Part shown: one piece after another, positions 1 to 64,000 of the stretch
Position numbering within the stretch: the first letter of the stretch is position 1
Layout: the number at the start of each line of letters is the position of its first letter
Source of the DNA: Candidatus Woesearchaeota archaeon
Lineage (GTDB): Archaea > Nanobdellota > Nanobdellia > Woesearchaeales > GW2011-AR4
NCBI GenBank assembly: GCA_016187465.1
Contig: JACPJQ010000007.1
Span: 127,818-191,817, forward strand
Length of the DNA stretch: 64,000 nucleotides
Direction: 5' to 3'
Translations under genes and position numbers: made by a program
The notes under the pieces: generated by a model
Seen by the model: only the letters and a program-made list of their open reading frames with translations
The model's database searches: none
Told to the model about the DNA's origin: nothing

Positions 1-43
1 TCGGAAGGAATTTTAGTTAATTCCTCTAAAGAATCTCCAATAA

Positions 44-814
44 TTATTTAATCAAATAACGACCTTTATTTTTAAATTCAAGAATTCCATTATCTCTTAA
101 AATTTGTAATTGCTGTCTAATCTTTGCTTGGATATTATGATTATCAGGATGGAGTTTTGATAAGTAGCCTTCAAAATTATATAAATCTCCTAGAATAAAT
201 TCTCTCTTGTTTAATTTCTCAACACAGTACATTACATCAGCAGTCCATGCCCTTTTTTCTGGTTTTTGATTGTTTAAGAAACACAATCTTTTCCATTCTC
301 TTTGAACATGGATTTTTGATATCACCCTTTTGTCTTCAATAACTTTAATTTTTCCAGAAATAGGCAGTTTATACAATAGTATGTTGCATCCAGTCCATCC
401 AGAACGTCTTGCAGATTCAGAAAGAGGTTTTCTTTTTTCTATTATGGATTCCGAAAAAAAGAATTTTGGAATTAATAACAAATTATTTATTTCCCAATCC
501 TTATTTGAGTATTGCATAAAAAAGAAATTGGGGTTTATTCTCGATGTTATAGCGTTTATCATTGGATTATATGCACCATCTACTACCTTATTATGAAACG
601 TAGAATTTTGACTCTTTAGTTGAAAATAATTGCCACAATTATTACAAAAAAAATCAGTTACTTTTGTATTGTTTGGATTTTTTGATAGTTCTTCATTTAA
701 GCAAGCAGGACAATACATTTCTTCTTTAAACCAATTTTCTGTAAGAACCCTAGCTATCTGGGATTTACTATGATATCTTTCAAAAACCTCTTTTTGAAGT
801 ATAGACATATCCAT
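44..814 (-). CDS. DpnI-family (Dam-replacing) methylation-dependent restriction endonuclease
   Basis: SQIARVLTENW, CPAC/CNNC zinc site, DFFC...QLKS PD-(D/E)xK-like core, DGAY, and a C-terminal winged helix KIRQQLQILRD. Start placed at ATG 814; the ORF track starts at 850. Confidence 0.85.
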   Translation of the reverse strand: MDMSILQKEVFERYHSKSQIARVLTENWFKEEMYCPACLNEELSKNPNNTKVTDFFCNNCGNYFQLKSQNSTFHNKVVDGAYNPMINAITSRINPNFFFMQYSNKDWEINNLLLIPKFFFSESIIEKRKPLSESARRSGWTGCNILLYKLPISGKIKVIEDKRVISKIHVQREWKRLCFLNNQKPEKRAWTADVMYCVEKLNKREFILGDLYNFEGYLSKLHPDNHNIQAKIRQQLQILRDNGILEFKNKGRYLIK

Positions 815-900
815 TTTAGACTCTTTATTTCTATTGATTTCTATACACAAATCTACATAAACTATATAAACATTGTTTTTATTTGTTTTTTTGGATTAAG

Positions 901-1110
901 ATGAAGTACGGAGTGATACACTGTTTTTATAATGATGAAAATGTTATTAAGACTGTTGAATTAATCAATGCGAAAAGTATCGAAGACGCATTCAATAAAA
1001 CTGATTGTAATATAGAGATAAACACAATAATCCCATTAAACAGGCATAATAAAAAAATGTTAAGAAAATTTACTAAATTAATTTTTAGAAATGGCATCAC
1101 TAAGAGATGA
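901..1110 (+). CDS. small hypothetical protein
   Basis: AT-rich ORF from ATG 901, overlapping the next gene; no recognisable motif. Confidence 0.4.
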   Translation: MKYGVIHCFYNDENVIKTVELINAKSIEDAFNKTDCNIEINTIIPLNRHNKKMLRKFTKLIFRNGITKR

Positions 1111-1591
1111 ATTAAGAAAACAGACTGTAAATAAATTTCTATCTGAAAAAGGAGGTTATTGGAAAGAAGGTAAGAAACATGTAACAATGTATAGATACTA
1201 CGTTGAAACACTAAAAGATGGTAGGAAAATTTATCTTTTGAGACCGACATTTCTCAACAAGGGAATTGATTTTCAAGTATGGGTAGAAAAAATGGAAGAA
1301 GATATTGATAAAAGGCCAAGTCACCAAACTGTTTTTAAGGATTTGGAGATAAAGAAAATAGACAATCCAAACGATTTTCCAATTTTATTAAAAGCAATTG
1401 AAGAGATTTGGAATTGCCAAGAACCTGACGAAATTTTACAAAAAAGAAAGATGATTTTTAAAAAAGGTCTTGAGGTTGAACTATTACTTAAAATCTTAAA
1501 GTGGCTTTTTATTGAGCAAGATATTACATATTGGAATTATGATGGAAGAGGTATGTTAAAATTGGCAATTGAAGAGAAGGCTTCAAAGTAA
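1091..1591 (+). CDS. hypothetical protein in defence patch
   Basis: 166 aa ORF with conserved-looking blocks RPTFLNKGIDF, RPSH and LKWLFIEQDITYWNYDGR. Confidence 0.7.
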   Translation: MASLRDELRKQTVNKFLSEKGGYWKEGKKHVTMYRYYVETLKDGRKIYLLRPTFLNKGIDFQVWVEKMEEDIDKRPSHQTVFKDLEIKKIDNPNDFPILLKAIEEIWNCQEPDEILQKRKMIFKKGLEVELLLKILKWLFIEQDITYWNYDGRGMLKLAIEEKASK

Positions 1592-1700
1592 TTAGATTTT
1601 CTCGCCCTTTTTTTTAGTCGTCAGGAACTCCCCCTCGTCATTCGTCGAAATCCCCCCTATCAGTCGGTTAGCCACTAAAAATTATTGAATATAACAAGAA

Positions 1701-2855
1701 TTACCCAAACATCCCCATGTAATCTTCCCCTTCAGCTGCTTCTTCCTTCTTGACCTTTTCTATAGCCTTCAAAAAGTCGTCTTTTGTGACAGAAGTCCTG
1801 TTGTCCCTTATTGCAAAATAGCCTGACTCGGTGCATACGGCTCTTATCTCAGCGCCGCTAAATCCTTCCATTCTGGCAGTTAAAGCTTCTAAATTGATGC
1901 TCTTCTCGAAGCTCATGTTTTTGGTGTGTATCTTGAATATATCTAATCTTGCTTCCTTGCTTGGGATTGGTATGTTTATCAGCCTGTCCAGCCTTCCGGG
2001 CCTTAATACAGCCGAATCAAGAATGTCTTTTCTGTTTGTTGCCCCTACAATCTTAACATTGTCAAGCGGTTTGAAGCCGTCAAGCTCGGCAAGAAGCTGC
2101 ATGAATGTCCTGTTGACCTCCCTTTCTCCAGAAGTTCCCACCTCGACCCTTTTTGCAGCCAAAGCGTCTAATTCGTCAATAAAAACAATTGCAGGGGCTT
2201 TTTTCCTCGCGAATTCAAAAATCTCTTTAACAAGCTTTGCGCCTTCGCCAATGAATTTCTGCACCAGCTCAGAGCCGACAACTTCTATAAAGGTGGAGTT
2301 TGTAGAAGCAGCGACTGCCTTTGCCAGCAATGTTTTGCCAGTCCCGGGTTCGCCGTAAAGAAGCACCCCTTTTGGAGGGGTAATCCCGATCTTCTTGAAC
2401 AGTTCCGGCTTTTTTAACGGAAGCTCAACTACCTCCTGTATCTCTTTTATCTGGCTGCCCAAGCCTCCGATTTCCTGCCATGAAATTGTGGGCTTTTCAA
2501 CAATCACAAATTTCTCAACATTAAAGCGTCTAGTAATTGGCACTTTTCTTATTATTGTGAGGTTTTTCTGCTCAACCAAAACTAAGTCGCCAGATTTAAG
2601 CTTCTCGCAGTCATTAGATATGTTGACAAGAAACTGGTTGCCGTTGGGTATTTTTATTATAGAAGTATTGCCAAAAAGCTCCTTCACCTCGCAGACCATT
2701 AATGGGGACGATTTGAATCTTTCAATCTCCTCTTTAAGCCTGCTGACAGTTTCCTTAAGAATCCTGTTTTCGTCCTCATACTGATTTGAGGATGTTGAAT
2801 AGCCGTACATCACGCTGTCGATTATGCTCTTTGGCTTTGCTTCTTTTGCTGGCAT
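1701..2855 (-). CDS. pan: proteasome-activating nucleotidase (AAA+)
   Basis: N-terminal coiled coil and OB region, Walker A GEPGTGKT, Walker B FIDELD, SRH LRPGRLDR, C-terminal HbYX-like MFG. Confidence 0.93.
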   Translation of the reverse strand: MPAKEAKPKSIIDSVMYGYSTSSNQYEDENRILKETVSRLKEEIERFKSSPLMVCEVKELFGNTSIIKIPNGNQFLVNISNDCEKLKSGDLVLVEQKNLTIIRKVPITRRFNVEKFVIVEKPTISWQEIGGLGSQIKEIQEVVELPLKKPELFKKIGITPPKGVLLYGEPGTGKTLLAKAVAASTNSTFIEVVGSELVQKFIGEGAKLVKEIFEFARKKAPAIVFIDELDALAAKRVEVGTSGEREVNRTFMQLLAELDGFKPLDNVKIVGATNRKDILDSAVLRPGRLDRLINIPIPSKEARLDIFKIHTKNMSFEKSINLEALTARMEGFSGAEIRAVCTESGYFAIRDNRTSVTKDDFLKAIEKVKKEEAAEGEDYMGMFG

Positions 2856-2897
2856 AGCGATTGTGAAAAATTTCTTACTATAAAAGTTTTTGGTTTA

Positions 2898-3839
2898 TCA
2901 AACAAATTTTCCTTCTTTCATTATCAAAGCGCCGTCAGCATAAATTGTCGGCTTTTTGATTACAAAATCAACATGGAATGGCACATCAACTTTGCCGCCA
3001 AAATGCTTGTTGTTGCCGAAGGCTATGTGGCAAGTTCCTGCCACTTTTTCGTCTTCCAGAACATTGCCTGTTATTTTTGCCCTGTAATTTGTGCCGATGC
3101 CAAGCTCTGCAACATTCCTGTATAACTCATTTTTTAGTAATTTTTTGAACTGATTTGCAGTTTTTCCGCCATTCGCACTTGTTATAAAGCCGTCCTCAAC
3201 AGTTATTTTAATATTTTTATCAACTTTCCCCAAACCGCCAACGCTCGCATCCACAATAATTTTGCCATTTGTTTTTCCTTCAAGTGGGGCAATGAATATC
3301 TCACCTCCGGGTAAATTGCCAAAAGCACGCTTTTTATTATATATGGCTCCATCATCACTTATCCATTTTCTATTCTTAATTTCAAATTCCACTTTTGTAC
3401 CGAGTTTTGTTGTTATTTTTATATTGGATTTATTTTTCAATTTTGATATTAGTCTTTCATTGATTGTTTTTATTTTATTAAAATTAATATTTAATGTCCT
3501 TTGCATCGTGTCTTTTGTAATACCAGGCATGCTTGCTATTCTAGCGCCATTTTTGATTGCATTCTCTCTAGCTCTTGTATGACTCAAAGATTTTGTTGTT
3601 GGCATTAAAATCACATCATGCTTTAGCATTTCATCTGCGATTTTTTGTGGAGGTTCTTCTCCATGAGCTTTTGGTATGGTTGTTAGAATTATTTTTGAAT
3701 TTTTAGTAATTTTTAATGAGTTTTTGTATAATGCATCTCCTATTGATTTTAGTTTAGAGTCCGTAACAATAAGGCAGCTTTCATTTTTCTTTAGATTCAT
3801 GCACTGCTTTAGGATTATTTTGCATGATTTATCGAGCAT
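2898..3839 (-). CDS. M29-family (thermophilic) aminopeptidase
   Basis: GNLPGGEIFIAP, AELGIGTN, EDEKVAGTCHIAFG and HVDFV metal-ligand motifs. Confidence 0.88.
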   Translation of the reverse strand: MLDKSCKIILKQCMNLKKNESCLIVTDSKLKSIGDALYKNSLKITKNSKIILTTIPKAHGEEPPQKIADEMLKHDVILMPTTKSLSHTRARENAIKNGARIASMPGITKDTMQRTLNINFNKIKTINERLISKLKNKSNIKITTKLGTKVEFEIKNRKWISDDGAIYNKKRAFGNLPGGEIFIAPLEGKTNGKIIVDASVGGLGKVDKNIKITVEDGFITSANGGKTANQFKKLLKNELYRNVAELGIGTNYRAKITGNVLEDEKVAGTCHIAFGNNKHFGGKVDVPFHVDFVIKKPTIYADGALIMKEGKFV

Positions 3840-3840
3840 T

Positions 3841-5619
3841 CTAAGCCACAAACTCCCCATCTCTTAATATCCAATGCTTATTCCCTTTATTATCAATCCC
3901 ATAAACATCAAGCTTCTGCCTCGGGGCATTGAACACAATATCCATATGGTACTCTGTGCTCCTGTCAGGCTCAAATCCAGAGCCAAGGGCGATATGCATC
4001 ATCTTTGCTATTTTTTCGTTGACAATAAGATATTCGCACAACCTCGCCTTTGGATTTGTGTTGATCGCAAATTCCCCTATCCTCTCAAAGTTCTTCTTTT
4101 TCAAATCAATTATTTCCTGCGGCAAACTTTTGTTTTTTTCTGATTCAAGCAGCATTTTCATTGCATCATTTTTCCTTTTATTTATTTTCTTAATAATTTC
4201 ATTTGGGCCGTCTATGATTTTATAAGTGCTGCCGTAGCACTCTACAACAATGGGATTTTTATCATTTAATGCATAGCTCTGGTCAACGTGAACAACAATA
4301 TCTCCGACAAATATGCCATGTATGTACTCCGGTGTCACAAAAGCCTCTCCACCGGGAATATTGCCCATGCATCCAGCTTTTATCCCAGTCATCTTTAGGT
4401 AATCCCTGTTTATTTTTTCCCGCACATCAGTGTCAGAGCGCCTGACCCACCTTCTCGAGCCGTCTTCCTTGACTAATCCGACCTCAAGTTTTGCTGTATA
4501 TTTTTCTTTAAGCCTGCCTTCAACATAGATAACGTCGCACTTGTCCATTTTGTCCTTCAATTTTTGGTTTCTGGCCCTTATGTCGCTCCAGTCCACCAAG
4601 TTTGTTTCTATGAATATATCTATTGGAATTGTCTCTGTAAAAGCCACTCTTGCAACTGGGTCCCTCTCGTCATATTTTGTTTGCGGGTAGAAATCAAGCT
4701 TGTAGATAATCTGGCCTGGAGTGAGCCATCTTGTCTTTTTGTTTGGGGAGGGATAGCCGATAATCTCACCAAAAAGGTGCTTGCCAGGATAACCTTTTGC
4801 GCTTATCGAAAATGATAAATCAATTGGCTTTAGCCTGTCAAGATTTAATAGCTTTGAAAGTTTTTTGTATTTTTTAAATATCTCTTCATCAATCTCCTTT
4901 GACAGCTCGCATCCGAGCAAGGTAGCCCTTAAATCCGATATCCTCTCGCTTTTCTCAAGCATGGAAGCTCTGAATGTATAAGCATTCATTATCGGCTCTG
5001 CTGTTTTTTTTGCAGTCTGCGTCATTGCCCATATTATCGAATAAGAGTCAAGATAGTCTTCCAAAGGATGTCCAATTAAATTCTGAGCAGGTATCAGCGA
5101 AAAGCCAATACCTACTCTCTCACCTTTTTTTAAAGCATAAACATCTCTCCAAAGGATTTCAGCGGTTTTCATTAACTCGTCCATTCTGTAATCCTTAAAC
5201 CATTCTGTATGAAAGGGCAGTTCCAAAGAGCCCGTAAACTTATTTGATTTTGCTTCAAGTACAAATTCAGGTTTTTTGAATAATTTTTTAAATTCGCCTT
5301 TTGCTTTTTTGTCAACCTCTTCAATAAAATCTGCCAAGGATTCTGTTTTTTCATTTTTTATGCCTTTTTCAAGCTCTTCAAAATTATTCCAAACGTCTTT
5401 TAACGCTTCCAATCCTTCTGATTTTTTATTTACGCCAATGCAGCTTGCGTCTGCCCCGAGCTCATGCAAAGCCCTTGACAAAGGAGCGGTGGAATAGAAA
5501 GCTTCCTTGTTATTTATGTCAAAAATTATGAAGAAAGTTTTACCTTTTGCTTTCTTGACATGATTCTTGTAGTCTTTTACAGCGGAACTAAATGATTTTT
5601 CTTTGTATTTCATTTTCAA
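3841..5619 (-). CDS. long M29-family aminopeptidase-like protein
   Basis: C-terminal GNIPGGEAF, GEFAINTN, NEKIAKMMHIALG and HMDIV motifs; about 270 aa extra at the N-terminus. Confidence 0.8.
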   Translation of the reverse strand: MKMKYKEKSFSSAVKDYKNHVKKAKGKTFFIIFDINNKEAFYSTAPLSRALHELGADASCIGVNKKSEGLEALKDVWNNFEELEKGIKNEKTESLADFIEEVDKKAKGEFKKLFKKPEFVLEAKSNKFTGSLELPFHTEWFKDYRMDELMKTAEILWRDVYALKKGERVGIGFSLIPAQNLIGHPLEDYLDSYSIIWAMTQTAKKTAEPIMNAYTFRASMLEKSERISDLRATLLGCELSKEIDEEIFKKYKKLSKLLNLDRLKPIDLSFSISAKGYPGKHLFGEIIGYPSPNKKTRWLTPGQIIYKLDFYPQTKYDERDPVARVAFTETIPIDIFIETNLVDWSDIRARNQKLKDKMDKCDVIYVEGRLKEKYTAKLEVGLVKEDGSRRWVRRSDTDVREKINRDYLKMTGIKAGCMGNIPGGEAFVTPEYIHGIFVGDIVVHVDQSYALNDKNPIVVECYGSTYKIIDGPNEIIKKINKRKNDAMKMLLESEKNKSLPQEIIDLKKKNFERIGEFAINTNPKARLCEYLIVNEKIAKMMHIALGSGFEPDRSTEYHMDIVFNAPRQKLDVYGIDNKGNKHWILRDGEFVA

Positions 5620-5646
5620 AGTGAATCTGCAGTTTGCTTTAAAATT

Positions 5647-6861
5647 TTACGTTTTTGAGCTTGATCTTAAATCAGGAACCCTAAATAAATAAAACAACGA
5701 AAACACTATAAAAGCCATTATCATGAAAAGAACAGCATTGTAGCCGTAGCTTACAATAAGCCATCCCCCTATCAAGGGTCCTATAATTGCAGCAAGCCTG
5801 TTTACAATCTGGGAATACCCGAAAAACTCTCCAATCTTGTCACCTGGGGTCAAAAACACAAACAAAGTTCTTGCATTTGCCATCGAGCCTCCGAATGCAA
5901 TGCTTCCAATCAGGCCCACTATCCAAAATGTGTTGATGTTTCTTGAAGATATAAACACGCCAACTACAAAAATCCAGGTTATTGTGGAGAAAGCAAGCAT
6001 ATTCTTTGCGCCATACTTGTCAGAAAGCCTTCCTAAAATTAATGCGCCGATGCACGCACCGATAGACTGCCCCATAAAAAGCAGAATAAACTGCCCAAGC
6101 TGCATGCCTATCTCGTTTTGGGCATATAAAAAGAAGAATATGTCAATTGCAGCAAGCGCATTAGAAAACAAGCCGAAATAAGCTAGAAAGGGTAACATTC
6201 CCCTTATCCTGAAAAGCCCTTTTAAAGTATTAAATATCCTGAAAAGCATTTCAGAGCTGCTCATTCTCAGCTTTCTAACCTTTTCGTCCTTAAAAATAAA
6301 GAGCATAGGAATCGAGAAAATAAGGAAAAAAATCGCGATGACCGGGAATACCGCTTTTATGCCTGCAGCAGTCTTTATTGTATCAGTTTCAAAAAACTTC
6401 AATGTCAAATAAGCTATGAGCATGCTTAGTATAGTTCCAGTGAATCCTGCAGCCATCCCAAATCCCGAAACCTTTCCCATGTCCTTGTCAGCAGCCAGCA
6501 GCGGCAAAATGGTGTTGTATATTGAGAGGCTTATGTTATACAGAATCGTTACAATTCCGGCCAGTACAAGATTCCAGAAGAGATTAACCCCAGGAAGAAT
6601 TGCTATTATCACTATCATAGCAATCGTAGGGACAATGATAAATGGTTTTCTTATATTGGTATTGTCAGAAATTAAACCGATTGCAGGAATAAGAATACCG
6701 AAGAAAAACAGCCCTACGGCAACTGTAAGGCCGAGGTGGAACTCGTTGCCGTGCAGGATTTCTGTCACAAGCAAAGGCCAGAAGATAGTCACAAATGGCG
6801 ATGTGAACGCAGTGTTTGCCAAATCATACAGCGCCCATGCAATTATTTTTTTGTTAAACAT
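5647..6861 (-). CDS. MFS transporter (UMF1/ATG22-like)
   Basis: About 12 TM helices, N-terminal AWALYDLANTAF, GRLSDKYGAK motif A. Confidence 0.88.
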   Translation of the reverse strand: MFNKKIIAWALYDLANTAFTSPFVTIFWPLLVTEILHGNEFHLGLTVAVGLFFFGILIPAIGLISDNTNIRKPFIIVPTIAMIVIIAILPGVNLFWNLVLAGIVTILYNISLSIYNTILPLLAADKDMGKVSGFGMAAGFTGTILSMLIAYLTLKFFETDTIKTAAGIKAVFPVIAIFFLIFSIPMLFIFKDEKVRKLRMSSSEMLFRIFNTLKGLFRIRGMLPFLAYFGLFSNALAAIDIFFFLYAQNEIGMQLGQFILLFMGQSIGACIGALILGRLSDKYGAKNMLAFSTITWIFVVGVFISSRNINTFWIVGLIGSIAFGGSMANARTLFVFLTPGDKIGEFFGYSQIVNRLAAIIGPLIGGWLIVSYGYNAVLFMIMAFIVFSLFYLFRVPDLRSSSKT

Positions 6862-6867
6862 CCTGTT

Positions 6868-7203
6868 TCATCCTTTCTTTACTACAAAAACAACGATTGC
6901 AATGGCATAGCTTCCATCATGGCTTATGCTCAAGTCCGAGCTCAAAACAGCATTTTTTCCCAATTGTTTTTTGTTGATTGACAGCAAGGGCTTTCCGCTT
7001 TTCTCCTTATTTATAATTATGTCATGCCACCTTAAACTGTTAAATGCTTTTTTGCAGCTCTCTTTTGCAGCAAAGAGTCCTGCAAGAGTCTCGGGTCTTG
7101 AATTCCTGATTTCGCTTTCGTAAAATATCTTAAGCAAAGAGCTCTTGTCAGTTTTCCTGAATCTGTCTATCTCAACTATATCGCAGCCGGTTTTTATATC
7201 CAT
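6868..7203 (-). CDS. acpS: holo-[acyl-carrier-protein] synthase (phosphopantetheinyl transferase)
   Basis: GCDIVEIDRF, LAGLFAAKES, SGKP and LSISHD motifs. Confidence 0.9.
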   Translation of the reverse strand: MDIKTGCDIVEIDRFRKTDKSSLLKIFYESEIRNSRPETLAGLFAAKESCKKAFNSLRWHDIIINKEKSGKPLLSINKKQLGKNAVLSSDLSISHDGSYAIAIVVFVVKKG

Positions 7204-7232
7204 ATTCCCGAATAGTGTGTTCTGCTTATTGC

Positions 7233-9605
7233 TCATAAACTTCTTACCTTTTGCTCTATGAGTTTGGTGATGCCATCATAAGTCATCTTTGACAGCTGCT
7301 TGCTGCTAAATTGAATAGGCTTTCCAAAGATCACTGATGTTTTTCCAAATCTTGGGATTGAGCTGCCTCTTGGAAGCACCTCAAACAGGCCATTTATCCT
7401 CACAGGTATGACTTTGGCTTCCATGCCGGCAACTATGTATCCTACGCCAGACTTAAAATCGTGGATATTTCCATCCGGGGTTCTTTCGCCTTCTGGAAAA
7501 AGTATTATGGAAAATCCCCTGTCAATCATTTCTCCGGTAAACTCTAGGCTCGTGCCAGTTCCTATTGCTGCGCCGAATGGGTAAGCATTGTACGCAAATG
7601 AGCTGCAATATCCAAGCAGTTTTCTTAGAATTTTCTGAATTCCTCCGACGCCAATTCCGAATACAACTTCAGGATGGGCTGCAACAGCAAAAGGCATTTT
7701 TATGCGCCGTGTGATGACTGGAATGTCAAAAGCGCTCTGATGGTTGCTCACTATGATTACAGGCTCTTCGATATTTGCTAAATTCTCCAGTCCTTTGTAT
7801 TCTGTTCTTGTAAAAAATCTTATCAGCGGGAATAGCAGAAATACCTGAAGAGCATGCCTGAAAACTCTGACAAAGGGCATTGTTGGCCATGCCCTAAACT
7901 TGATGCTTGTGATCCTGCTTTCCTTCATCAGTTTTTCTATGTCCAGAGCAGTTGTGTTTTTGTCTATTCTTGTTTCATCAATCTCAACATCAAATTGCTT
8001 TTCAAGCTCTGAAATCATCTCGACTCTTTTAAGAGAGTCCATGCCAAGCTCGACCAGCTTGGAATTTTGCTTTATTTCTTTGCCTGGATCCAATACTTGG
8101 TGTATCAGCCCATAAACTTTATTTTCATAAGCATATTTTTTATGCCTGTCGGTTTTGTCAAGCTCCTGCTGCAAAATAAATCTTTTGACTTTGCCAGTAG
8201 GCGTTTTTGGAAACTGCATATCGCGCCATACTGAGCAGCCTGCTATTGTCTGGTGGCTAAGCAGCCTTGCATTTGCCTCTTTTATCACATCCTCGCATTT
8301 GATCTTTCCCTCCAATATCAAAACTGCATGTATTTTGTTGTTTCTTTGGATGGCGCAGCTCTCTTTCACGCCTTTTATCGAGTTAAGAACAGACTCTATA
8401 TCAACCGGATATGCCTTCAGACCGCTTGATGTGATGATAATATCCTTTTTCCTCTCCTTTATGTAAAGGTAGCCGTTTTTTATGTATCCTACATCTCCTG
8501 TCTTAAACCACCAGTTTTCAAAAGAGCTTATTGTTTTTTCCCTGTTTTTGTAGTAGCCGCTTGTTATGTTATCTCCTTTAACAAGAATTTCACCATCTTC
8601 GCCGAGCTTAACATTAACACATTGCGCAATTTTCCCTACGCTTCCTGCTTTTGATGCAAACGGCGTGTTCAATGAGATTACAGAAGAGGTTTCTGTCATG
8701 CCGTAGCCGTTCAGCACCATTATCATTTTTCTTTTCCACCATTTCTCAAGATCTATGTCAAGAGACGCCCCTCCGACCCCTATAAGCCTGAACTGGATTC
8801 CTAAGCTGCACGGCACGCATTTCCCTTCCAAATCATTTTTTACAGCAGCGAGCATTCCGGGGACAAAAATAGCGGCGTTAATTCTTTTGTTTCTTATAAA
8901 GGCAATGAGCTTCTTTGGCCGGATTGAATCAATAAAATAGATCCCATATCCATAATAAACAGGCAAGAGTATACCCATAATCTGGGAAAAAACATGGCTT
9001 AAAGGAAGGACATTCAAAAATTTCAAGTGAATCCTTAGTTTTAAGGCGTCTGTCGCAGCCTGAAGCGCTGTAAGGATATTTTTATGCGTTAATACAACTC
9101 CTTTTGGATCTCCTGTTGTTCCTGAAGTGTATTGTATTTCCAGCGGATCTTCTGGATTTGCATTGTCGATTGGAACATTGCCTGTCTTAAACTCTTTTAG
9201 CTTGTCATCAAGCTCTTCAAGGTAAAAAGATTTAATTTTTGCTCCAGCGGGAAGATTTATCGAGATGCTTTGAAAGACTGCCTTTGCCTCTACCTGCCTG
9301 CATATTTTTTGAAGAAGGGTTTTATCTGTGAGCGCATCCAAAGGCACTGCAGTTATGTTTGACAGGATGCACGCAAAATAAATTGTTACCCATTCAATTG
9401 AGCTATTGCCGAGTATTATGACTTTGTCGGCTTTTTTAATGCTGTATCTTTTAAGCATCATCCTTGCGGCATTTATTTTCTTGAGCAATTCCTGGCCATT
9501 AATTGATTTTGTCCTATAGCCGGTTTTATGGCTGAAAGAAAGCTTTTTGTTTTTCAGCAATGAAAGATAAACTAATTTTTGGATAGAATAAGCATCTTGC
9601 ACCAT
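7233..9605 (-). CDS. fatty-acyl adenylation domain + carrier (ACP) domain + lysophospholipid acyltransferase fusion
   Basis: YTSGTTGDPKG, GYGMTE, FKTGD and PKTPTGK adenylation motifs; LGMDSL phosphopantetheine site; NHQSAFD (HxxxxD) and FPEGERT PlsC-family motifs. Confidence 0.88.
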   Translation of the reverse strand: MVQDAYSIQKLVYLSLLKNKKLSFSHKTGYRTKSINGQELLKKINAARMMLKRYSIKKADKVIILGNSSIEWVTIYFACILSNITAVPLDALTDKTLLQKICRQVEAKAVFQSISINLPAGAKIKSFYLEELDDKLKEFKTGNVPIDNANPEDPLEIQYTSGTTGDPKGVVLTHKNILTALQAATDALKLRIHLKFLNVLPLSHVFSQIMGILLPVYYGYGIYFIDSIRPKKLIAFIRNKRINAAIFVPGMLAAVKNDLEGKCVPCSLGIQFRLIGVGGASLDIDLEKWWKRKMIMVLNGYGMTETSSVISLNTPFASKAGSVGKIAQCVNVKLGEDGEILVKGDNITSGYYKNREKTISSFENWWFKTGDVGYIKNGYLYIKERKKDIIITSSGLKAYPVDIESVLNSIKGVKESCAIQRNNKIHAVLILEGKIKCEDVIKEANARLLSHQTIAGCSVWRDMQFPKTPTGKVKRFILQQELDKTDRHKKYAYENKVYGLIHQVLDPGKEIKQNSKLVELGMDSLKRVEMISELEKQFDVEIDETRIDKNTTALDIEKLMKESRITSIKFRAWPTMPFVRVFRHALQVFLLFPLIRFFTRTEYKGLENLANIEEPVIIVSNHQSAFDIPVITRRIKMPFAVAAHPEVVFGIGVGGIQKILRKLLGYCSSFAYNAYPFGAAIGTGTSLEFTGEMIDRGFSIILFPEGERTPDGNIHDFKSGVGYIVAGMEAKVIPVRINGLFEVLPRGSSIPRFGKTSVIFGKPIQFSSKQLSKMTYDGITKLIEQKVRSL

Positions 9606-9616
9606 ACAGATGCAAT

Positions 9617-10690
9617 TCAATTTATGGTTAATAAATCTTTTGATGTCTTTGTTAAAACTATGGGGTTATTTTTGAATAGAATAGTGTCTTCAATCCTTAT
9701 CCCGAATTTTCTTGGGATGTAAACCCCGGGCTCGATTGTGAAAACCATGTTGTTTTTTATCCTGTCCTTGGAGTTTAATGTGAGGTTTGGCATCTCATGT
9801 ATCTCTACACCAACACCATGGCCAAGCCCATGCGTGAAGTATTTTCGCTTATGACCGAGATTTTTGACTGCAAAATCATATAATTCAGAGCATTTTTTGT
9901 TGTTTTTTACTTGATTGATTGAGTTATTTTGGATTGAAAGAAGTGTGTTGTATGTTTCTCTTTCTTCCCTATTCGGATTGCCAACATAGATTGTTCTGGT
10001 TATATCTGAGCAATATCCATTGTACTTCACACCAAAATCCAAAACGCAAAAGCCATTTTTTATTTTCATGTTTAACGGCTCATGGTGCGGCATACTTGCA
10101 TTGCTTCCGGATGCGACAATCGGGCTGAAGGAAAGCTCCAGGCCGAGTTTTTTTGTCTCGTATTCCAGAAAAGCTGCTGCTTCTGACTCTGTCCTGAAAT
10201 CCTTGAAATTTCTTATAGCTTTCTGGATTATTTTATCAGCGCAGCTGCAGGATTTTCTCAGAAATTTTATTTCTTTGTCAGTCTTTATCGTCCTTAACTT
10301 AAGGCAGTCCAGCGCTAAGTCGATTGCTTTGGCTTTTTTGAACTGCTTTTTGAAATGCCTGTAGGAATTTAATGTGAAATTGTTTTTATCGATTGCAATT
10401 TTTTTGATTTTTAATTTGTTTTTTTTCATAATTCCGTAAATCGATTCAAAAAATCTCTTCTTTTCCATTGAACATGCTCTTTTGATCATGGAGTTTTTTG
10501 CCCTTTGCAACTCCATATAGGGAGTAATAAGAAATGGCGGTTTTTTGGACGGAATGATCAATGCCCCCAATCCTTTGTACCCGGAAAAATAAAACATGTT
10601 TGGGTTAATTTTTATTGGGTCGGAATTATAGAATAAAGCGGCATCTGCCCCTTTCTTCTGCAAAATTGACTTCAATTCGTTAATTTTCAT
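9617..10690 (-). CDS. Xaa-Pro peptidase (M24B)
   Basis: DFGV..YCSDITRT, HGLGHGVG.EIHE, TIEPGVY and GIRIEDT motifs. Confidence 0.92.
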   Translation of the reverse strand: MKINELKSILQKKGADAALFYNSDPIKINPNMFYFSGYKGLGALIIPSKKPPFLITPYMELQRAKNSMIKRACSMEKKRFFESIYGIMKKNKLKIKKIAIDKNNFTLNSYRHFKKQFKKAKAIDLALDCLKLRTIKTDKEIKFLRKSCSCADKIIQKAIRNFKDFRTESEAAAFLEYETKKLGLELSFSPIVASGSNASMPHHEPLNMKIKNGFCVLDFGVKYNGYCSDITRTIYVGNPNREERETYNTLLSIQNNSINQVKNNKKCSELYDFAVKNLGHKRKYFTHGLGHGVGVEIHEMPNLTLNSKDRIKNNMVFTIEPGVYIPRKFGIRIEDTILFKNNPIVLTKTSKDLLTIN

Positions 10691-10735
10691 TTTAATTCAA
10701 AAATCTTATATACCATTTAAAGTTTTTTCTATTTT

Positions 10736-11944
10736 ATGCAAAAATACAGGCTTAAAAACGGAATTACGGTTGTTTTTGAGAGAAACTCCTCAAAATCTGT
10801 TGCTGTTGAAGTTATGTTTAAATTCGGCTCCAATTTTGAGAATAAAAAGACTCTTGGATTGGCGCATTTTCTTGAGCACATGCTTTTCGAAGGCACAAAA
10901 AAAAGGAAGAGCAGCAGGGAGATTGCAAATGAAATAGAGAAATATGGCGGGGAGTTCAATGCCTACACAACAGGCGACAGGACTGCCTTCTTCATAAAAA
11001 TAATCAACAAGAGGTTTGAAACTGCTTTGGACATTTTGTCTGACATGGTTGCCAATCCGCTGTTTGATGAGAAGATACTCGAGAAGGAAAAGCAAGTGGT
11101 GCTGAAAGAGATTAACATGGTCACAGACGATCCAAGGCTCCACCAGTGGATATTGTTCCAAAAAATATTGTTTGACAGGCACCCTGCAAAAAATCCTACT
11201 TACGGCAGCATAGAAACTGTAAAGGCACTTGACAAGGAGCATGTCGCTTCCTATTATTACTCGCATTATATTCCGAACAACATGATAATTTCAGTTTCCG
11301 GAAATGTCAGCAATGTTGGGAAGATAATTGAAGAATATTTTGGAAAGCTCAAGCCCAGAAAGCTGATTACAAGGCCAATTGTGAATGAGCCGCCTCAGGC
11401 CAAAATCAAAAAATTTGTTGAGAAAAAGAAAACTTTAAACTCTTATATGGTGCTGGGCTACAAGACTGTTTCCAGGCTTCACAAGGACAGCTATGTTTTT
11501 GATATCATAACTGCAATCCTCGGCAGAGGGCAGTCAGGATGGGTTTTTGACGAGATAAGAAACAAGAGGGGGCTGGCTTACCAGGTTGGAGTCAACAGCG
11601 AGATGGAATCTGATTATGGGATGTTTGCAGTTTATACAGGACTTGACAAGAAAAACATAGAGAAGGCAAAAGAGATTATTCTGCAGCAGTTCAGAAGGCT
11701 TGAAACATTAACCAGCAAAGATTTGGAAGAGGCGAAAACCTACATCGAGGGGAATAATGCCCTGCAGACAGAGGACAATCTGCATCACGCAGACAATCTC
11801 GCTTTCTGGGAGTCGATAAAGGACGCCAAGCTTTTTTATTCTTATTTGCAGAATGTAAAAAAAGTTACATCTGAAGACGTAAAGAGGATTGCAGGGAAAT
11901 ACCTGAATCAGAATTATACGTTGGTGGTGATTGAGCAGAAATGA
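10736..11944 (+). CDS. M16 zinc peptidase (insulinase family)
   Basis: Inverted zinc motif HFLEH, FNAYT, EIRNKRGLAY. Confidence 0.92.
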   Translation: MQKYRLKNGITVVFERNSSKSVAVEVMFKFGSNFENKKTLGLAHFLEHMLFEGTKKRKSSREIANEIEKYGGEFNAYTTGDRTAFFIKIINKRFETALDILSDMVANPLFDEKILEKEKQVVLKEINMVTDDPRLHQWILFQKILFDRHPAKNPTYGSIETVKALDKEHVASYYYSHYIPNNMIISVSGNVSNVGKIIEEYFGKLKPRKLITRPIVNEPPQAKIKKFVEKKKTLNSYMVLGYKTVSRLHKDSYVFDIITAILGRGQSGWVFDEIRNKRGLAYQVGVNSEMESDYGMFAVYTGLDKKNIEKAKEIILQQFRRLETLTSKDLEEAKTYIEGNNALQTEDNLHHADNLAFWESIKDAKLFYSYLQNVKKVTSEDVKRIAGKYLNQNYTLVVIEQK

Positions 11945-13018
11945 TCATCTAGTCACTTCAAACTTTTTTATAGTATGCAGCAGTTTCTTTAATCTGTCGT
12001 CTTTCTCAAAAGCTTCCCTTACGGGATTTGTCATCTCGTTTATGTAGAAAGCAACTGCATTCTTCAAATCCATTGGGTGGATTTTACCTTCTTTGTAAAG
12101 ATTTTCAAGTTCTGCATAATTTTCTATTACAATATCTCCTCCGAATTTTTCATGCCTTTTTATCTCAATTGTGCTGAATTTCTCGAAGATTAGGTATTTT
12201 GAGTACTCAAGTATGGGATTTTCCTCTGTGATTTTTGCAGGGCAGTAAGCTTTTGCAATCTTTCTCCTGATGTCGTCTTCTGAATCGTTCATGAATATTG
12301 CCTTGTCCGGGTTGGTTTTTGACATTTTTAATTTAAGAATCCTGTCTTCATCCTGCTCTTTTGGAGGCTCTCCCAAGCCCATGAGCATGTGATGGCTCAC
12401 AACAACGGGCTTCGAAAAGCCAAGAGAAGGGGCCAGCTCTCTTGCCAGGATGTTCACTTTCCTCTGGTCCATTCCTAATTGGCAGATATCCGCTTCCAAA
12501 TGAAAAATGTCAGCTGCCTGCATGCAGGGATAAAGTATTTGGGAAGCCTGCTGAACATCAGATTCTTTCCTTCCCATTATCTGGCCTGTCCTTATGATTC
12601 TTTTTACTGTTGAGTTTCTTGCAACCTGCATGACTTTCTTCCAGTATTCCGGCTCCTTGACATAATCGCTTACCCATATGAATTCAACATTTTTCAGGTC
12701 CATGCCGCAGTGCTTCCAGACTTCAATGAGGTATTTTCCCACAAGCTGTATTTTCTCCAGATCTCCGCACAGCTTGTTGTTTGCCCATGCATGCCAGTCT
12801 GCAACCAGCATCTTGAATTTTATTCCGGCCTTTGTCATCCTGTTGATGTTTATTGCCCTTAGAATTCCCTGCGCAATGTGTATATCTGTACCGGAAGGCT
12901 CGAAGCCGTCATAAGCTGTTGGATGCTCTTTTGTCTTTAATAAGTGCCTTAGCTCTTCCTCTGTTATTATTTCCTCTCCGACTTGCCTTATCAGCTCAAG
13001 CTTTGTTTCAATATCCAT
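11945..13018 (-). CDS. tyrS: tyrosyl-tRNA synthetase (archaeal type)
   Basis: YDGFEPSG, HIAQ (HIGH-like), YPCMQAADI, GMDQRK, KMSKT. Confidence 0.95.
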   Translation of the reverse strand: MDIETKLELIRQVGEEIITEEELRHLLKTKEHPTAYDGFEPSGTDIHIAQGILRAININRMTKAGIKFKMLVADWHAWANNKLCGDLEKIQLVGKYLIEVWKHCGMDLKNVEFIWVSDYVKEPEYWKKVMQVARNSTVKRIIRTGQIMGRKESDVQQASQILYPCMQAADIFHLEADICQLGMDQRKVNILARELAPSLGFSKPVVVSHHMLMGLGEPPKEQDEDRILKLKMSKTNPDKAIFMNDSEDDIRRKIAKAYCPAKITEENPILEYSKYLIFEKFSTIEIKRHEKFGGDIVIENYAELENLYKEGKIHPMDLKNAVAFYINEMTNPVREAFEKDDRLKKLLHTIKKFEVTR

Positions 13019-13225
13019 GATACATTTGTTAATTTTATTGTTTATATTTAAAGTTTTATATTGATTTTTGAATTTTTATTGTTAATTGTATATACTGAAC
13101 GTGCCCTATTGGCAAGGGCAAGAAGAACAAGAACATTATATTTAGATTATTAAAAATAAATATGCTTCGCAATTCTAGTACTCGGCTTTCGCCCTTGTAC
13201 ATTACGCTCAAGCCCCGCCATACAT

Positions 13226-13474
13226 TCACTGAGTCTGGACTTTCCTTAAAACCATTTGGGATACTATTCCAAGAGAAACTCCGAGTATTTCCAAAGAGAA
13301 AAAGATGACTGTGCTGAAGGGCAGATTGCTTACATAAGTGCTGAATCCTGTAGTGCTTGAAATCACATTTCCGGTCGGTATTACGCTTGCAGGAGTCCCA
13401 TCAGGCCCATATATTGGCAGCATAAAGTAAACAAGCAAAGCAACTAACGCTCCTATGTATGCTCCTTCTTTCAT
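13226..13474 (-). CDS. small two-TM membrane protein
   Basis: 82 aa with two hydrophobic segments; TTTATA box upstream. Confidence 0.65.
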   Translation of the reverse strand: MKEGAYIGALVALLVYFMLPIYGPDGTPASVIPTGNVISSTTGFSTYVSNLPFSTVIFFSLEILGVSLGIVSQMVLRKVQTQ

Positions 13475-13531
13475 AAAGTATCTATCTAAGTTTTAGAATA
13501 TAAATGTTGCGGTTTGGAAGAATAAGATTTT

Positions 13532-14218
13532 TTATTCCCAGTTCAAGTTAACTCCTTTATTTTCTAATTCTCTTTCTAACTGATCACTTAGATTGTGAAA
13601 ATCGTCGTTGCTTAATTCTACTAAGATATACTTATTCTTCCTATAGAAATCCTTCTTCTTTTGCTTTAAATTTTGATAATCTTTTTCTTCTGAACCCCAG
13701 TATTCGATGTAAATCCCTTGATCCGGTAAGAAGAAATCAGGATAAAACTCTTCGCCATTTTTGCTAACTCTTTTTTCATATATAAATCTTATTTTGTTTT
13801 TGAATAAAAAATCAGCAATCATAACTTCTCCACGTGACCTAACGTAATGTCCATCTTGCGTTCTAAAATTTGAAGGATATTTTTTCCTGTAATCTCTGGT
13901 TTTACTTGATTGAAGTTCTATTTGTTTTTGTTTTATAATATTAATATTATCCGTTTTACTTTTCTCTTCACATTGACCACACAACTTCCTTTCGTCTTTT
14001 TTAAATCTGCCACATTTTATACAAGCTAAAAATGTCCCATTATCAAAATTTTCTCTACAATCCCAACATAAAGGGTATCCACCGGATTTCTTACCGCACA
14101 ACTTACACGTAGAGCTACTAATATTTGTATCTAATTGCTCTTGAATCTCCCTCCAACAATCCTTGCATAGATTATAATCTCCAGAATTTGCAGCACATCT
14201 TTTACACAAATTAGCCAT
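13532..14218 (-). CDS. Cys-rich (three CxxC..CxxC repeats) protein with C-terminal PD-(D/E)xK-type nuclease domain
   Basis: CKRC..CKDC, CKLC..CWDC, CIKC..CGQC; DGHYVRSRGE..IADFL..YPDFFLP..IYIEYWG. Confidence 0.7.
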   Translation of the reverse strand: MANLCKRCAANSGDYNLCKDCWREIQEQLDTNISSSTCKLCGKKSGGYPLCWDCRENFDNGTFLACIKCGRFKKDERKLCGQCEEKSKTDNINIIKQKQIELQSSKTRDYRKKYPSNFRTQDGHYVRSRGEVMIADFLFKNKIRFIYEKRVSKNGEEFYPDFFLPDQGIYIEYWGSEEKDYQNLKQKKKDFYRKNKYILVELSNDDFHNLSDQLERELENKGVNLNWE

Positions 14219-14311
14219 GGATGTTAAAATTAAGTAATGTTATTTATATTTATCTACCACTGGACATCTCCTGACGCAAGCTTTATAAAAGTGCATTTCT
14301 CAGTGTTTGTT

Positions 14312-15163
14312 ATGAAAATCTCTGTTTCGTTGTTATCCTCTTATCTGTATTGCTCCAGAAAGCTGTTTCTTGAGAAAGTGCTTCTTCTTGAAGAGCCTCC
14401 GAAGGAAAGCATAGTGATGGGCTCGATAAGGCATGAAACTTATGACAAAATAAACAAGTCAGAGGAGCAGATAGTAATTTCAATAACAAAAAAGGCAACT
14501 TTGGAAGGCATACAGGAGATGTACAGGCAGAAATACCTGCAGATACTCAGGAAAGCCATAGCTGACAGCAGGGAAAGGCTGAAAAATGTCAATTTGAACA
14601 TGCTTGATGCCTACAGGAAGAGCTTTCCTTTCATAATGGAAGAGTCTGTAATGAGGGCAAATAACATTTTCAGCTTTATAGAAGCCAATAATGTGTATGG
14701 GGAAGAGTTATGGCAGAAATTGACTCCTAAAATACTGTCAGAGTTAAGGATTGACTCTGATGAGCTAAAGCTGAAAGGCATTATAGACCAAGTCCATGTT
14801 TATGGCAATGAATACGTGCCTTTCGAGCTTAAAACAGGCAGAACCCCAAGCGATGGAGTCTGGCCGTCACACAGGATACAGATAGCGGCTTATTCATTGC
14901 TTTTGCAGGAGCATTTCAATAAGCAAGTAAAAGAAGGCTTTGTTGTTTATCTCGATACAAAAGATAAAAGGCATATTGCAATAAACCCATATATGAAAGA
15001 GGAGGTAAAGCAGATGGTTGACGAGGTTATTGCGCTGCTTGAAAGCAGGGAACTGCCGGATTTTTGCAATAACGAAAACAAATGCAGGAAATGCGGCTTA
15101 AAGTCAACTTGCTATGATGAAGAAGAAGTTAATAATTTGCTGAAGATAAGGGTTTCAAGCTGA
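14312..15163 (+). CDS. cas4: stand-alone Cas4-family exonuclease
   Basis: YLYCSRK, GSIRHE, LKGIID, ELKTG, QIAAY and C-terminal C..C..C Fe-S ligands; no array or other cas genes in the window. Confidence 0.85.
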   Translation: MKISVSLLSSYLYCSRKLFLEKVLLLEEPPKESIVMGSIRHETYDKINKSEEQIVISITKKATLEGIQEMYRQKYLQILRKAIADSRERLKNVNLNMLDAYRKSFPFIMEESVMRANNIFSFIEANNVYGEELWQKLTPKILSELRIDSDELKLKGIIDQVHVYGNEYVPFELKTGRTPSDGVWPSHRIQIAAYSLLLQEHFNKQVKEGFVVYLDTKDKRHIAINPYMKEEVKQMVDEVIALLESRELPDFCNNENKCRKCGLKSTCYDEEEVNNLLKIRVSS

Positions 15164-15181
15164 ATTTAACGATTGAAATAA

Positions 15182-15221
15182 GGTATTGGTAAATCACTGG
15201 CTGGTAAGAGTCGGCTGGTAA
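15182..15221 (+). repeat. left terminal inverted repeat
   Basis: GGTATTGGTAAATCACTGGCTGGTAAGAGTCGGCTGGTAA, with CTGGTAA occurring twice. Confidence 0.9.
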
Positions 15222-15234
15222 GAAGTGACTGATT

Positions 15235-15780
15235 TTATTCTTCCTTTACTTCTTCAAACCATGTTTCAAATAAATTATAAAGTGGTTCAAACATCGCACA
15301 GAAAAAAGCGACCATGAGTAAAATATCTTCAGGTTTTTTAACATAAATTTTAGGAATGTTTTCAGTGTATTTGTCCTTGTCTAATGTTAGAATAATCATT
15401 GTGTAACCAATTTTGGAATATTCTTCTGCCACTTCTTTTACTGCCACAATTTCATCCATTTCAACACTTGGGTCAACTTCAATTATTGAAAACAGGGAAT
15501 TAATCATTCTTATAAATGTAGGACTGCTTACATATTTTTTCTTATCTTTTTTGAGTGCAATTAACACATCTACTGGCAAAAATATATCCATTGGAATTTT
15601 ATTCTTCTTAACGAATCCTAATAAATCAACAAAGACTTTAGTTGCCTTAGAATCATCATCTGTCCCTTCGAGCCATCCAACAATAAAAGATTTATCTATA
15701 GCATATTTTACTTTAGACTTATCCTTTGGTAATCCCTCATCTTCCAGATATTTTATGATTTCTTTTAATGAGGGTGGCAA
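15235..15780 (-). CDS. passenger protein, PIN-domain-like
   Basis: TTG start with AGGAGGT SD; YAIDKSFI, IILTLDKD and VKKPED resemble PIN strands but are degenerate. Confidence 0.55.
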   Translation of the reverse strand: MPPSLKEIIKYLEDEGLPKDKSKVKYAIDKSFIVGWLEGTDDDSKATKVFVDLLGFVKKNKIPMDIFLPVDVLIALKKDKKKYVSSPTFIRMINSLFSIIEVDPSVEMDEIVAVKEVAEEYSKIGYTMIILTLDKDKYTENIPKIYVKKPEDILLMVAFFCAMFEPLYNLFETWFEEVKEE

Positions 15781-15805
15781 TGAATTTTAACCTCCTAAGA
15801 AAATC

Positions 15806-15991
15806 TTAAATGTTTTTTTCGTTTTTCAATTTTGAAATAAGATGCTTTGTGAGAGAATTGTCTGGCAAAGTTTCTTTCGTGATTTTCATTTTTGAATGTG
15901 GCTCATTCTTTACAATAACCAAATTCTTATCTGGGTCTTCTTCAAAATCGTACAAGTTCGATGTTAGCCATTCTTTTTCTAATTTTGCCAT
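15806..15991 (-). CDS. small passenger protein (possible antitoxin)
   Basis: 61 aa ORF immediately upstream of, and co-oriented with, the PIN-like gene. Confidence 0.5.
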   Translation of the reverse strand: MAKLEKEWLTSNLYDFEEDPDKNLVIVKNEPHSKMKITKETLPDNSLTKHLISKLKNEKNI

Positions 15992-16181
15992 TTTTGGTAT
16001 TTAATGAATTTTATAATATATATTTTTTGCCTATATGAGTCATATATTTAGCCAAAATCTGATTCAAAAAAAAAGTCATTATCTTCATCTTTGGCAAAAC
16101 CCTTTTTGTTGGCGGAAAATATGCTATTAACATACTTTCAAACATTGAATTGGGATACCTATATAAATACCTTTTGTTTTT

Positions 16182-16259
16182 ATTTGCCTCAAAACTGCCA
16201 TTTATCTCAAAAGTCCCAATTCTGCCTCAAAAGTGGAAGTTTTGCCTAAAAAGTGATTG
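16182..16259 (+). repeat. four degenerate direct repeats, 18-20 bp period
   Basis: ATTTGCCTCAAAACT, ATTTATCTCAAAAGT, TTCTGCCTCAAAAGT, TTTTGCCTAAAAAGT. Confidence 0.6.
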
Positions 16260-16305
16260 TTGAAAGTGGAACAAATACAACAAAATAGGAAACATTTATA
16301 TACTT

Positions 16306-16719
16306 ATGTCCACTCTTGTCCCTTCTATGACACAGCGAAACAATCAGGAGAGGATTCTTATTTTCCTTAGTAGAAAATCTCCGTCGAGAATTGGAGAAAT
16401 TGTGGATGAAGCTGTCATTAAGCGTATATCCTCACAAGTCTTCTTAAAGCGACTCACAGAATTAGGATTCATTGAAAGAGTAGGTTATGGTCAATACTCC
16501 ATCACTGAAAAAGGTAAAGAAGAAGCGAAAAAGATTTTGACTCGCACCGACGGAAAAATCAATCAAGAAGAGAAAACAGAAATAAAAGAAGAAGATAATC
16601 ATTCAGATACCACTCTCAAAAATATAGATGATATTGACCTTATTATCCAATTAAAGAAAAGGTATGGAAATGAAGAACTCATTAAACGTCTAAAGAAGAT
16701 GATAAAATTATTAGAATAA
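16306..16719 (+). CDS. winged-helix DNA-binding protein
   Basis: ILIFL...IGEIVDE...LKRLTELGFIERVGYGQYSITEKG winged-helix pattern. Confidence 0.8.
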   Translation: MSTLVPSMTQRNNQERILIFLSRKSPSRIGEIVDEAVIKRISSQVFLKRLTELGFIERVGYGQYSITEKGKEEAKKILTRTDGKINQEEKTEIKEEDNHSDTTLKNIDDIDLIIQLKKRYGNEELIKRLKKMIKLLE

Positions 16720-16722
16720 TTT

Positions 16723-16851
16723 TCCTCTGAGTCTGAGGAGGGAGGACTCTATGGGGGTTAGCATCCAACCCGAACATGCTTGCCAAGTGTGAATCGGTGG
16801 TAGCCAGATGCTAATCCCTGTGTCCCTTTTTTAATGTGGTAGAAACCACAT
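16723..16851 (+). ncRNA. putative structured RNA / long hairpin between convergent regulator genes
   Basis: 15-bp helix 16751-16765/16807-16821 with 3 G-U pairs, inner CCGA/TCGG and CATGCTT/AAGTGTG stems, T6 tract, second hairpin ATGTGGT/ACCACAT. Confidence 0.45.
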
Positions 16852-16886
16852 CGCTTGAATGGTAGTATTTTGACTACTTTATAAAA

Positions 16887-17042
16887 TTAACTATTTTTTC
16901 CGTTAATCATGTCCTTTTTTATCAAATTTTCCAAGTAATCTGAAATGTCAATTTCGTCGTCAATACACTTTTTCCTTACTCTTTTCCAGAGGAGTGGTTC
17001 AATCTTAATGCTGGTAGTTTTTCTTCGTATTTTTTCATCCAT
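16887..17042 (-). CDS. ribbon-helix-helix regulator (not in ORF track)
   Basis: MDEKIRRKTTSIKIEPLLWKRVRKKCIDDEIDISDYLENLIKKDMINGKNS: beta ribbon TSIKI plus two helices, divergent from the transposase. Confidence 0.8.
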   Translation of the reverse strand: MDEKIRRKTTSIKIEPLLWKRVRKKCIDDEIDISDYLENLIKKDMINGKNS

Positions 17043-17112
17043 TATACATAAAGTAGTATGGTAGTATATAAATATTTATTTACTGAAGTATATACAATTT
17101 TAGATAGATTTA

Positions 17113-17137
17113 TATAGTAGTATTACATACTACTATA
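17113..17137. promoter_or_regulatory. palindromic operator overlapping the transposase TATA box
   Basis: TATAGTAGTAT-tac-ATACTACTATA, perfect 11-bp arms, abutting TTTATATA at 17109-17116. Confidence 0.7.
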
Positions 17138-17174
17138 ATACTTAAGTAGAATAAATAACTAAAGGTGAACAAAA

Positions 17175-18317
17175 ATGCAACAAGAACAATATGAAACAAG
17201 AAAAGCAAGAAGTTTAGATATGTTAAAGTCAGGCGTTGAGCCAATAAAGAATGGCTTTAATGAGTATTTTATACCGAGCCAAGTAGAAAAGAATGTCAAA
17301 TACAAAGTTTCAATAAAGAATGGCTGGTATTCCTGCGAATGTCCCGACAACAAAGAGGGAAATTTGTGTAAGCACATTCTATTTTTGAAAACTTACTTTG
17401 CTTTGAAGTTCAAAGTACAGGAATACAAGCACAAAGTAAGCACTTCAACGCCATGCCCTTACTGCAATAGTGCCAATATCAAGAAAGATGGCTCTCGCAA
17501 AACTATAATGGGAAAGAAACAGAAATGGCTCTGCCAAGAGTGCGGAAAAAGATTTGTCAATTCGCCTGTAAGCAAGATAAAAGGCAATACTGAATGTGTC
17601 ATAACAGCGATAGACCTTTACATGAAAGGGGTTTCTTATCGTGGAATTGCTGACAGCATGAAACAATTATTCGGCTTGAAAGTAACCCATGTAACGATAA
17701 TAAACTGGGTTAATGATTATATGAGCAGAATAAATAAATATGTTGAAAGCAAAAAGCCGAATGTTTCTGACTTATGGAACGCTGACGAGCAATTCATAAA
17801 GGTAAAAGGAAAAGAAGCGTATGTTTGGAATGTGTTGGATAATGAAACGAGATTTTTATTAGCAAGTAATCAAAGCCCAACACGAACTTATGAAGATGCA
17901 AGAGAAACGTTCCAGATTGCGAAAGCAACAGCACAAAAGAAAGCCAAGACAATAGTTACTGATGGGGCTTTTAGTTATGAAAGAGCAGTAAGAAAAGAGT
18001 TTGCGACTTATGAAAATCCGAAACCCCATTATAGATATGTAAGCTTAAGACAGCATGACAGCAATAACAATGTTATAGAGAGATTTCACGAAAGTTTCAG
18101 GCAAAGGGATAAAACCATGAGGGGCTTTAAAGGGAATGAGAAGCAGTATGCCGAGAACTTTAAGACGTACTATAATTTCGTGAGAAAGCACCAAGAACTT
18201 AAGACAACCCCAGCAAAAAGGGCTGGAATAAACGAAAGCGATTTGTGGAAGGAACTACTTGAAAAATCAACAAAACAGCCGATAATTACCAGTCGGAATT
18301 TACCAGCCACAGATTAA
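17175..18317 (+). CDS. IS6/IS240-like DDE transposase with N-terminal SWIM finger and zinc ribbon
   Basis: CECPD..LCKH (SWIM), CPYC..CQEC, HTH SYRGIAD..VTHVTI, WNADE, IVTDG, NNVIERFH; the stop codon lies in the right TIR. Confidence 0.9.
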   Translation: MQQEQYETRKARSLDMLKSGVEPIKNGFNEYFIPSQVEKNVKYKVSIKNGWYSCECPDNKEGNLCKHILFLKTYFALKFKVQEYKHKVSTSTPCPYCNSANIKKDGSRKTIMGKKQKWLCQECGKRFVNSPVSKIKGNTECVITAIDLYMKGVSYRGIADSMKQLFGLKVTHVTIINWVNDYMSRINKYVESKKPNVSDLWNADEQFIKVKGKEAYVWNVLDNETRFLLASNQSPTRTYEDARETFQIAKATAQKKAKTIVTDGAFSYERAVRKEFATYENPKPHYRYVSLRQHDSNNNVIERFHESFRQRDKTMRGFKGNEKQYAENFKTYYNFVRKHQELKTTPAKRAGINESDLWKELLEKSTKQPIITSRNLPATD

Positions 18318-18325
18318 CCAATACC
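18286..18325 (-). repeat. right terminal inverted repeat
   Basis: Reverse complement GGTATTGGTTAATCTGTGGCTGGTAAATTCCGACTGGTAA. Confidence 0.9.
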
Positions 18326-18392
18326 TTGAAATAAAAACATTTAAATATAACTTGCTGTATAATCATTGCGTATTAACTGAAGAGGGATAAAC

Positions 18393-18656
18393 ATGCCAGA
18401 AGAGGACAAGAAATTCTCAAAGCAGATGATTGGAAAGACCGTTGTCAGCAAGACCGGCAAAAGGTTTGGAGAGCTGGGCGACATCATATTTGAGACAAGA
18501 TCAGGGGAGCTGATTCACATGGTCCTGCACAACCCGACTTCTTACACTGAAAAGCTGGAGCTTGAAAAAGACAAGGAAGGGCATATTCTGATACCTTTCA
18601 GCGCAGTAATCGCAATTGGCGACTTTATGGTTGTTGCTGAAGAGGATATTATTTAA
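18393..18656 (+). CDS. PRC-barrel domain protein (CdpB-like)
   Basis: MIGKTVVSKTGKRFGELGDIIFE...LIPFSAVIAIGDFMVV. Confidence 0.85.
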   Translation: MPEEDKKFSKQMIGKTVVSKTGKRFGELGDIIFETRSGELIHMVLHNPTSYTEKLELEKDKEGHILIPFSAVIAIGDFMVVAEEDII

Positions 18657-18687
18657 CTAATCAACTTAAAAGAGGTTCATATAGTTA

Positions 18688-19119
18688 GTGGTGTGGACTA
18701 TGGATGTACCTGCGAATAATGATGCACTTTCTTCTGAAGATGTAGACAGAATGGTTCTAGCTTATTTGAGAACACCATCGACTGCAGCTCCAAAACATCC
18801 TGGCAATTTCGTGCATGAAATCATGTATAGAGTATATACGGAATGGTGCATGAACAACAGTGGTATTGACCACCAGTCAAACTTTGCCACAGGATTAAGA
18901 GAGTTTATTAATAAGGAAACGCATTACGAATTGGTAAGAATGAAGAAATTTGGAAACGGGGAATCTGGAAAATTTGAAGGATTAACTCATGAAGAATATA
19001 GAAATGTAAGAAATCAGGTTTTGGATGCTATCGTGAAAAGAGCGTTGGAAGAAAATTTACCGAAAAGATATTCGGAACGTGACCATAATTTAAGAGGTGA
19101 TCTAAGAAGTTACCTGTAG
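18688..19119 (+). CDS. hypothetical protein
   Basis: 143 aa ORF (GTG start, or ATG 18700); no motif recognised. Confidence 0.6.
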   Translation: MVWTMDVPANNDALSSEDVDRMVLAYLRTPSTAAPKHPGNFVHEIMYRVYTEWCMNNSGIDHQSNFATGLREFINKETHYELVRMKKFGNGESGKFEGLTHEEYRNVRNQVLDAIVKRALEENLPKRYSERDHNLRGDLRSYL

Positions 19120-19189
19120 ATAGTCGTTCTGTACATTGTATAATTCTTCAAATACCTTTTTAAACATTCTTAGATTTCTTCGATAGTAA

Positions 19190-20155
19190 ATGCAGCCAGA
19201 AAATGCTCTGTGGACTGAGAAGTATAGGCCGAGTGATTTCTCTGAAATAAAAGGCCAGAAGGAGATTGTCAAGAGAGTGAAGGCTTTTGTTGAGCAGCAG
19301 AATCTGCCTCATCTGCTTTTTACAGGGCCTGCGGGGGTTGGCAAATCAACTCTTGCTTTGGTTGTGGCAAGAAAATTATTTGGAAAAGAATGGCGCCGGA
19401 ACTTTCTTGAGTTGAACGCGAGCGACACCCGCGGCATAGACACTATCAGAATGAATGTAAAGGATTTTGCGAGGACAAGAGCTATTGGTGATTTCCCTTT
19501 CAAGATTATATTTTTAGACGAAGCGGATGCACTGACAAGGGAAGCGCAGCAGGCTTTAAGAAGGACTATGGAGAATTACACTCAAACATGTAGATTTATT
19601 TTAAGCTGCAATTTTTCCTCAAAAATAATCGAGCCGATACAAAGCAGATGCGTTGTTTTCAGGTTCAGGCAGCTGGATAAAAAAGATATTATGGAGATTA
19701 TTGAAAAAATAGCGAAAGATGAAAAAATAAAAATAGACGAAAAGGCAAAAGATGCCCTGTATGAAATCTCGGAAGGCGACTGCAGAAAGCTTGAAAACAT
19801 ACTGCAAAGCTCGGCTGCGATAACAGACCATGTGACAGAGGATATGGTGCATTCAATGGCTTCTGTGGCAAAGCCGAAAGAGATAAGGGAAGTCTTGGAG
19901 CTGGCATTGAAAAACAAGTTCATAGAGGCAAGAAACAAGCTCTTGGACTTGATGCTGAATTATGGTCTAGCGGGCATTGATGTGATAAAGCAGATACAAA
20001 AAGAAATTCTGGAGCTTAATATTGACAACAAATCAAAAATGATTCTGATGGAAAAATGCGGCGAGATAGAATTTAGGATGACTGAAGGCTCTGACGAGTT
20101 TGTGCAGTTGGAAGCTTTGCTGAGCCAGTTTGCTTTAGCCGGATCTAAGGACTAG
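19190..20155 (+). CDS. rfcS: replication factor C small subunit
   Basis: WTEKYRP, GPAGVGKST, LELNASD, DEAD, AQQALRRTME, IQSRC. Confidence 0.96.
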   Translation: MQPENALWTEKYRPSDFSEIKGQKEIVKRVKAFVEQQNLPHLLFTGPAGVGKSTLALVVARKLFGKEWRRNFLELNASDTRGIDTIRMNVKDFARTRAIGDFPFKIIFLDEADALTREAQQALRRTMENYTQTCRFILSCNFSSKIIEPIQSRCVVFRFRQLDKKDIMEIIEKIAKDEKIKIDEKAKDALYEISEGDCRKLENILQSSAAITDHVTEDMVHSMASVAKPKEIREVLELALKNKFIEARNKLLDLMLNYGLAGIDVIKQIQKEILELNIDNKSKMILMEKCGEIEFRMTEGSDEFVQLEALLSQFALAGSKD

Positions 20156-21170
20156 CTTCGGCCAGGTGCTTTATAAGAACTTTGGTTTCTTTGTTGTCCA
20201 GGACATTGTACCTTAAGTGTATTCCCATTGTCTTTTCCAAATCGAGCCTGTCCGTAACCAAGTCGACGGTACATGTCAGTGTTCGCCTTCCATTAATGAG
20301 CTTGATTGTGCCCTTAAACCCATTTTGGTCGAGGCCGCCGCATTTTATATTCTGGAATACTGGGTCAACTGGTATTTCTGTTATTTCAACCTCTACGCTG
20401 TTTTCAACTTCTCTTCTTGCCCTTGGGTCGCGGGGGCAGGCGTTGTCAAAACCGCTTGATGGGGTTACTGCTGCGTCTTTCTTCCAGAATATATCAACAT
20501 TTCCGCTTAAAACAACATCAAAGCTGAAAGAAAGCTTGTTCTTTCCAACAACTGTCTGCCTGAAGTTGCTTACCTGAACAGGAGCGCCTGAAGGATAGAT
20601 TGTTCTTGAGCCTGTAGGCTTGCAGAGCGAATCATCCCTTACATTAATCATGTCTTTCAATACGCATAATTTTGTGTTTGCCTCTGTCTTGTAATTATAG
20701 CATGCATCTGCCCTGAACGTGAATTCTGTGTTGCCGCTGAATTTTCTTGGAATAAAGCTGTCTCCGCCACTTGGAAATGTTGCAAAAGTCGGGTTGCCTT
20801 CAACTATGTTGCCTTCTGCATCCCTTTTTTTCGATTCCAGGCTGTCATCAGGCTGCACGTCCCTTAAGTCATCAAAAACTTTGCCAAAATCATTCGGGTC
20901 AAAGCCAACTAGATTTATCCTTATTTCGTTTCTGTCAACCCTGAATTCGCCGTCATTCTTTAATCTGACTATTGCGTTAAATGCGAATGATTCGTCATCA
21001 GTAACTTCTGGAGGCGGACTGTCCCTTTCAAAATTCATTGTAATTCCCGTTGTTCCGCCTATAAACGGCGTTCTTGGGGCACCACCCGTGGCTGCTCCGC
21101 TTTTCTTGCAGGCTGAAACAAGGAGAACTAAACAAACTAGCAACGCGAGAACGTAATACCTCTTATTCAT
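20145..21170 (-). CDS. secreted lipoprotein-like protein, paralog 1
   Basis: Signal peptide ending LVSAC; shared blocks GTTGITMNF..PP, CYNYKT..C, GAPVQV. Confidence 0.75.
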   Translation of the reverse strand: MNKRYYVLALLVCLVLLVSACKKSGAATGGAPRTPFIGGTTGITMNFERDSPPPEVTDDESFAFNAIVRLKNDGEFRVDRNEIRINLVGFDPNDFGKVFDDLRDVQPDDSLESKKRDAEGNIVEGNPTFATFPSGGDSFIPRKFSGNTEFTFRADACYNYKTEANTKLCVLKDMINVRDDSLCKPTGSRTIYPSGAPVQVSNFRQTVVGKNKLSFSFDVVLSGNVDIFWKKDAAVTPSSGFDNACPRDPRARREVENSVEVEITEIPVDPVFQNIKCGGLDQNGFKGTIKLINGRRTLTCTVDLVTDRLDLEKTMGIHLRYNVLDNKETKVLIKHLAEASP

Positions 21171-21252
21171 TTTTCCTCTTTTCACTGAATCCATTTATTT
21201 TAATGTTTGTATATAAAGTTTTTGGTTTAGTTTGTTGAGTGTTGATAATAAA

Positions 21253-22506
21253 TCACGTTATGCACTCACCAGTGCCAGGGTCCCTTTTCGGACAAGAATC
21301 CGCAGTTCTAATGCATTCACCAGTTAATGGGTCACTTTCAGCACAATAAAGGTAAGTTTGTCCGTCCTGTAAAGGCACACTCTGAGATGGCGAAGATGTG
21401 GATGGCAATTCAGTAGATGATGAAGGGGCAGATGAGGGCATTGATTCTGTTGTTGGATATGCTGTAGATGAGCTTCCTAATCCGCTTGGCTCTCTCTTTA
21501 TCAGCATCTTTTTTTGTGCAGTGGTTCTGTAAACATATCCCAACCTGATTTCTAATGGAGATATATAAGCTATTTTGCTGCCGTAATTGGAGCTGGGCAT
21601 CTCGCAGATTATAGAGCCTTCGCTGTTAACCAGCCTTATATATCCTATACTGGACTTCACAAGGTTTCCATCAAATGGCCCGCATTGCAGCTCTTTATTG
21701 GCAATCTTGGCTCCATAAAGATAAACCTTGTCTATGTCTTCCCTTTCAACTTTATTGTCGCCGAACGGGTTGCATTTGTCGTCTGCCATCACGCTGTTTC
21801 TCATTACTTCCCCGTTTCCGACATTCTTGATTGTTATCCTGAACTGGGTTTTTGTTGCAAAAGCCTCTTCATTAATTTGAGTGATTGCAATTGGGGCTCC
21901 CTGGCTCGACAGGCTGACACCCTTGACCTCGCATACCTTTTTTTCCTTGATAGTTGAGTACGGATTTGGGTCTATGCATACAGAGGAACTTGCTATAGTT
22001 TCGTATGAATAGCATGCTGTAGCAAGCAAAATTGGCTCGTACTTTTCTGCATTCAGAGTGTCTATTGAAACCCTTCCTTTAAATGTCACAAAATCAACTC
22101 CGCCATTGGGATTGATTGAGGTTTTTCCCTCTAATGTTTTTGTGTTTAAATCTGCAACTGGCGGGCTTGGATCGAAGAACACCACTATGCTGGGATCATA
22201 ACCTCCTAGATAAACCCTGCCGTTAAGCGCTAATCCGCCAACGCCTGTGCCTTTGCCGAGCTCCGGGTATGCGCCTTTGTTTCTAAGTTCCAAAATGGCG
22301 TCAAACCTGTTGGAATTTGGGTCAGTGTCCTGCTCAGCGTGCACTATATCTGGAGGATTATTAGGAAGGAAATTCATTGATAATCCTTCTGTCCCGACCC
22401 TCAGCTCTTCAACCGATTGGGAAGTTTTTTTTCCGCTGCATCCTGAAATCGAGATTATCAATGTTAAAAAAATAATAAAAATCAGATTTTTTTTCAAGAT
22501 TGTCAT
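21253..22506 (-). CDS. secreted lipoprotein-like protein, paralog 2
   Basis: Signal peptide ending ISGC; GTEGLSMNF..PP, CYSYET..CIDP, GAPIAI; S/P/T linker and two DPxTGECI repeats at the C-terminus. Confidence 0.75.
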   Translation of the reverse strand: MTILKKNLIFIIFLTLIISISGCSGKKTSQSVEELRVGTEGLSMNFLPNNPPDIVHAEQDTDPNSNRFDAILELRNKGAYPELGKGTGVGGLALNGRVYLGGYDPSIVVFFDPSPPVADLNTKTLEGKTSINPNGGVDFVTFKGRVSIDTLNAEKYEPILLATACYSYETIASSSVCIDPNPYSTIKEKKVCEVKGVSLSSQGAPIAITQINEEAFATKTQFRITIKNVGNGEVMRNSVMADDKCNPFGDNKVEREDIDKVYLYGAKIANKELQCGPFDGNLVKSSIGYIRLVNSEGSIICEMPSSNYGSKIAYISPLEIRLGYVYRTTAQKKMLIKREPSGLGSSSTAYPTTESMPSSAPSSSTELPSTSSPSQSVPLQDGQTYLYCAESDPLTGECIRTADSCPKRDPGTGECIT

Positions 22507-22637
22507 TTTTACCAAAAACTTATACTTTTTGTATAGAGAACTTTGAATAATCCTCAATTTTGCCACTTTAGATTCAAAGTTCTCTCAGGGAATTTTAACA
22601 ATTTTATGAATATTTAAAATTCCCTATATAAAACTTT

Positions 22638-23675
22638 TTAATATTTCAGGGGCTTCTGGATTGTAACTTTTGCGCTGATGGTTTGTACATAACCATAGTC
22701 TATTTCAATCCTGATTGGGGATGTGAAAGCATCGTCAGTTCTTTTTATTGATTTTTTGAAAGTGCACCTTACAAAATCCTTCTTATCCCTGAACCGTATG
22801 AATCCAGTAAGTTTATCATTGCTGTTTTCCATATTAGGTGTGCATTCAAGCTGGTTTTCGCCTTCTTTGCCTGAGGAGAACGCCCTCAGTTTGGCTACGT
22901 TCCATATGTTGTTTGAGCCTGTCAATCTCGTGCCGTCGCTGAAATCAGATTTTCCGCATACGTTTTGATAATTATTAACATCGACAGGATTGCCTCGGCC
23001 CTTGTTTTCTATGAAAATCAGAAATTGTGGTTTGATGATGTCTCCTTCTTCGGGTATCATGTTTGGCTCAATTTTTGTGACAGCAATGGGCGAGCCCTGG
23101 CCTGTGTTGAATACCATTTCCTGGACCTTGCATACTTTACCTTCGGGCCTTGTAGGCCTTATGCCGGAAATATCCGGATCAATGCAGACTGTTGTGCTCA
23201 GAATTGTTTTGTATGGATAGCATAAAGTGGACGTTATAATGGATTCCCTATATTCGCTTTGCGGATCCAATTTGCCTGTTTTTGCGTTCAGAGTTACAAC
23301 TATGCTGTCCCCTTTAGTGTTTATTTGGGTTTTGCCTTCGACATCAAATTTTGCCTGGTCTTGGGCTCCTTTTGATACTCTGCCGTTTTCTTCAGCAGAG
23401 ATGCTTGTTATGTAATCCTTTTCTCTCCCTATGGATAGTATGCCTGATTTGTCTTTAATGCTGTAAGCTCCGCTGTTCCTGATTGTTAACAGGATCGGAA
23501 AACTGCTGTCCTCAAACACTCTCGGCGGGGGAGCTGTTTTCGAGAATTCCTCTGTCAATCCGTCTGTGCCGACGAAAAGATTTACTTCTTTTGTCTTGGA
23601 AGTTGATTGGTTGGTGCAACCTACCATAAGTAATATTAAAGTCAAAATTAAATTTATTTTAATAAGTTTGAACAT
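22638..23675 (-). CDS. secreted lipoprotein-like protein, paralog 3
   Basis: Signal peptide ending MVGC; GTDGLTEEF..PP, CYPYKT..CIDP, GSPIAV. Confidence 0.75.
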   Translation of the reverse strand: MFKLIKINLILTLILLMVGCTNQSTSKTKEVNLFVGTDGLTEEFSKTAPPPRVFEDSSFPILLTIRNSGAYSIKDKSGILSIGREKDYITSISAEENGRVSKGAQDQAKFDVEGKTQINTKGDSIVVTLNAKTGKLDPQSEYRESIITSTLCYPYKTILSTTVCIDPDISGIRPTRPEGKVCKVQEMVFNTGQGSPIAVTKIEPNMIPEEGDIIKPQFLIFIENKGRGNPVDVNNYQNVCGKSDFSDGTRLTGSNNIWNVAKLRAFSSGKEGENQLECTPNMENSNDKLTGFIRFRDKKDFVRCTFKKSIKRTDDAFTSPIRIEIDYGYVQTISAKVTIQKPLKY

Positions 23676-26600
23676 CTTCAACTCCTTCATTTTCTGGTAA
23701 CTGTTCAAGCTCGGGTATCGGTTGGGTTATAATTTCTCCTAATTGTATTCTATTTCCTATCTCATAAACTTTTTGCACATATAACCCAGTTCCATCCAAG
23801 CAATTCTTGACACATGTTTCTGTTGAACAGACTTTTCTGCACTTTGGCTCAAGAACACTTAACTTACATCCCCAACCATTATATCCTCTTAGGGCTGCAT
23901 CAAATCCTCTGTAATTCTTATAAAGTTCGTGATACTGTTCTCCGGGTGGGCAGTATTTTGCCAGAATACCGTCACTGGCTCCATTTCTGCCGTATTGTCT
24001 ATAGTACTTTCTCAATATCTCTAAACCAACTTTTATATTACAATCCCTGTCATATATTGTCTGACCTAGGGGGCAAACAGAATTTGCAATCCCTGCATTA
24101 ATTTTGTTTATTTGCATTATACCAATACTAGTCCCATCATAACTTGTGAGTATTCTATCATCTTTGCAGTTTGCATCGTCGCTTGGTTTACAAGTATTCG
24201 CTCTATTCCTGCCACTTTCTATGCAACAGTGCATTCCTTTGCTTTCAAGATGTATCAAACCTTTTAAAGGAACAATTGGTATTTCTGTGCCATCATCCAA
24301 TTTCAAACTTGCCACAGCAGTTTTTAGTGATTCTTCCACATTTGGGCTTATTGGCACAGGTGCCTGATCAACCGTAACAGATGTCTGCTTTTCAAGCAGA
24401 TAATCATACCTTGCCCTTATCCTGATGAATTTTGTTGTTATTGGGGTGTTTTCCAATGCTGTGCCTTTGTCAAATTTCAGCCTGCAGGCGAATGTTCTGT
24501 ATCTGTCCCTGTCAATGTCCCTGTATTCGTCCTTATTTTTTAATTGCTGGATGTCTTCAACCCTAAGCCTGTATCCTGTGTACTCGCTGTCGCCTGTTTC
24601 ACTTTTGAATAAATTATTGCATTCGTCCTCACAAACTTTGGTTTTTGGTTTTGATAGGTCGCATGCATCGATACACATTTTCTTATCTTCAGAATCATCT
24701 GGATACGACCCACATGTTTTTACGCACACACTAACGCATGAAGCAGAACAATCTTTCCTCTCATAAGTGTCAAATTTTATGGGATTGCACTGCTTTGGGT
24801 CTACAGTAATGCCTTTCGGCAAAACTATTGCCAATTCATTGATCTGCTTTATCTTGCCAGTCCATTCCCCATAAGGCTTGCCCTGCTTATCAGTTATTTT
24901 GCCTCTGTTTGTGAGCGTTATAAACAAATAAGGGTCTACTGACATTTTAGCTGAGACTGGTGTTAACGAGCTAATGCCGACTCCTACCTCAACAGGCCCA
25001 TTAGTTGCTATGGCTATTGGATTTCTGTCAGTTATGCCAAATTCCTTTAATGGGTCTAAGTTTTCCCTGTACATTGCCCTGTATCTTTCATCGTCCATAA
25101 GGTAGAATTTCTGGTATGCGCTTGTCAGGAAGTTATAAGTCGCAGAAAGGATGATTGAATTTCCGCCTGCCTGAAGCTTGTTCTTGTTGAATGTGCATTC
25201 TGTATCCTTTTCTTCAAGGGTATAAACTGTGAAGGGTATGTCGGGAATTACGCTGTCCCTAACTTCGGCATTCAAATTTTTAATGTCAGCCTCTATCCTT
25301 TTGCTGTCTTTTCCGACCCTGAAGCAAGTGAAATTTACAAAAACCGGGTCGCTTAAAGTTCTCGACTTTATCGTTGCCCATACAGTTACCGGCTCGTCTG
25401 TGTAAAACCTCGGCTGGGCAGGCTTTATCCTGTCAAAGAACACTCCAAGAGGCTCAAACTGGTTTTTCTCTACATTGCCCCTGTAATAACCGCCGGTTGC
25501 GTAGTCTAATTGACTTGTAATTGCATTCTGGGCCTTTCCAAATAATCCCTCCATAAAACTTCCCAAGGTAGGTCCTCCTTCTCTTGGTGTGAAGTTAACT
25601 GTCGAGCCTTGATAACCGCTTGCCTCTAAGGATAAAATCAATATTATTGTTACGATGACTACTGTTGTGGTAATGGCGTACAGGCTTTTTGTCTTATGGT
25701 AGCAATAAGCAACAACAAACAAAACTAGGACGGGGAAGAATTGAAGCACAAGAATGTTCGAGCCAAATAAAAAACCATACCCATAAAAGTCAGCAATCAA
25801 AAGTAATGGAATCATCAAATGCCATGCTGATGGATTGTTTTTTTCCATTCTTGTGATATAGGTAAATCCAAATAGCAAGATATATCCTGCGTGAAGCAAG
25901 GCCTTTACATTCACTGTCCAACCACTATTTATCCAAAAAAATGAAAATACGAATGCCATAAATAAAAATGACATAAAATTCGGAATTGTTGATGTAACGC
26001 CATGCTTTCTGTATTTTGATATTATGAATAGCACAGCAATTAAGCCTAAAAGCACAGTAATTACAAACGCTAGATTTCCCCATTGGACTAGTATAGGGTA
26101 TTGGAATTGTGTGGGAACAAGATAAGGGGCTAATTTATTTGTAGTCCAGATAAATGCGAATCCAAGTAAGGCACCGAGGTATTCTTTTTCTACAATATTG
26201 TAGACCATATTGATATATAAAAAAGCAAACATTATGCTAGAAGTCAATACCAGAATAATAGTTGTTTGCAACGGTTCACTTAAGCTCCATTCAAAACCTT
26301 GATAATAAATACCTCCCCACGGAATTTTGATTTGAGTAAATCCCAAGTTTAGGGAAGGTGGAGCTAGGTCCCAAAGCCAAAGCAATAATACCAAAGCAAC
26401 AAAAAAATTTGTGATTTTAATGTCTTTATCCTCATTCTTTGCTGCAGAAACAAATCCTGCAATTATATAGACTATAAAAATGAATACACCTGAGTAGACG
26501 AATATTCCGAAAACAGGAATCTCAACTTTTAGAGAGTCAGGGAGCACATATTTCCACACACCCCAAAAAAGGAGAATAAATAGGAAGATAGTCCATAAAA

Positions 26601-26805
26601 GCCATGCAAACCCAAAATGTTTTTCTTGGGTCGCTTTTACAATATTGGTTATGTTAAAAGTGCCGCCTCCACTTCCTCTTGCCTCCTGATCTCCACTTTT
26701 GTCCGGATTCAGCTGAGAAGTGGGGCTTCTGGCTACTTGCGCTTTTTTATTTTTAAATAAATTGCGGCTGTCTCTAAAATACTTTAATAATTTTGAGGTT
26801 ATCAT
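23659..26805 (-). CDS. multi-TM membrane protein with extracellular paralog domain and C-terminal lytic transglycosylase (SLT) domain
   Basis: About 12 hydrophobic segments; SLT motifs LIHLES, SIGIMQIN, CNIKVGLEIL, ALRGYNG. Confidence 0.8.
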   Translation of the reverse strand: MITSKLLKYFRDSRNLFKNKKAQVARSPTSQLNPDKSGDQEARGSGGGTFNITNIVKATQEKHFGFAWLLWTIFLFILLFWGVWKYVLPDSLKVEIPVFGIFVYSGVFIFIVYIIAGFVSAAKNEDKDIKITNFFVALVLLLWLWDLAPPSLNLGFTQIKIPWGGIYYQGFEWSLSEPLQTTIILVLTSSIMFAFLYINMVYNIVEKEYLGALLGFAFIWTTNKLAPYLVPTQFQYPILVQWGNLAFVITVLLGLIAVLFIISKYRKHGVTSTIPNFMSFLFMAFVFSFFWINSGWTVNVKALLHAGYILLFGFTYITRMEKNNPSAWHLMIPLLLIADFYGYGFLFGSNILVLQFFPVLVLFVVAYCYHKTKSLYAITTTVVIVTIILILSLEASGYQGSTVNFTPREGGPTLGSFMEGLFGKAQNAITSQLDYATGGYYRGNVEKNQFEPLGVFFDRIKPAQPRFYTDEPVTVWATIKSRTLSDPVFVNFTCFRVGKDSKRIEADIKNLNAEVRDSVIPDIPFTVYTLEEKDTECTFNKNKLQAGGNSIILSATYNFLTSAYQKFYLMDDERYRAMYRENLDPLKEFGITDRNPIAIATNGPVEVGVGISSLTPVSAKMSVDPYLFITLTNRGKITDKQGKPYGEWTGKIKQINELAIVLPKGITVDPKQCNPIKFDTYERKDCSASCVSVCVKTCGSYPDDSEDKKMCIDACDLSKPKTKVCEDECNNLFKSETGDSEYTGYRLRVEDIQQLKNKDEYRDIDRDRYRTFACRLKFDKGTALENTPITTKFIRIRARYDYLLEKQTSVTVDQAPVPISPNVEESLKTAVASLKLDDGTEIPIVPLKGLIHLESKGMHCCIESGRNRANTCKPSDDANCKDDRILTSYDGTSIGIMQINKINAGIANSVCPLGQTIYDRDCNIKVGLEILRKYYRQYGRNGASDGILAKYCPPGEQYHELYKNYRGFDAALRGYNGWGCKLSVLEPKCRKVCSTETCVKNCLDGTGLYVQKVYEIGNRIQLGEIITQPIPELEQLPENEGVEDVQTY

Positions 26806-26890
26806 TTTTCAATCCTAATCACTCTAAAAGAATTCTTCCCAAGCCACCTCTTCTTTTTGAAAATTGATATGATAAAATAAGCATTATAAT

Positions 26891-28060
26891 TTAAGTCAGT
26901 TCAACCCTTAATTCAACAACCTCAATGTCGTCCATGGGCTCAATCCTCACAAAGTTGTTTCCTGATGAAACCTTGCTGCGGATGCTTTTTGAAAATGTAG
27001 TTTTATCCGTATCTATGGTATCCGCATGGCCGTTAACATCCAGCTTTGCCCTCTTCCTGTTTCTGTCATCGACAAACTTCAGCGTTATTTCGACATCCGC
27101 ATCTCCATCTTTTATTCTATCGAAAGTGCTGTCATCTATCTCAAAGTAGTATGTCTTGACAGAATGCTCTTTAAAGTCCAAAGAGATTGCAATCTGCTCA
27201 ACGCTGTAGCTGCCTTTGCTTGTCTTGAACACTATGTTGTTCTCGCCTTCGTTCAGGGCGCTTTTTGGTATGCTCTGCCTGTAGGCATTGTCACAGACTG
27301 GCACAGAGGAAAATAATTTTTTATTGTTAACAAAGATGTCCAAAGCTCCAAGCTCGTTCACATCATCGCAATACGGGATGAACTGCAGATTTGCCCTGTC
27401 CATGCTTGAAAACTCAGATTCGCTCAAAGTGAATATATTAGTGCTTTCCTGCTTGCTTGTGTCAGTTATATCGCCTATTACCTTGACGTTTTCAAAGCTG
27501 TATTCGTTTGTCGTCCAGAACTTTGCTCCTACAGAAGAAACGCTGAAATCCAGTGAATTTGTCTTTTGAAGCAGATTCTTGCTTAATTTCACTGGCTCTG
27601 TCAAATCGCTTTCCAGCTCATTCTCAAAAATAACTGCATTATTCAGCTTTATCGTCAGAATGCCGCTTCTCTTTTTCGCTGTGAATGTAACAACAACATT
27701 GTCAATATTTTCAGGGTCGTCAAGGCTGAAATCTATTTTCTTTGCCGTCTTGTCAAACCATCCGTTCCTTACAATGAAAGGATTTATTGTTTCCAGTTCC
27801 TGCGCATTTGTTGTTTCCACCAGGAAAATGTTTGGAATGCTTTTTTCATCTTCCATGCTTTGGGATGCAGCCAGAAGCCCGGGAAATGCCTTCAAAAGAA
27901 CATTGCCATTTTCCCCTCCAGATGTTTGCTCTGATTTCTGCTCTATAATCTTTTCCCTTTCAGAAGTTGGCAAGAATACGATATAAAGAATAATCAGCCC
28001 GGCAATAACGGCCACCAAAATAGCGGCATTTAAGCCTCCCTGACCTCTATTTTCCATCAT
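26891..28060 (-). CDS. membrane-anchored beta-rich surface protein
   Basis: N-terminal RGQ plus hydrophobic helix (class III signal-like); repeated LxxxxNx..L..G.N beta modules. Confidence 0.7.
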   Translation of the reverse strand: MMENRGQGGLNAAILVAVIAGLIILYIVFLPTSEREKIIEQKSEQTSGGENGNVLLKAFPGLLAASQSMEDEKSIPNIFLVETTNAQELETINPFIVRNGWFDKTAKKIDFSLDDPENIDNVVVTFTAKKRSGILTIKLNNAVIFENELESDLTEPVKLSKNLLQKTNSLDFSVSSVGAKFWTTNEYSFENVKVIGDITDTSKQESTNIFTLSESEFSSMDRANLQFIPYCDDVNELGALDIFVNNKKLFSSVPVCDNAYRQSIPKSALNEGENNIVFKTSKGSYSVEQIAISLDFKEHSVKTYYFEIDDSTFDRIKDGDADVEITLKFVDDRNRKRAKLDVNGHADTIDTDKTTFSKSIRSKVSSGNNFVRIEPMDDIEVVELRVELT

Positions 28061-28167
28061 AACACCTTTTTTAAATCAATTATTATTTATGTACTTATAG
28101 TTTTAACTACACAAATGTAAAGAAATTAACATAAACATATTTAAATCTTTTTATTTTATTATATTAC

Positions 28168-29229
28168 ATGAAATTGCTGCATTCCAATCTAAAAAAAGGC
28201 GAAGTCAGGGTGCTTGCCCAAAACCTTGATGATTTGTGGTATCTAAGCGCAATAATAGAGCCTAATGACATTGTTCAGGGCAGGACTTTGAGAAAGATTA
28301 AGATTTCAAGCGAGGAAAAGTCCAAGGAAGCTGTAAAAAAGCCTGTTTTCATAAAGCTGGAGGTTGAAAAGGTTGAGTTTAGCAAGTACAGCAACATACT
28401 GAGAGTTTCCGGCATAATCAAGGAAGCTCCCGAAGATATACCTTTGGGTGATTACCACACTTTTAATGTTGATGAAAATACATCAATTACAATAATAAAG
28501 GAAAATTGGCTTAAATATCAGCTTGACAAGCTGAAGGAAGCGTGCTCAGAAACAAAAAGTTCCTTGCTTATATGCGTTCATGACAGGGAAGAGGCTTACT
28601 TTGCATTGTTTAAGAAGTATGGCTATGAAATACTGGCGCATATTCAGGGAGATGTCCAGAAGAAACGGGAGGAAAACATAAAGAAGGAAAATTTCTATTT
28701 GGGCATAATCAAAAAAATTAATGAGTATGTTGAAAGGCATCAAATCAGGCAGGTGATTTTGGCTTCCCCTGCGTTCTGGAAAGAAGACTTGATGAAAGAG
28801 GTAAAAGACAGCGAACTCAGGCAAAAAATAATTCTTGCAACATGCTCTTCAGCAACAAAAAATGGCATAGAAGAAGTCATAAAAAGGCCTGAAGTCAGGG
28901 AAGCGCTGAAGCAGGAAAGAACAGCGAAAGAAATCAACAAAGTTGAGGAGTTGTTTACAGAGATAGCAAAAAGCAATCTTGCTGTGTACGGAATGAAAGA
29001 AACAGAGAATGCAGCTTCAATTGGAGCTGTAAAAGAGCTTTTGATAACTGATTCATTCATACAAAAATCCAGAAGTGAAAATTTTTATAGGGATGCTGAT
29101 GCCGTAATGAGAATTGTTGATAAAACAAAAGGCGAGATTTATATCATAAGCTCCGAGCACGAAGGCGGAAAAAGATTGGATGGTTTGGGTGGGATAGGAG
29201 CTATTTTGAGGTTTAAGCTGAGCTACTAA
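28168..29229 (+). CDS. pelA: Pelota (ribosome rescue)
   Basis: NLDDLWYL, LRVSGII, YHTFNV, LDGLGGIGAILRF. Confidence 0.95.
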   Translation: MKLLHSNLKKGEVRVLAQNLDDLWYLSAIIEPNDIVQGRTLRKIKISSEEKSKEAVKKPVFIKLEVEKVEFSKYSNILRVSGIIKEAPEDIPLGDYHTFNVDENTSITIIKENWLKYQLDKLKEACSETKSSLLICVHDREEAYFALFKKYGYEILAHIQGDVQKKREENIKKENFYLGIIKKINEYVERHQIRQVILASPAFWKEDLMKEVKDSELRQKIILATCSSATKNGIEEVIKRPEVREALKQERTAKEINKVEELFTEIAKSNLAVYGMKETENAASIGAVKELLITDSFIQKSRSENFYRDADAVMRIVDKTKGEIYIISSEHEGGKRLDGLGGIGAILRFKLSY

Positions 29230-29280
29230 CAAAAGTTTTAAAAGCAAATTGTTTTTAATAAATAAAAAAGGAGGTGTACG

Positions 29281-31233
29281 ATGCCGGAATTCATAGATTC
29301 AATTCTCAAAGAGCACAGAATTTTCTTTCCAAGCGAGGAATTCAAAAGAAAAGCCATTATCAAAAGCATGGCCGAGTATTCCAAGCTTTACAAAAAATCA
29401 GTTGAAAATCCTGAAGCGTTTTGGAGCGGGATGGCGCAGCAGCTTGACTGGCTCAAGAAGTGGGATGTTGTTTTGAGGAATGATGCAGGGTTTTTCAAAT
29501 GGTTTGAAGGCGGTTATCTGAATGTATCCTGTAATTGTTTGGACAGAATTATCAAGTCAGGGAAAAAAGACAAGATTGCTTTTATCTGGGAGCCTGAATC
29601 AGGAGAAAGCAAGACATACACTTATGGGCAGCTTTTGAAAGAAGTTTGCAGATTTGCCAATGTGCTGAAGAAAAAGGGCGTGCAGAGAGGACATGTAGTG
29701 GAGATTTACTTGCCTATGATTCCGGAGCTGCCGATTGCGATGCTTGCATGCGCGAGAATCGGCGCAATCCATTCTGTTGTTTTTGCAGGCTTCAGCTATG
29801 ATGCTTTGAAGGACAGGATACAGGATTCAAATGCAGAACTCCTGATAACAGCTGACGGCAGCTTCAGAAACGGAAAAGTATTTCCGTTAAAAGGCAATGC
29901 AGACGCCGCTTTAAAGGAATGCCCAACAATAAAAAATGTTGTAGTTGTAAAAAGAACAGGAAGCAGTGTAAATATGCAAAATAGCAGGGATTATTGGTGG
30001 CATGAATTAATTAAAGAAAAGGACATAAAAGATTTTTGCGAGCCTGAGAGAATGCATTCGGAAGAGTCACTGTTTATTTTATACACGAGCGGCACAACAG
30101 GCAAGCCAAAAGGGATTCTGCATACGCAGGCAGGCTATTTGCTTTATGTTTACCAGACTTTCAAATGGATTTTTGACATAAAAGACAAAGATGTTTATTT
30201 CTGCACAGCAGACATTGGATGGATTACAGGCCATTCTTACATTGTTTATGGGCCATTGTCAAACGGGGCAACTGTTGTGATGTATGAAGGCTCGCCTACG
30301 TTTCCAAAGCCCGACAGGTTTTGGCGCATAGTCGAGAAGCACAAAGTCACTATATTTTATACTGCTCCGACAGCAATAAGGGCTTTGGCAAAAGAAGGGG
30401 ATGAATGGCCAAGCAGATGCAATTTAAGCAGCTTAAGATTATTAGGCACAGTAGGCGAGCCGATAAATCCTGAAGCTTGGGTATGGTACCACAAAGTGAT
30501 TGGCAAGGATAAATGCCCTGTTGTTGACACATGGTGGCAGACAGAAACAGGAGGCATTTTGATAACTCCGCTGCCGGGCGCTACCCCGCTTAAGCCGGGC
30601 TCTGCGACAAAGCCTTTTTTTGGCATAGTGGCTGATGTATTAAGAGAAGATGGAAGCAAAGCCAATGCTGATGAAGGCGGCTATCTCGTCATCAGGAATC
30701 CGTGGCCCGGAATGCTTAGGACTGTGTGGAACAATCCAGACAGATACAAGCATACTTATTTTGAAAAGTTTGGTGTCTATTTGACTGGAGACACTGCAAA
30801 AATAGACAAAGACGGCTATTTCTGGATAATGGGCAGGATTGATGATGTTATAAAGGTTGCAGGGCACAGGATTGGAAGCGCAGAGGTTGAGAGTTCATTA
30901 GTAAGCCATGCGGCGGTTGCAGAGGCGGCTGTTGTACCATATCCCCATGAGATAAAGGGCCAAGCAATTTATGCATTTGTTGTTTTAAAAAACGGAATCA
31001 AAAAAAATGACGAGTTAAAAGAAGGGCTGAAAAAACATGTTGCTGATCATGTTGGACCGATTGCAAAGCCCGACAAAATACAGTTTGCTGACGATCTGCC
31101 GAAGACAAGGAGCGGCAAGATAATGAGAAGAATTCTTAAAGTAATTGCCGAAGGAAGCACTGATTACGGGAATATAATGACATTGGCTGATCCAGGCGTT
31201 GTTGAAGTTCTGGCTAAGAATATGGTAAAATAG
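29281..31233 (+). CDS. acs: acetyl-CoA synthetase (AMP-forming)
   Basis: [42 protein letters not shown]. Confidence 0.96.
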
Positions 31234-31408
31234 CTATACGATTCCGTAAGATTTAAATAGAAGTATGATGTATAGTGTAATAACTGGTTAGTTAAGATAG
31301 TGATTTACCATTTTGCAATGGAATTACTACTAACCGATAAAAAATAATAACATTTTAATAGTAGTGCCTTTTATCCCCTATGCAATAATAAAAGGGGGGT
31401 GTGTTTAC

Positions 31409-32227
31409 ATGATAGTTAAAGAAGAATTTTTGAGCAAGTTAAGAAGGTTTTTTTCTTTGAATTTGTATGAGGTCAAAATCTGGACAGCTCTGCTTTCCAG
31501 AGGAGTCTCAACAGCAGGAGAGCTAAGCGACATAGCAAACGTCCCAAGGTCAAGAAGCTATGACGTTCTTGAATCGCTTGAAAAGAAAGGATTTGTGATA
31601 ATGAAGCTTGGCAAGCCTATAAAGTATATAGCAGTTCCGCCTAAAGAAGTTGTTGAAAGAGTAAAGAAGAACGTTCAGGACTATGCTAAGGAGGAAGTGA
31701 AGAAGTTAAGTGATTTAAGGAACACTGAGATCATTGATGAGCTGAGCACTTTACACACCCAAGGGGTTGAGTTGGTTGAGCCTGCAGATTTAAGTGGTTC
31801 CTTAAGGGGACGACACAATTTATACAATCATTTGGAGCTGACGATAAGAAACGCTGAGGAAAGTGTAACCCTGATGACGACTTCCCAGGGATTCTTGAGA
31901 AAGGTTGAAGGCTTCAAGCCAACATTTGAGAAGCTGAAGAAAAGAGGAGTTAAGATAAGGATTGCTGCCCCTATCACAAAAGAATCTGTGGCTGCCCTGA
32001 AAGAGCTGCAGGGGCTTGCAGAAGTTAGGCACACTGACAACAAGGCAAGATTCTGTATTGTTGACGGCAAGGAGATAATATTCATGGTATTGGATGACAC
32101 TGAAGTCCATCCGACTTATGATGTGGGAATATGGGTAAACACCCCGTTCTTTGCAAGCGCTCTTGAGAATTTATTTGAGCTTGCATGGAAGAGCATGAAG
32201 CCGGCAAATGAAGTTGTGAAAAGATAA
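31409..32227 (+). CDS. TrmB-family transcription regulator
   Basis: LNLYEVKIWTALL..TAGELS..VPRSRSYDVLESLEKKG; C-terminal PLD-like effector domain. Confidence 0.9.
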   Translation: MIVKEEFLSKLRRFFSLNLYEVKIWTALLSRGVSTAGELSDIANVPRSRSYDVLESLEKKGFVIMKLGKPIKYIAVPPKEVVERVKKNVQDYAKEEVKKLSDLRNTEIIDELSTLHTQGVELVEPADLSGSLRGRHNLYNHLELTIRNAEESVTLMTTSQGFLRKVEGFKPTFEKLKKRGVKIRIAAPITKESVAALKELQGLAEVRHTDNKARFCIVDGKEIIFMVLDDTEVHPTYDVGIWVNTPFFASALENLFELAWKSMKPANEVVKR

Positions 32228-32250
32228 TTTCTTTTTTTGTTTTTTGATTG

Positions 32251-32345
32251 CTCAAATTGAGTTCATACTCCGCAGCTTGCTGCGATATCAACAACTCAAT
32301 TTGAGGCTTAAAAATCCCCGCAGCTTGCTGTGATTGGGATTTTTA
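32251..32345. repeat. two REP-like palindromic units
   Basis: CTCAAATTGAGTT/AACTCAATTTGAG enclosing CGCAGCTTGCTGCG; AAAAATCCC/GGGATTTTT enclosing CGCAGCTTGCTGTG. Confidence 0.7.
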
Positions 32346-32388
32346 ATAATGCAAAAATATAAAAAACAATAACCTATTCTATTAGCTA

Positions 32389-32640
32389 ATGGGCAAGCTG
32401 AAAAGTTACAGAAAAAAGATTGACATTATTGATAAAAAAATAGTTAAACTCTTAATGTCGAGATTTGAGTTGGCCAGACAAATATCAATTTATAAAAAAT
32501 GGAACAAGCTTGAAATCATTGACAAAAAAAGAGAGCGGCAAGTCATCAACAATATTAAAAAATTTTCCAATAAACATAAAAAATTCGTAATAGGCATTTT
32601 TAAAAACATTATCACTTATTCAAAAAAACTTCAGAAATAA
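32389..32640 (+). CDS. chorismate mutase (AroQ type)
   Basis: YRKKIDIIDKKIVKLL..RFELA..I..YK...DKKRE. Confidence 0.85.
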   Translation: MGKLKSYRKKIDIIDKKIVKLLMSRFELARQISIYKKWNKLEIIDKKRERQVINNIKKFSNKHKKFVIGIFKNIITYSKKLQK

Positions 32641-32641
32641 A

Positions 32642-33484
32642 ATGCAAAAAGACATAGTCTTGGAATTGAAGCAGAAGGCGAAAGAATTGAGGAAAGAGAT
32701 AATAACTATAATCTATAATGCCCAATCAGGCCATCCTGGCGGCTCTTTGAGTGCAATTGATGTAATGGTCGGATTGTATTATCACAAATTAAAAGTTGAC
32801 ACTAAAAATCCTTTGTGGGAGAACAGAGACAGGTTTGTTCTAAGCAAGGGGCATTGCAGCCCTGCAATTTACGCTGTATTGGCAGATAAAGGCTTCTTTC
32901 CAAAATCAGAGCTGGAGGGGTATAGAAAAATCAACAGAATGCTTCAGGGGCATCCTGAATTAAACACTCCGGGAATTGATTTTGCGGGAGGGGCTTTGGG
33001 GCAGGGGATATGCTTTGCGCTTGGAATTGCGCTTGCGTGCAGGCTCGACAAAAGAAACTGCAATGTCTATGCAATGATAGGCGACGGAGAAGCCCAGGAA
33101 GGCGCTGTATGGGAATCTTCAATGGCTGCTGCTTTTCACAAGCTTGACAATCTGATTGTGATACTTGACAAGAACCAGGTCCAGCAGACCGGAAAAACAA
33201 AGGAGATAATGGACATCGGCAATGTTACAATGAAATGGAAGGCGTTTGGATGGAATGTAATTGAGATTAACGGGCATGATATGGCACAAGTTGTGAAAGC
33301 TCTTGACAAGGCTTCGAAAATGAAGAACAAAAGGCCTACAATAATTATTTCAAATACGATTAAAGGAAAAGGTGTTTCGTTCATGGAGCTAAACCATAAA
33401 TTCCACGGGAAAGCCCCAAATGATGATGAGTGCAGGAAAGCTATTGAAGAAATTGGCAATATAGATGTTAAAAAGTTTAAATGA
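32642..33484 (+). CDS. transketolase N-terminal subunit
   Basis: SGHPGGSLS, RDRFVLSKGH, LQGHP, GDGE ThDP motif. Confidence 0.95.
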   Translation: MQKDIVLELKQKAKELRKEIITIIYNAQSGHPGGSLSAIDVMVGLYYHKLKVDTKNPLWENRDRFVLSKGHCSPAIYAVLADKGFFPKSELEGYRKINRMLQGHPELNTPGIDFAGGALGQGICFALGIALACRLDKRNCNVYAMIGDGEAQEGAVWESSMAAAFHKLDNLIVILDKNQVQQTGKTKEIMDIGNVTMKWKAFGWNVIEINGHDMAQVVKALDKASKMKNKRPTIIISNTIKGKGVSFMELNHKFHGKAPNDDECRKAIEEIGNIDVKKFK

Positions 33485-33611
33485 TTTTATTTTTGAATTG
33501 ATAAAATATGATTATTGCGTTAGGAAGTAAACAAACACGACAATAAAAACATTGAATTCACATTAAATAAAACAATACAAAAACTAAAAATTGGTATAAT
33601 AAAATCAAGAA

Positions 33612-34547
33612 ATGGAAAAATCAGCTACTCGAGATGGCTATGGGAAGGCTTTGCTGGAGTTGGGCAGGCAAAACAAGGATGTTGTTGCCCTTGACGCAGA
33701 CCTAAGCGACAGCACCAGAAGCGAGTACTTTGCAAAGCAGTTTCCTGAAAGGTTTTTCTCGATGGGAATAGCAGAGCAGGACATGATTGGGGCTGCTGCC
33801 GGGCTGGCGTTTTCCGGCAAAATTCCTTATGCAAGCACGTTTGCTGTCTTCAGCGAGAGGGCTTATGAATTCATAAGGAATATTGTTTCAAGAAACAGGC
33901 TGAACGTGAAGATTGCAGGCTCCCATTCAGGCATTGCAACCGGGGAAGACGGCAAGAGCGCCCAGGCAATTGAAGACATTGCAGCTTACCGTGTTTTGCC
34001 GAATATGGTTGTCTTGCAGCCGTGTGATGCTGCTGAATGCGAGAAAATGGTTTTTGCTTTGGCTGACTACAAAGGGCCTTCTTATATGAGGCTGCACAGG
34101 AATGCAGTCCCGGTAATTCACGATTCAAATTATAAGTTTGAGATAGGAAAAGGCGAAGTCTTAAGGCAAGGCAAGGATGCCGTGATTTTTGCTACAGGAA
34201 CTTTGGTTCATGAAACCCTGAAAGCTGCTGAAATTCTTGACAAAGAAGGCATAAAGGTTTATGTTGTCAATATCCATACTATAAAGCCGCTTGACAGTAA
34301 TTTAGTGATTGATTTGGCCAAGAAAACAAATTATGTAGTGACGGCAGAAGACCATAATGTAATAGGGGGGTTGGGAGGCGCTGTTGCAGAAGTTTTAAGT
34401 GAAAATTATCCTTGTTTAATGAAAAGGATTGGAATGCAGGACATGTATGCAGAATCCGGCAGGCCGGATGAATTGTACAAAAAATATGGGCTGGATGCAG
34501 AGTCTATAGCGGAAGAAGTCATGAAGTTTGTGAGCAAAAAGAAATAA
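33612..34547 (+). CDS. transketolase C-terminal subunit
   Basis: ATRDGYG, GIAEQDM, GEDG, TAEDH. Confidence 0.95.
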   Translation: MEKSATRDGYGKALLELGRQNKDVVALDADLSDSTRSEYFAKQFPERFFSMGIAEQDMIGAAAGLAFSGKIPYASTFAVFSERAYEFIRNIVSRNRLNVKIAGSHSGIATGEDGKSAQAIEDIAAYRVLPNMVVLQPCDAAECEKMVFALADYKGPSYMRLHRNAVPVIHDSNYKFEIGKGEVLRQGKDAVIFATGTLVHETLKAAEILDKEGIKVYVVNIHTIKPLDSNLVIDLAKKTNYVVTAEDHNVIGGLGGAVAEVLSENYPCLMKRIGMQDMYAESGRPDELYKKYGLDAESIAEEVMKFVSKKK

Positions 34548-34578
34548 TTAAAAATGGAGATATGTTAGTTGATTTAAA

Positions 34579-35229
34579 ATGGAATTATTCCTTGATACTG
34601 CGTCGGTAGATGAAGTAAGGCATGGTGCAGAGACTGGCTTGATCTCCGGGGTAACTACAAACCCAACTTTGGCAGCAAAAGCAGGAAGGGATTACAATGA
34701 TGTCCTGAAAGAAATCTGCTCCATAATTAAAGGGCCCGTAAGCGCTGAAACTGTTTCTTTGGATGCGGAAGGAATGGTAAAAGAGGGTGTTGCCTTTTCA
34801 AAGATTGCAAAGAATATTGTTGTAAAAGTTCCCATGACAGTTGAAGGCATGAGAGCCTGCCAAAGATTAACTAAAAAAGGCATAAAAGTTAATGTTACTC
34901 TTGTTTTTTCAGCAAATCAGGCTTTGCTTGCCGCCAAATCTGGAGCTTTCATGGTAAGCCCGTTTGTCGGGAGGCTGGATGACATTGGAAAAATTGGCAT
35001 GGAGGTTGTAAGGGAGATAAAGCAGGTCTATGACAATTACAAATTTACAACGCAAATACTTGTTGCTTCTGTAAGAAATCCAATTCATGTCCTTGATGCA
35101 GCAAAGATTGGAGCAGACATTGCAACAGTGCCTTACTCTGTATTCGAGCAATTATTCAAGCACACCTTGACTGACGCGGGCATTAAGAAATTCTTAGAAG
35201 ACTGGGAAAAGGTACCGAAGAAGAAGTGA
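34579..35229 (+). CDS. tal: transaldolase / fructose-6-phosphate aldolase family
   Basis: [25 protein letters not shown]. Confidence 0.9.
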
Positions 35230-35420
35230 GATTCGCTTTTTTATATTCTATACTCACGGACAAAAATAATTATACAATAGTTGTCCGTTCGTAATAAGTA
35301 AAGGACATATTTATGTCTAAAAACTTGTGTCCTTTACTATAGCTTGCTTTATTAACACCAAATCAAAAGCTTTAAATACTTATAAGTATTTCTACGTATA
35401 TATAAATACGAGGTATCAAA

Positions 35421-35657
35421 ATGGGATTAAAACAAATAAGCCTTACAATGCCTGAAAACCTTTTACAGGCATCTAGGGAATATTCTGAGCAGTTTGGCTA
35501 CAAAAATGTGCAGGAGTTCATTTTGGATTTGGTAAGGGACAATGTTATGCTGAAGAATATCGAGAGGTACAGGAAAATAGATGGAAGAATGAAAAAAGGG
35601 CTTGGTGTCAAAAAATTCAGCCAAAAAGGCGCTGTTAAATACATTAAAGAGCTGTAA
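35421..35657 (+). CDS. RHH-type antitoxin
   Basis: KQISLTMPENLL..NVQEFI pattern; directly upstream of a RelE-like toxin. Confidence 0.75.
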   Translation: MGLKQISLTMPENLLQASREYSEQFGYKNVQEFILDLVRDNVMLKNIERYRKIDGRMKKGLGVKKFSQKGAVKYIKEL

Positions 35658-35658
35658 G

Positions 35659-35913
35659 ATGTCTTATTCTATAGAGTTCAGTACTGAGTTTGATAAATCC
35701 ATGAAAAAGCTGAAGAAAAGGGATAAAATTATATTTGAGCAAATACAAAAAAAGCTTATTGAAATCGTTGAAAATCCTGAACATTACAAACCATTGAGGA
35801 ACGTCTTGGCAGGATACAGAAGGCTGCATTTTGGAAGTTTTGTGCTGATTTATACAACAGAAGGAAATGTTGTCAGGGTTATATCTTTGGACCATCATGA
35901 TAGGGCTTATTAG
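35659..35913 (+). CDS. RelE/ParE-family toxin
   Basis: YSIEFSTEF.K..KKL..YKPLR..LAGYRRLHFGSFVLIY..HHDRAY. Confidence 0.88.
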   Translation: MSYSIEFSTEFDKSMKKLKKRDKIIFEQIQKKLIEIVENPEHYKPLRNVLAGYRRLHFGSFVLIYTTEGNVVRVISLDHHDRAY

Positions 35914-36058
35914 AGAAAGTGTTGAAGAAGAAATGAAATAAAACTGCTTTTAATAATTGTTTTCCAAGATATTACTCGGGACACACAATTCCAATTGGTA
36001 GAGAGGGGACAATGATTTAATGGGAAGATTTTTATATTTTTATTATTAATCATTATAT

Positions 36059-36694
36059 ATGGAAGAACCAATTAAAGAATATAAACATCAACCATCAAGT
36101 ATCATCATCATTAATAAAATTTTGCTAAGTTTGTTTGTTATTGGTTACATTTGGTTGGGATTTTATCCTCCAGAAAATACTCCAAAGTACTTTTCAATAA
36201 TTGGAAGAGTTTTATCCATTCCTACTTTATTAATCCTAATTTATTTATTTCTAACAGATTATTCTTATAAAAAAAGATGTAAAATAATTCAAATTTACAA
36301 GAACAAAGTAATTCTTATAATTCCCTTTCTAAATAATTTTAAACTAACTTTAACTAAAAAAGATGTAAATTCTGTTTTTAAGAAAAATGTTTGTGGGACT
36401 CCAATGGTTTGGATAAAGTTGAAAAATCCTAAATCGTATGTCAAAAAAAATTCCTTAGTAAACCCACCATACGATTTTATATATTCTCTAGTGCATTACA
36501 TAATATTCAAACTACATAAGATTCCAATTAAATTTAGCCAGTTTGAGTTTAAATCGAAAGAAGATGCAAAATACATCAATAGGAATATTCTCAAAATAAA
36601 CACGAAAAAGGGAGGACATTTATTCTTTCCTAAAACTTATTATCATCGGAATTTTGACAGTATTTTTAAAGATTTAAAGAAAACTCTACAGTAA
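36059..36694 (+). CDS. AT-rich hypothetical membrane protein flanked by bipartite inverted repeats
   Basis: Two N-terminal TM segments, basic C-terminal part, low GC. Confidence 0.65.
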   Translation: MEEPIKEYKHQPSSIIIINKILLSLFVIGYIWLGFYPPENTPKYFSIIGRVLSIPTLLILIYLFLTDYSYKKRCKIIQIYKNKVILIIPFLNNFKLTLTKKDVNSVFKKNVCGTPMVWIKLKNPKSYVKKNSLVNPPYDFIYSLVHYIIFKLHKIPIKFSQFEFKSKEDAKYINRNILKINTKKGGHLFFPKTYYHRNFDSIFKDLKKTLQ

Positions 36695-36893
36695 TGTCGT
36701 CCCCTTTCTGTTCTTAATTTTACATATCGCTTCGCTCTGTGAGAGTTGTGTGTCCCTGAATCATACTCACTTCTTTCGTGCCACGTTGCACTTTCGCATT
36801 AGTTCAGGTCGCTTAACAGCACATTAAACGATTCCCTCGAAAAAACTCTGCCTCAAACAAACCTTTTTATACCGTTTTCATTAACTTTATTCT

Positions 36894-38027
36894 ATGCAGC
36901 AGTATAATGTAAAAGACGCAAAGAGGCATGAATCTGCGCATGACAGGAAAGTGAAGGAGTTAGAGGAAGAGCTCTCAACTACAAAGTACAACAAGAAAAC
37001 CCAGGGCCATATAGGATTGGTGAAAGCCAAGCTCGCAAAAATAAAGGAGGAATTCCAAAGAAAATCCTCGGCAAAAGGCAAGGGCGAGGGATTCACTGTC
37101 AGGAGGACAGGGGACGCAACTATTATAATGGTCGGCTTTCCAAGCGTTGGAAAATCGACTTTGCTGAACGCAATCACAAATGCAAACTCCCCTGTAGGAG
37201 CTTATGCTTTCACTACATTAACCTGCATTCCGGGATTATTAGAATACAACCATGCAAAAATACAGGTTCTTGACGTGCCCGGGATTGTGGAAGGCGCTGC
37301 AACAGGAAGGGGCAGAGGAAGGGAAGTTCTTGCCTGCGCGCAAAGCGCAGATCTTGTCATCGTCTTGCTTGATGTATTCGACCCAAGGCATGTTGAAGTG
37401 GTCAAAAATGAGATTTACGAAACTGGATTGAGGATGAACCAGAAGCCTCCTCAAGTGAGCATCAGCAGGAAGCCAAGAGGCGGAATTGATGTTGGCCTGA
37501 CTGTTAAACTGACAAGATTGAATGAAGAAACCATAAAATCCATACTTAAAGAATTTAGATTGGAGAACTGCAGCATTGTGATAAGGGAAGACATAACTGA
37601 CGACCAGCTGATTGATGTGATAGAAGGCAATAAAAAATACGTTCCAGCAATAGTTGTCCTGAACAAGATAGACATGATCGATGCAAAGGAGCTTGAAAAA
37701 ATAAAAGCAATTGTAAAGCCTGACATCTGCGTTTCAGCTGAAAACAAGGAAAACACAGAAGAATTGAAAGAGCTGATTTTCAGGAAGCTTGATTTCATAA
37801 GGATTTACTGCAAGGAAGCCGGAAAAAAGGCTGATATGGAAGTGCCGCTGATAATGAGAAGAGGCAATACTCTAAGGGATGTCTGCATCAAGCTGCACAA
37901 GGACTTTGTCTCGAAGTTCAGGTTTGCAAGGGTTTGGGGCAGATCTGCAAGATTTCCCGGGATGGTTTTAAGGAAGCTTGAGCATACTGTGCAGGATAAT
38001 GACATTGTTGAAGTGCACGTGAGTTAG
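36894..38027 (+). CDS. DRG/OBG-family GTPase with TGS domain
   Basis: GFPSVGKSTLL, AYAFTT, DVPG, NKID, C-terminal TGS. Confidence 0.94.
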   Translation: MQQYNVKDAKRHESAHDRKVKELEEELSTTKYNKKTQGHIGLVKAKLAKIKEEFQRKSSAKGKGEGFTVRRTGDATIIMVGFPSVGKSTLLNAITNANSPVGAYAFTTLTCIPGLLEYNHAKIQVLDVPGIVEGAATGRGRGREVLACAQSADLVIVLLDVFDPRHVEVVKNEIYETGLRMNQKPPQVSISRKPRGGIDVGLTVKLTRLNEETIKSILKEFRLENCSIVIREDITDDQLIDVIEGNKKYVPAIVVLNKIDMIDAKELEKIKAIVKPDICVSAENKENTEELKELIFRKLDFIRIYCKEAGKKADMEVPLIMRRGNTLRDVCIKLHKDFVSKFRFARVWGRSARFPGMVLRKLEHTVQDNDIVEVHVS

Positions 38028-38611
38028 ATAAGATATCTTTGCTCTGCTCCCGCATACATGAATGTTGCGATTTGTAATGGTATGTTTGTTACCATCAGTA
38101 AACTTCCCGTACTTGTATTTCTAAGCTTTTCCCTGACCATTATAAGTTCCAAGTTTATTCTTTCATAGCCTTTCTCTACTGAAGTGGAATCCTGAGATAA
38201 TAATACTGCAAATCGTTTTGGTTTTATTCTAAACAGTCCCAAACTATTGATATTATAAAATGGAGGCATTTGAGGTTTCAATGCATCCGGCCTTATCCTC
38301 TTTCCATTAAGGCTTTCTAAACTGTTCAGATAGTCTTCCAATGGCCCTAGTATTGGTTTAGTTAATGCATAAACTGAAAACCTGCATTTCTCTCCATTTC
38401 CAATCAACTCTCGCTTAATTTTCCATCCGTCATATTCAACAGTATGATTTTCAGAAGCTTCAAAAAGCTGTGTTATTTCCATGGAAGGTTTTTCTAATTC
38501 TATTTGATCATATAGTAGTTCCAATGGTATTTCCTTTCTTTCAAATCCTGTTATATAGAGTAGACTATATTTCTCCAATTCTCTCAACTTCAATGCCGCT
38601 TCAATTTTCAT
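38024..38611 (-). CDS. hypothetical protein
   Basis: 195 aa ORF convergent with the GTPase gene; no motif recognised. Confidence 0.6.
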   Translation of the reverse strand: MKIEAALKLRELEKYSLLYITGFERKEIPLELLYDQIELEKPSMEITQLFEASENHTVEYDGWKIKRELIGNGEKCRFSVYALTKPILGPLEDYLNSLESLNGKRIRPDALKPQMPPFYNINSLGLFRIKPKRFAVLLSQDSTSVEKGYERINLELIMVREKLRNTSTGSLLMVTNIPLQIATFMYAGAEQRYLI

Positions 38612-38658
38612 AGCTTATGGATGAATGTTGATGTAAATAAAAACATTTCCCCGCAACA

Positions 38659-38666
38659 TTTAAATA
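38659..38666 (+). promoter_or_regulatory. TATA box of the aromatic operon leader
   Basis: TTTAAATA ending 28 nt before the leader ATG, which fits a near-leaderless transcript. Confidence 0.6.
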
Positions 38667-38694
38667 CCAATTCATCTTACCAACTGAAACTAAA

Positions 38695-38790
38695 ATGCGT
38701 CGAATAGAAAACTTAATGGCACAGATTGGATTTGCTTTCTACAGGTTGTTTTCCAGCTTTAAGTACTTCTTTTTTTATTTTAAGTTTTGA
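38695..38790 (+). CDS. putative Phe/Tyr-rich leader peptide (MRRIENLMAQIGFAFYRLFSSFKYFFFYFKF)
   Basis: 9 Phe and 3 Tyr in the last 19 codons; lies between the TATA box and the aro-tyr-phe-pheST operon. Confidence 0.8.
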   Translation: MRRIENLMAQIGFAFYRLFSSFKYFFFYFKF

Positions 38791-38819
38791 TTAGCTTCTG
38801 TTCTAAAAGAACGCTAATC
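38789..38819 (+). promoter_or_regulatory. hairpin overlapping the leader stop codon
   Basis: GATTAGC-ttct-GTTCT-aaa-AGAAC-GCTAATC. Confidence 0.6.
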
Positions 38820-39003
38820 TCATTGTCCTGACATGATAAAAAACTAAACCGATAAAATGATGAAAAACAGCATTAATGAAAAATGGATGTATGGGTGAGG
38901 TAAAAATCAATGGCAGAAGATTTTTACCGAGCGCAAATTAATGTTCCGAAGGAACCGATTGAAAATATGATTTAATCAAAAATATTATGGCAAAGGTGGG
39001 AAA

Positions 39004-40017
39004 ATGATTGTGGTGATGAAAAAAAACGCAACAGAGCATCAGATAGAAAAAGTTGTTGAAAAAATAAAGGAAAGCGGGCTAAAGGCGCACTTGTCAAAAG
39101 GAGAGATTGTGACAATAATCGGAATTATAGGCGATGAAAGGAAAGTCCCTGAATCGCAGATAAGGGCGATTGAAGGCGTGGAAAAGCTGATGCCCATTCT
39201 GGCTCCTTACAAGCTGGCAAGCAGGGACTTTAAGCCCGACAACACCGTTATAAGCGTTGACGGAGTCAAAATAGGCTCAAATGAAGTTGTCATTATGGCA
39301 GGGCCATGCTCTGTTGAAAGCAAAGAGCAGATTATAGAAACAGCAAAAGCAATTAAAAAGGCAGGCGCGCATATACTGAGAGGAGGAGCTTTCAAGCCAA
39401 GGACATCCCCATATTCCTTTCAGGGCTTGGGAGAGGAAGGCCTGAAATTCCTGAAAGAAGCAAAGGAAGAAACCGGAATGCCAATAATAACAGAGGTTAT
39501 GGACACAAGGAATGTTGCCTTAGTTTGCAAATACGCTGACATTCTCCAGATAGGGGCAAGAAACATGCAGAACTATGACCTGCTGAAAGAAGTTGGAAAA
39601 TGCAAGCACCCTGTTTTGCTGAAAAGAGGCATGTCAGCAACAATAAATGAATGGCTGATGAGCGCGGAATACATAATGGCTGAAGGCAACCATAACGTCA
39701 TTTTATGCGAAAGGGGAATAAGGACATTTGAAACTGCCACAAGAAATACTCTTGATCTTAATGCAGTGCCTGCTGTCAAGGAATTAACTCATTTGCCTGT
39801 TGTTGTTGACCCCAGCCACGGCACAGGCAGGTACACTTTAGTAAGCCCAATGAGCAAGGCTGCTGTTGCTGCAGGAGCAGACGGCCTGATTATAGAGGTC
39901 CATACAAATCCGGAAAAATCTGTCAGCGATGCAGACCAGACAATAAGCGTCAGTAGATTTGAGAAGTTGATGAATGAATTAAGATTAATAGCGAATGTCA
40001 TAGGAAGAAAAGTATAG
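39004..40017 (+). CDS. aroF: DAHP synthase, type I-beta with N-terminal regulatory domain
   Basis: [36 protein letters not shown]; N-terminal ferredoxin-like domain. Confidence 0.95.
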
Positions 40018-40020
40018 AAA

Positions 40021-41109
40021 ATGGAAACTGTTGGGGTTCAATTAAAGGAAGAAACAGATAATTCATACGACATTCTGATAGACGGTGGTTTATTCAATAA
40101 TTTGGCTGCAGAGTTAAAAAACAAGCCCTTAGGAAATGCGTATGCAATAATAACAGATTCCAATGTCGGCAAAATTTACGGGAAAAAATTGGTTAAGAAT
40201 TTTCAAAATAAAAATTTGCATGCGCATTTAATCACTTTTCCTGCAGGAGAAAAAAGCAAGAACAGAAAAATAAAGGAAAAAATAGAGAATGATATGCTCA
40301 AGCTGGCTTTTGGCAGAGACACTTGCGTCATTGCCCTTGGAGGAGGTGTTGCGGGGGACGTTGCTGGTTTTGTGGCAGCAACTTACATGAGAGGAATTCC
40401 ATACATACAAGTTCCAACTAGTCTGCTGGCGATGGTTGACAGCTCGATTGGCGGAAAGGTAGGAGTTGATACAGAATACGCAAAAAATTCCATAGGTGCT
40501 TTTTACCAGCCTAAAAAGGTCATTATAGACTTGAATTTCCTGAAAACCCTGCCAAAAGAGGAGTTGGCAAATGGCTTGGCTGAAATAATAAAGCACGCTT
40601 TGATTAAAAACAAGGACTTTTTCCATTTTCTTGAGAAGAATATTGATGATATGCTTAAACTTGATTTTGAATTGCTAAAAAAAACCATCAAAAAGAGCTG
40701 CGAGATAAAAGCTTCTGTTGTAATGCAAGATGAAAAAGAAAAAGGCATGAGAAGAATCCTCAATTACGGCCATACAATAGGGCATGCTATTGAGTCTGCA
40801 CTGAATTACGGAATAAGCCACGGAAATGCAATTGCAATCGGCATGTCGTACGCCGCAAAGCTGTCCGCAAAACTCGGATTTTTGCATGAAGGCTCTGTGA
40901 TAAGGCAGAATAACCTGCTTGGGCATATTGGATTGCCGCACAGGCTGAGCCATCACAAACTAAAGCCTAAAAAAATTCTGGAATATGCGCAATATGACAA
41001 AAAGATAATAAATGGAAGAATAAATTTTATTTTGCTTAAATCCATAGGTGATGCTTTTATTTCTGACAAAGTAACGATAGACGACATTAAAAAAATCATG
41101 GAAGAATAA
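40021..41109 (+). CDS. aroB: 3-dehydroquinate synthase (bacterial type)
   Basis: [30 protein letters not shown]. Confidence 0.95.
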
Positions 41110-41111
41110 AA

Positions 41112-42565
41112 ATGCTTGCGGCAGTGATAACGGCAAAGGACATTGAAAATGCTGTTGTGGACATAAAGAAGGCTGATAACGCTGATTTAGTTGAGCTAAG
41201 GCTGGATTATTTGAGAGAAATGGAACTATCAAAATTGAATATGATGGTTAAACGCTGCAAAAAACCCGTTATCGTGACAAACAGAAAAAAGGATGAAGGC
41301 GGATTTTTTAATGGAGATGAAGACGAAAGAATTCAACTGCTGACAAAAGCTCTGGAGTTTGGAGCGGACTACATCGATATTGAATATTCATCGGACAAAA
41401 AACAGCTGAAAAAAATAATCAAAAACAGACAATATACAAAGATGATTGTTTCTTATCATAATTTAAAAGAAACGCCAGATAACATCAGTGTAGTATACAA
41501 AAACATAAAAAAATTAAACCCGGACATAATAAAGATTGTGACAGATGCCAATTCTGTTACTGATAACTTTAAAATTTTTAATTTGATAAAAACGGCAAAT
41601 AAGGAGAAAAAAGGAATAATAGCTTTTTGCACTGGTTCCTATGGGCAATTTAGCAGTACGCCTCAACGGGAAAAGGCAAGGAATCTGCACCAGGGCAGCT
41701 TACAATAGACGAGCTTAACAATATTTACAGAATTAAAAAATTGAATAAAAAAACTAAGATTGCTGGACTAGTAGGCAATCCTGTCGATCATTCATGGTCG
41801 CATGTAATGCACAATGCGGCATTTGACGCGTTAAACATAAATGCTGCTTACTTGAAATTCAAAGTTGATAAACTGGAAGAATTCATTGATTATTTTAGGA
41901 GTTTGAATATTATGGGGTTCAGCGTGACCATTCCACACAAGATGGAAGCGATGAAATATTTAGATAAAATTGACAATAAAGCAAAAAAAATAGGGGCTGT
42001 GAATACCATTGTAGCCAGAAACAATAAATTGATTGGCTGTAACACTGATTGTGATGGAGCAGTCAAGGCATTGAAATCAAAAACGAGTTTAAACAGAAAG
42101 AACGCCGTCATTTTGGGGGCGGGAGGGTCGGCACGGGCACTGGCTTACGGTTTAAGTGAGAATGGCGCTAATGTTACTATTTTAAACAGAACAGCTGAAA
42201 AGGCAAAGTCCATTGCAGAAGATTTTGAATGCGGTTACGGCCCACTAAAAGATTTAAAAAACATTAAATATGACATATTAATTAATACAACGCCTGTTGG
42301 AATGCACCCGAATGCGGATATCTCCCCAATACCTAAAAATCTTATCAATAAAGGCTCTGTTGTCTTTGACATAGTTTTTAACCCTTATAAAACAAAGCTA
42401 TTGGAATTTGCTGAAAAAAACGGCTGCGCTACAATTCATGGAATAGAGATGCTAATCAATGGCAATGCTTTGCAATTTGAATTATGGACCGGAAAGAATG
42501 CCCCTGTTCAATTAATGAGAAAAAAAGTCATGGATTGTATGAAAAATGCTGGCAATAAAAACTAA
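41112..42565 (+). pseudogene. aroDE: type I dehydroquinase-shikimate dehydrogenase (aroD-aroE) fusion, frameshifted near 41656 (real lesion or assembly error)
   Basis: ELRLD and VSYH..KIV (AroD); the SAPGQ motif lies in the downstream frame, continuous with AroE motifs GNPVDHS, SVTIPHK, NTDC and GAGGSAR. Confidence 0.8.
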
Positions 42566-43802
42566 GAAATTTGTGAATGCAACAATTGAAGCCCCTCCGT
42601 CAAAGAGCTACACCCAGAGGGCTTTGGTGATTGCTGCTTTGGCTAAAGGAAAATCTGTAATAAAAAATCCGCTGTTCAGCGACGACACGTATTATATGAT
42701 TCAGGCTTTGAAAAATTTCGGGGTTAAAATATGGAGAAATGGAAGTAATATTGTTATAAATGGTGCAAACGGCATGTTAAAACAGCCCAAAAGCATCATT
42801 TATGTCGGAAATGCCGGCACTGCAATGCGCTTTCTTGCAACTATTGCGGCAGTTTCAGAAGGCGAAACAACAATAACAGGAGACAAAAGGATGCAGCAAA
42901 GGCCAATTCAGGATTTGCTTGACGCTTTGGGCAGTTTGGGAGTCAGATGTGAAAGCAATAAAGGCTTTCCGCCTATAAAAATCTACGGCGGCTCATTTAA
43001 TGGCGGCAGCATAAAACTAAGCGGAGGCACAAGCAGCCAGTATCTTTCGTCTATTTTGATGTGCGCGCCTTACGCAAATAAAAATGTCACGATAAACTTA
43101 AATGGAAAATTGGCATCAGAACCTTACGTGGACATTACTATTGATGCCATGAAAAAATTCGGAGTCAATGCTAAGTGCATCAATCACAAAAAATTCATTG
43201 TAAAAAACAGCAAAAAATACAAAGCAAAAAATTACAAAATTGAAGGTGATGCGACAAATGCAAGCTACTTCTTTGCAGCAGCTGCGGTCACAAAAGGAAA
43301 AATAATGGTAAAGAATATAAATCCCAACTCCAAACAAGGAGATATAAAGTTTGTTGGCGTGCTTAAGAGAATGGGGTGTGGCGTTAAAAGGGGGAAAAAC
43401 TTCATTCAGGTGGAGGGCCATAGCCTTAAGAGCATAGATGTTGACATGAACGAGATGCCGGATATTGTGCCAACTCTGGCTGTGGCAAGCTTGTTCGCTG
43501 ATTCAACAACTGTAATAAGAAACGCGCCAAACTTAAGGCTTAAGGAAACTGACAGGTTAAAGGCACTGGCGTTTGAATTGAGAAAGATAGGCGCCAATGT
43601 CGAGGAGCTGCAGGACGGGCTGAGAATAAAGAGAAGAAGGCTGCAAAAAGCAATAATTGAAACTTATAATGATCATAGAATAGCTATGAGCTTTGCAGTT
43701 GCCGGGCTGGCCATAAATGGCATAAGGATAAAAAACCCTGCCTGCGTAAGCAAATCATTTCCTGACTTTTGGAAAAAATTTAACGAAATGTGCAAAAAAT
43801 GA
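42546..43802 (+). CDS. aroA: EPSP synthase
   Basis: PSKS, GNAGTAMR, SSQYLS, LRLKETDR, DHRIAM. Confidence 0.96.
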   Translation: MLAIKTKKFVNATIEAPPSKSYTQRALVIAALAKGKSVIKNPLFSDDTYYMIQALKNFGVKIWRNGSNIVINGANGMLKQPKSIIYVGNAGTAMRFLATIAAVSEGETTITGDKRMQQRPIQDLLDALGSLGVRCESNKGFPPIKIYGGSFNGGSIKLSGGTSSQYLSSILMCAPYANKNVTINLNGKLASEPYVDITIDAMKKFGVNAKCINHKKFIVKNSKKYKAKNYKIEGDATNASYFFAAAAVTKGKIMVKNINPNSKQGDIKFVGVLKRMGCGVKRGKNFIQVEGHSLKSIDVDMNEMPDIVPTLAVASLFADSTTVIRNAPNLRLKETDRLKALAFELRKIGANVEELQDGLRIKRRRLQKAIIETYNDHRIAMSFAVAGLAINGIRIKNPACVSKSFPDFWKKFNEMCKK

Positions 43803-44308
43803 ACATAGCGCTTATAGGATTCAGGGGAACGGGCAAAACAACTATAGGAAAATTATTGTCGAAAAAACTTGATAAAAAGCTTATTTCCAGCGATGGGGAG
43901 GTAGAAAAAAGAACGAAGATGAGCATAGCAAAATTTGTGAAAAAACATGGATGGGATAGATTCCGGGAGCTGGAATCAGAGGTTATAGAAGGCATGAGTG
44001 ATCTTGACGAATGCGTCTTTGACACAGGCGGCGGCATTATTATGAGAAATGAGAATATAATAAACTTAAAGAAAAACGGATTGATTGTGCTGCTGACAGC
44101 TGACATAAAGGCAATAACAAGCAGGCTGAGAAACAGCAAAAGGCCTGCCCTGACAAAAAGCAGTTATCTTGATGAAATAAAGGATGTCCTGAATGAACGG
44201 GAAGAAAAATACAAAAAAGCAGCCGATTACTCAATTGACACTTCCAGATTATCGCCAGAAGAGGCATGCGACTTAATAACTCATTTTGTTCAGACGGAGC
44301 TTCAGTAA
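43799..44308 (+). CDS. aroK: shikimate kinase (bacterial/NMP-kinase type)
   Basis: GFRGTGKTT, FRELE, TGGG, RP. Confidence 0.92.
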   Translation: MNIALIGFRGTGKTTIGKLLSKKLDKKLISSDGEVEKRTKMSIAKFVKKHGWDRFRELESEVIEGMSDLDECVFDTGGGIIMRNENIINLKKNGLIVLLTADIKAITSRLRNSKRPALTKSSYLDEIKDVLNEREEKYKKAADYSIDTSRLSPEEACDLITHFVQTELQ

Positions 44309-44309
44309 G

Positions 44310-45392
44310 ATGTCAAATACATTTGGAGCATTGTTCAGGATAACAACATGGGGCGAAAGCCATGGAAAAGCAATAGGGGTTGTTTTAGACGGCTGTCCGG
44401 CTGGCCTGAAAATTAGCGAAGAGGATGTGCAACAAGAGCTCGACAAAAGGGCGCCTGGGCAGAGTGAGATTGTGAGCCCGAGAAAAGAGTCTGACAAGGT
44501 TGAAATCCTTTCAGGAATATTTGAAGGCAAAACAACAGGAATGCCGATATCAATGATCATTTACAATAAGGATGCTGATTCCTCAAAATACGAGAAAATA
44601 AAGCATTTGCTGAGGCCAGGCCATGCTGATTTTACATACCAAGTTAAATATGGATTCAGGGACTACAGGGGAGGCGGCAGGAGCTCTGCAAGAGAAACGG
44701 CTGCGAGGGTTGCTGCAGGGGCTGTTGCAAAAAAATTGCTGTCAAGATTTAATATTATAATTACGGCTTATGTAAAGGAAATTGCCGGAATCAAGGCGAA
44801 TAAGGCTGATTACAAAGAGATTTATAAGAATAATGTCAGATGCCCTGACAAAAATGCCGCAAGGAAAATGGAGCAGGCTATTCTAAAAGCGAAAAATGAA
44901 GGAGACTCTGTCGGAGGAGTGTGCGAGGTTGTGGCGCTAAACGTGCCTGCGGGACTTGGCAAGCCGATCTACAACAAGCTTGAAGCCGACCTTGGCACTG
45001 CGATTCTTGGCATTAATGCTGTCAAGGGTGTTGAGTTTGGCGCTGGATTTGGGCTTGCAAAAATGAAAGGTAGTGTTTCAAATGATGAATTTATTATTAA
45101 AAACAATAAGATTGCAACAAAAACAAACAATCATGGCGGCATTCTTGGTGGAATCTCAACCGGAATGCCAATAGTAATGAGAGCTGTTGTAAAGCCTGCA
45201 TCCAGCATTTTGAAAAAGCAAAAGACAATAAATTACAGGACAATGAAGCAGGAAACAATATCTGTTGAAGGCAGGCACGACCCTGCCACCATTGTAAGAT
45301 TTCCGCCAATTGCAGAGGCTATGACTGCAATTGTGATAGCTGACCATATGATAATGGCTGGAAAGATAAGCCCTGACAAATTGATAAAGTGA
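44310..45392 (+). CDS. aroC: chorismate synthase
   Basis: GESHG, RPGHAD, GGGRSSARET, GRHDP. Confidence 0.96.
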   Translation: MSNTFGALFRITTWGESHGKAIGVVLDGCPAGLKISEEDVQQELDKRAPGQSEIVSPRKESDKVEILSGIFEGKTTGMPISMIIYNKDADSSKYEKIKHLLRPGHADFTYQVKYGFRDYRGGGRSSARETAARVAAGAVAKKLLSRFNIIITAYVKEIAGIKANKADYKEIYKNNVRCPDKNAARKMEQAILKAKNEGDSVGGVCEVVALNVPAGLGKPIYNKLEADLGTAILGINAVKGVEFGAGFGLAKMKGSVSNDEFIIKNNKIATKTNNHGGILGGISTGMPIVMRAVVKPASSILKKQKTINYRTMKQETISVEGRHDPATIVRFPPIAEAMTAIVIADHMIMAGKISPDKLIK

Positions 45393-45399
45393 GTTCTTT

Positions 45400-46239
45400 A
45401 TGAAGAAAGTAACAGTCGGAATAATTGGGGGCACCGGGCAGATGGGGAGTTTTTTCAGGAAGTTTTTTGAAAAGAATGATTGCAGAGTTCTAATTGCGTC
45501 AAGAAAAACAAATTTAAGAATTGAGGACTGCGCAAGGCAAAGCGATATTGTTTTGGTGTCTGTTCCGATAGGCGCAACAGTGAATGTTATAAAAAAAATT
45601 TCTCCGCATATAAACAAAAATTCATTATTAATTGATACGACTTCGATAAAAAAAGGCCCTGTGGAAGCCATGCTTCGCTGCTCAAAATCAGAAGTGATTG
45701 GAATGCATCCTGTTTTTGGGCCAAACATAAGCTCCTTAAAAAACCAGACAATTGTGCTTTGCCCTGCAAGAGGAAAAAAATGGCTAAAATGGATAAGGGA
45801 TATTTTTGAAGGGAATGGCGCTTTAATAAAAATATCGACTCCGGAAAAACATGATGAGATGATGTCTGTAATCCAGGGCTTGAATCATTTCAGCACTTTA
45901 AGCGTTGCTCACGCAATGAAGAGCCTTGGAATAAGAGTTGAAGAAAGCCTCCAGTACACAAGCCCGATATACAAATTGAGGATGGCAATGGTCGGAAGAA
46001 TCCTTAATCAGGATTCAAAACTGTATGCAAATATAGAGATACTGAACCCTAAAAACAAAAAGGCATTGGATGCTTATGTAAAATCCTCGAAAAAACTTCA
46101 GAAGATAATTAAGACTAAGAATACTAAAGAGTTTGTAAAGTACTTTGATGAATGCGCAGAATTCTTCGGCGGCTTTAAGAAAGAAGCCGAAAAGCTCAGC
46201 GATTACCTTATAGAGAAAATGGTGGAAAGGGAAAAATGA
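45400..46239 (+). CDS. tyrA: prephenate dehydrogenase
   Basis: GGTGQMG Rossmann motif, DTTSIK, HPVFGP, HDEMM. Confidence 0.92.
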   Translation: MKKVTVGIIGGTGQMGSFFRKFFEKNDCRVLIASRKTNLRIEDCARQSDIVLVSVPIGATVNVIKKISPHINKNSLLIDTTSIKKGPVEAMLRCSKSEVIGMHPVFGPNISSLKNQTIVLCPARGKKWLKWIRDIFEGNGALIKISTPEKHDEMMSVIQGLNHFSTLSVAHAMKSLGIRVEESLQYTSPIYKLRMAMVGRILNQDSKLYANIEILNPKNKKALDAYVKSSKKLQKIIKTKNTKEFVKYFDECAEFFGGFKKEAEKLSDYLIEKMVEREK

Positions 46240-47045
46240 GGATTGCAACTTTGGGTCCGGAGGGCACTTTCAGCCATGAAGCTGCGCTCAAGTATGACGG
46301 TAAAGCTGATTTGGCGTTCGTCAATACAATCAGGGATGTTTTTGATATGGTTTCAAAAGGCAAAGCTGGTTTAGGCATCGTTCCTATAGAGAATTCAATT
46401 GCAGGCACTGTCGGCCAGACTCTTGATTTCCTGATGCAGTTTTGTTTAAAGATAAAAGCTGAAGAGGTGCTTCCCATTAACCATTATCTTGTAGGATTTG
46501 GCGCGATTGGAGATATTAGGCATATATACATACACCCGCAGACGTTTGAGCAGTGCGAGCTGTTCATCAAAAAAAATATGCCTAAAGCTGAGATGATTCA
46601 GACATCGAGCAACGGCAAATCGGCTGAAATGCTTTCAAAATCCAAAGACAAGTCAAAAGCCGCGATAATACCTAAAATAGCCGTTGATTTTTACAAGCTG
46701 AAGGTGCTAAAAAAAGACGTGCAGGACAACAGGTTCAATGTTACAAGGTTTTTTGCAATATCAAAGGACGACGCCAAAAAGACGGGCTATGACAGGACAA
46801 GCATAGCAGTCTATCCGCAGGTTGACAGGCCCGGCCTGCTTCATGAAATGCTCGGTCATTTTGCGAAGAACGGGATAAACCTTACCAAAATCGAGTCAAG
46901 GCCGTCTAAGGGAAAGCTCGGGGATTATATTTTTTACATTGATTTTCAGGGGCATAAATCAGAAAAGAATGTCGCAGATGCATTAAAAAAACTGGAAGAG
47001 TCTGCATTTGTCACGCTGCTTGGCAGCTATCCGAGGAAATACTGA
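46236..47045 (+). CDS. pheA: prephenate dehydratase with ACT domain
   Basis: LGPEGTFS, PIENS, TRF, INLTKIESRP. Confidence 0.95.
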   Translation: MRIATLGPEGTFSHEAALKYDGKADLAFVNTIRDVFDMVSKGKAGLGIVPIENSIAGTVGQTLDFLMQFCLKIKAEEVLPINHYLVGFGAIGDIRHIYIHPQTFEQCELFIKKNMPKAEMIQTSSNGKSAEMLSKSKDKSKAAIIPKIAVDFYKLKVLKKDVQDNRFNVTRFFAISKDDAKKTGYDRTSIAVYPQVDRPGLLHEMLGHFAKNGINLTKIESRPSKGKLGDYIFYIDFQGHKSEKNVADALKKLEESAFVTLLGSYPRKY

Positions 47046-47049
47046 TACA

Positions 47050-48570
47050 ATGGACATAAAAAAACTTGGAGAGAGCCTTAACCCTGTTGAAAGAAAAGTT
47101 CTGAAGGTTCTGGATAATTTCAGCTCTTTCCATGACATAATGAAAGTGACTGGACTGAAGGATGTCGAGGTTGCAAGGGCATTGCAATGGCTCCAGAATA
47201 AGAATATAATTAAGACAAAAGAAGAGCAGAAGGAGATTGTGTCTCTGGATGAAAACGGCATTAAATATCTGAAGTACGGACTGCCGGAAAAAATATTTTT
47301 GCAGGAAATACAGAAGCCTTTGACGCTGTCTGAGATTGCGCAAAAAACAAAGTTAAGCAACGAGGAGGTAACTGTTTCTTTGGGGGTACTAAAATCAAAA
47401 GCTGCCATTGAGATAGAAAAAGGCAAGGATATCATTATTTCTATCACAGATCATGGCAAGCACTTGCTCAAGCACGGCTTTCTTGAGGAGCAGTTCATAA
47501 AAGAGGATTTCCCAAAAGAATTGAGTGTATTGAACGAGGAAGAAAAGTTTGTTGTTGAAAATTTGAGGAAAAGAAAAAAAATTGTTAAGGTTGAAACTGC
47601 AAAAATAATCAATACAGAGCTTACAGAGACTGGCAAAAAATTAATAAAGGAAAAGATTGAAGAAGGCTTGATAGAAAAAGTGTCTCCGGCTTTGCTCAAA
47701 TCAGGCTCATGGAAAGGCAAGAAATTCAGGCGCTTTGATGTAAAAATAAACGTTCCAATGATATTTGGGGGCAGGAAGCAGCATTACAGAAGATTTCTTG
47801 AGGAAGTGAGGCAGAAATTTGTAAGCCTTGGCTTCAAGGAGATGTCTGGACCTTTGGTTGAGAGCGATTTCTGGGACATGGATGCTCTGTTCATGCCGCA
47901 GTTTCATTCTGCAAGGGACATCCATCAAGGGTATTATATAAAAGAGCCAAAATACGCAAAAGATTTGCCAGAAAGCAAGGTGAAGAACGTAAAATCAGCT
48001 CATGAAAATGGGTTTGGCACCGGAAGCAAAGGCTGGCGCTATGATTTTGACGTCAAGAAAACCCACAGGCACATTTTAAGGACGCATGACACTTCAATTT
48101 CAGCAAGAACCCTTGCTTCTGAGGATCTTGAAATCCCGGGAAAATACTTCCAGATAGCAAGATGCTTCAGATATGATGTTGTTGACGCAACTCATCTGCC
48201 TGATTTCAACCAGGTTGGCGGGTTTGTGATAGAGGAAGGGATAAATTTCGGGCATCTGAAAGCCCTGCTGAAGATGTTTGCCAAGGAATTTGCAGGCGCG
48301 GACGAAGTCAAGGTTGTGCCCAGCTATTTCCCATTCACAGAGCCAAGCGCGCAACTGATGGTCAGGCATCCTCAGCTTGGATGGATAGAGCTGGCAGGGG
48401 CTGGGATTTTCAGGCCTGAGCTTGTGAAGCCGCTGGTTGGAAAGGAAGTGCCTGTAATCGCATGGGGTGTCGGGTTGGACAGACTGGCGATGTTCAAGCT
48501 TGGAATAAGCGACATAAGGCAGCTGTTCTCGCATGACTTAGAGTTTCTGAGAAACGCAAAGGTGGTTTGA
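47050..48570 (+). CDS. pheS: phenylalanyl-tRNA synthetase alpha subunit (archaeal type)
   Basis: ALFMPQFHSARD, FRYD..DATH, YFPFTEPS, GIFRPE. Confidence 0.96.
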   Translation: MDIKKLGESLNPVERKVLKVLDNFSSFHDIMKVTGLKDVEVARALQWLQNKNIIKTKEEQKEIVSLDENGIKYLKYGLPEKIFLQEIQKPLTLSEIAQKTKLSNEEVTVSLGVLKSKAAIEIEKGKDIIISITDHGKHLLKHGFLEEQFIKEDFPKELSVLNEEEKFVVENLRKRKKIVKVETAKIINTELTETGKKLIKEKIEEGLIEKVSPALLKSGSWKGKKFRRFDVKINVPMIFGGRKQHYRRFLEEVRQKFVSLGFKEMSGPLVESDFWDMDALFMPQFHSARDIHQGYYIKEPKYAKDLPESKVKNVKSAHENGFGTGSKGWRYDFDVKKTHRHILRTHDTSISARTLASEDLEIPGKYFQIARCFRYDVVDATHLPDFNQVGGFVIEEGINFGHLKALLKMFAKEFAGADEVKVVPSYFPFTEPSAQLMVRHPQLGWIELAGAGIFRPELVKPLVGKEVPVIAWGVGLDRLAMFKLGISDIRQLFSHDLEFLRNAKVV

Positions 48571-48574
48571 TAGA

Positions 48575-49051
48575 ATGGTCACTAAGAAAAACGAAAGACG
48601 AAATTTAATTAAAGAAGAAAGAAAAAAGTATATAAAATTCTGCCCTAAATGCAACTCTATCGATATTTATCAAGACAAATCTACAATGCAATCGCTTGGT
48701 TATCTGCCAACAAAATATATTTGTAACAATTGTGGTTATTCCTCATTTAATTTTCCAGAAATTGACATTAATGAATTAGATAAACTACATCTCCAAAACA
48801 AGCAAGGAGTGAAAGAATCAAAAAATCAATCTGAATTGATAGATACTTCTTATGGTAAATTCTATGTTAAGGTAATGTGGAAAATAGTTGGACCTATTTT
48901 TTTGGTGTTTGGGTTGATTTATATTTACATTACTATAAGCTCTCATTCCTATGAGGGTTTAGATTTGTTAATAGGAATGATAATTGCAATTCTAGGCACT
49001 ATTATGTGTTATATCACTTTTACACAAAAACAAATGATAAGAATGAAATAA
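48575..49051 (+). CDS. AT-rich zinc-ribbon + two-TM hypothetical protein
   Basis: CPKC..CNNC and two C-terminal hydrophobic helices; sits between pheS and pheT. Confidence 0.7.
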   Translation: MVTKKNERRNLIKEERKKYIKFCPKCNSIDIYQDKSTMQSLGYLPTKYICNNCGYSSFNFPEIDINELDKLHLQNKQGVKESKNQSELIDTSYGKFYVKVMWKIVGPIFLVFGLIYIYITISSHSYEGLDLLIGMIIAILGTIMCYITFTQKQMIRMK

Positions 49052-49052
49052 A

Positions 49053-50711
49053 ATGCCGACAATAACTTTTTCATTGAAGGACTTGCAGCATTTGGTTGGA
49101 AAAAATCTTTCTATAGAAGAAGTTATAGAGCTTGCGCACTGCGGAAAAGGCGATTTTGACAGCTACGACGAGGAAACTGATGAAGCCAAGATTGACTTTG
49201 GAGACACAAATTTGCCTTATTTATGGTCAGCGGAAGGATTCGCAAGGCTGATAAAGGGAATTTTAGGAGTGCAGAAAGGCATTCCGGAAGTAAAAATCAA
49301 TAAAGGCGATTATGAAGTTAGAGTTGACAAGTCTGTTGCCAAGATAAGGCCTTTTATTGCATGCTTTGCCGCAAAGGGGAGGAAAATAGACGAGCATTTG
49401 CTGAAGCAGATCATCCAATTGCAGGAAAAGTTCTGCGAAACATACGGGAGAAAGAGAAGAAAAGTTTCTGTTGGGCTTTACTCCTACAAAAGGCTCAGCT
49501 TTCCCGTGCATTACAGGGCCGTTGACCCAATGTCTGTGGAATTTGTGCCATTGGAGTTCAAAGCCAAGATGAATCTGAGGGATATCCTGGCAGAGCATCC
49601 TAAAGGAAAAGAATATGCTTTTGTTTTGGAAGGCTTTGACAGATACCCCATTCTTGCTGACGACAAAAATGAAATAATGAGCTTCATTCCCATAATAAAT
49701 TCAAACTTTACAGGCAAGCTTGAGATTGATGACGAGAATATATTTTTCGAGGCGACTGGAACAGACGAGGATGCTGTCAATCTGGCTGCAAACATTTTTG
49801 CATACGCTTTGCATGACAGGGGATTCCAGATTTATTCTGCTGAGGTAAGGCATCATGATAGAAAAATTGTTACGCCGCATTTTTTCAATGAAAGCATTGC
49901 TGTAAAAAATGAGCAGATAAAGAATTTGTTTGGATTGGAGCTTAAAGAGAATGAAGTAAAGCATCTGCTTGAGAAGATGCAATATAGCTTCAGCGATTAT
50001 AAAGTTAAGATTCCGCCGTACAGGCTTGATATACTGCATCCATACGATGTTATCGAAGATATCGGCATCGCTTACGGATATGACAAGATTGAAGACCGGG
50101 CTTTGGCAACTTTTACATCAGGCTATGCGATGGAGTTCAATGAGTTTGTCGGCAAGGTAAGGGCAATTGTTGCCGGGCTGGGCTATCAGGAAGTCATGAG
50201 CCCCATATTGACCAACAAAGACTTTCTTTACAATAAGATGAATATTGATGATGCCGGGACTATTGAAATTGAGGAGTGCATGTCAGAGACTTATTCTGCT
50301 GTTAGGAGCTGGGTGCTGCCAAACCTGATGGAGGTTTTTTCCAAGAACAAGCATGTTGAGTTTCCCCAGAAGATTTTTGAGGAAGGCATTGTGAATGTGA
50401 GAAAAAGCGAGGAAATTGCCGAGTTCAGCAGGATCGCAATTGCAAGCTCGCACGAGAATACAAATTATACTGAGATGAGGCAGATGCTTGATTACATTCT
50501 GAGGTGTTTTGGGCTGCAGTGCGACATTGAAGATGCTGAGCACGGCTCTTTTATAGAAGGAAGGTGTGCAAGGGCTGTTGTAAAAGGAAAGAAAGTAGCT
50601 TATTTGGGGGAAATTTCCCCCGATGTATTAACCCGATGGGGCTTGGAGATGCCAGTTGCTGCACTGGAATTGAATTTGAGTGAGCTGTTTGAAATAATTA
50701 AAAAGAAGTAA
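49053..50711 (+). CDS. pheT: phenylalanyl-tRNA synthetase beta subunit (archaeal type)
   Basis: MPTI, QLQEK..GRKR, YRLDILH..DVIEDI.IAYGY. Confidence 0.95.
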   Translation: MPTITFSLKDLQHLVGKNLSIEEVIELAHCGKGDFDSYDEETDEAKIDFGDTNLPYLWSAEGFARLIKGILGVQKGIPEVKINKGDYEVRVDKSVAKIRPFIACFAAKGRKIDEHLLKQIIQLQEKFCETYGRKRRKVSVGLYSYKRLSFPVHYRAVDPMSVEFVPLEFKAKMNLRDILAEHPKGKEYAFVLEGFDRYPILADDKNEIMSFIPIINSNFTGKLEIDDENIFFEATGTDEDAVNLAANIFAYALHDRGFQIYSAEVRHHDRKIVTPHFFNESIAVKNEQIKNLFGLELKENEVKHLLEKMQYSFSDYKVKIPPYRLDILHPYDVIEDIGIAYGYDKIEDRALATFTSGYAMEFNEFVGKVRAIVAGLGYQEVMSPILTNKDFLYNKMNIDDAGTIEIEECMSETYSAVRSWVLPNLMEVFSKNKHVEFPQKIFEEGIVNVRKSEEIAEFSRIAIASSHENTNYTEMRQMLDYILRCFGLQCDIEDAEHGSFIEGRCARAVVKGKKVAYLGEISPDVLTRWGLEMPVAALELNLSELFEIIKKK

Positions 50712-50713
50712 AC

Positions 50714-51235
50714 TTATGATTTTTTCTTTTCCGTCTTTTTTGCAGAAACTTTTTTAGTCTCTTTTTTCTCTGTTTTTGGTTTCTCTTGTTTTGTTTTTAT
50801 TTCGACTTCTTCTCCCTTCTTCTCTTCTGCCAATCCGGCCTTCTCCTCTAAAGTTGATTCTTTCTTCTCCTCAACTTTTTCTTCCTTTTTCTTAAACTTA
50901 AACAAGTCCCTTAATTTTCTCTTCTCTTCTTTCTGCACCCTAAGCTGCTCCGGAGTTTTTCTCTTTTTTGCTGGCTTCGGGGTTTTTGGCTTCGGTTTTG
51001 TCTGCAATGCGACTATGCCCAGCTCTTTCAGTGCATTGGAAACTTCCTCGTGAGAGGCGTTCTTTTTTATGTCTATTTTCTGGTTTAGGGGCTCTATATG
51101 AAGAATATTGCATTTCCTCCTTCTGGTTTCGCCGTCAAGCAAAACGTATTTATCATCGAGAATGTCTATAATTATTGCCTTGCACCCCGCATCTCTTCCT
51201 GCAATTTTAACTACAACTCGGCCTATCTCAATCAT
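50714..51235 (-). CDS. rpl14e: 50S ribosomal protein L14e with K/E-rich tail
   Basis: IGRVVVKIAGRDAG..RRRKCNILHIEP; GGAGG SD. Confidence 0.92.
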   Translation of the reverse strand: MIEIGRVVVKIAGRDAGCKAIIIDILDDKYVLLDGETRRRKCNILHIEPLNQKIDIKKNASHEEVSNALKELGIVALQTKPKPKTPKPAKKRKTPEQLRVQKEEKRKLRDLFKFKKKEEKVEEKKESTLEEKAGLAEEKKGEEVEIKTKQEKPKTEKKETKKVSAKKTEKKKS

Positions 51236-51435
51236 TTGTTCCTCCAATCACTTTCAATGAAGCGGTGTTGCCATCCACTCAAGTGATTTCTTTGTTTGTT
51301 TTTATTATAATCTCAACACTATTTTTATTTATGTTTTTGTTAATGTGAAATTTATGTTATTTTTTTATGTTTTATTTGCTTTCTCAGCGCATTATTTTAA
51401 TTTGCTATTATTTAAAATCTTAAAATAAATCATGA

Positions 51436-51702
51436 CTATTGCCTAACCTTCTTAATTATCTCCTGCCTCATGCATCTGCTGCATAATACACCACCATACG
51501 GCCTTTCGGGCCTTTTCTTTGTCTTGGCCATGCCCCTCATCCTGAAAGGAAACTCGCGCGGAGTGCCCTTCAACACATCACCGCAGCTGCCGCATACGGC
51601 AGATTCGGGCTTCCTTTTCTTGAAATGAACATTAGTTCTTCCGCCTGGAACTTTCCTGAATATTTTCCTTAGGCTTCTCGACCTTAATCTTGGCGCTGGC
51701 AT
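51436..51702 (-). CDS. rpl34e: 50S ribosomal protein L34e
   Basis: PGGR..CGSCG..RPERPYGGVLCSRC. Confidence 0.95.
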   Translation of the reverse strand: MPAPRLRSRSLRKIFRKVPGGRTNVHFKKRKPESAVCGSCGDVLKGTPREFPFRMRGMAKTKKRPERPYGGVLCSRCMRQEIIKKVRQ

Positions 51703-51877
51703 GATGCTTGGGAACAGATATTTATTTATAAAGGTTATTGAAATTTCCTAAATTCCCGCTTTTTTGGGCATTATTTTTCTTTTTACATATTTGTTCCTCG
51801 GTAAATTTATATAAAATTTCCTAATGCCTAATTTTTAGGGAAATTAGTAAGTTATATATAATAATGTTTAAATATAG

Positions 51878-52393
51878 ATGCATCAAGCAAACATTAAGAA
51901 GATGGCTGGGTTTTTCAAGTCAAAAAAAGGGGTATCGCCGTTAATAGCTACTATTCTCTTGATAGCTTTTGCAGTAGCTCTGGGTTCTGTGGTTATGAAC
52001 TGGGGATTGAGCCTGGAGCTTGGCAAATCCGGCGATAAATGCAGGAATGTGGACATCAGGATAAGGGAGGCGGATGCTTCTGAAGTCTGCTATGGCGGTG
52101 TGGGGCAGAATGGCTATATAAATTTCATAATAGACAATGCGGGCAGCGAAATAAATGGTATGTCAATCTGGATCATTGGAGAAAAGGGGACAAGCCTTTT
52201 TGATGTTGACAATATTTTGATAAAAAAGGGCGCTTTGTACGAAAAAGAGAACAAGGAAGTTACTTATGATTTCTCAACATACGGCAGCATAAAGCAGGTC
52301 CAGTTTATACCCAAAATTAGGATTGATCAATCTTTGGAGATCTGCCCTAAGAATGCCGTTAAGGCAGAAAAAATTGGGATATGCAGTCAATAA
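51878..52393 (+). CDS. archaeal type IV pilin-like protein
   Basis: Class III signal KKG/VSPLIATILLIAFAVALG. Confidence 0.85.
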   Translation: MHQANIKKMAGFFKSKKGVSPLIATILLIAFAVALGSVVMNWGLSLELGKSGDKCRNVDIRIREADASEVCYGGVGQNGYINFIIDNAGSEINGMSIWIIGEKGTSLFDVDNILIKKGALYEKENKEVTYDFSTYGSIKQVQFIPKIRIDQSLEICPKNAVKAEKIGICSQ

Positions 52394-53136
52394 ACTTTCA
52401 AAAGCTTTCTCAACGACATTGTAAATATTATAGAAGACAGTATATAAGTGCCTAGCCATCCTATCCTCCAGCCAAATAAGTTCAGTATTTTTTTCGGCGC
52501 ATAATTTATTTGGATGGATTTTATCGCGCTGCTGCTGATTTTTTTTACAGGCTCCATGTATTTGCCTGCAGTGGATATTAAAACGCTTTTTTGCTGCTTT
52601 TCGCCGTTATAAGCAAATTCGAGTATGTGCTCTCCTTCAATACCTTTCAAAACCCATGTTGCTTTATCCGATTCAATCTTTTGGGTTTTGTCTCCGACTA
52701 TTGTGATTTCTTCAGGTGTGATTAGCTCTACGTCGCCATTGGTATTCTGTTGGAAAAAAACGCTGACGGAGAATTCCTGCTGCGGCTTAATGCCCTCATA
52801 TGCGAAATTGGAGCTCATCCATCCGAATATCAGTATGATGGGTATAAAGGTGATTATGGTGGGCTTTAACGAATGCATCATGTACTGCATATTCAGCTGC
52901 ATGGCTTTTTTCTGCACCTCCATTGCTTTTGCCGGGTCGCCCTTCAGTTCCTTAATCTGCTTTTGATGCTCCTTAAGGTCGTCTTTAAGCTTCTTCATTA
53001 ATGCTTGGTTGGTTGTGTATTTTGTTATGACTATTATTATTGCAGAGATGACAAATGCAAGTATCAAAACAGACCATACCAGCGGCAGCTTTAAAAGCGG
53101 GGCAAAGATTATGTTTAAGAAATCAGTATAAGCCAT
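52387..53136 (-). CDS. EMC3/TMCO1 (DUF106, Oxa1 superfamily) membrane protein
   Basis: TM, coiled coil, KPTIITFIP, GWLGTYI; usual position after secY. Confidence 0.85.
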   Translation of the reverse strand: MAYTDFLNIIFAPLLKLPLVWSVLILAFVISAIIIVITKYTTNQALMKKLKDDLKEHQKQIKELKGDPAKAMEVQKKAMQLNMQYMMHSLKPTIITFIPIILIFGWMSSNFAYEGIKPQQEFSVSVFFQQNTNGDVELITPEEITIVGDKTQKIESDKATWVLKGIEGEHILEFAYNGEKQQKSVLISTAGKYMEPVKKISSSAIKSIQINYAPKKILNLFGWRIGWLGTYILSSIIFTMSLRKLLKVY

Positions 53137-53140
53137 TTAA

Positions 53141-54544
53141 TTACCCGCCCATGAATTTTCTCATCATTGGGTTCATGTCCATCATGTGCTGCCTTGCTAT
53201 GTCTTCATACAGCTTGTAGATTATCATGACTGCAAGCAGTATTCCTGTGCCTCTGCTCAAAGCCCCTGTCAAATCTGCCAATGAAGCCAAAAATCCAACT
53301 GCGATGCCGCCCATTATTGTCAACGGCCATATGTACCTGTTCAGCAGCCTTTCAAGAACCCTTTCATCCTTCCTAAATCCAGGTATCTGCAGCCCGCTTG
53401 AGATCATCTGCTTTGCCTGGGATTTTGCGTCCATGCCTGCAGTCTGCACCCAAAAAATGCTGAATACAACGCTGCCGAGTATGAAAAAGAACATATAGAA
53501 AAAAGCCTGCAAATAAGGAGCAACGCCAATGAATAATGTATGCTGTGTCACTATGCTTTGAATTATATTTGGGCCTTGAAGCCAATACACAAATCCGGAT
53601 ATCGGCTGGCCTGTTGATGTGCTGAAAGTCCCAAGCAGTGGAAATCCAGTGTTCTGCAGAAGCCTTCCCCAGAGCTGGAAATTGGCAATTAAAGCAGCAA
53701 CCAAAATGACAGGAATGTTTGAAGTGTAAATAAAAGACAATGGCCATCTTATGCCCTGCCCCCTGACCATGCCGAAAGACAATGGAATTTCAACCTTCAT
53801 TGACTGGACATAAACCGCTATGACAAAAACAAGGATTGTTGCGATAACTGCCGACACCATTATCAAAGCTGTTGTAACATCGCCGCTGACAAGACTGACA
53901 AAAAATGCCGGAATAGCTCCGGGAGGATAAGACGAGCCCGGAGGCGTAATCCAATTGAAAGCCTGCAGAAAAATGCTCTTGCTGACATTTGCCGCAATAA
54001 ACAGGCTTATTCCGGAGCCGAAGCCCCACTTGCTCACAACTTCATCCAAAAATAATATCAGCAAGCCGCCCAAAAACAATTGGAATATCAGGATTAGCTG
54101 CATTTGGAAATAAAACCCTGTTCCTTTAAACTGCTCAGCAGGCGCTAAGCCTCCAAGCATTACATAGATTGCGCTTTCAAAAATGATGAAGAATAGTGAA
54201 AAGAATTTCTGGGTTCCTTGAAAGCCCTTTTTGCCTTCTGGCGTTGCCAAGTCAAATTTCCAGATTCCTGAGCCGTTTAGAAGCTGCAGGACTATCGAAG
54301 CTGTGACAATCGGGCCTATCCCCAATGATATCAGTGAGCCGAATTCTGCCCCAAGGATTATGGACAATGTCTCAAATCTCTGCAGCGCATTTATCCCCAG
54401 CCCGAACAAAGGCATTAGCCCCAGTATAAAGAAAATAACTAAAACTATTGCCGTCCATTTCAGCTTCTCCCGAAATGAAAGCGTCTTCTGAGTCGGTCCT
54501 TCCACTTCGGGAAGATTTGAAATAATAGTTTGCCAGAGTGACAT
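53141..54544 (-). CDS. secY: preprotein translocase SecY
   Basis: LGIGPIVTASIVLQLL, KWGFGSGISLFI, YTSNIP, IPGFR, GTGILLAV. Confidence 0.97.
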   Translation of the reverse strand: MSLWQTIISNLPEVEGPTQKTLSFREKLKWTAIVLVIFFILGLMPLFGLGINALQRFETLSIILGAEFGSLISLGIGPIVTASIVLQLLNGSGIWKFDLATPEGKKGFQGTQKFFSLFFIIFESAIYVMLGGLAPAEQFKGTGFYFQMQLILIFQLFLGGLLILFLDEVVSKWGFGSGISLFIAANVSKSIFLQAFNWITPPGSSYPPGAIPAFFVSLVSGDVTTALIMVSAVIATILVFVIAVYVQSMKVEIPLSFGMVRGQGIRWPLSFIYTSNIPVILVAALIANFQLWGRLLQNTGFPLLGTFSTSTGQPISGFVYWLQGPNIIQSIVTQHTLFIGVAPYLQAFFYMFFFILGSVVFSIFWVQTAGMDAKSQAKQMISSGLQIPGFRKDERVLERLLNRYIWPLTIMGGIAVGFLASLADLTGALSRGTGILLAVMIIYKLYEDIARQHMMDMNPMMRKFMGG

Positions 54545-54584
54545 TTTACCTAGAGAAATTTAATGATTTTTAAAGTTATTGTAA

Positions 54585-55049
54585 TTATCCTCTTGCACTT
54601 GGTTCCGCTAATCCAATCACTTCTCCGCCAGCTTCCTTTACTTTTTCTATGGCTGATTTTGAGGCGTACCGGGTTTTTATTTTGAGCTTTGCAGAGATTC
54701 TTCCGTCGCCAAGAAGCTTGTTATAGCCGATTTTTTCCAAATCCACAGCATAAACTCCGTTTTCTTTGCTGACTAAGTTTCTTAAGACAAAATTGCCGAT
54801 ATGCTGCTCAACATATCCAATATTGACAGGATTAATCTTGACTTTAGGAGTCTTGCTCACAAAGCCATGCTTTCCGAAATAATGCTCATCCTTCCAGATG
54901 CTCGGCTTTTTTGAGTCCGCTCTTTTTCCGGAGCCTGCCATTCCCGCCCCTCCCTGATGGCCTTTTCCTCTATGCTTCTTCTTTGCGCCCCAGCCGTGTG
55001 TTTTATGGCCCCGCTGCCTTTCATTCTTTTTGCGCTTGTTGACTGTCAT
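54585..55049 (-). CDS. rpl15: 50S ribosomal protein uL15
   Basis: RGHKTHGWG..GGAGMAG..KLLGDG. Confidence 0.93.
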   Translation of the reverse strand: MTVNKRKKNERQRGHKTHGWGAKKKHRGKGHQGGAGMAGSGKRADSKKPSIWKDEHYFGKHGFVSKTPKVKINPVNIGYVEQHIGNFVLRNLVSKENGVYAVDLEKIGYNKLLGDGRISAKLKIKTRYASKSAIEKVKEAGGEVIGLAEPSARG

Positions 55050-55051
55050 TT

Positions 55052-55513
55052 TTATTTCCATCCTTGGGCTTTTTCATATTCTGAAACTAAGTACGATAAA
55101 ACAGGTCTAGTCAGATCCAATGATTGAGCAATTATTTCATCTGAATATTCTACAACACTCTTGGATATTTTTTCCAATATTGATAGATTATTAGATAGGC
55201 TACCTCTGCTTATCCTAACTTCATCAAATTCTTGTATTAAATTATAATGTTCTAATTTTATGAATTGAGCAATTTCATCCGCACTCAAACTATTATTGAT
55301 ATATGATTTAAATAATTGATATTTTTGTTGTGGTGGTTGCTCTTGATCATTGTAAATCAGGGCAATTGAAGTTGATTCCACGTAATCTCTAAAATCTTTA
55401 ATAATGATTCTTGCTAATCTACCGATAGTCATATTTCCTTGAGTATACCCAACAAATTCACCTGCTAACTCAGAGATTGGCCTCCCACTAGGCTTTTTTT
55501 GAATATTGTACAT
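55052..55513 (-). CDS. AT-rich hypothetical protein inserted in the r-protein operon
   Basis: 153 aa; TGATG overlap with rpl30; lower GC than its neighbours. Confidence 0.65.
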   Translation of the reverse strand: MYNIQKKPSGRPISELAGEFVGYTQGNMTIGRLARIIIKDFRDYVESTSIALIYNDQEQPPQQKYQLFKSYINNSLSADEIAQFIKLEHYNLIQEFDEVRISRGSLSNNLSILEKISKSVVEYSDEIIAQSLDLTRPVLSYLVSEYEKAQGWK

Positions 55514-55953
55514 CAGACCATCCTCTTAATCAACTCATTAATCTTATCTCCTCTGTAGCCGAGAGCGCCGCCTTGCTTGAAGGAGTGCTTTATGCCTTTT
55601 CTTCCCAATCCTTTTCTTGGGGCGTTTAATCTGAAATATTTTTTTATTTTTTTGTTGCTTACGAGCATGAAATCATTGTATTTTATTTTTCCGTGTGAAT
55701 CGGTCTCTAAGCCCTTGAATTCCTCCCCTCTTTTTTCAATAAGCATTTTATAAGTTTCATCATCAATTTCTCCCCAGGTTATGTAATCTTTTGCCTTCTT
55801 GAGCATGCCGATGTAAACCGGATTGCCCGGCAAAACTACGCAATAATTGGTTTTGTAAAGCCTTAGCATTTGAAGGGCGCTTTCTACCTTGCCATTTATA
55901 TTAATTAGCCCTCTAAGCCTTACCGCAGCCAGCCTTGAATTGTTTGATTCCAT
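55513..55953 (-). CDS. rpl30: 50S ribosomal protein uL30
   Basis: AVRLRG..YITWGE..FRLNAPRKG..LGYRG. Confidence 0.94.
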   Translation of the reverse strand: MESNNSRLAAVRLRGLININGKVESALQMLRLYKTNYCVVLPGNPVYIGMLKKAKDYITWGEIDDETYKMLIEKRGEEFKGLETDSHGKIKYNDFMLVSNKKIKKYFRLNAPRKGLGRKGIKHSFKQGGALGYRGDKINELIKRMV

Positions 55954-55955
55954 GT

Positions 55956-56831
55956 TTATACCTTTATCAGCGGGGAGCCTTCCACAATGTGCAGTTTTTC
56001 AGCGTCTTTTTGGCTTATTTTAAACTGCATTAACTCCTTTAAAGCGCCAAAGCATGCGTACAGCAAGTTCAGCTTGCTTCTGCTCTGCCCTTCTGTTCTT
56101 GACCACACATCTTTTATGCCTGCCATTTTCAAAACTTTCTGGCATTCTTTCTCAACTATCAGCCCGGTTCCTTTAGGGGCAGGCATCAGTGTTATTTCAA
56201 CAGAGCCTGCTTTTCCATGCACTTTAAAAGGGACTGTATGCAAATCGCCGCAGCCGCAGCGCCAGTTGCCGCATCCTCTCCTTATTTTTATGACATTGAG
56301 CTTTGCCTGCCTTATTGCTTTCTCCCTCGCAGGAACAGTTTCTTTTGATTTTCCGTAACCGACTCCCACATATCCGTCTTCATTCCCGACAACTGCGAAT
56401 GTTGCGAACTTCGGCTTGTTGCCTTCCTGGGTCTTCTTTTGGGTCTGCTTGAATATCCTCTTTTGCCCTCCGCCAAATTTTCCTTTTGCCTGTCCGACCA
56501 TCAGTAAATCAGTTGCAAGATTCGGCAGTAAAGCGTCGACAATCTCAGGTTCAAGTATTTTTATCCTTCTGTCCAGTATGTAGTTTATGTCGCTGATTTC
56601 TCCGTTCTTTATCTTTATGCCGAGTGATGTTTTTGGCTTCCACGCCTCTTTTTCAAAAGCTCCCTTCTTTTTGACTTCCTCGACTATATGCTCCTCAAGC
56701 TCTTTAACCTCGCCCAGCTCAACAGCCAGCCCCTCTTTCGGCTTTTCAAGCAATACCTCTTCAACTGACGCTTCTTCCGCCTTAGGAGTTTCTTCTGTTT
56801 CCTGTTTTTCCTCTGCTTTCTTTTTAGCCAT
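55956..56831 (-). CDS. rps5: 30S ribosomal protein uS5
   Basis: WKPKTSLG, VVGNEDGYVG, RRGCGNW, PAPKGTGL. Confidence 0.95.
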   Translation of the reverse strand: MAKKKAEEKQETEETPKAEEASVEEVLLEKPKEGLAVELGEVKELEEHIVEEVKKKGAFEKEAWKPKTSLGIKIKNGEISDINYILDRRIKILEPEIVDALLPNLATDLLMVGQAKGKFGGGQKRIFKQTQKKTQEGNKPKFATFAVVGNEDGYVGVGYGKSKETVPAREKAIRQAKLNVIKIRRGCGNWRCGCGDLHTVPFKVHGKAGSVEITLMPAPKGTGLIVEKECQKVLKMAGIKDVWSRTEGQSRSKLNLLYACFGALKELMQFKISQKDAEKLHIVEGSPLIKV

Positions 56832-57402
56832 TTATCTTACCCTTGATTTCATTAAAGTGTTTTACTATATTTTCCGGATTCAGCCCTTTCTTTAAGTAAG
56901 CTGAGAACTGCTTTTGGTATCGTTCTGCGTCATTTTTTAGGGTGCTGGCGTATTTTGCAATATGCTCTCCGGATATCCTGTCCTTTGAAGGCAAAACATC
57001 AGGGCTGAACGGAATCTTCAGTCCTGCGTCTATTGCGCCGGCAAGCGCTGCGTATAATCTTGAGCCTTTGGTGGACTGGCTAAATCCTATATCAAGTATA
57101 GCCTCGCCAATGCCTTTTTCAACAGCCTTTTTTCCTGTGAACATCCCAATCAGGTAAGCGGTTGGCACATTTCCATTGTCGCCTTTCCACCCCAGTTTAC
57201 CTAAAGTTTTGGAGCTGACCGTGAATAATGTCCTATCGCCTTCTGGCTTGTACTCTATGATTGATGCCTGAAAGTTTCTCAATGACTTTCTTATCACAAA
57301 CCTGTACTTGCTTGACATCAATATCTTCAGCCTTTTCTTGTAGTTGGTCCTTCCCTGCCTTTTCCTTCTGAAAGGGACTGAAACGATTTTGTTTCTTTTC
57401 AT
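56824..57402 (-). CDS. rpl18: 50S ribosomal protein uL18
   Basis: RRKRQGRTNYKKR, AYLIG, GAIDAGL. Confidence 0.94.
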   Translation of the reverse strand: MKRNKIVSVPFRRKRQGRTNYKKRLKILMSSKYRFVIRKSLRNFQASIIEYKPEGDRTLFTVSSKTLGKLGWKGDNGNVPTAYLIGMFTGKKAVEKGIGEAILDIGFSQSTKGSRLYAALAGAIDAGLKIPFSPDVLPSKDRISGEHIAKYASTLKNDAERYQKQFSAYLKKGLNPENIVKHFNEIKGKING

Positions 57403-57848
57403 TTTTTTATTATTCCTTTCTCATTTGTGTAAAGTTTCAAGTGCCTCAAACTCCTGAAAAAGCCGCCTTTGCTTTTCATATAAAGCTCGTGATAAATATC
57501 GCCTGCAATAATCCCCCTGTCCCTCAGTGATTTTATGTATCCCCTCTGCAGTCTTATTTTATTCATCCATTTTCTTTTTGGATTAATTCCTCTTGCAGAT
57601 GCCTTTCCTTTTCTTGAGCCAAACCCCTTCTGCCTGCCTGCCTTCTTTTGCTTTTTGATTTTTCTGGCCCAAAATCTTGAAGTATTCAGCATCTTGTTTT
57701 TTGATACTGCCTCTAAATTTATCAATGAGCGTATGTCGCTTTTTGTGATGGCTTCCTTTATTTCATCCAATCTGCCCGGATCGAATCTTACCCTGTTCCT
57801 GCCGCATTTTAATATCTGCGCCGCCAGTCTTCTCTGCACATCAAGCAT
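57399..57848 (-). CDS. rpl19e: 50S ribosomal protein eL19
   Basis: QRRLAA.IL.CG..GSRKG..KSKGGFF. Confidence 0.94.
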   Translation of the reverse strand: MLDVQRRLAAQILKCGRNRVRFDPGRLDEIKEAITKSDIRSLINLEAVSKNKMLNTSRFWARKIKKQKKAGRQKGFGSRKGKASARGINPKRKWMNKIRLQRGYIKSLRDRGIIAGDIYHELYMKSKGGFFRSLRHLKLYTNEKGIIKK

Positions 57849-57849
57849 T

Positions 57850-58419
57850 TTACACCCTTTTCGTCAGTAATCTGTCTTTTTCCTTTTTTTCAGCTTCTTT
57901 TTTTGCTTCGCCGCTTGCATCCTGCTTTTCTTCCTTTTTCTCTTTGGCTTCTTCTTTCGGCTTTTCCTTGGAGTCTTTTTTTGCTTCTTTTGAAGTTTTA
58001 GATTTTTTTAAGCTAATCATATGCTCTATCCTCTTGATGTGCTCATCCACATTTAAATTTAAAATAGTTATATTGAGCTCTTTTGCTTTTTTGAGCAGTT
58101 CGAGCCTTTTTTTAGACCCTACGCTTCTTGAGATTACCATTCCTTCTGCGCCGTTTTTTATTTTTGATATGCCCCCAAGCGAGAATACTCTAACAATTTT
58201 TAATCCTGAGGAATGAAGCCCCCTGACTTCTATTGGCGACTTATATCCCGGAGACGGCATTTTTCTTCTTCCCTTGAAATGGTGCCTAATCTTCGAATGT
58301 ATTCCCTTTGGCTTGCGCCATTTGTAATTAAGCTTCATCCTTTTTGGATTGTCCTGCCTAATGAAGTCTGGTTTTTTGTCTTTGATTTTATTTCTTAGTT
58401 CCAAAAGAGTCTGATTCAT
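57850..58419 (-). CDS. rpl32e: 50S ribosomal protein eL32 with charged tail
   Basis: KPDFIRQ..WRKPKG..PGYKSP..RGLH. Confidence 0.93.
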   Translation of the reverse strand: MNQTLLELRNKIKDKKPDFIRQDNPKRMKLNYKWRKPKGIHSKIRHHFKGRRKMPSPGYKSPIEVRGLHSSGLKIVRVFSLGGISKIKNGAEGMVISRSVGSKKRLELLKKAKELNITILNLNVDEHIKRIEHMISLKKSKTSKEAKKDSKEKPKEEAKEKKEEKQDASGEAKKEAEKKEKDRLLTKRV

Positions 58420-58994
58420 TTTAATTCCCTGCCGTCTTTTATGATAATGTAGCAGCCGTCCTGAAAAATCCTTGAGTCATACCCCGGCCTTCTTGTCAAT
58501 TTCTCAATGTCTGCGGTTACCTGGCCGGCAAGCTCCTTGCTTGCGCTTGTAACATAAATTAAATCGCCCTCTACCTTTACATTAGCGCCTTCCTTTAAAT
58601 GCAACACCCGAGGCACTTTTTCCCCGAGAAAATTCTTGACAATAAGCTTGCCGCTGCTTATGCTCACATTCATCGGGAAATGCCCCGAACATATTTTTAT
58701 AGTGTAGTTATGGTTTTGCAGGCAGCCATTGACCATGTTCCTTGCATGCGCTGCCAATGCCCCAATAATCTTTTTGTCTCGCTTTGTCTCGCTTTTTGAC
58801 TCGAATAATATTTTATGATTATCCACGGTTATTGAAATGCTTTGGCGCCTCAGCTCTCTCTTCACTTCCCCCTTTGGGCCTTTGATCAGCAGGCGCGTGC
58901 CGTTTACTGAAGCGCTTACCCCGTCTGGCAAAGCCACTTCTTTTGTGATTTTCCCTTTCCTTTTTGCTTGTATTTTTTTCATTTTTTTCTTCAT
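58416..58994 (-). CDS. rpl6: 50S ribosomal protein uL6
   Basis: KGPKG, HFPM, NFLGEK, RIFQDG. Confidence 0.94.
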   Translation of the reverse strand: MKKKMKKIQAKRKGKITKEVALPDGVSASVNGTRLLIKGPKGEVKRELRRQSISITVDNHKILFESKSETKRDKKIIGALAAHARNMVNGCLQNHNYTIKICSGHFPMNVSISSGKLIVKNFLGEKVPRVLHLKEGANVKVEGDLIYVTSASKELAGQVTADIEKLTRRPGYDSRIFQDGCYIIIKDGRELK

Positions 58995-59384
58995 TTAATA
59001 GCAATAAGCCAAAAGCCTTCCGCCCATTTTTTTTGATTTGGCATCGTAATGGGTCATAATTCCCATCGGCGTTGAAACAAAAAGTATGCCCAAGTCCTTG
59101 GCCGGCAGATACCTTCCCTCAAATTTTTCAAAATCCGCATTTTTGACAGCGTATCTTGGCTTTATGACGCCGCATTTGTTTATGCTCCCAATAAGATTGA
59201 GCAGTATGTAGTTGCCTCTGCTGTCCTCCACTTCCCTAAAATCGCCTATATACCCGTTTTCTTTCATTACCCTCAGCAGCTCCTTGATTACCTTAGAGAC
59301 GGGCTTTATCAAACATTCTGATTTGCCAATCGCTTCGTTGTTCAGCATCAAAGACATCATATTTGCCAATGGATCATTTAACAT
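58995..59384 (-). CDS. rps8: 30S ribosomal protein uS8
   Basis: DPLAN, INKCGVIKPR, STPMGIMTH, GGRLLAY. Confidence 0.95.
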   Translation of the reverse strand: MLNDPLANMMSLMLNNEAIGKSECLIKPVSKVIKELLRVMKENGYIGDFREVEDSRGNYILLNLIGSINKCGVIKPRYAVKNADFEKFEGRYLPAKDLGILFVSTPMGIMTHYDAKSKKMGGRLLAYCY

Positions 59385-59392
59385 CTTTCACC

Positions 59393-59623
59393 TTAACTGT
59401 ATTTTTTGAACCCCATGCTTGTTGCAATTTCCCTGAAGCACGTCCTGCAAAGCCTTAAGCCGTATTTGCTTATGTAGCCCCCGGGCCTGCCGCATCTCCT
59501 GCATTTTTTTGTTGCCCTGCCGTGTTTTCTCTGCTTTGGCGCGTTATGCTTTATGTATTTCTGCATCTTGGCAGGCTTGCTTTTCAGCTGCTTGAATACC
59601 TTTCTGTAATCGCTGTAGGTCAT
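59393..59623 (-). CDS. rps14: 30S ribosomal protein uS14
   Basis: [17 protein letters not shown]. Confidence 0.93.
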
Positions 59624-59625
59624 TC

Positions 59626-60138
59626 TTATTCTTCCCCAATCCTTATGCTGAAATTTTTGCTCATGAAGTCTATAGCCTCCTGCTTTGATATGCGGTGCCT
59701 TGCCGGTATTTTTCTCATCAGCAGCCTTCTTTTTTTAATCCTGAATCCGGGCCTCTCTAGGGTTACGCAAACCTCAAGCCCCATTATGCCGATTTTTGGA
59801 TCGTATTTAACTCCCGGAATGTCTATGTATTCCCGAATTCCAAAAGCTATATTTCCGTTGTCGTCGAACTGCTTTTCCCTTAGCCTCTTGTCGATCGCCT
59901 CCAGCAGCCTTGGAAGCAGCTGCACAGCCCGTCCTTTTCTTAGCGTAAGCTTGCAGCCAATCGGCAACCCAGGTCTCAGGCCCCATTCCTGTATCCTCTT
60001 GCTTGTGATTGTTTTTATCGGAGTTGCGCTGGCTATTGTGCTGAGCAAAACAAGACTTTTCTCTAGCCTTGCCTGGTCTTTACCGGCTCCGATGTTCAGC
60101 GTGACCTTCTCGATTTTGATATCCTTCATTGAGTTCAT
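59626..60138 (-). CDS. rpl5: 50S ribosomal protein uL5
   Basis: [29 protein letters not shown]. Confidence 0.95.
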
Positions 60139-60140
60139 CT

Positions 60141-60830
60141 TTATTTTATGGTGATCAGCGGCTTATCGCTGCCTATGACGAATGCGTATTTTTTTGAGGT
60201 TTCCACCAAATTGTTGTTTTTGTCCTTGTAGATTATTTTATTTTTAGTTATATCCTCAACGTTCCCGATTTCCCCTATGTGCTTGCCGCCTGTCAAAAAG
60301 ATTGTTGATGCCTTATCCAGCTTCAGGTGCTTGCTGATCTTCTGCTCAGGCAATGACAAAAGAACTGTGTCCCCTACCGCATAGGCGCCATTATCGATTA
60401 CAATGTTCTTGCCGTCGTACAGGTTCAGCTGCAGCTTTCCCTTTACCATTGTCTTTCCGGTGATTTTGCACGGCTTGACTGATGTCTCTTCTTTTTTTAT
60501 GCTTATCAGGCTGAGCTTGCCTTTATTGTCCAATATTACCCTGAAATGCTCATTTATATCTGTGAATTCAATTGTATCAAAAAACCCAACTAAAAACCTT
60601 ATGTCCTTTCTTGCATTGCAGTCGACTTTTATGCTGGCGGTATTCAGTATTTTTTTTGCTTCCCTTGTTGTGTTTGCGTATTTCAATATTTCTTTCAGCA
60701 GCACGCCGAGAGGAATCCCGTTTTCCATGCTGTGCGGACCGGGCATGGGTTTTGTTGCGAATTTGAGTTTTTTCCTGCTGATCTGCCATATTTTAGGAGC
60801 CACCAGCCTTTTCAAGTGAGTTTTTCCCAT
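60141..60830 (-). CDS. rps4e: 30S ribosomal protein eS4
   Basis: HLKRL.AP..W, PGPH, QLNLYDG. Confidence 0.93.
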   Translation of the reverse strand: MGKTHLKRLVAPKIWQISRKKLKFATKPMPGPHSMENGIPLGVLLKEILKYANTTREAKKILNTASIKVDCNARKDIRFLVGFFDTIEFTDINEHFRVILDNKGKLSLISIKKEETSVKPCKITGKTMVKGKLQLNLYDGKNIVIDNGAYAVGDTVLLSLPEQKISKHLKLDKASTIFLTGGKHIGEIGNVEDITKNKIIYKDKNNNLVETSKKYAFVIGSDKPLITIK

Positions 60831-61208
60831 TTATTTCCTCTCCAGAATTTTCTGCCTTAATTTGTCATCTATGTTCATCTCTGTTATCATAAGATTTGAA
60901 GGGTGCAGCCCGAGCAGTTTCTTGTTTCCGTCTTTTTTTGTTATTTCCGCTCCGCTGACCAATACGCTTGTTTTCCCTATGTTGATGCTCTCAACTTTGC
61001 CTTCGTGCTTTCTGAACTTGCCGCGCATGACTTTGACCCTGTCGCCTTTCCTTAGGCCAACGCTTCTCCTGCCGTACTTCTTCCTTAGCTCCTTTGAAAG
61101 GTGGGAATGCACCAGTTTTTGCTTGATGTGGAGAGGGGCGCCTAGCCTGTACTTTCTCTGCTTCCTCGGTTTCCTGCTGCTTTTCCATTCGGTTGAAAAT
61201 CGCTTCAT
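60831..61208 (-). CDS. rpl24: 50S ribosomal protein uL24
   Basis: PRKQRK..APLH..LSKELR..KGDRVKVMRG. Confidence 0.94.
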   Translation of the reverse strand: MKRFSTEWKSSRKPRKQRKYRLGAPLHIKQKLVHSHLSKELRKKYGRRSVGLRKGDRVKVMRGKFRKHEGKVESINIGKTSVLVSGAEITKKDGNKKLLGLHPSNLMITEMNIDDKLRQKILERK

Positions 61209-61213
61209 CTTTG

Positions 61214-61615
61214 CTACACCACTATACTTGCTATCTTTGCAATGCCTGGCCATCTTTCGCATGCTTCCTTGGCAATTGCGCCCTTGAAGATTGTTCCTTT
61301 CGGATTGCCCTTGTCGTCTTTCAAAACAACTGCTGAATTATCCTCGAACTTTATCCTCATGCCGTCAGCCCTTCTGTATTCCTTCCTCTGCCTTACTATG
61401 ACGGCAAAAACAACCTGTTTTCTCATATCGGGCCTGCCCCTTACAACAGAAGCCATGACCAAATCGCCAACTCCGCAGCTCTGTATTCTTCCCTTGACAG
61501 TATTCAGGCCCCTGACCGTAAAGACCCTGATTGTTTTTGCGCCTGAATTGTCGCATGTATCAATCCTGCATCCCACTGGCAGCGCCCTTGTTACTCTGGC
61601 TTTTAGAGGCTGCAT
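61214..61615 (-). CDS. rpl14: 50S ribosomal protein uL14
   Basis: DNSGAK, RQRKEYRR, FEDNS. Confidence 0.96.
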   Translation of the reverse strand: MQPLKARVTRALPVGCRIDTCDNSGAKTIRVFTVRGLNTVKGRIQSCGVGDLVMASVVRGRPDMRKQVVFAVIVRQRKEYRRADGMRIKFEDNSAVVLKDDKGNPKGTIFKGAIAKEACERWPGIAKIASIVV

Positions 61616-62041
61616 TTATACCGCCCCGGGTTTTGGCTCTTCTTCCTTCTTTGTAACAATTTTTGCAGCTTCCCTTGCCCCCATCTTCTCCTTGAACCCT
61701 TTTTCCTCTCCCAATTTTTGTATAACCACAAAGTTCTTTGTCTTGCTCAGCGGCCTGCACTCCATGACGCTTACAATGTCTCCCTCTTTGGTGCTTATGC
61801 ATTCGGGATTGTGCACTTTCAGCTTTGTCCTTCTCTTCTCGTACCGCTCGTATTTTTTCAAAAAATTAAGCCTCTTGAATTCTATGACAGAGGTTTTTCT
61901 CATTTTTGTCGATACAACCACGCCTGTAAACTGCCTCCCCCTTACGCTTAAATTTCCGTGGAACGGGCATTTGAGGTCGCTGCATTTATTCTTCGGAGCT
62001 TCCAGTGCAATTCCAATGTTCCGTGATTCTGTCTTTTTCAT
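61616..62041 (-). CDS. rps17: 30S ribosomal protein uS17
   Basis: KCPFHG, KYERYEKR, ECRPLSKTK. Confidence 0.95.
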   Translation of the reverse strand: MKKTESRNIGIALEAPKNKCSDLKCPFHGNLSVRGRQFTGVVVSTKMRKTSVIEFKRLNFLKKYERYEKRRTKLKVHNPECISTKEGDIVSVMECRPLSKTKNFVVIQKLGEEKGFKEKMGAREAAKIVTKKEEEPKPGAV

Positions 62042-62051
62042 TTTTGCAACT

Positions 62052-62360
62052 TCACCTTATTTCTATGCTGCTTGGAGCGAAGCCGTATTTAACCAAAATG
62101 CCCCTCGCCCTCTGCTTGTGCTCGCCCTGCAGCTCAATTTTTCCTTTTTTTATAGTGCCGCCGCATGCGAGCTCTGATTTGAGCTTCCTTGCGAGATCCT
62201 TAAGGTCTATTTCTTTTTCGTCGATGCCTTCGATGATTGTGTAGTACTTGTTGAATTTCTTCCTCTCAATATACACCAAAATCTTCTGGCTTTCTTTTGC
62301 TATAGTCTCGCAAACGCACAGCTCTTTCACCAAGCCACAAGTATTGCATACTTCACTCAT
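62052..62360 (-). CDS. translation initiation factor aIF1 (SUI1)
   Basis: LACGGT..IELQGEH. Confidence 0.92.
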   Translation of the reverse strand: MSEVCNTCGLVKELCVCETIAKESQKILVYIERKKFNKYYTIIEGIDEKEIDLKDLARKLKSELACGGTIKKGKIELQGEHKQRARGILVKYGFAPSSIEIR

Positions 62361-62560
62361 TCCTTCTTAATTTCCTCCTTCTGCCTTTTTACAGTAAGTA
62401 TTTTTGCGATTGTCCTTCTTGTTTCTTTTATTTTGCCGGCATTTTTTGGTATAGTGCCTGTCGCTATTTGTGAATTTGCCTTCATCAATTCCTTCTTCAG
62501 CTCCGTTATTTTATTTTCCAAATCGCGCTCATTCATTAACTTTAGTTCCTTCGCCTTCAT
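62357..62560 (-). CDS. rpl29: 50S ribosomal protein uL29
   Basis: KELK..ELKKEL..IKETRRTIAKILT. Confidence 0.88.
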   Translation of the reverse strand: MKAKELKLMNERDLENKITELKKELMKANSQIATGTIPKNAGKIKETRRTIAKILTVKRQKEEIKKE

Positions 62561-63236
62561 TTTTCCTCTTCCTTCTTCTCTTTGGCCCTTCTTTAACAGC
62601 TTCCTGCTTAGCCTCTATTATTTCCTCCACCTTAATCTCTTTTTTATCCACCAATTCTATATCGTCCGGCAGCTTAAGATCAGGGGGCATTATGCTTACC
62701 TTAACGCCAATTATGCCTGTCTTTAACTGCGCCTGGGCATCGGCTTTTCTCACATAATTTGCAATGTCGCCGCATTTTTTCAGATATCCCGAGTAAAACC
62801 GCCATGATTTTGCTCTTGCGCTCGGCACTTTGCCGCTTATGACAATCTCTATTCCAAGCGCGCCGGACCTTAAGACGTCGGTCATTATTCTATGGCCTAT
62901 GGCTTTGAATTTTTCCGAGCCGAACCTCTCCAGGGCATCCACTATCTTCTCAACAATTATATGCGCATCAAGGTTCGGGTTTTCAACCTCGCTTATCTCT
63001 ATCTGCGGGTTTTCGAGCTCAAACCTTTTCTTTAACGTCCTTGTGAGCTGCTTTATATTCTGCCCTTTTCTTCCCACAATCAAGCCCGGCCTTGACGCAA
63101 AAATTACTATTTTTTCCCCAAGCGGGGTTTTGATCATTTTTGTGTGGCTGTGCCCCACATTTTCCAGGTTTTGGGTTATGTATTCCTCTATCTGAAACTC
63201 CTTTATTTTCTGCGCCACAAATTTTCTTTCAATCAT
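62529..63236 (-). CDS. rps3: 30S ribosomal protein uS3
   Basis: KTPLG, RPGLIVGRKG KH domain, ISGK, GIIGVKV. Confidence 0.95.
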   Translation of the reverse strand: MIERKFVAQKIKEFQIEEYITQNLENVGHSHTKMIKTPLGEKIVIFASRPGLIVGRKGQNIKQLTRTLKKRFELENPQIEISEVENPNLDAHIIVEKIVDALERFGSEKFKAIGHRIMTDVLRSGALGIEIVISGKVPSARAKSWRFYSGYLKKCGDIANYVRKADAQAQLKTGIIGVKVSIMPPDLKLPDDIELVDKKEIKVEEIIEAKQEAVKEGPKRRRKRKNEGEGTKVNE

Positions 63237-63243
63237 ATTTGAT

Positions 63244-63714
63244 TCACTTTTTTTGTTTTGATGCCTTAATTTCTTCTGTTTTTGTCTTCTCTTCAACGAC
63301 AATTTCTATATTTGTCCTCTTCATCTTTCTTCTTGATTTTCTTCCGTAATGCCACGCCTTTCCTGCCTTGTGGGCTGTTATGTGCGCTATGATCAGGTTT
63401 GATGTGTTTATGCCCTTGAACTGCGCATTCGACTCCGCGCTTTCTATTAATTTAATGAATTCTTTTGACGCGCTCATTGGGTACCTGCCGGGCCCGATGG
63501 CTTTCTTATGCCCCAAATCCCAGTTATACCGCCTGAAAGGGACAGCTGTTTTTTTGTCTATGACTCCCTGCAGCATTTTTTTTGCCTGATTAACGTTTTT
63601 GTTTTTTATGAAATTGCATATTTCAACGCTTTGCTTAAATGAAACCGGCAAAGCCATTCCGACAGCCCTTGCCATGTGCTCTTTGTTGTAATCCCTGAAT
63701 GTGTAGCCTTTCAT
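63244..63714 (-). CDS. rpl22: 50S ribosomal protein uL22
   Basis: VSFK.SVEIC, VPFRRY, GRYP, NAQFKG. Confidence 0.94.
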   Translation of the reverse strand: MKGYTFRDYNKEHMARAVGMALPVSFKQSVEICNFIKNKNVNQAKKMLQGVIDKKTAVPFRRYNWDLGHKKAIGPGRYPMSASKEFIKLIESAESNAQFKGINTSNLIIAHITAHKAGKAWHYGRKSRRKMKRTNIEIVVEEKTKTEEIKASKQKK

Positions 63715-63715
63715 T

Positions 63716-64000
63716 TTACTTCACAGACAGGCTCGCGCTTGATCTTGTAGCCCCTATTCCCGGGGCGCTGTGGGCAACTTTCCTTCTTGTCAGTGCAAAC
63801 TCGCCGAGACAATGGCCTATCATGCCCTCCTCTATCATTACAGGAACAAACTCCCTGCCCTGATGGACTTTTATTGACTTGCCAATCATCTCCGGCAAAA
63901 CCACCATGTCCCTGCAATGCGTCTCGATATTTTTTTTATTCGCCCTTAATTTCTTGAGGAGTATTTTTTGCTGCTCTGTAAATCCCCTCTTTATCGTCCT
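63716..64000 (-). CDS. rps19: 30S ribosomal protein uS19 (5' part outside window)
   Basis: THCRDMVVLPEMIG..GHCLGEFALTR..PGIGATRSS. Confidence 0.93.
   Translation of the reverse strand, partial: RTIKRGFTEQQKILLKKLRANKKNIETHCRDMVVLPEMIGKSIKVHQGREFVPVMIEEGMIGHCLGEFALTRRKVAHSAPGIGATRSSASLSVK

Follow-up and report, generated by a model that had tools for sequence, protein, structure and literature searches.

In the Aas cycle (PMC4666226), an acyl thioester on a phosphopantetheine carrier is passed on to lysophospholipid. The E. coli system (2-acyl-GPE cycle) unites PlsC-family acyltransferase (AT) and fatty-acid-adenylating (A) domains in one protein, Aas, in the order AT-A; it uses the cell's ACP and is encoded next to the MFS gene lplT. 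Bacteria also link transporter, acyltransferase and acyl activation in MFS-AT-A proteins of ~1140 aa (PRK08633 and PRK06814, "acyl-[ACP]--phospholipid O-acyltransferase"). ANL-fold fatty-acid activation is likewise carried out by the stand-alone enzymes FadD13 of M. tuberculosis (3R44) and AasS, a soluble acyl-ACP synthetase, which draw on CoA or free ACP and lack an acyltransferase domain; AasS loads exogenous fatty acids onto a carrier (PMC12086093, PMC11271967). Finally, A, carrier (T) and PlsC modules are joined in an uncharacterised bacterial family of "AMP-binding proteins", hosted by Acidobacteriota, Verrucomicrobiota, Geobacter, Nitrospirota, Planctomycetia, Fusobacterium, CPR Uhrbacteria and Saccharibacteria.

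Here we describe a three-gene operon of a tiny groundwater archaeon of the DPANN (genome 93% complete) that resembles Aas/LplT in placing adenylating and PlsC-family domains in one protein with an MFS gene adjacent. We consider it somewhat more probable than its competitors together that the operon is a self-contained Aas-like module, by which scavenged fatty acids would be activated and esterified to membrane lysolipid. Within the window, i.e., the whole 64-kb stretch of DNA analysed, the tightly spaced genes run on the minus strand from 9605 to 5647 in the order fusion, acpS, MFS:

7233..9605, minus strand: tri-domain fusion, adenylation-carrier-PlsC-type acyltransferase, 790 aa from ATG (three Pfam domains above cut-off)
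8136..9605, minus strand: adenylation (ANL) domain, residues 1-490 (Pfam AMP-binding)
9096-9131, minus strand: A3 motif YTSGTTGDPKGV of the adenylation domain
8190-8192, minus strand: A10 Lys472 of the adenylation domain
7935..8120, minus strand: carrier (PP-binding) domain, residues 496-557 (PF00550)
8034-8036, minus strand: phosphopantetheine Ser524 (GMDSL) of the carrier domain
7812..7877, minus strand: long helix of moderate hydrophobicity, residues 577-598, PFVRVFRHALQVFLLFPLIRFF, just ahead of the acyltransferase core (predicted models)
7395..7805, minus strand: PlsC/LPLAT acyltransferase domain, residues 601-737 (PF01553)
7725-7742, minus strand: HX4D (HQSAFD) of the acyltransferase domain
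7575-7598, minus strand: family-specific FAYNAYPF of the acyltransferase domain
7488-7496, minus strand: FPEG of the acyltransferase domain
6868..7236, minus strand: acpS, group-I 4'-phosphopantetheinyl transferase, 122 aa (PF01648, TIGR00556)
5647..6861, minus strand: MFS transporter, UMF1/ATG22-like, 404 aa (PF07690, PF11700)

The acpS ATG overlaps the fusion TGA by 4 nt (ATGA), coupling the two genes translationally, and the MFS gene starts 6 nt past the acpS stop (both coordinates script-checked). The first-pass annotation had described three adjacent genes, with the carrier serine in GMDSL intact; its positions are exact, and all three genes lie on the minus strand. Our literature search found no paper on this cassette. 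Since all three catalytic centres of the fusion are invariant in 115 relatives and the cassette recurs in related genomes, it is not a chance arrangement.

The AT domain of the fusion matches Aas models, but the domain order is A-T-AT, the carrier is built in and the archaeal host has neither FAS nor ACP nor a lipoprotein Lnt context. Distant scores (25.1 bits against a cut-off of 886 for the Aas model NF005959; 139.7 against 1221 and 169.2 against 1349 for the MFS-AT-A families NF006386 and NF005291) place the fusion outside these families. Its A domain aligns to positions 691-1122 and its AT domain to positions 409-566 of the MFS-AT-A models, which contain no carrier at the matched positions and whose N-terminal part the operon's MFS fails to match. 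The fusion belongs to the A-T-PlsC family (25-34% identity, nearly full length), from whose bacterial members its own clade differs by its short length (733-790 aa) and the absence of a ~30-residue A-domain insertion. This architecture is widespread in bacteria; 47 of the 80 genome-contig loci encode A-T-PlsC in one frame. A similar A-carrier-...-AGPAT logic in one polypeptide is found in the Myxococcus ElbD-type multidomain ether-lipid protein (CoA ligase-ACP-reductase-AGPAT); the fusion differs by having no reductase domain.

The first-pass annotation had named a chimeric assembly among the dangers to its reading. The family is bacterial-type, and those relatives labelled archaeal come from MAGs, as would suit a bacterial fragment misjoined to an archaeal contig during assembly or binning, but this explanation has practically no probability left. 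Single-run Logan contigs of 23.4 kb and 10.1 kb, whose runs may be the source samples, cover 2500-11500 and 3303-11500 with 0 differences, and a third contig from a different study (~90% identical) has MFS, acpS and fusion contiguous. The window also carries archaeal markers (S4e, S3, S5, SecY, aRF1, RFC, PAN and archaeal TyrRS), GC content stays uniform throughout the region, the order pepQ-fusion-acpS-MFS is repeated in one same-genus genome at 58-66% identity, and sampling 401 genomes of the order recovered the fusion from 25. A chimera was thus rejected, with every junction bridged by independent per-run assemblies and archaeal genes on the same contig.

The A domain is an ANL enzyme (201.8 bits against AMP-binding PF00501, cut-off 29.9). 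All 115 sequences share residues T160, S161, G162, P167 and G169, G300, Y301, G302 and E305, D371, R385, and K472, the ANL core motifs being A3 (T/S-S-G-T-T-G-x-P-K-G), A5 (GYGxTE), A7 (TGD), the A8 Arg and the A10 Lys. FadD13 is both its best solved-structure sequence match (3R44, E 3e-40), followed by MenE, and its top fold match, and relatives are labelled "long-chain acyl-CoA synthetase" by JGI. The best NCBIfam match, the long-chain-fatty-acid-CoA ligase NF004837, reaches 222 bits, well short of its cut-off of 476; the domain stays below every NCBIfam cut-off, and MenE, 4-coumarate, oxalate and malonyl-CoA ligases are nearly as good matches as fatty-acid enzymes. For the FAAL structure 3PBK, the match is confined to residues 35-239. 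Going by these sequence matches, fatty acid is the likely substrate of the adenylation domain.

The carrier scores 41.4 bits against PF00550 (cut-off 20.8), and Ser524 is invariant (115/115 sequences). The genome has no second PP-binding match, and this carrier is the only AcpS client. AcpS itself exceeds the cut-offs of PF01648 (ACPS; 32.3 bits against 25) and TIGR00556 (50.9 against 45.35) and falls slightly below that of the equivalog TIGR00516 (53.5 against 59.8); DIVEIDRF, AAKESCKKA and SISHDG, which we take to be AcpS motifs, were recognised by eye. The ACPS profile found a match in 10/10 bacterial and 0/4 archaeal control genomes and, among 41 relatives, in each of the 5 genomes with the fusion. 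Neither an FAS ketosynthase nor PlsY was found in the genome, which argues that AcpS has no role in FAS. CoaB/DFP was not found in the genome either, and CoA for priming must therefore be acquired. In the AF2 model of the whole fusion (pLDDT 90.7, pTM 0.85), the A and T domains align with the thioester-forming structure of holo-EntF (5T3D; TMq 0.59, rmsd 4.6, 614 columns); the predicted A-T pose thus resembles thioester-forming states.

The AT domain is recognised by PF01553 (51.8 bits, above cut-off), and its sole PDB sequence match is T. maritima PlsC (5KYM, E 7e-11). The AT-only model (pLDDT 96.6) aligns best with the same structure (VIA-align Z 19.8, rmsd 2.6, 187 aligned), ahead of plant GPAT 1IUQ (Z 16.8) and human GPAT1 8E50 (Z 16.4), whereas unrelated folds give Z<=5.6. 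By sequence and modelled fold, the domain is therefore closest to the LPA acyltransferase PlsC. Its NCBIfam matches include AGP_acyltrn (2.5e-13) and the Aas-type PRK08633 (3.8e-12) and PRK06814 (8.5e-11); against TIGR00530 (AGP_acyltrn), it scores 49.9 bits, below the cut-off of 102.95, which a stand-alone PlsC of the same genome passes with 103.4. The HX4D dyad (NHQSAFD) is present, with H622 invariant in 115 sequences and N621 and D627 at least 90% conserved among these and invariant in sets of 12 and 54 sequences. Motifs III and IV are likewise present (FPEGERT, VIPVRI; P704 and E705 invariant), and HX4D, EGxR and VPxVP are shared with T. maritima PlsC.

Unlike T. maritima PlsC, the fusion family replaces motif II "F/I-x-D-R" by "FNAYPF" with an inserted helix (residues 656-672), and its donor would be the cis carrier. 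The motif-II Arg (xxxIDR) is missing from FAYNAYPF, in which N673 is invariant or near-invariant in the family, whereas the genome's own stand-alone PlsC1 keeps it (IPIDRE). This Arg is tied to glycerol-phosphate (phosphate) binding; given its absence, the acceptor may differ from canonical lipids of lysophosphatidate type. In place of the longer N-terminal sequence of PlsC, the fusion has one leading helix (577-598), seen in both models, with a Kyte-Doolittle value of 1.25-1.39, below the transmembrane level; it is likely a monotopic membrane anchor. The alignment to T. maritima PlsC begins at chain residue 29, before the catalytic core, a part that presumably corresponds to the membrane-embedded helix motif of PlsC.

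The third gene product scores 106 bits against MFS_1 (PF07690) and 97.1 bits against ATG22 (PF11700; cut-off 24.1, profile positions 76-475 of 482), and is thus UMF1/ATG22-like; JGI labels its relatives "UMF1 family MFS transporter". Its closest named matches are transporters of drug-efflux and other kinds, the efflux pumps being TcaB, Bcr/CflA, MdtG and NorA. None of its 16 NCBIfam matches at E<=1 is of LplT type, a comparison made through the fusion models NF006386 and NF005291. Since the MFS matches no LplT-containing model, the likeness to Aas plus LplT drawn in the first-pass annotation holds as a functional analogy and fails as orthology, the operon's transporter being of UMF1/ATG22 type rather than LplT. 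A search for a Rosetta-stone protein with the MFS fused found none, which weighs little. The transporter may supply or flip the acceptor or the fatty acid.

Judged by its missing de novo pathways, the archaeon has neither fatty-acid nor isoprenoid-lipid-core synthesis of its own. GGGPS was not found in the genome and was above cut-off in 0/41 genomes of the genus; no UbiA/DGGGPS, polyprenyl synthase or G1PDH was found in this genome. The loss of GGGP and DGGGP synthases proposed for checking at the outset is thus borne out. A patatin-type phospholipase, a possible source of lysolipid, was not found, and a fatty-acyl-CoA ligase is also encoded. Elsewhere in the genome lies a bacterial-type G3P/ester assembly line: two stand-alone PlsC-type genes share an operon with GpsA (404 bits against NF000942, cut-off 257), and CarS, which is archaeal-type (NF003114, 148.6 bits against 148), is encoded along with PgsA, PssA and Psd. 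The lack of archaeal lipid synthesis, together with an operon apparently suited to fatty-acid activation and attachment, suggests that the lineage probably relies on ester lipids of bacterial type.

In 17/27 archaeal loci, AcpS adjoins the fusion and shares its strand, lying upstream or downstream depending on the locus; the MFS is adjacent in 11/27 as well as in one Planctomycetia locus. Without the unpublished locus G234, the archaeal counts are 16/26 and 10/26, respectively. Among the 80 genome-contig loci, AcpS is adjacent in a CPR Uhrbacteria locus (L023) and in L064 (the archaeal genome of L119), with a weak match in L037. In free-living bacteria, the fusion has unrelated neighbours, neither AcpS nor MFS. 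The cassette, together with AcpS, is enriched in lipid-auxotrophic DPANN and CPR genomes.

The Aas-like module could operate in four steps. AcpS would move 4'-phosphopantetheine from CoA to Ser524 of the carrier, and the adenylation domain, with ATP, would convert a free, probably long-chain, fatty acid to the carrier thioester. Anchored to the membrane surface through helix 577-598, the PlsC-type domain would then use its HX4D dyad to pass the acyl chain from the cis carrier to a hydroxyl of a membrane lipid; lysophospholipid that is scavenged or left by turnover is the likeliest acceptor. The co-transcribed UMF1-type MFS would supply or flip this acceptor, or the fatty acid. The net outcome would be an Aas/LplT-like re-acylation cycle in which the domain order is reversed, the carrier lies in cis and the MFS is unrelated. 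The initial proposal of fatty-acid activation and ester-lysolipid acylation stands in part: the module is intact and its AT domain is nearest to an LPA acyltransferase, but the missing motif-II Arg leaves lysolipid a putative acceptor.

The fusion might instead serve de novo synthesis: by acylating G3P (or LPA) in a phosphatidate pathway of bacterial type, it would supply CarS and the CDP-alcohol transferases. We regard this as unlikely, even though the fold neighbours after PlsC are G3P acyltransferases (1IUQ, 8E50) and the genome encodes GpsA, CarS, PgsA, PssA and Psd. Two stand-alone PlsC-type genes already occupy the GpsA operon, and the absence of the Arg tied to glycerol-phosphate binding also counts against this role. 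Moreover, GpsA is present in only 5/26 fusion-bearing genomes and lacking in 21; the fusion is the sole PF01553 match in 15/26 (including three rated 100% complete), yet phosphatidate needs two acylations. A near-full-length GGGPS match occurs in only 1/26. Salvage of fatty acids and lysolipids thus fits these carriers better than de novo synthesis.

Less probable still is acylation of a small molecule or secondary metabolite, with an NRPS-like A-T pair, a non-lipid acceptor and export of the product by the MFS. Efflux pumps among the best named MFS matches, the closeness of aryl- and dicarboxylate-CoA ligases to the A domain and the non-canonical motif II would agree with such a pathway. However, neither the operon nor related loci contain further biosynthetic genes, the AT fold is nearest to membrane glycerolipid acyltransferases and is preceded by a hydrophobic helix, and the cassette concentrates with AcpS in lipid auxotrophs. 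A non-bacterial acceptor (mono-alkyl glycerol ether, glycolipid or lipoprotein), yielding mixed ether/ester lipids or acylated proteins, is quite improbable: the archaeal-type CarS and a divergent motif II that allows another head group or backbone leave room for it, but no result points to one, and bacteria with ester lipids, Acidobacteriota among them, commonly encode the family.

Elsewhere in the genome, an SLT-domain protein is encoded, the sole hint toward a bacterial host or prey.

The three-gene module proposed by the first-pass annotation was recovered as three back-to-back open reading frames:

9605..7233, minus strand: fusion, 790 aa from ATG, with AMP-binding (201.8 bits), PP-binding (41.4 bits) and Acyltransferase (PF01553, 51.8 bits) domains, all above the Pfam cut-off
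7236..6868, minus strand: AcpS, a 122-aa 4'-phosphopantetheinyl transferase (PF01648, 32.3 bits versus 25; TIGR00556, 50.9 versus 45.35)
6861..5647, minus strand: MFS, 404 aa, matching MFS_1 and ATG22 (PF11700, 97 bits, profile positions 76-475 of 482)

The start codon of acpS overlaps the fusion stop codon (ATGA), 6 nt separate the acpS stop from the MFS start, and 11 nt lie between the stop of an upstream pepQ-type M24 peptidase gene and the fusion start, for which a TTG at 9620 is an alternative that adds five residues. AcpS scores slightly below the cut-off of its equivalog model (TIGR00516, 53.5 bits versus 59.8). Script-derived coordinates place the carrier serine of GMDSL (S524) at nt 8034-8036 and HQSAFD at 7725-7742, and FPEG was likewise confirmed in the fusion. 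An Rfam search of the window returned no match. The surroundings of the operon (2898-5619, minus strand, and 9617-11944) are rich in peptidases, with the PepQ-type M24 enzyme upstream, a 592-aa ORF followed by an M29 peptidase downstream, and an M16 peptidase on the other strand. The 592-aa ORF (5619..3841) was weighed as a possible lipase partner but matches no Pfam or NCBIfam family; by eye its C-terminus is M29 aminopeptidase-like, resembling the next gene, and it is not counted in the module.

An assembly artefact is an explanation to which we give next to no credence. The first-pass annotation had named chimerism as grounds for discarding its reading. However, GC content is even over the region; PAN, an archaeal-type TyrRS and PepQ_Arch are encoded in the same 64-kb window, along with aRF1, RFC, SecY and ribosomal proteins S4e, S3 and S5; and the pepQ-fusion-acpS-MFS order is repeated in a genome of the same genus (G013) at 58-66% protein identity. 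Two Logan contigs, each from a single public groundwater run, span positions 2500-11500 (23.4 kb) and 3303-11500 (10.1 kb) with 0 differences, these runs being possible source samples whose assemblies are nonetheless separate. Chimeric assembly and contamination are therefore rejected. Another study yielded a 3.4-kb contig that shows 310 differences over 5652-8930 and represents a strain about 90% identical that keeps the MFS-acpS-fusion order. No RNA dataset stood among the matches listed for the region.

The fusion belongs to an apparently uncharacterised family sharing the adenylation (A)-carrier (T)-PlsC architecture. Among the best 120 of 7000 proteins scoring in a word-indexed search, 114 carry all three Pfam domains (33-89% identity), and the six rows with a source-named organism all read 'Nanoarchaeota archaeon' or 'Candidatus Woesearchaeota archaeon'. 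When 115 of these family proteins were aligned, invariance was seen for the A3 loop (T160, S161, G162, P167, G169), GYGxTE, D371, R385 and A10 Lys472 in the A domain, for carrier Ser524, and for His622 of HX4D and P704-E705 of motif III in the acyltransferase (AT) domain. For the A domain, the best solved match in both sequence (E 3e-40) and Foldseek comparison (E 9e-40) is FadD13, a fatty-acyl-CoA synthetase of Mycobacterium tuberculosis, with MenE and 4-coumarate, oxalate and malonyl-CoA ligases close behind, and the domain's top NCBIfam match is a long-chain-fatty-acid-CoA ligase, below the model's cut-off. A fatty acid is therefore the likeliest predicted substrate. AF2 modeled the full-length fusion with confidence (pLDDT 90.7, pTM 0.85); the structures that this model matches at low rmsd are thioester-forming conformers (MenE 5X8F at 3.7 A, 4CL 3A9V, DltA 3E7W), and its A+T part superposes on thioester-forming holo-EntF (TMq 0.59). 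The modeled pose is compatible with a carrier-loading enzyme.

The sole PDB sequence match of the AT domain is Thermotoga maritima PlsC (E 7e-11), and an AT-only model (pLDDT 96.6) aligns with PlsC over 187 residues (Z 19.8, rmsd 2.6), followed by plant GPAT (Z 16.8), human GPAT1 (Z 16.4), and LpxM and PatA (9.9 each). A 22-residue, moderately hydrophobic helix (residues 577-598) precedes the AT core and is compatible with a monotopic membrane enzyme. The domain scores below the AGPAT cut-off (49.9 versus 102.95), and motif II reads FNAYPF with an inserted helix across the whole fusion family versus IPIDRE in the genome's stand-alone PlsC. The acceptor may therefore be other than plain LPA. 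For relatives of the MFS, JGI gives the name 'UMF1 family MFS transporter'. Identification of the MFS as LplT was rejected, since no LplT-containing NCBIfam model matched at E<=1; comparison with sequences of solved structures gave only weak NorA matches (E 0.04), and a search for Rosetta-stone fusions of the MFS with longer proteins, weak evidence in itself, scored none.

Archaea are not generally known to have ACP or AcpS. In the 1.62-Mb, 8-contig, 93%-complete genome of the window, the fusion carrier is the sole PP-binding match and neither a ketosynthase nor PlsY was found; thus, AcpS has one visible client. ACPS occurs in 11 of 41 relatives, including all five fusion holders, and, in keeping with that background, in none of four archaeal control genomes, which likewise have no PF01553 match. 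In at least four other relatives, all of the same genus, AcpS is accompanied by a small free-standing carrier, by a ligase of about 570 aa, or by both, which is a split version of the system:

G001, contig C3, 116830-117397: AcpS with an adjoining stand-alone carrier
G002, contig C24, 71490-73722: AcpS with an adjoining AMP-binding enzyme, no carrier detected
G005, contig C35, 2142-4515: AcpS with an adjoining stand-alone carrier
G022, contig C25, 18396-20385: AcpS with both

The carriers measure 82-116 aa and the AMP-binding enzymes 569-575 aa. On contig C6 of same-genus genome G012, a 1010-aa frame with A and carrier domains lies close to a PlsC gene.

Neighbors were scanned with HMMs built from our own sequence set over flanks of only about 0.5-1.5 kb. 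Within that reach, 17 of 27 archaeal loci (16 of 26 without the unpublished locus L105) have AcpS next to the fusion and on its strand, upstream at some and downstream at others, and 11 of 27 (10 of 26) have an adjacent UMF1-type MFS. Among 80 public contig loci, AcpS adjoins the fusion in a CPR Uhrbacteria locus (L023) and in L064, from the same archaeal genome as L119; a weak AcpS match lies beside the fusion in L037. A UMF1-type MFS adjoins it only in a Planctomycetia locus, a Saccharibacteria locus has a different MFS type, and free-living bacteria have unrelated genes there. This pattern indicates that AcpS accompanies the fusion in precisely those hosts that have no fatty-acid synthesis.

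Full-length fusions were identified in 3 of 25 same-genus genomes (G000, the window's own, G012 and G013) and, within the 41 relatives, also in G025 and, split over contig ends, in G035. An even draw across the order found the fusion in 25 of 401 genomes (including the unpublished G234) and 20 of 257 genera. Bacterial occurrence is common: 47 of the 80 loci kept encode a near-full-length, one-frame fusion (25-34% identity), mostly in Acidobacteriota, with other holders in Verrucomicrobiota, Geobacter, Nitrospirota, Planctomycetia, Fusobacterium, a Cyanobacteriota MAG, and CPR Uhrbacteria and Saccharibacteria. The fusion of L064, publicly labeled 'uncultured Methanosarcinales archaeon', is identical to that of L119 (genome G190, of the window's own order), so this label disagrees with genome-taxonomy placement. 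A tree of 48 of 70 near-full-length rows (omitting L105 and 21 bacterial rows, mostly Acidobacteriota) places the window's fusion inside an archaeal-only group of 14 (SH-aLRT 89) and, within it, a short-form subclade of 5 (100). Several independent inter-domain transfers were considered and not retained: with L064 recoded as archaeal, archaeal and bacterial rows interleave with three label changes in the free tree, yet the AU test does not reject a single archaeal clade (p-AU 0.174, for a group named after the tree was seen). Transfer between the domains may thus have happened once or more often, and in either direction.

Archaea are normally defined partly by ether-linked isoprenoid lipids. 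The first-pass annotation had advised looking for loss of the GGGP and DGGGP synthases, and neither PcrB/GGGPS nor UbiA/DGGGPS was found in the genome; nor, at 93% completeness, were a polyprenyl synthase, a convincing G1PDH or a patatin phospholipase. Two G1PDH candidates were dismissed: the lone Fe-ADH_2 match above cut-off is AroB within a shikimate operon, and a 395-aa Fe-ADH adjoining a pgsA scores 30 bits versus 413 for G1PDH. Across 41 genus genomes, GGGPS passes the cut-off in none and UbiA in six. Outside the window, the genome encodes:

Contig 1, 194839-197110 (L122:2839-5110), minus strand: operon of PlsC-like (211 aa), PlsC-like (210 aa; TIGR00530, 103.4 versus 102.95) and GpsA, an NAD(P)H G3P dehydrogenase (NF000942, 404 bits versus 257)
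Contig 1, 13085-17505 (L123:1585-6005): head-group cluster of PS decarboxylase, methyltransferase, two double-domain CDP-alcohol phosphatidyltransferases (matching pgsA and pssA above cut-off), a PAP2 phosphatase and CarS
Contig 4, 50875-53812 (L124:2376-5313): 503-aa long-chain-fatty-acid-CoA ligase (NF004837, 495 bits versus 476)

The tandem PlsC pair recurs in same-genus genomes, one more pgsA lies elsewhere in the genome, and the archaeal-type CarS barely passes its equivalog cut-off (NF003114, 148.6 bits versus 148). The genome therefore holds a G3P/ester phospholipid line of bacterial style that includes an archaeal cytidylyltransferase, and lacks acyl- or isoprenoid-chain synthesis. Next to the 503-aa ligase is a 443-aa protein carrying an SLT lytic-transglycosylase domain, which may hint that the archaeon interacts with peptidoglycan-walled bacteria; the neighbor on the opposite side is an MvaI/BcnI restriction endonuclease. 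The window also encodes a 650-aa acetyl-CoA synthetase (29281-31233, plus strand) despite no CoaB/DFP being found in the genome, and CoA-dependent enzymes seem reliant on acquired CoA or precursors.

The best explanation, in which we place moderate confidence, is that the module incorporates scavenged fatty acids into lipids. AcpS would prime Ser524, the A domain would adenylate a scavenged fatty acid and load it onto the cis carrier, the membrane-docked PlsC-type domain would esterify the acyl chain to a lysolipid, and the MFS would deliver or flip the acceptor or the acid. By analogy, fusion and MFS may work like the Escherichia coli Aas/LplT 2-acyl-GPE cycle as outlined in PMC4666226, although the fusion falls outside Aas, the MFS-AT-A Aas families and AGPAT proper, and the MFS outside LplT. 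That the fusion is instead a de novo G3P/LPA acyltransferase is rather unlikely. The GPAT matches of the AT domain and, in the window's genome, GpsA would suit such an enzyme. In a survey of 26 fusion-bearing genomes (G234 left out), however, 15 have no PF01553 match other than the fusion, three of them being rated 100% complete; GpsA was seen in only 5, and a near-full-length GGGPS match in 1. A lone acyltransferase without backbone synthesis agrees better with re-acylation of acquired lysolipids than with de novo synthesis. We consider it improbable that the fusion acylates small molecules with the MFS as exporter, a role that the MFS annotation would accommodate but beside which stand the PlsC and GPAT matches of the AT domain. 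A non-bacterial acceptor is more doubtful still; the divergent motif II and the archaeal-type CarS would leave room for it, but the same family is common in bacteria, whose lipids are ester-linked.

Lysolipid re-acylation could be part of something broader. Tentatively, this Woesearchaeales-type lineage might lie on the 'bacterial' side of the lipid divide, building a G3P-based ester fatty-acyl membrane wholly from scavenged fatty acids through GpsA, two PlsC, the fatty-acyl-CoA ligase and the A-T-PlsC/AcpS/MFS module, with archaeal CarS replacing CdsA ahead of PgsA, PssA and Psd, and A-T-PlsC plus AcpS might be a common salvage toolkit for lipids among ultra-small DPANN and CPR symbionts, exchanged between Archaea and Bacteria. 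The genome is archaeal and has no core archaeal-lipid gene, yet it encodes a predicted, complete and catalytically intact fatty-acid-to-lipid route and a G3P-ester assembly line. If the broader reading is true, some DPANN archaea have bacterial-type membranes, which matters for the lipid divide, for the hosts open to them and for how lipid biomarkers are used in groundwater. Because Acidobacteriota and CPR bacteria also commonly carry the apparently uncharacterised family, a single set of enzyme assays would annotate thousands of genes and establish a third route for exogenous fatty acids, besides FadD/Aas and FakAB/PlsX.

PlsC and GpsA homologues in DPANN/Woesearchaeota were noted by Coleman et al. 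2019 (PMC6431249), and one Woesearchaeota FAAL appears in the FAALPred paper (PMC12820801), which also lists bacterial FAAL-LPAT contexts. Our literature search found no description of the fusion or cassette in archaea or CPR; the supplementary tables of PMC12820801, outside its scope, may bear on this. New in this analysis are the inventory of lipid genes across the genome, the counts across the order, the result on the fusion as sole acyltransferase, the difference in motif II, the placement by structure and the AU test.

Elsewhere in the window, five successive ORFs (20145-28060, minus strand; 349, 437, 356, 1048 and 389 aa) have no Pfam match at E<=1e-6, and the plus strand carries an IS240-type DDE transposase (17175-18317) and a stand-alone Cas4-like PD-(D/E)XK nuclease (14237-15163). 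A contiguous aromatic amino-acid operon (39004-47045, plus strand) runs from DAHP synthase through DHQ synthase, DHQase, shikimate dehydrogenase, EPSP synthase, shikimate kinase, chorismate synthase and prephenate dehydrogenase to prephenate dehydratase, which is much biosynthesis for a small DPANN-type genome.

Follow-up and report, generated by a model that had tools for sequence, protein, structure and literature searches.

A tethered lytic transglycosylase domain as an exchangeable head in a conserved operon of Woesearchaeales-type archaea, with a proposed role on bacterial walls

The C-terminal tail of P0001, a polytopic membrane protein of a Woesearchaeales-type archaeon from groundwater, is a genuine SLT/GH23 domain, real rather than a chance resemblance. 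Gene order and sequence comparison further indicate that the gene belongs to a conserved operon in which the enzyme is a part that can be exchanged, a point that goes beyond the preliminary description of this DNA. We consider it reasonably probable that the operon encodes a Woesearchaeales-type surface complex, in which a tethered lytic transglycosylase acts on the bacterial wall on contact and the enzyme is an exchangeable head. The in silico basis of this proposal consists of the domain identity, the catalytic residues, the topology, the operon, the swapping of tails, the ectodomain–lipoprotein interface and the wall-polymerising genes not found in the genome. The features, collected in Table 1, are numbered within the window, i.e. 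the whole stretch of 64,000 nucleotides that was analysed.

Table 1. Position of the central gene, its parts and the other operon genes in the window (aa, residues of P0001 unless a gene is described).
Feature	Position	Strand	Remarks
Central gene (P0001), membrane scaffold and putative peptidoglycan-cleaving head	23659..26805	-	1048 aa ORF
K/R-rich cytoplasmic tail and 11 TM helices (predicted)	25615..26805	-	aa 1-397; AF2 pLDDT 80
Two Ig-like beta-sandwich domains, family-defining core	24370..25518	-	aa 430-812; AF2 pLDDT 87.3
Cys-rich three-helix insert in second sandwich	24607..24759	-	aa ~683-733
SLT/GH23 lytic transglycosylase domain with Cys-rich insert after the catalytic Glu	23731..24321	-	aa 829-1025
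E854-S855 codons, catalytic Glu-Ser pair	24241..24246	-	HLES = aa 852-855; E854 = 24244-24246, S855 = 24241-24243
GIMQI motif	24109..24123	-	aa 895-899; aligns to Slt70 residues 491-544
up389, upstream operon gene	26891..28060	-	389 aa; N-terminal K/R-G/A-Q motif, then hydrophobic helix; large ectodomain
Lipoprotein 1 (lipo356)	22638..23708	-	longest ORF overlaps 3' end of central gene
Lipoprotein 2 (lipo437)	21253..22566	-	paralogue of lipoproteins 1 and 3; Ser/Pro-rich, Cys-bearing C-terminal tail
Lipoprotein 3 (lipo349)	20145..21194	-	lipobox L-V-S-A-C; best conserved of the three lipoproteins

Family-1 lytic transglycosylases are recognized by a catalytic Glu followed by Ser, by G-[LI]-M-Q and by [AG]-Y-N-x-G, and the tail of P0001 contains all of these in order, with NIKVG at aa 923 and, as the last motif, ALRGYNGWG at aa 971-979 (RGYNGWG from aa 973). 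The preliminary description had reported the same order of motifs, interrupted by Cys-rich sequence, and had placed the catalytic pair within 24241-24261, where E854-S855 is indeed encoded. The catalytic Glu is separated from GIMQ by the Cys-rich insert, about 25 aa long; relatives without it show the canonical SLT spacing in the tail-only alignment (A9). Because the key residues are invariant both in the 69 relatives of the SLT-type subset (E854, G895, Q898, C911, N923 and G927) and in the 30 sequences of the tail-only alignment (E, S, G, M, Q, N, G and Y965), the motif set is beyond chance. In the latter alignment, the Y, G and G of the final [AG]-Y-N-x-G motif are at least 90% conserved. 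As far as can be judged from sequence, the SLT/GH23 domain is probably catalytically active.

A search with the Pfam SLT model (PF01464), which had been proposed as a check, gave a divided result: 63 of the 94 relatives of P0001 match at E<=0.01 (best E 7.4e-19 and 2.8e-19), whereas P0001 alone stays below the gathering cut-off with a partial match (17.1 bits against 21.3, E 0.0043, only aa 893-940). The six-frame search yielded 20.7 bits, or 21.3 when summed with neighbours in frame, and the deficit coincides with the Cys-rich insert that separates Glu from GIMQ. A family-specific tail HMM matched 73 of the 94 relatives. Neither phmmer with the whole of P0001 (no match to PDB sequences at E<=1) nor the full-length family profile (only low-complexity matches to ion channels through the charged N-terminus, and zero lytic transglycosylases) led to the enzymes in the PDB, which were reached only with the tail-only profile. 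This returned six sequences at E<=0.01, six of six being lytic transglycosylases, including Slt70 (4.9e-4), MltC and EtgA (E 1.8e-3, spanning the catalytic Glu region); the stretch from GIMQ to NIxxG is the part that aligns with Slt70 residues 491-544.

The AF2 model predicts a lysozyme-like helical fold, with pLDDT mostly >90 in the SLT part, as the preliminary description had anticipated. Residues 397-605 of the model were matched in the VIA-wide comparison to Slt (5o2n_A, Z 9.6, rmsd 4.3, 133 aa, 20% identity), MltF (5aa1_A, Z 9.5, rmsd 4.3, 136 aa) and MltC (4c5f_A, Z 8.4, rmsd 4.5, 132 aa), Z values of 8-10 being moderate, in a range that the tool calls common, and the SLT domain being modelled within a larger ectodomain. 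A tail-only search against 5.8 billion proteins, for lengths of 133-426 aa, produced two matches, both on short contigs, and at that sensitivity no close free-standing relative of the SLT tail.

From the N- to the C-terminus, P0001 is composed of a cytoplasmic tail, 11 predicted TM helices, two Ig-like beta-sandwich domains and the SLT/GH23 domain, and every named protein among its 94 relatives is labelled Woesearchaeota or Nanoarchaeota. The location of the SLT domain at the C-terminus of an archaeal polytopic membrane protein, as given earlier, is therefore correct; of the 'about 12 TM segments' assigned to this protein, the polytopic character holds, while the number in the AF2 model is 11. 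Because K and R residues number 22 in the loops assigned inside versus 3 in those assigned outside, and because 24 of the 25 Cys fall after aa 397, in the ectodomain, the enzyme domain is probably on the outer side of the cell. A cytoplasmic topology, which would have spoken against the earlier interpretation, is thus not borne out by the in silico data, the 11 TM helices and the distribution of K+R and Cys all pointing to an extracytoplasmic SLT domain. The TM part contains three near-invariant polar residues, D146, H305 and D339. No credible solved relative of the TM domain was found (Foldseek best E 1.7, VIA-wide best Z 6.2), which is no proof of a new fold; weak rows suggesting a GT-C relationship (ALG3 Z 5.4, GPI-MT-I Z 4.8) were set aside as noise.

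The Ig-like ectodomain is the core that defines the protein family, and the profile of this region (midA) collected 1100 representatives at E<=1e-3. In its three-helix insert, eight cysteines are near-invariant (C686, C690, C694, C698, C711, C715, C725 and C729). Structure matches of the two domains were of the generic Ig-like/adhesin kind; those obtained by Foldseek with the aa 421-1048 model were only generic tandem Ig-like adhesins with low TM-scores, and were not taken as homology. A shared origin of the Ig-like middle domain with the lipoproteins or up389 was likewise dismissed (hhalign probability <=1%).

By gene order and sequence, P0001 is the putative central component encoded by a five-gene operon, which is retained across the order and, beyond it, in the class, and which consists of a single-pass protein (up389), the central gene and then three paralogous lipoproteins. 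Of the 401 genomes sampled from the phylum, 149 have the operon, single-copy and syntenic, a count that takes in four unpublished genomes (G360, G244, G243 and G396). Gene order is conserved across loci, and 4-nt gene overlaps occur in one of them (L058). The gene for up389, which may carry a single-pass anchor or a class III (pilin-like) signal, immediately precedes the central gene in 37 of 48 loci and in 13 of 13 distant loci, with 48-91% identity. Among the lipoproteins, the lipobox Cys31 of lipo356 is invariant across 45 orthologues; lipo437 is related by hhalign to lipo356 (probability 100%) and lipo349 (99.4%); the identity of lipo349 with its full-length orthologues is 59-83% for the majority of the 48 loci, falling to 28-43% in the most distant ones. 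Pfam and NCBIfam contain no family for the other four operon proteins, NCBIfam being blank for all five, and the ESM Atlas returned only hypothetical clusters, from Woesearchaeota/Nanobdellota for up389 and from Woesearchaeota for lipo349.

Co-folding of the ectodomain (aa 430-820) with mature lipo356 gave a median of 0.71 (runs 0.77, 0.00 and 0.71) against 0.20 for the best control. Of 80 solved complexes, 58 reached the mark that this pair reached, as did 2 of 110 mismatched pairs, a calibration that is only rough because our own alignments were used and one of the three runs scored 0.00. The pLDDT of the partner was >=79, and the contact agreement between runs at least 0%. Residues of the predicted interface, which includes aa 562-602 and 784-795, are more often >=90% conserved (19 of 42) than those elsewhere (68 of 349), although this may partly mirror what the predictor keys on. 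The co-fold supports binding of lipo356 by the ectodomain, with the Ig-like core as the predicted docking surface.

The flanks of the operon contain genes for eRF1, ACS and RFC. The preliminary description had referred to a neighbouring fatty-acyl salvage module and had read it, together with the SLT domain, as a pointer to a bacterial host or prey. The neighbour at 29281-31233 (ACAS_N, AMP-binding and AMP-binding_C) is instead of the acetyl-CoA synthetase type; a housekeeping gene that is conserved next to the operon and read from the other strand, it adds nothing to that argument.

The tails carried by the same scaffold bear on the substrate. Among the 94 relatives, the tail is SLT in 63, Glucosaminidase in 13, Phage_lysozyme2 in 3 and Amidase_2 in 1. 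A further 115 representatives include SLT (27), Glucosaminidase (5), Amidase_2 (3), Amidase_3 (1), NlpC/P60 (1) and M23 (1), along with the non-enzymatic beta/gamma-crystallin (3), fn3 (5) and PKD (1). In the 13 distant loci, there are one SLT, one Glucosaminidase and one M23 tail; the other 10 give no Pfam match that reaches the curated cut-off, two of them having sub-threshold matches. The tail is swapped among at least seven peptidoglycan-hydrolase families, or absent, and in the loci with non-SLT tails (L015, L026, L037 and L040) the flanking genes are unchanged. When the 13 GH73 rows were placed on a quick mid-domain tree, 11 changes were needed, at least 8 of them forced by well-supported branches. 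Because orthologues replace SLT with glucosaminidase, phage-type lysozyme, Amidase_2, Amidase_3, NlpC/P60 or M23, and because the genome, 93% complete, also yielded no SEDS, PBP or GT51 genes, peptidoglycan as the putative substrate of the SLT domain is strongly backed.

On the other hand, many relatives have no recognizable hydrolase (10 of the 13 distant loci, and about 77 of the 115 representatives if the listed PGH matches are simply added as non-overlapping), and wall cleavage is therefore not the core job of the module. This, together with the non-enzymatic tails and the mention of binding and attachment in the passages concerned of PMC8204110, could be accommodated by a general envelope or adhesion complex, in which the SLT domain would serve mainly as a lectin-like grip on murein or another GlcNAc polymer rather than as a cutter. 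We find this improbable: the catalytic Glu and the full set of active-site motifs would not be expected to be invariant, as they are in 69 and in 30 tails, in a pure binding module, and the tails that replace SLT are themselves enzymes (amidases, M23, NlpC/P60).

A lytic transglycosylase might also act on its producer, as SLT enzymes do in bacteria. If the archaeon built a murein-like or pseudomurein-like polymer, the enzyme could be an autolysin that remodels it, and one Mur_ligase_M ORF is in fact present in the genome. However, the same family is matched in three archaeal control genomes, and no match to FtsW/RodA (SEDS), PBP transpeptidase or GT51 was obtained in this 93.4%-complete genome. 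Moreover, the linkage in pseudomurein is different and is not cut by lysozyme-type enzymes, the polymer being called 'chemically distinct' in the relevant part of PMC12352652. An autolysin is accordingly a very improbable explanation.

In the mechanism that we propose, DPANN archaea of the Woesearchaeales type would have a surface complex of their own, with P0001 as its central subunit. The protein would be anchored by its 11 TM helices, N-terminus inside the cell, and its two Ig-like domains would extend away from the cell and bind the first of the three co-encoded lipoproteins, if not the others as well. At the distal end, a disulfide-rich and catalytically intact family-1 lytic transglycosylase would cut the MurNAc-beta-1,4-GlcNAc bond of bacterial murein, in the non-hydrolytic manner of its family, which gives 1,6-anhydroMurNAc. 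Being tethered, the enzyme could not diffuse and would thus act only on peptidoglycan touching the archaeal surface, so that its most likely role would be the contact-dependent opening or gripping of the wall of a bacterial partner, either host or prey. Exchange of the head for other peptidoglycan hydrolases, or for none, within the same operon would presumably be matched to the wall of the partner. The activity of the enzyme, a living bacterium as its target and the role of the TM domain are what we infer here. As regards the earlier suggestion of a tethered cell-wall-opening enzyme aimed at bacteria, the tethering, the outer location and the peptidoglycan substrate are backed, while a living host or prey, rather than wall debris, would be the likelier target.

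The chemistry and topology would be identical if the tethered hydrolase digested necromass stuck to the cell as a source of amino sugars and amino acids, with no specific bacterial partner. Peptidoglycan of dead bacteria is proposed as an amino-acid source for Pacearchaeota in the part of PMC11537232 that deals with it, the genome of 1.62 Mb is large for a DPANN archaeon, and no adhesin or toxin is linked to the operon here. Against this, an enzyme held in place by a polytopic anchor is ill suited to insoluble debris, for which a secreted one would serve better, and the repeated exchange among bond-specific hydrolases suggests a fit to particular walls. Scavenging is, in our opinion, unlikely, and we prefer action on a bacterial partner upon contact. 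An extension of the latter reading, which we put forward only tentatively, is that the module may be an undescribed archaeal cell-contact organelle, with a lipoprotein-braced stalk and a swapped wall-cutting tip, whose 11-TM base (with D146, H305 and D339 buried) could be a conduit for uptake from the opened bacterium. In that case, one would be able to predict from the tail type of a given Woesearchaeales lineage what type of wall its bacterial partner has. We know of no Woesearchaeales archaeon with a known partner.

Slt70 and MltC of E. coli and Slt and MltF of P. aeruginosa share with the tail of P0001 the lysozyme-like helical fold, the Glu-Ser, G-[LI]-M-Q and Y-N-x-G motifs and the extracytoplasmic site. 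In bacteria, however, these are housekeeping enzymes, either soluble or held by a lipid anchor, and their target is the wall of the producer, whereas P0001 is archaeal, has its enzyme behind 11 TM helices and two Ig-like domains, contains the Cys-rich insert and belongs to a cell with no wall of this kind. A functional parallel is offered by the specialized lytic transglycosylases that belong to machines, EtgA of type III secretion and VirB1 of type IV secretion, in which a small SLT domain likewise serves a multi-protein apparatus that spans the membrane. Yet EtgA and VirB1 open the producer's own wall for assembly of the machine, while P0001 would open that of another cell. The resemblance is functional only: the operon contains no type III or type IV secretion genes, and P0001 does not belong to a secretion-machine cluster (type III/IV, flagellar or pilus).

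A peptidoglycan cutter aimed at bacteria is plausible, and the idea has already been published for Woesearchaeota and Pacearchaeota. Large extracellular murein-transglycosylase proteins (fam00969) were described in both groups (PMC8204110), as were GH23 genes (PMC9723730), and bacterial hosts or prey were suggested in the pertinent passages of both papers. These proteins agree with P0001 in lineage, domain and proposed meaning (binding or degrading bacterial walls); the same passages characterize them as 'large extracellular', up to 3000 aa, and make no mention of a polytopic anchor, an operon, lipoproteins or hydrolase exchange. The five-gene operon, the polytopic architecture, the tail exchange and the ectodomain–lipo356 co-fold were not found in our literature searches, which covered sources other than supplementary tables.

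Archaeal enzymes directed against bacterial murein are also exemplified by Woldo and Danwoldo from Halogranum, for which replacement of the catalytic domain on a constant non-catalytic part is reported in the section of PMC12352652 on these proteins. They are soluble, secreted by Tat/Sec and composed of a cell-wall-binding and a catalytic domain, whereas P0001 is membrane-held, and Pfam scans detected no peptidoglycan-binding domain (LysM, PG_binding, SPOR or similar) in it, nor is there one among the families tallied in its 94 relatives. P0001 thus seems to fall outside the definition of modular secreted archaeal PGHs as combinations of a catalytic and a cell-wall-binding domain given there (PMC12352652), and, because they are membrane-held and have no detected wall-binding domain, proteins of this type would mostly be missed by the filter of that survey as it is described.

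To judge from the passages cited, the presence of GH23 genes is so far the only argument given for bacterial partners of Woesearchaeales (PMC8204110, PMC9723730). With the present data, what had been an isolated domain becomes an apparatus that is defined and can be tested: its operon is syntenic, an interface between two of the subunits is predicted, and there is a catalytic residue for mutagenesis. In addition, the at least eight independent SLT/GH73 exchanges on the quick tree represent a natural experiment, which could be related to the co-occurring bacteria.

The SLT (lytic transglycosylase, GH23) feature on the central protein is real, as attested by its homologues, its conservation, the match of its profile to solved structures and a structural match of its model. 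All the SLT motifs listed in the preliminary description were found, in the order and at the coordinates claimed. The comparison with PF01464 that it proposed gave a divided answer: taken alone, the window copy scored 17.1 bits, below the cut-off of 21.3, a weak match confined to aa 893-940, but 63 of 94 relatives matched at E ≤ 0.01 (best E-values 7.4e-19 and 2.8e-19). The low score probably reflects an insert, Cys-rich and about 25 aa long, which in the tail alignment keeps the catalytic Glu and GIMQ apart; relatives devoid of the insert show the normal SLT spacing. A profile of the tail only gave six PDB matches at E ≤ 0.01, all of them lytic transglycosylases (Slt70, MltC, EtgA). In the AF2 model of aa 421-1048 (mean pLDDT 87.3), the last domain adopts a lysozyme-like fold, aligning in a wide structural search to Slt (Z 9.6, rmsd 4.3, 133 aa), MltF (Z 9.5) and MltC (Z 8.4), values which are moderate and refer to a domain modelled as part of that longer segment. 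Glu, S, G-x-M-Q, N, G and Y are invariant across the SLT-type tails (alignments of 69 and of 30), and this intact active site argues against a lectin-like grip without cutting, which we regard as improbable.

Features of the operon, its neighbour and the further SLT matches in the same genome (G000)
Feature	Position	Strand	Remarks
Acetyl-CoA-synthetase-type gene	29281-31233	+	ACAS_N + AMP-binding + AMP-binding_C, E 1.2e-86
Upstream gene	26891-28060	-	single-pass protein, 389 aa
Central gene	23659-26805	-	1048-aa ORF, SLT domain at 3' end
SLT motif HLES	aa 852-855		central protein
SLT motif GIMQI	aa 895		central protein
SLT motif NIKVG	aa 923		central protein
SLT motif ALRGYNGWG	aa 971		central protein
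First lipobox protein	22638-23708	-
Second lipobox protein	21253-22566	-
Third lipobox protein	20145-21194	-
Further SLT match	C4:206619-206915 (L001)		open frame 387 aa
Further SLT match	C5:172880-173185 (L002)		open frame 525 aa
Further SLT match	C4:52667-53107 (L003/L004)		open frame 451 aa
Further SLT match	C3:355984-356343 (L006/L007)		open frame 311 aa

The N-terminal 430 aa consist of a K/R-rich tail followed by 11 TM helices (AF2, pLDDT 80), in which D146, H305 and D339 are near-invariant; no credible solved relative of this domain was found (Foldseek best E 1.7, VIA best Z 6.2). If the N-terminus is taken as inside, the loops contain 22 K+R inside vs 3 outside, and the C-terminal part holds 24 of the 25 Cys; from this bias and this distribution, the enzyme is predicted to face the outside of the cell. 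Two Ig-like beta-sandwiches separate it from the membrane, the second of which houses an insert of three helices in which eight Cys are near-invariant.

Five genes run in the same direction, the central gene being the second, and the last three encode mutually paralogous lipobox proteins (hhalign probability 99-100%). Gene order is unchanged across the 48 related loci, which come from species-representative genomes, with the upstream gene present in 37 and the first lipoprotein in 41; the loci without one or the other all stop no more than about 600 nt from the central gene. The middle domain occurs in 149 of 401 sampled genomes of the phylum (a tally that takes in four unpublished genomes) and in all five genomes of the window's own family, and the profile of the first sandwich gathers 1100 representatives at 50% clustering. 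The upstream and central genes and one or more lipoproteins were reported as retained in all of 13 distant genomes, two of which are related to the window's genome at class level only; all three lipoprotein types are found in eight of them, two genes in two, and one or none in three (L057, L063, L066). The window is archaeal, with eRF1 and the RFC small subunit on either side of the locus; eRF1/ACS and RFC border the operon in related loci too. The operon is a core locus, inherited vertically, rather than a mobile island. The lipoprotein set varies, as not every locus has one of each type: two lipo349-type ORFs are present in locus L053 and two lipo356-type ORFs in L060. Gene overlaps of 4 nt occur in L058.

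When the Ig-like region was co-folded with the mature form of the first lipoprotein, the median score was 0.71 (runs 0.77, 0.00 and 0.71; best control 0.20), with a partner pLDDT of at least 79 and agreement between runs in at least 0% of contacts. Among solved complexes, 58 of 80 reach this mark, as do 2 of 110 mismatched pairs; these counts are only a rough guide here, since the co-fold was run on custom alignments. Among the residues of the predicted interface, 19 of 42 are at least 90% conserved vs 68 of 349 elsewhere, and the most conserved motifs of the family fall within it. This supports a putative binding of the first lipoprotein by the Ig-like region.

The main point hidden from a reader of the single sequence is that the tail is exchanged. 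Among the 94 close relatives, 63 tails are SLT, 13 Glucosaminidase (GH73), 3 Phage_lysozyme2 and 1 Amidase_2 (alongside SLT); 115 further representatives add 27 SLT, 5 Glucosaminidase, 3 Amidase_2 and one each of Amidase_3, NlpC/P60 and M23, together with beta/gamma-crystallin, fn3 and PKD modules, which are not enzymes. A quick maximum-likelihood tree built from the middle domain, rooted at midpoint, calls for 11 changes to account for the 13 GH73 rows; of these changes, at least 8 are forced by well-supported branches. The neighbouring genes are unchanged at loci with non-SLT tails, and therefore tails have been replaced within orthologues. The 13 distant central proteins comprise one SLT, one Glucosaminidase and one M23 form, and 10 without a Pfam match at the curated cut-off, some of which are too short for any tail; two of the 10 have sub-threshold matches, to Pur_ac_phosph_N (L059) and DUF4131 (L062). 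Because tail-less forms are common, the core function of the module must be other than cutting. Some of the relatives P0097-P0211 end in beta/gamma-crystallin plus Inhibitor_I36, PKD or fn3 where the enzyme would be, and in the 1373-aa protein at L066:5706-9827 the M23 peptidase lies mid-protein (aa 947-1052), with further sequence C-terminal to it.

Murein is the sole substrate common to the seven unrelated catalytic families found as tails, which is the strongest argument for murein as the target. Judging from gene content, the target wall appears not to be the archaeon's own: FtsW/RodA, PBP transpeptidase and GT51 had no match in the 93%-complete assembly, and its one Mur-ligase-type ORF belongs to a family also matched by three archaeal control genomes. 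An autolysin acting on a self-made polymer is, in our estimate, very improbable.

The structure could be pictured as a stalk rooted in the membrane and braced by lipoproteins, which would hold up a wall-cutting head; unable to diffuse, this head would act on cell-contacting murein only. The function is probably to breach or grip the wall of a bacterial partner on contact, and scavenging of wall debris seems an unlikely alternative. A bolder and doubtful extension of the contact-dependent reading is a contact organelle, in which the type of tip would predict the partner's wall and the TM base would be an uptake conduit.

That a murein-cutting enzyme on an archaeal membrane protein is aimed at bacteria was the interpretation first offered; it has already been published in general terms, and hence is not new. 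One published account also cites earlier notes, Rinke 2013 and Castelle 2015. The anatomy of the SLT-bearing surface module, in contrast to this known meaning, appears new: polytopic anchor, five-gene operon, lipoprotein partner and cassette-like hydrolase exchange were not found in the literature searched, although supplementary tables might list these families. One study describes GH23 genes in Woesearchaeota MAGs and makes a case for predation (PMC9723730); the GH23 argument is made again for Pacearchaeota in another (PMC11537232). A third (PMC12352652) shows killing of bacteria by secreted archaeal peptidoglycan hydrolases and finds many such enzymes in Nanoarchaeota; its survey demands a wall-binding domain, and none was detected in the central-protein family.

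The window's genome (1.62 Mb, 8 contigs, 93.4% complete) contains four further SLT ORFs, and therefore five SLT-domain proteins in total; none of the four has the central-protein scaffold. Two of them are clearly above the Pfam cut-off (50.9 and 48.5 bits), and one has a signal-peptide-like start. The gene apparently meant by the fatty-acyl salvage module, which was advanced as a pointer to a bacterial host or prey, is of the acetyl-CoA-synthetase type and has no bearing on the host; with eRF1, it is a conserved neighbour in most related loci.

The upstream protein begins with M-x-x-[KR]-[GA]-Q-G-G-x-N-A-A, followed by about 20 conserved hydrophobic residues, which we take to resemble an archaeal class III (type IV pilin-like) signal; if this were cleaved, the protein would be pilin-like instead of a simple anchor. 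At its C-terminus the second lipoprotein has a linker rich in Ser, Pro and Thr and a short tail rich in Cys (…CAESDPLTGECIRTADSCPKRDPGTGECIT); this tail is absent from its paralogues.

The window's DNA is present in groundwater metagenomes, and the label on each of its named relatives is Woesearchaeota, Nanoarchaeota or Nanoarchaeia. The title 'uncultured Methanosarcinales archaeon' is borne by many related contigs (L008, L009, L011, L016, L017 and others); the five listed have the operon in common with Woesearchaeota-labelled loci, with eRF1, ACS or RFC 76-93% identical (the L017 contig holds operon genes only), and the titles are probably placeholder taxonomy.

Follow-up and report, generated by a model that had tools for sequence, protein, structure and literature searches.

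Phe/Tyr-rich leader reading frames ahead of the aromatic amino-acid operon of Woesearchaeales, a candidate for ribosome-sensed control in Archaea

The pheL-pheA and pheM-pheST arrangements of Escherichia coli are the classical leader-peptide attenuators of aromatic genes, and attenuation of this kind is the textbook proof of physical coupling between transcription and translation in bacteria. In the tna operon of E. coli, a ribosome held at the end of the tnaC leader hides the site beside the stop codon at which the termination factor Rho would enter; tnaC responds to free Trp via the nascent peptide, and the operon it induces is catabolic.

Attenuators of the pheST type are treated in PMC1262725. 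Leaderless poly-Cys small ORFs (sORFs) of mycobacteria carry a codon run by which a single amino acid is sensed and the following operon controlled, and the stalled ribosome frees a sequestered ribosome binding site (RBS; bioRxiv 10.1101/834739). For archaea, termination by aCPSF1 after U-rich motifs (PMC7515710) and a preference of the factor for single-stranded CA (PMC3553952) are described. According to a primary paper of 2021, neither transcription attenuation nor antitermination has a known example in Archaea (PMC8448881). Our searches of the full text of articles found no archaeal precedent for leader-peptide attenuation; supplements of Term-seq and Ribo-seq studies could also list archaeal upstream ORFs (uORFs).

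The locus described here lies in a stretch of 64,000 nucleotides, referred to as the window, from a groundwater metagenome-assembled genome of Woesearchaeales (DPANN; G000). The archaeal host, proposed by the sequence-only reading of the window, is borne out by PheT, which scores 503 bits on the archaeal model (pheT_arch) vs 133 bits on the bacterial one, and by uS5_euk_arch, S4e and an archaeal SecY in the window; the SSU rRNA of G000 scores 1161 bits on the archaeal model. DAHP synthases 83-90% identical to that of the window belong to Candidatus Woesearchaeota archaeon, while some bins of the TPA division are named uncultured Methanosarcinales. On the plus strand, Pfam and NCBIfam models delimit an operon at 39004-50711 with the order aroF, aroB, aroD, aroE, aroA, aroK, aroC, tyrA, pheA, pheS, an ORF of 158 aa and pheT, and this order is kept in relatives. 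The products are DAHP synthase (aroF, the first gene, 39004-40017, identified with Pfam), DHQ synthase, DHQ dehydratase, shikimate dehydrogenase, EPSP synthase, shikimate kinase and chorismate synthase, followed by prephenate dehydrogenase, prephenate dehydratase-ACT, PheRS alpha, the 158-aa product and PheRS beta, which ends at 50711. This gene content agrees with the first reading of an operon that makes Phe and Tyr and charges tRNA-Phe. A Shine-Dalgarno (SD) sequence GGTGGG with the ATG of DAHP synthase occupies 38995-39006 (+), and AAGGTGAGAAA-ATG is conserved in the same-genus alignment A1.

Upstream of aroF, the ORF list, the translation and frame conservation delimit a leader uORF of 31 codons at 38695-38790 (+), with the stop TGA at 38788-38790. 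It encodes MRRIENLMAQIGFAFYRLFSSFKYFFFYFKF, in which 12 of the last 19 residues are Phe or Tyr and none is Trp, with TTT, TTC, TAT and TAC all in use, just as first read. With eight aromatic residues in its last ten, it ranks above all small ORFs located upstream of the 1588 genes of G000; a count of at least seven is reached at only three of these genes. Among 12 distinct same-genus versions, pN is 0.148 and pS 0.679 (pN/pS 0.22), and the variable columns by codon position 1, 2 and 3 number 14, 16 and 26 of 30 codons. The frame is therefore kept despite nucleotide divergence, and the outcome named beforehand as contradicting a leader peptide, T-richness retained with the frame lost, is absent, as both other frames contain stops in 12/12 versions. 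Judged from this substitution pattern, the leader frame is under purifying selection within the genus. Within the genus, the whole peptide, its non-aromatic N-terminal part included, is conserved about as strongly as a protein would be. The last Phe/Tyr codons form the U-rich tract that had been noticed at 38767-38788 (+), which is seen in sequence and same-genus comparison and includes a T7 run at 38770-38776. This run derives from TTC TTT TTT and is without synonymous change in 11 of the 12 distinct versions, with other Phe codons varying. The tract may act as an archaeal pause or termination signal.

The TATA box reported ahead of the uORF is present: a BRE-like AACA and the box TTTAAATA extend over 38655-38666 (+; TATA at 38659-38666), are conserved in alignment A1, and the box lies 28 nt before the ATG at 38695. 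This spacing predicts a leader mRNA that is leaderless or nearly so. Among 38 distinct leaders, 31 have a TATA-like hexamer ending 24-30 nt before an in-frame ATG, the search covering 18-32 nt upstream of the start; for comparison, 395 of 1324 long-ORF starts in G000 (30%) have such a hexamer ending 18-32 nt upstream. A sigma-70 scan disclosed nothing relevant on the plus strand.

A hairpin of 11 bp (dG -10.9 kcal/mol) at 38789-38819 (+), supported by folding and same-genus covariation, begins with the second base of TGA and so confirms the structure proposed over the stop codon. In the same-genus alignment A2, 95.6% of hairpin cells are paired and three pairs are changed on both sides, a result reached by 0/500 shuffles. 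Other families have hairpins of unrelated sequence at the same place. In 28/38 distinct leaders, a hairpin with a dG not above -6 starts between -9 and +6 of the stop, and its 3' end lies at a median of 29 nt past the stop. Of 28 leaders, 64% have a minimum free energy (MFE) of at most -10 at the stop, vs 7.9% of 682 ordinary gene stops. Directly 3' of the hairpin comes TCATTGTCC, so that the absence of a U tail, also remarked on originally, stands; T5-T8 after the hairpin occurs only in some relatives (e.g. L011, L135, L158, L206, L214).

Behind the hairpin, a motif search located CATTGT (38821-38826, +), an instance of CAYYGT. This motif occurs within 70 nt after the stop in 15/38 distinct leaders, compared to about 4% expected from the genome-wide rate, and mostly 25-31 nt past the stop, i.e. 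outside the footprint of a ribosome positioned there. CAYYGT and the block ACATGAT resemble the ACATTT core of the promoter itself. Same-genus alignment further revealed a second mini-ORF of four codons and a stop at 38833-38847 (+), inside the conserved block ACATGATAAAAAAC; an ATG with an in-frame stop four to six codons on is kept in most same-genus loci. Spacer comparison identifies a lineage-specific insertion of ~141 nt with two hairpins at 38850-38990 (+). The spacer between uORF and aroF is 213 nt in the window vs 70-100 nt in close relatives; overall, spacers range from 70 to 360 nt. A 36-39 nt piece of the insertion recurs on contig C3 of G000.

Other structures were sought in the same region. 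An Rfam cmscan of 38000-39600 with E up to 10 returned four unrelated sub-threshold matches and none of the leader families, such as those for Phe, Trp, His, Leu and Thr, and the whole-region fold of 38680-39010 is not better than that of shuffles (z -1.3). A consensus scan of the plus strand at 38500-39100 detected no Rho-independent terminator, that is, no GC-rich hairpin followed by a U run. Consensus folding of 11 same-genus sequences with RNAalifold yielded just two structures, an ORF-internal stem of A-rich and U-rich strands and the stop hairpin, and no alternative pairing of the hairpin arms of the 2:3 antiterminator type. Pairing of the U-tract with a downstream A-rich block was rejected because in L004 and L007 that block is not rich in A. 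The idea that the hairpin is the usual terminator of the organism was rejected, since ordinary gene ends in G000 have no hairpin before T-runs (MFE -2.8 vs -2.6 for shuffles); a hairpin-dependent terminator at this site would thus be unusual for the organism.

Leaders of this type are common throughout the order. As anticipated, uORFs rich in Phe and Tyr precede aroF in related genomes: 46/85 archaeal DAHP-synthase starts have one with at least five aromatic residues in the last ten, a sum of two sets (34/62 and 12/23) in which genomes are related and counts are not independent. At least six are present at 33/62 starts of the first set. The background in G000 is 62/1588 genes (3.9%) for at least five and 14/1588 for at least six. 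Leader-bearing loci fall into 15 families, as coded by the tool used, of the order Woesearchaeales. Their peptides, from 15 to about 34 codons long, are otherwise unalike and share a layout of TATA-like hexamer, ATG, aromatic C-terminal run, stop, hairpin and, often, CAYYGU. At the remaining 39/85 DAHP-synthase starts, no such uORF lies within 450 nt, and some of these starts are located directly behind another gene (e.g. L006, L010). Four DAHP-synthase loci from other orders of the class were included, and three of them have no aromatic uORF. At the fourth (L215), the count is reached only by a 12-residue ORF with a TTG start, judged unconvincing.

A possible relation to Trp synthesis was observed in leader ends. 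TrpE is lacking in G000, whose leader has no Trp, and all eight trpE-negative genomes at least 90% complete (G000, G001, G004, G009, G016, G044, G085, G097) have leader ends free of Trp. Leaders ending in mixtures of Phe, Tyr and Trp occur in trpE-positive genomes or in genomes that are 79-85% complete, two of them directly behind a trp operon. The association of leader Trp with trpE suggested by these sequences is weak: many leaders free of Trp come from genomes with trpE, and a single genus accounts for five of the eight trpE-negative genomes. An ATTGTC core, related to CAYYGT, recurs upstream of trpE. The expectation of analogous leaders for other amino acids was not borne out. Among 27 hisG loci, none has an upstream ORF with at least three His in eight residues, a weak result, as another gene may precede hisG in its operon, and among 2599 small upstream ORFs of G000 none is convincing for any single amino acid. 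A candidate leader with three Trp on C3 was discarded; it shows overlap with a small gene of AbrB-like type, and the gene behind it encodes a membrane protein of 620 aa.

The nearest DAHP synthases outside the order are bacterial, 54-63% identical, and aromatic leaders were detected at ten or eleven of 68 such bacterial loci. In Brocadia/Planctomycetota, Desulfobacterota and Clostridia, the arrangement is like the one described here in having the same type of first gene and a uORF rich in Phe, Tyr and Trp about 170-320 nt upstream. Bacterial loci have an 11-17 bp GC-rich hairpin and U8-U9 just before the SD, and a classic terminator follows the leader in all seven that were folded. In contrast, archaeal loci have an AU-rich or unrelated hairpin that begins at the stop codon, often with CAYYGU instead of U8-U9. 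The suggestion of an archaeal mechanism rather than a terminator made of hairpin and U tail fits this difference, as the related bacterial loci have classic terminators and the archaeal ones mostly do not, and it also fits the ordinary gene ends of G000.

Compared to E. coli pheL and pheM, the uORF has in common its position as a short ORF before genes for Phe biosynthesis and PheRS, its C-terminal run of Phe, and a stop beside an RNA structure. It differs in belonging to an archaeon, in its TATA promoter and probably leaderless start, and in the lack of a GC-rich U-tailed terminator, of a detectable 2:3 antiterminator alternative and of an Rfam match to a leader family at E up to 10. With the mycobacterial poly-Cys sORFs it would share a sensing codon run in a first sORF, predicted here to be leaderless from TATA spacing (31/38), while it belongs to another domain of life and its folding shows no release of the RBS. 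The logic proposed below resembles that of tnaC and Rho, with aCPSF1/FttA presumably in the place of Rho and U-rich RNA in the place of rut; unlike in tnaC, it is a biosynthetic operon that hungry codons would induce. Concerning archaeal termination at U-tracts by aCPSF1, points of agreement are the U-tracts derived from Phe codons, single-stranded CA just past the hairpin, and the factor itself, which is encoded in G000 (TIGR03675, 906.7 bits vs a cut-off of 580.2; contig C3, 173942-175825). Known archaeal terminators, unlike this site, mark the ends of genes and work without a hairpin, and no dependence on a ribosome is known for them.

Combining these comparisons, we consider it probable that the uORF is a working leader peptide which senses Phe and Tyr, and that stalling of the ribosome on it prevents termination before the operon. 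Transcripts from the archaeal TATA promoter would be leaderless or nearly so, with the uORF as their first translated ORF, and its C-terminal Phe/Tyr codons would gauge how much charged tRNA-Phe and tRNA-Tyr is available. At low levels of these charged tRNAs, the ribosome would stall within the last few codons, which are also the only U-rich tract and abut the stop-codon hairpin. A ribosome stalled there would cover the U-tract together with the hairpin's 5' arm, with RNA polymerase about 30 nt downstream at the CAYYGU/U-rich site, and by blocking termination or cleavage it would let transcription proceed into aroF...pheT. With an ample supply of Phe and Tyr, the ribosome would reach the stop and depart, leaving hairpin and U-rich RNA free, and the transcript would end before the operon, either intrinsically or through the nuclease aCPSF1/FttA. 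There is a single hairpin, and its 5' arm is covered by the stalled and by the terminating ribosome alike, so the sign of regulation would depend on kinetics. Furthermore, several Phe/Tyr codons (13-22) are too far upstream for a ribosome stalled at them to touch the hairpin.

Control could instead act on translation, where a stall on the uORF, or reinitiation through the mini-ORF at 38833-38847, would govern access to the aroF RBS, with transcription affected at most secondarily, through polarity. Such control would suit a leaderless sORF layout like that of the mycobacterial poly-Cys case (bioRxiv 10.1101/834739), a strong and conserved aroF SD, and a second mini-ORF conserved in most same-genus loci. 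We nevertheless regard it as unlikely. Thermodynamic modelling of the accessibility of SD and AUG at 25 loci, with the ribosome on the last codons or on the stop, gave no consistent rise (clearly up only at L009 and L135, and down at L018), so sequestration of the RBS is unsupported. A candidate pairing between the flank of the hairpin 3' arm and the aroF SD was rejected because L001 and L002 show no co-variation. Spacers from 70 to 360 nt also argue against control of this kind, as does the mini-ORF, which has no SD ahead of it and in L007 no ATG. It is very improbable that the uORF is merely co-transcribed with the aro operon and specifies a small hydrophobic peptide that has its own function, for example in the membrane or in trans. 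Conservation of the whole peptide within the genus, including the non-aromatic N-terminus, would be expected of such a product, and trans-acting bacterial leader peptides exist (peTrpL, PMC7298713). Across the order, however, only the aromatic C-terminus and the position beside a stop hairpin survive at the peptide level, lengths vary from 15 to ~34 codons, linkage to DAHP synthase is constant, and Trp codons appear with Trp synthesis.

The bacterial affinity of the DAHP synthases (54-63% identity), together with the aromatic leaders and real terminators at some of those bacterial loci, would also be compatible with a relic, i.e. an aro operon acquired from bacteria with a classical attenuator whose leader ORF persists in archaea without regulating. 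Purifying selection on the frame within the genus, retention of the layout with archaeal TATA spacing in 15 coded families, and replacement of the terminator of GC-rich hairpin and U8 by a different, conserved, stop-adjacent hairpin make this highly improbable. An element with no coding function, such as a DNA operator or a T-rich promoter-proximal element open in one frame by chance, could account for the T7 run that is invariant in the genus, for the resemblance of CAYYGT and ACATGAT to the ACATTT promoter core, and for the related ATTGTC core upstream of trpE. It is scarcely credible, given that variation is greatest at third positions, contrary to what an operator would show, that start and stop are kept with other frames full of stops, and that the aromatic bias is held by mixtures of TGG, TAY and TTY and not by simple T-runs.

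As for the leader-peptide reading, no stronger candidate than the Phe/Tyr uORF has so far emerged for amino-acid control in Archaea that is sensed by the ribosome in the bacterial style. Whether Woesearchaeales run true amino-acid-sensing leader-peptide attenuation from archaeal parts, with a separate class at trp operons included, we judge to be evenly balanced. The parts would be a leaderless sensory uORF, Phe codons doubling as a U-tract termination signal, a hairpin at the stop codon, CAYYGU about 30 nt downstream as the position of polymerase when the ribosome arrives at the stop, and aCPSF1/FttA as the terminator. The putative trp class would consist of a leaderless uORF of 8-9 codons with one Trp codon and the ATTGTC core shared with the aro motif.

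If this is true, the Woesearchaeales case would be the first known transcription attenuation in Archaea. A conserved leader matched to its pathway and joined to a non-bacterial 3' architecture represents a portable cassette of ~170 nt for model archaea. Such a cassette could show if archaeal RNA polymerase or FttA is controlled by the position of the ribosome, what form a conditional archaeal terminator takes, and how a regulatory device is remodelled when its operon has been transferred from Bacteria. For the organisms themselves, the conserved leaders would mean, if the reading is true, that some DPANN archaea control their own aromatic amino-acid synthesis.

The leader ORF upstream of the aro-tyrA-pheA-pheST operon comprises 31 codons on the plus strand, from ATG 38695 to TGA 38788-38790, and encodes the peptide MRRIENLMAQIGFAFYRLFSSFKYFFFYFKF, as read from the sequence, the ORF list and the translation. 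Phe and Tyr account for 12 of the 19 final residues, Trp is absent, and each of the four Phe/Tyr codons occurs. A TATA box (38659-38666, +) is located 28 nt 5' of the ATG. The final codons form a U-rich tract that includes a T7 run (38770-38776, +), and an 11-bp hairpin without a U tail (38789-38819, +; dG -10.9) has the second base of the stop codon as its 5' end. The sequence-only reading had described ATG 38695, the F/Y-rich end, TATA box, U-rich tract and tailless hairpin in the same way, and inspection of the sequence bears this out. Because the gene 5' of the uORF (38024-38611) lies on the opposite strand, the uORF occupies a divergent promoter region. A spacer of 213 nt and a Shine-Dalgarno sequence precede the operon, which encodes DAHP synthase (aroF), the remaining shikimate pathway, prephenate dehydrogenase, prephenate dehydratase and both PheRS subunits.

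Several other features were noted at this locus. The spacer carries an insertion of ~141 nt (38850-38990), missing in close relatives, with two hairpins; a 36-39-nt piece of it occurs twice more on contig C3 (94% and 87% identity), and the insertion may be a small repeat element. Between pheS and pheT, which adjoin in several relatives, lies a 158-aa ORF (48575-49051, +) with a weak DUF7838 match (E 3e-4, below cut-off). A ParE/YafQ-family toxin-like ORF (35602-35913, +) is found in an AT-rich stretch (GC 0.21-0.27) just 5' of a DRG GTPase gene.

The genome containing the window (G000; 1.62 Mb, 8 contigs, 93% complete) includes an archaeal SSU rRNA, and the window encodes archaeal-type PheRS beta, uS5, S4e and SecY. 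Groundwater records with an 83-90% identical DAHP synthase carry the title Candidatus Woesearchaeota archaeon, with some TPA bins labelled uncultured Methanosarcinales. Markers, rRNA and these DAHP-synthase records together place G000 in the order Woesearchaeales, among the DPANN archaea. The genome encodes aCPSF1/FttA, and trpE was not detectable in it.

To assess conservation, DAHP synthase was searched in 41 related genomes and the DNA upstream of each match was scanned. The same uORF is present at most same-genus loci, and its 12 distinct versions align codon for codon. Synonymous changes affect Arg, Leu, Ser, Gly, Ala, Phe, Tyr and stop codons, Lys and Arg are exchanged, and GTG replaces the ATG start in three versions. 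Of the 30 codons, 26 vary at the third position, 14 at the first and 16 at the second; pairwise sums give a pN of 0.148 and a pS of 0.679 (ratio 0.22). Stops close both alternative frames in all 12 sequences. The sequence-only reading had named amino-acid bias kept despite nucleotide divergence as the supporting outcome, and this is what was obtained; the substitution pattern is that of an ORF which is translated and maintained by purifying selection. A row of three Phe codons reads TTC TTT TTT in 11 of 12 versions while other Phe codons vary, therefore the T7 run is itself conserved.

The search for DAHP synthase across the order gave 95 positive genomes out of 401 sampled, a tally that counts three unpublished genomes otherwise left out of the analysis, and 51 of 401 in the phylum sample. 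Leaders were defined as uORFs of 8-70 codons within 450 nt of the aroF start with at least 5 aromatics in the last 10 residues; the thresholds of 5 in 10 and 450 nt were chosen after the first examples had been seen. This rule selected leaders at 34/62 (first set) and 12/23 (second set) archaeal DAHP-synthase starts, counts that come from related genomes and are not independent. In the first set, at least 6 aromatics occur at 33/62 starts and at least 7 at 21/62. The G000 background under the same rule is 62 of 1588 genes (3.9%) for at least 5, 14 (0.9%) for at least 6 and 3 (0.2%) for at least 7, and the aro leader, with 8 in the last 10, has the top score among these 1588 genes. Matches fall into 15 tool-coded families, whose peptides cannot be aligned with one another except at the aromatic end (FYFWQ, FYFYF and YYFSY, for example). 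If the leaders had no function, it would be hard to account for their recurring so often with unrelated sequences. The rule found no leader at 39 of 85 archaeal starts, in some of which another gene abuts aroF (L006, L010, L014), and none at three of four DAHP-synthase loci in other orders of the class. At the fourth, L215, the count was reached only by a 12-residue TTG-start ORF, judged unconvincing. Loci L193, L194 and L198 (genomes G266, G110 and G274) carry a tandem pair of DAHP-synthase genes behind a single aromatic leader.

The leaders share a common architecture. A TATA-like hexamer ends 24-30 nt 5' of an in-frame ATG in 31 of 38 distinct leaders, compared with 30% of G000 long-ORF starts when 18-32 nt upstream was searched; given this spacing, the mRNA is probably leaderless or near-leaderless, with the leader as its first ORF. 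Aromatic codons cluster in the final 5-8 codons, with 0-2 codons between them and the stop. A hairpin of dG <= -6 starts at -9 to +6 relative to the stop in 28/38 leaders, and its 3' end lies at a median of 29 nt past the stop. For the 53-nt segment at the stop, a folding energy <= -10 kcal/mol was obtained in 64% of 28 leaders versus 7.9% of 682 ordinary gene stops. Pairing in the same-genus hairpin amounts to 95.6%, and three of its pairs are compensatory, a number reached in 0/500 shuffles; the hairpins that occupy this position in other families differ greatly in sequence. The motif CAYYGT follows the hairpin in 15/38 leaders (~4% expected), mostly 25-31 nt past the stop, and often runs on into T3-T7. 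Runs of T5 or longer occur within the last codons of many leaders and 3' of the hairpin in some.

These data bear on several explanations. If the conserved stretch were a DNA operator, third positions would not be the most variable, and the idea of a functionless relic conflicts with the selection on the frame and with the rebuilt 3' part. A function of the peptide itself agrees with full-length conservation in the genus but not with the order-wide pattern. Folding of 25 loci gave no support for unmasking of the ribosome-binding site by a stalled ribosome, as in mycobacterial poly-Cys sORFs, although thermodynamic modelling is crude.

We favour attenuation by a contest between ribosome and RNA at the stop codon, as suggested by the conserved geometry. 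Physiologically, starvation must give read-through, and in bacterial expressome structures 25-31 nt is about the closest approach of the ribosomal A site to the polymerase active site. Polymerase would slow at the YG/U-rich site (CAYYGU, 25-31 nt past the stop). Once the ribosome had finished and gone, the free hairpin and U-rich RNA would allow termination, either hairpin-assisted or by aCPSF1/FttA. A ribosome held on hungry Phe/Tyr codons would block this event: stalled in the last ~4 codons, or on the stop, it would cover the hairpin 5' arm and the U-rich codons. Polymerase would then escape into aroF, whose Shine-Dalgarno sequence would re-establish coupling. A synchronising pause could be provided by the invariant T7, located 34-45 nt 3' of the first F/Y cluster. 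Published work shows termination by aCPSF1/FttA after U-rich motifs (PMC7515710) and its preference for single-stranded CA (PMC3553952).

This attenuation model has weak points. The hairpin 5' arm would be masked in both ribosome states, so the outcome would rest on kinetics, and stalls at codons 13-22 would fall short of the hairpin. The window's stop hairpin has no U tail, and folding found no hairpins at ordinary gene ends of G000. Start site, uORF translation and regulation are deduced from MAG sequence.

Codon content was also compared with pathway content. The window's operon type is accompanied by F/Y-only leaders. A second same-genus type (DAHP synthase, DHQ synthase, fused AroA-K-D-E, chorismate synthase, chorismate mutase, tyrA/pheA), located just 3' of trpEGDCFBA in two genomes, has a leader ending in F, Y and W codons. 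Among trpE-negative genomes at least 90% complete, leader ends are W-free in 8/8, five of the eight being from one genus; W-ending leaders belong to trpE-positive genomes or to genomes only 79-85% complete. The converse fails, as many trpE-positive genomes have W-free leaders, and the link between W and trpE is suggestive only. The 1085-aa EPSP synthase-shikimate kinase-dehydroquinase-shikimate dehydrogenase fusion (L041:13793-17050 in G018:C11, also L046 and L040) is an AROM-like multi-enzyme in an archaeon.

Upstream regions of trpE yielded further observations. A second conserved uORF occurs in 6/17 examined (L230, L232, L236, L042, L231 and L239, in G089, G401, G186, G033, G224 and G194). 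It has 8-13 codons (23 in L239), the motif SDC[PL]W, one Trp codon 1-2 codons before the stop (5 in L231), a TATA box 21-32 nt 5' of the ATG and no stop-adjacent hairpin. The nucleotide core of this uORF hardly varies and shows few synonymous changes, so the uORF may work at the RNA or DNA level no less than as a peptide; the core contains ATTGTC, which it shares with the CAYYGT motif of aro leaders. Within the window's genus, a 23-27-codon uORF, probably leaderless, precedes the trp operon at L040 ~3700-3820 and L041 ~4130-4259 (G021, G018), with a single Trp codon next to last, T6-T7 directly after the stop and the trpE start ~20 nt later. A tRNA-Trp (CCA) gene at L238:886-959 (G352) separates trpE from a uORF with three Trp codons at its end. 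In L040, L041, L044 and L045, a divergent 220-247-aa gene lacking a Pfam match lies 5' of trpE and a conserved TGTGNCA-like element adjoins the trpE TATA box; gene and element may represent a trp repressor with its operator.

The source cited on the novelty of archaeal attenuation is Blombach et al. Our full-text search, with most subscription journals and supplements outside its coverage, found no archaeal leader-peptide attenuator; the passages covered of two archaeal Ribo-seq papers (PMC11456600, PMC10117724) treat uORFs in general terms only.

The nearest DAHP synthases outside the order are bacterial (54-63% identity), which suggests that the gene or operon was transferred long ago. Aromatic-rich uORFs were found at ten or eleven of 68 such bacterial loci, in six Brocadia-type Planctomycetota, two Desulfobacterota, two Clostridia/Bacillota and one doubtful Peregrinibacteria. 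Leaders of this kind, in Brocadia-type Planctomycetota, Desulfobacterota and Clostridia, are those at L070, L075, L088, L095, L101, L106, L110, L113, L114 and L115. All seven bacterial loci folded have a strong GC-rich hairpin and U8-U9 just 5' of the Shine-Dalgarno sequence, the arrangement of classical attenuation, whereas the archaeal loci have no such terminator. The comparison indicates that the sensing half of the device is common to bacterial and archaeal loci, and that its output half has been replaced in archaea.
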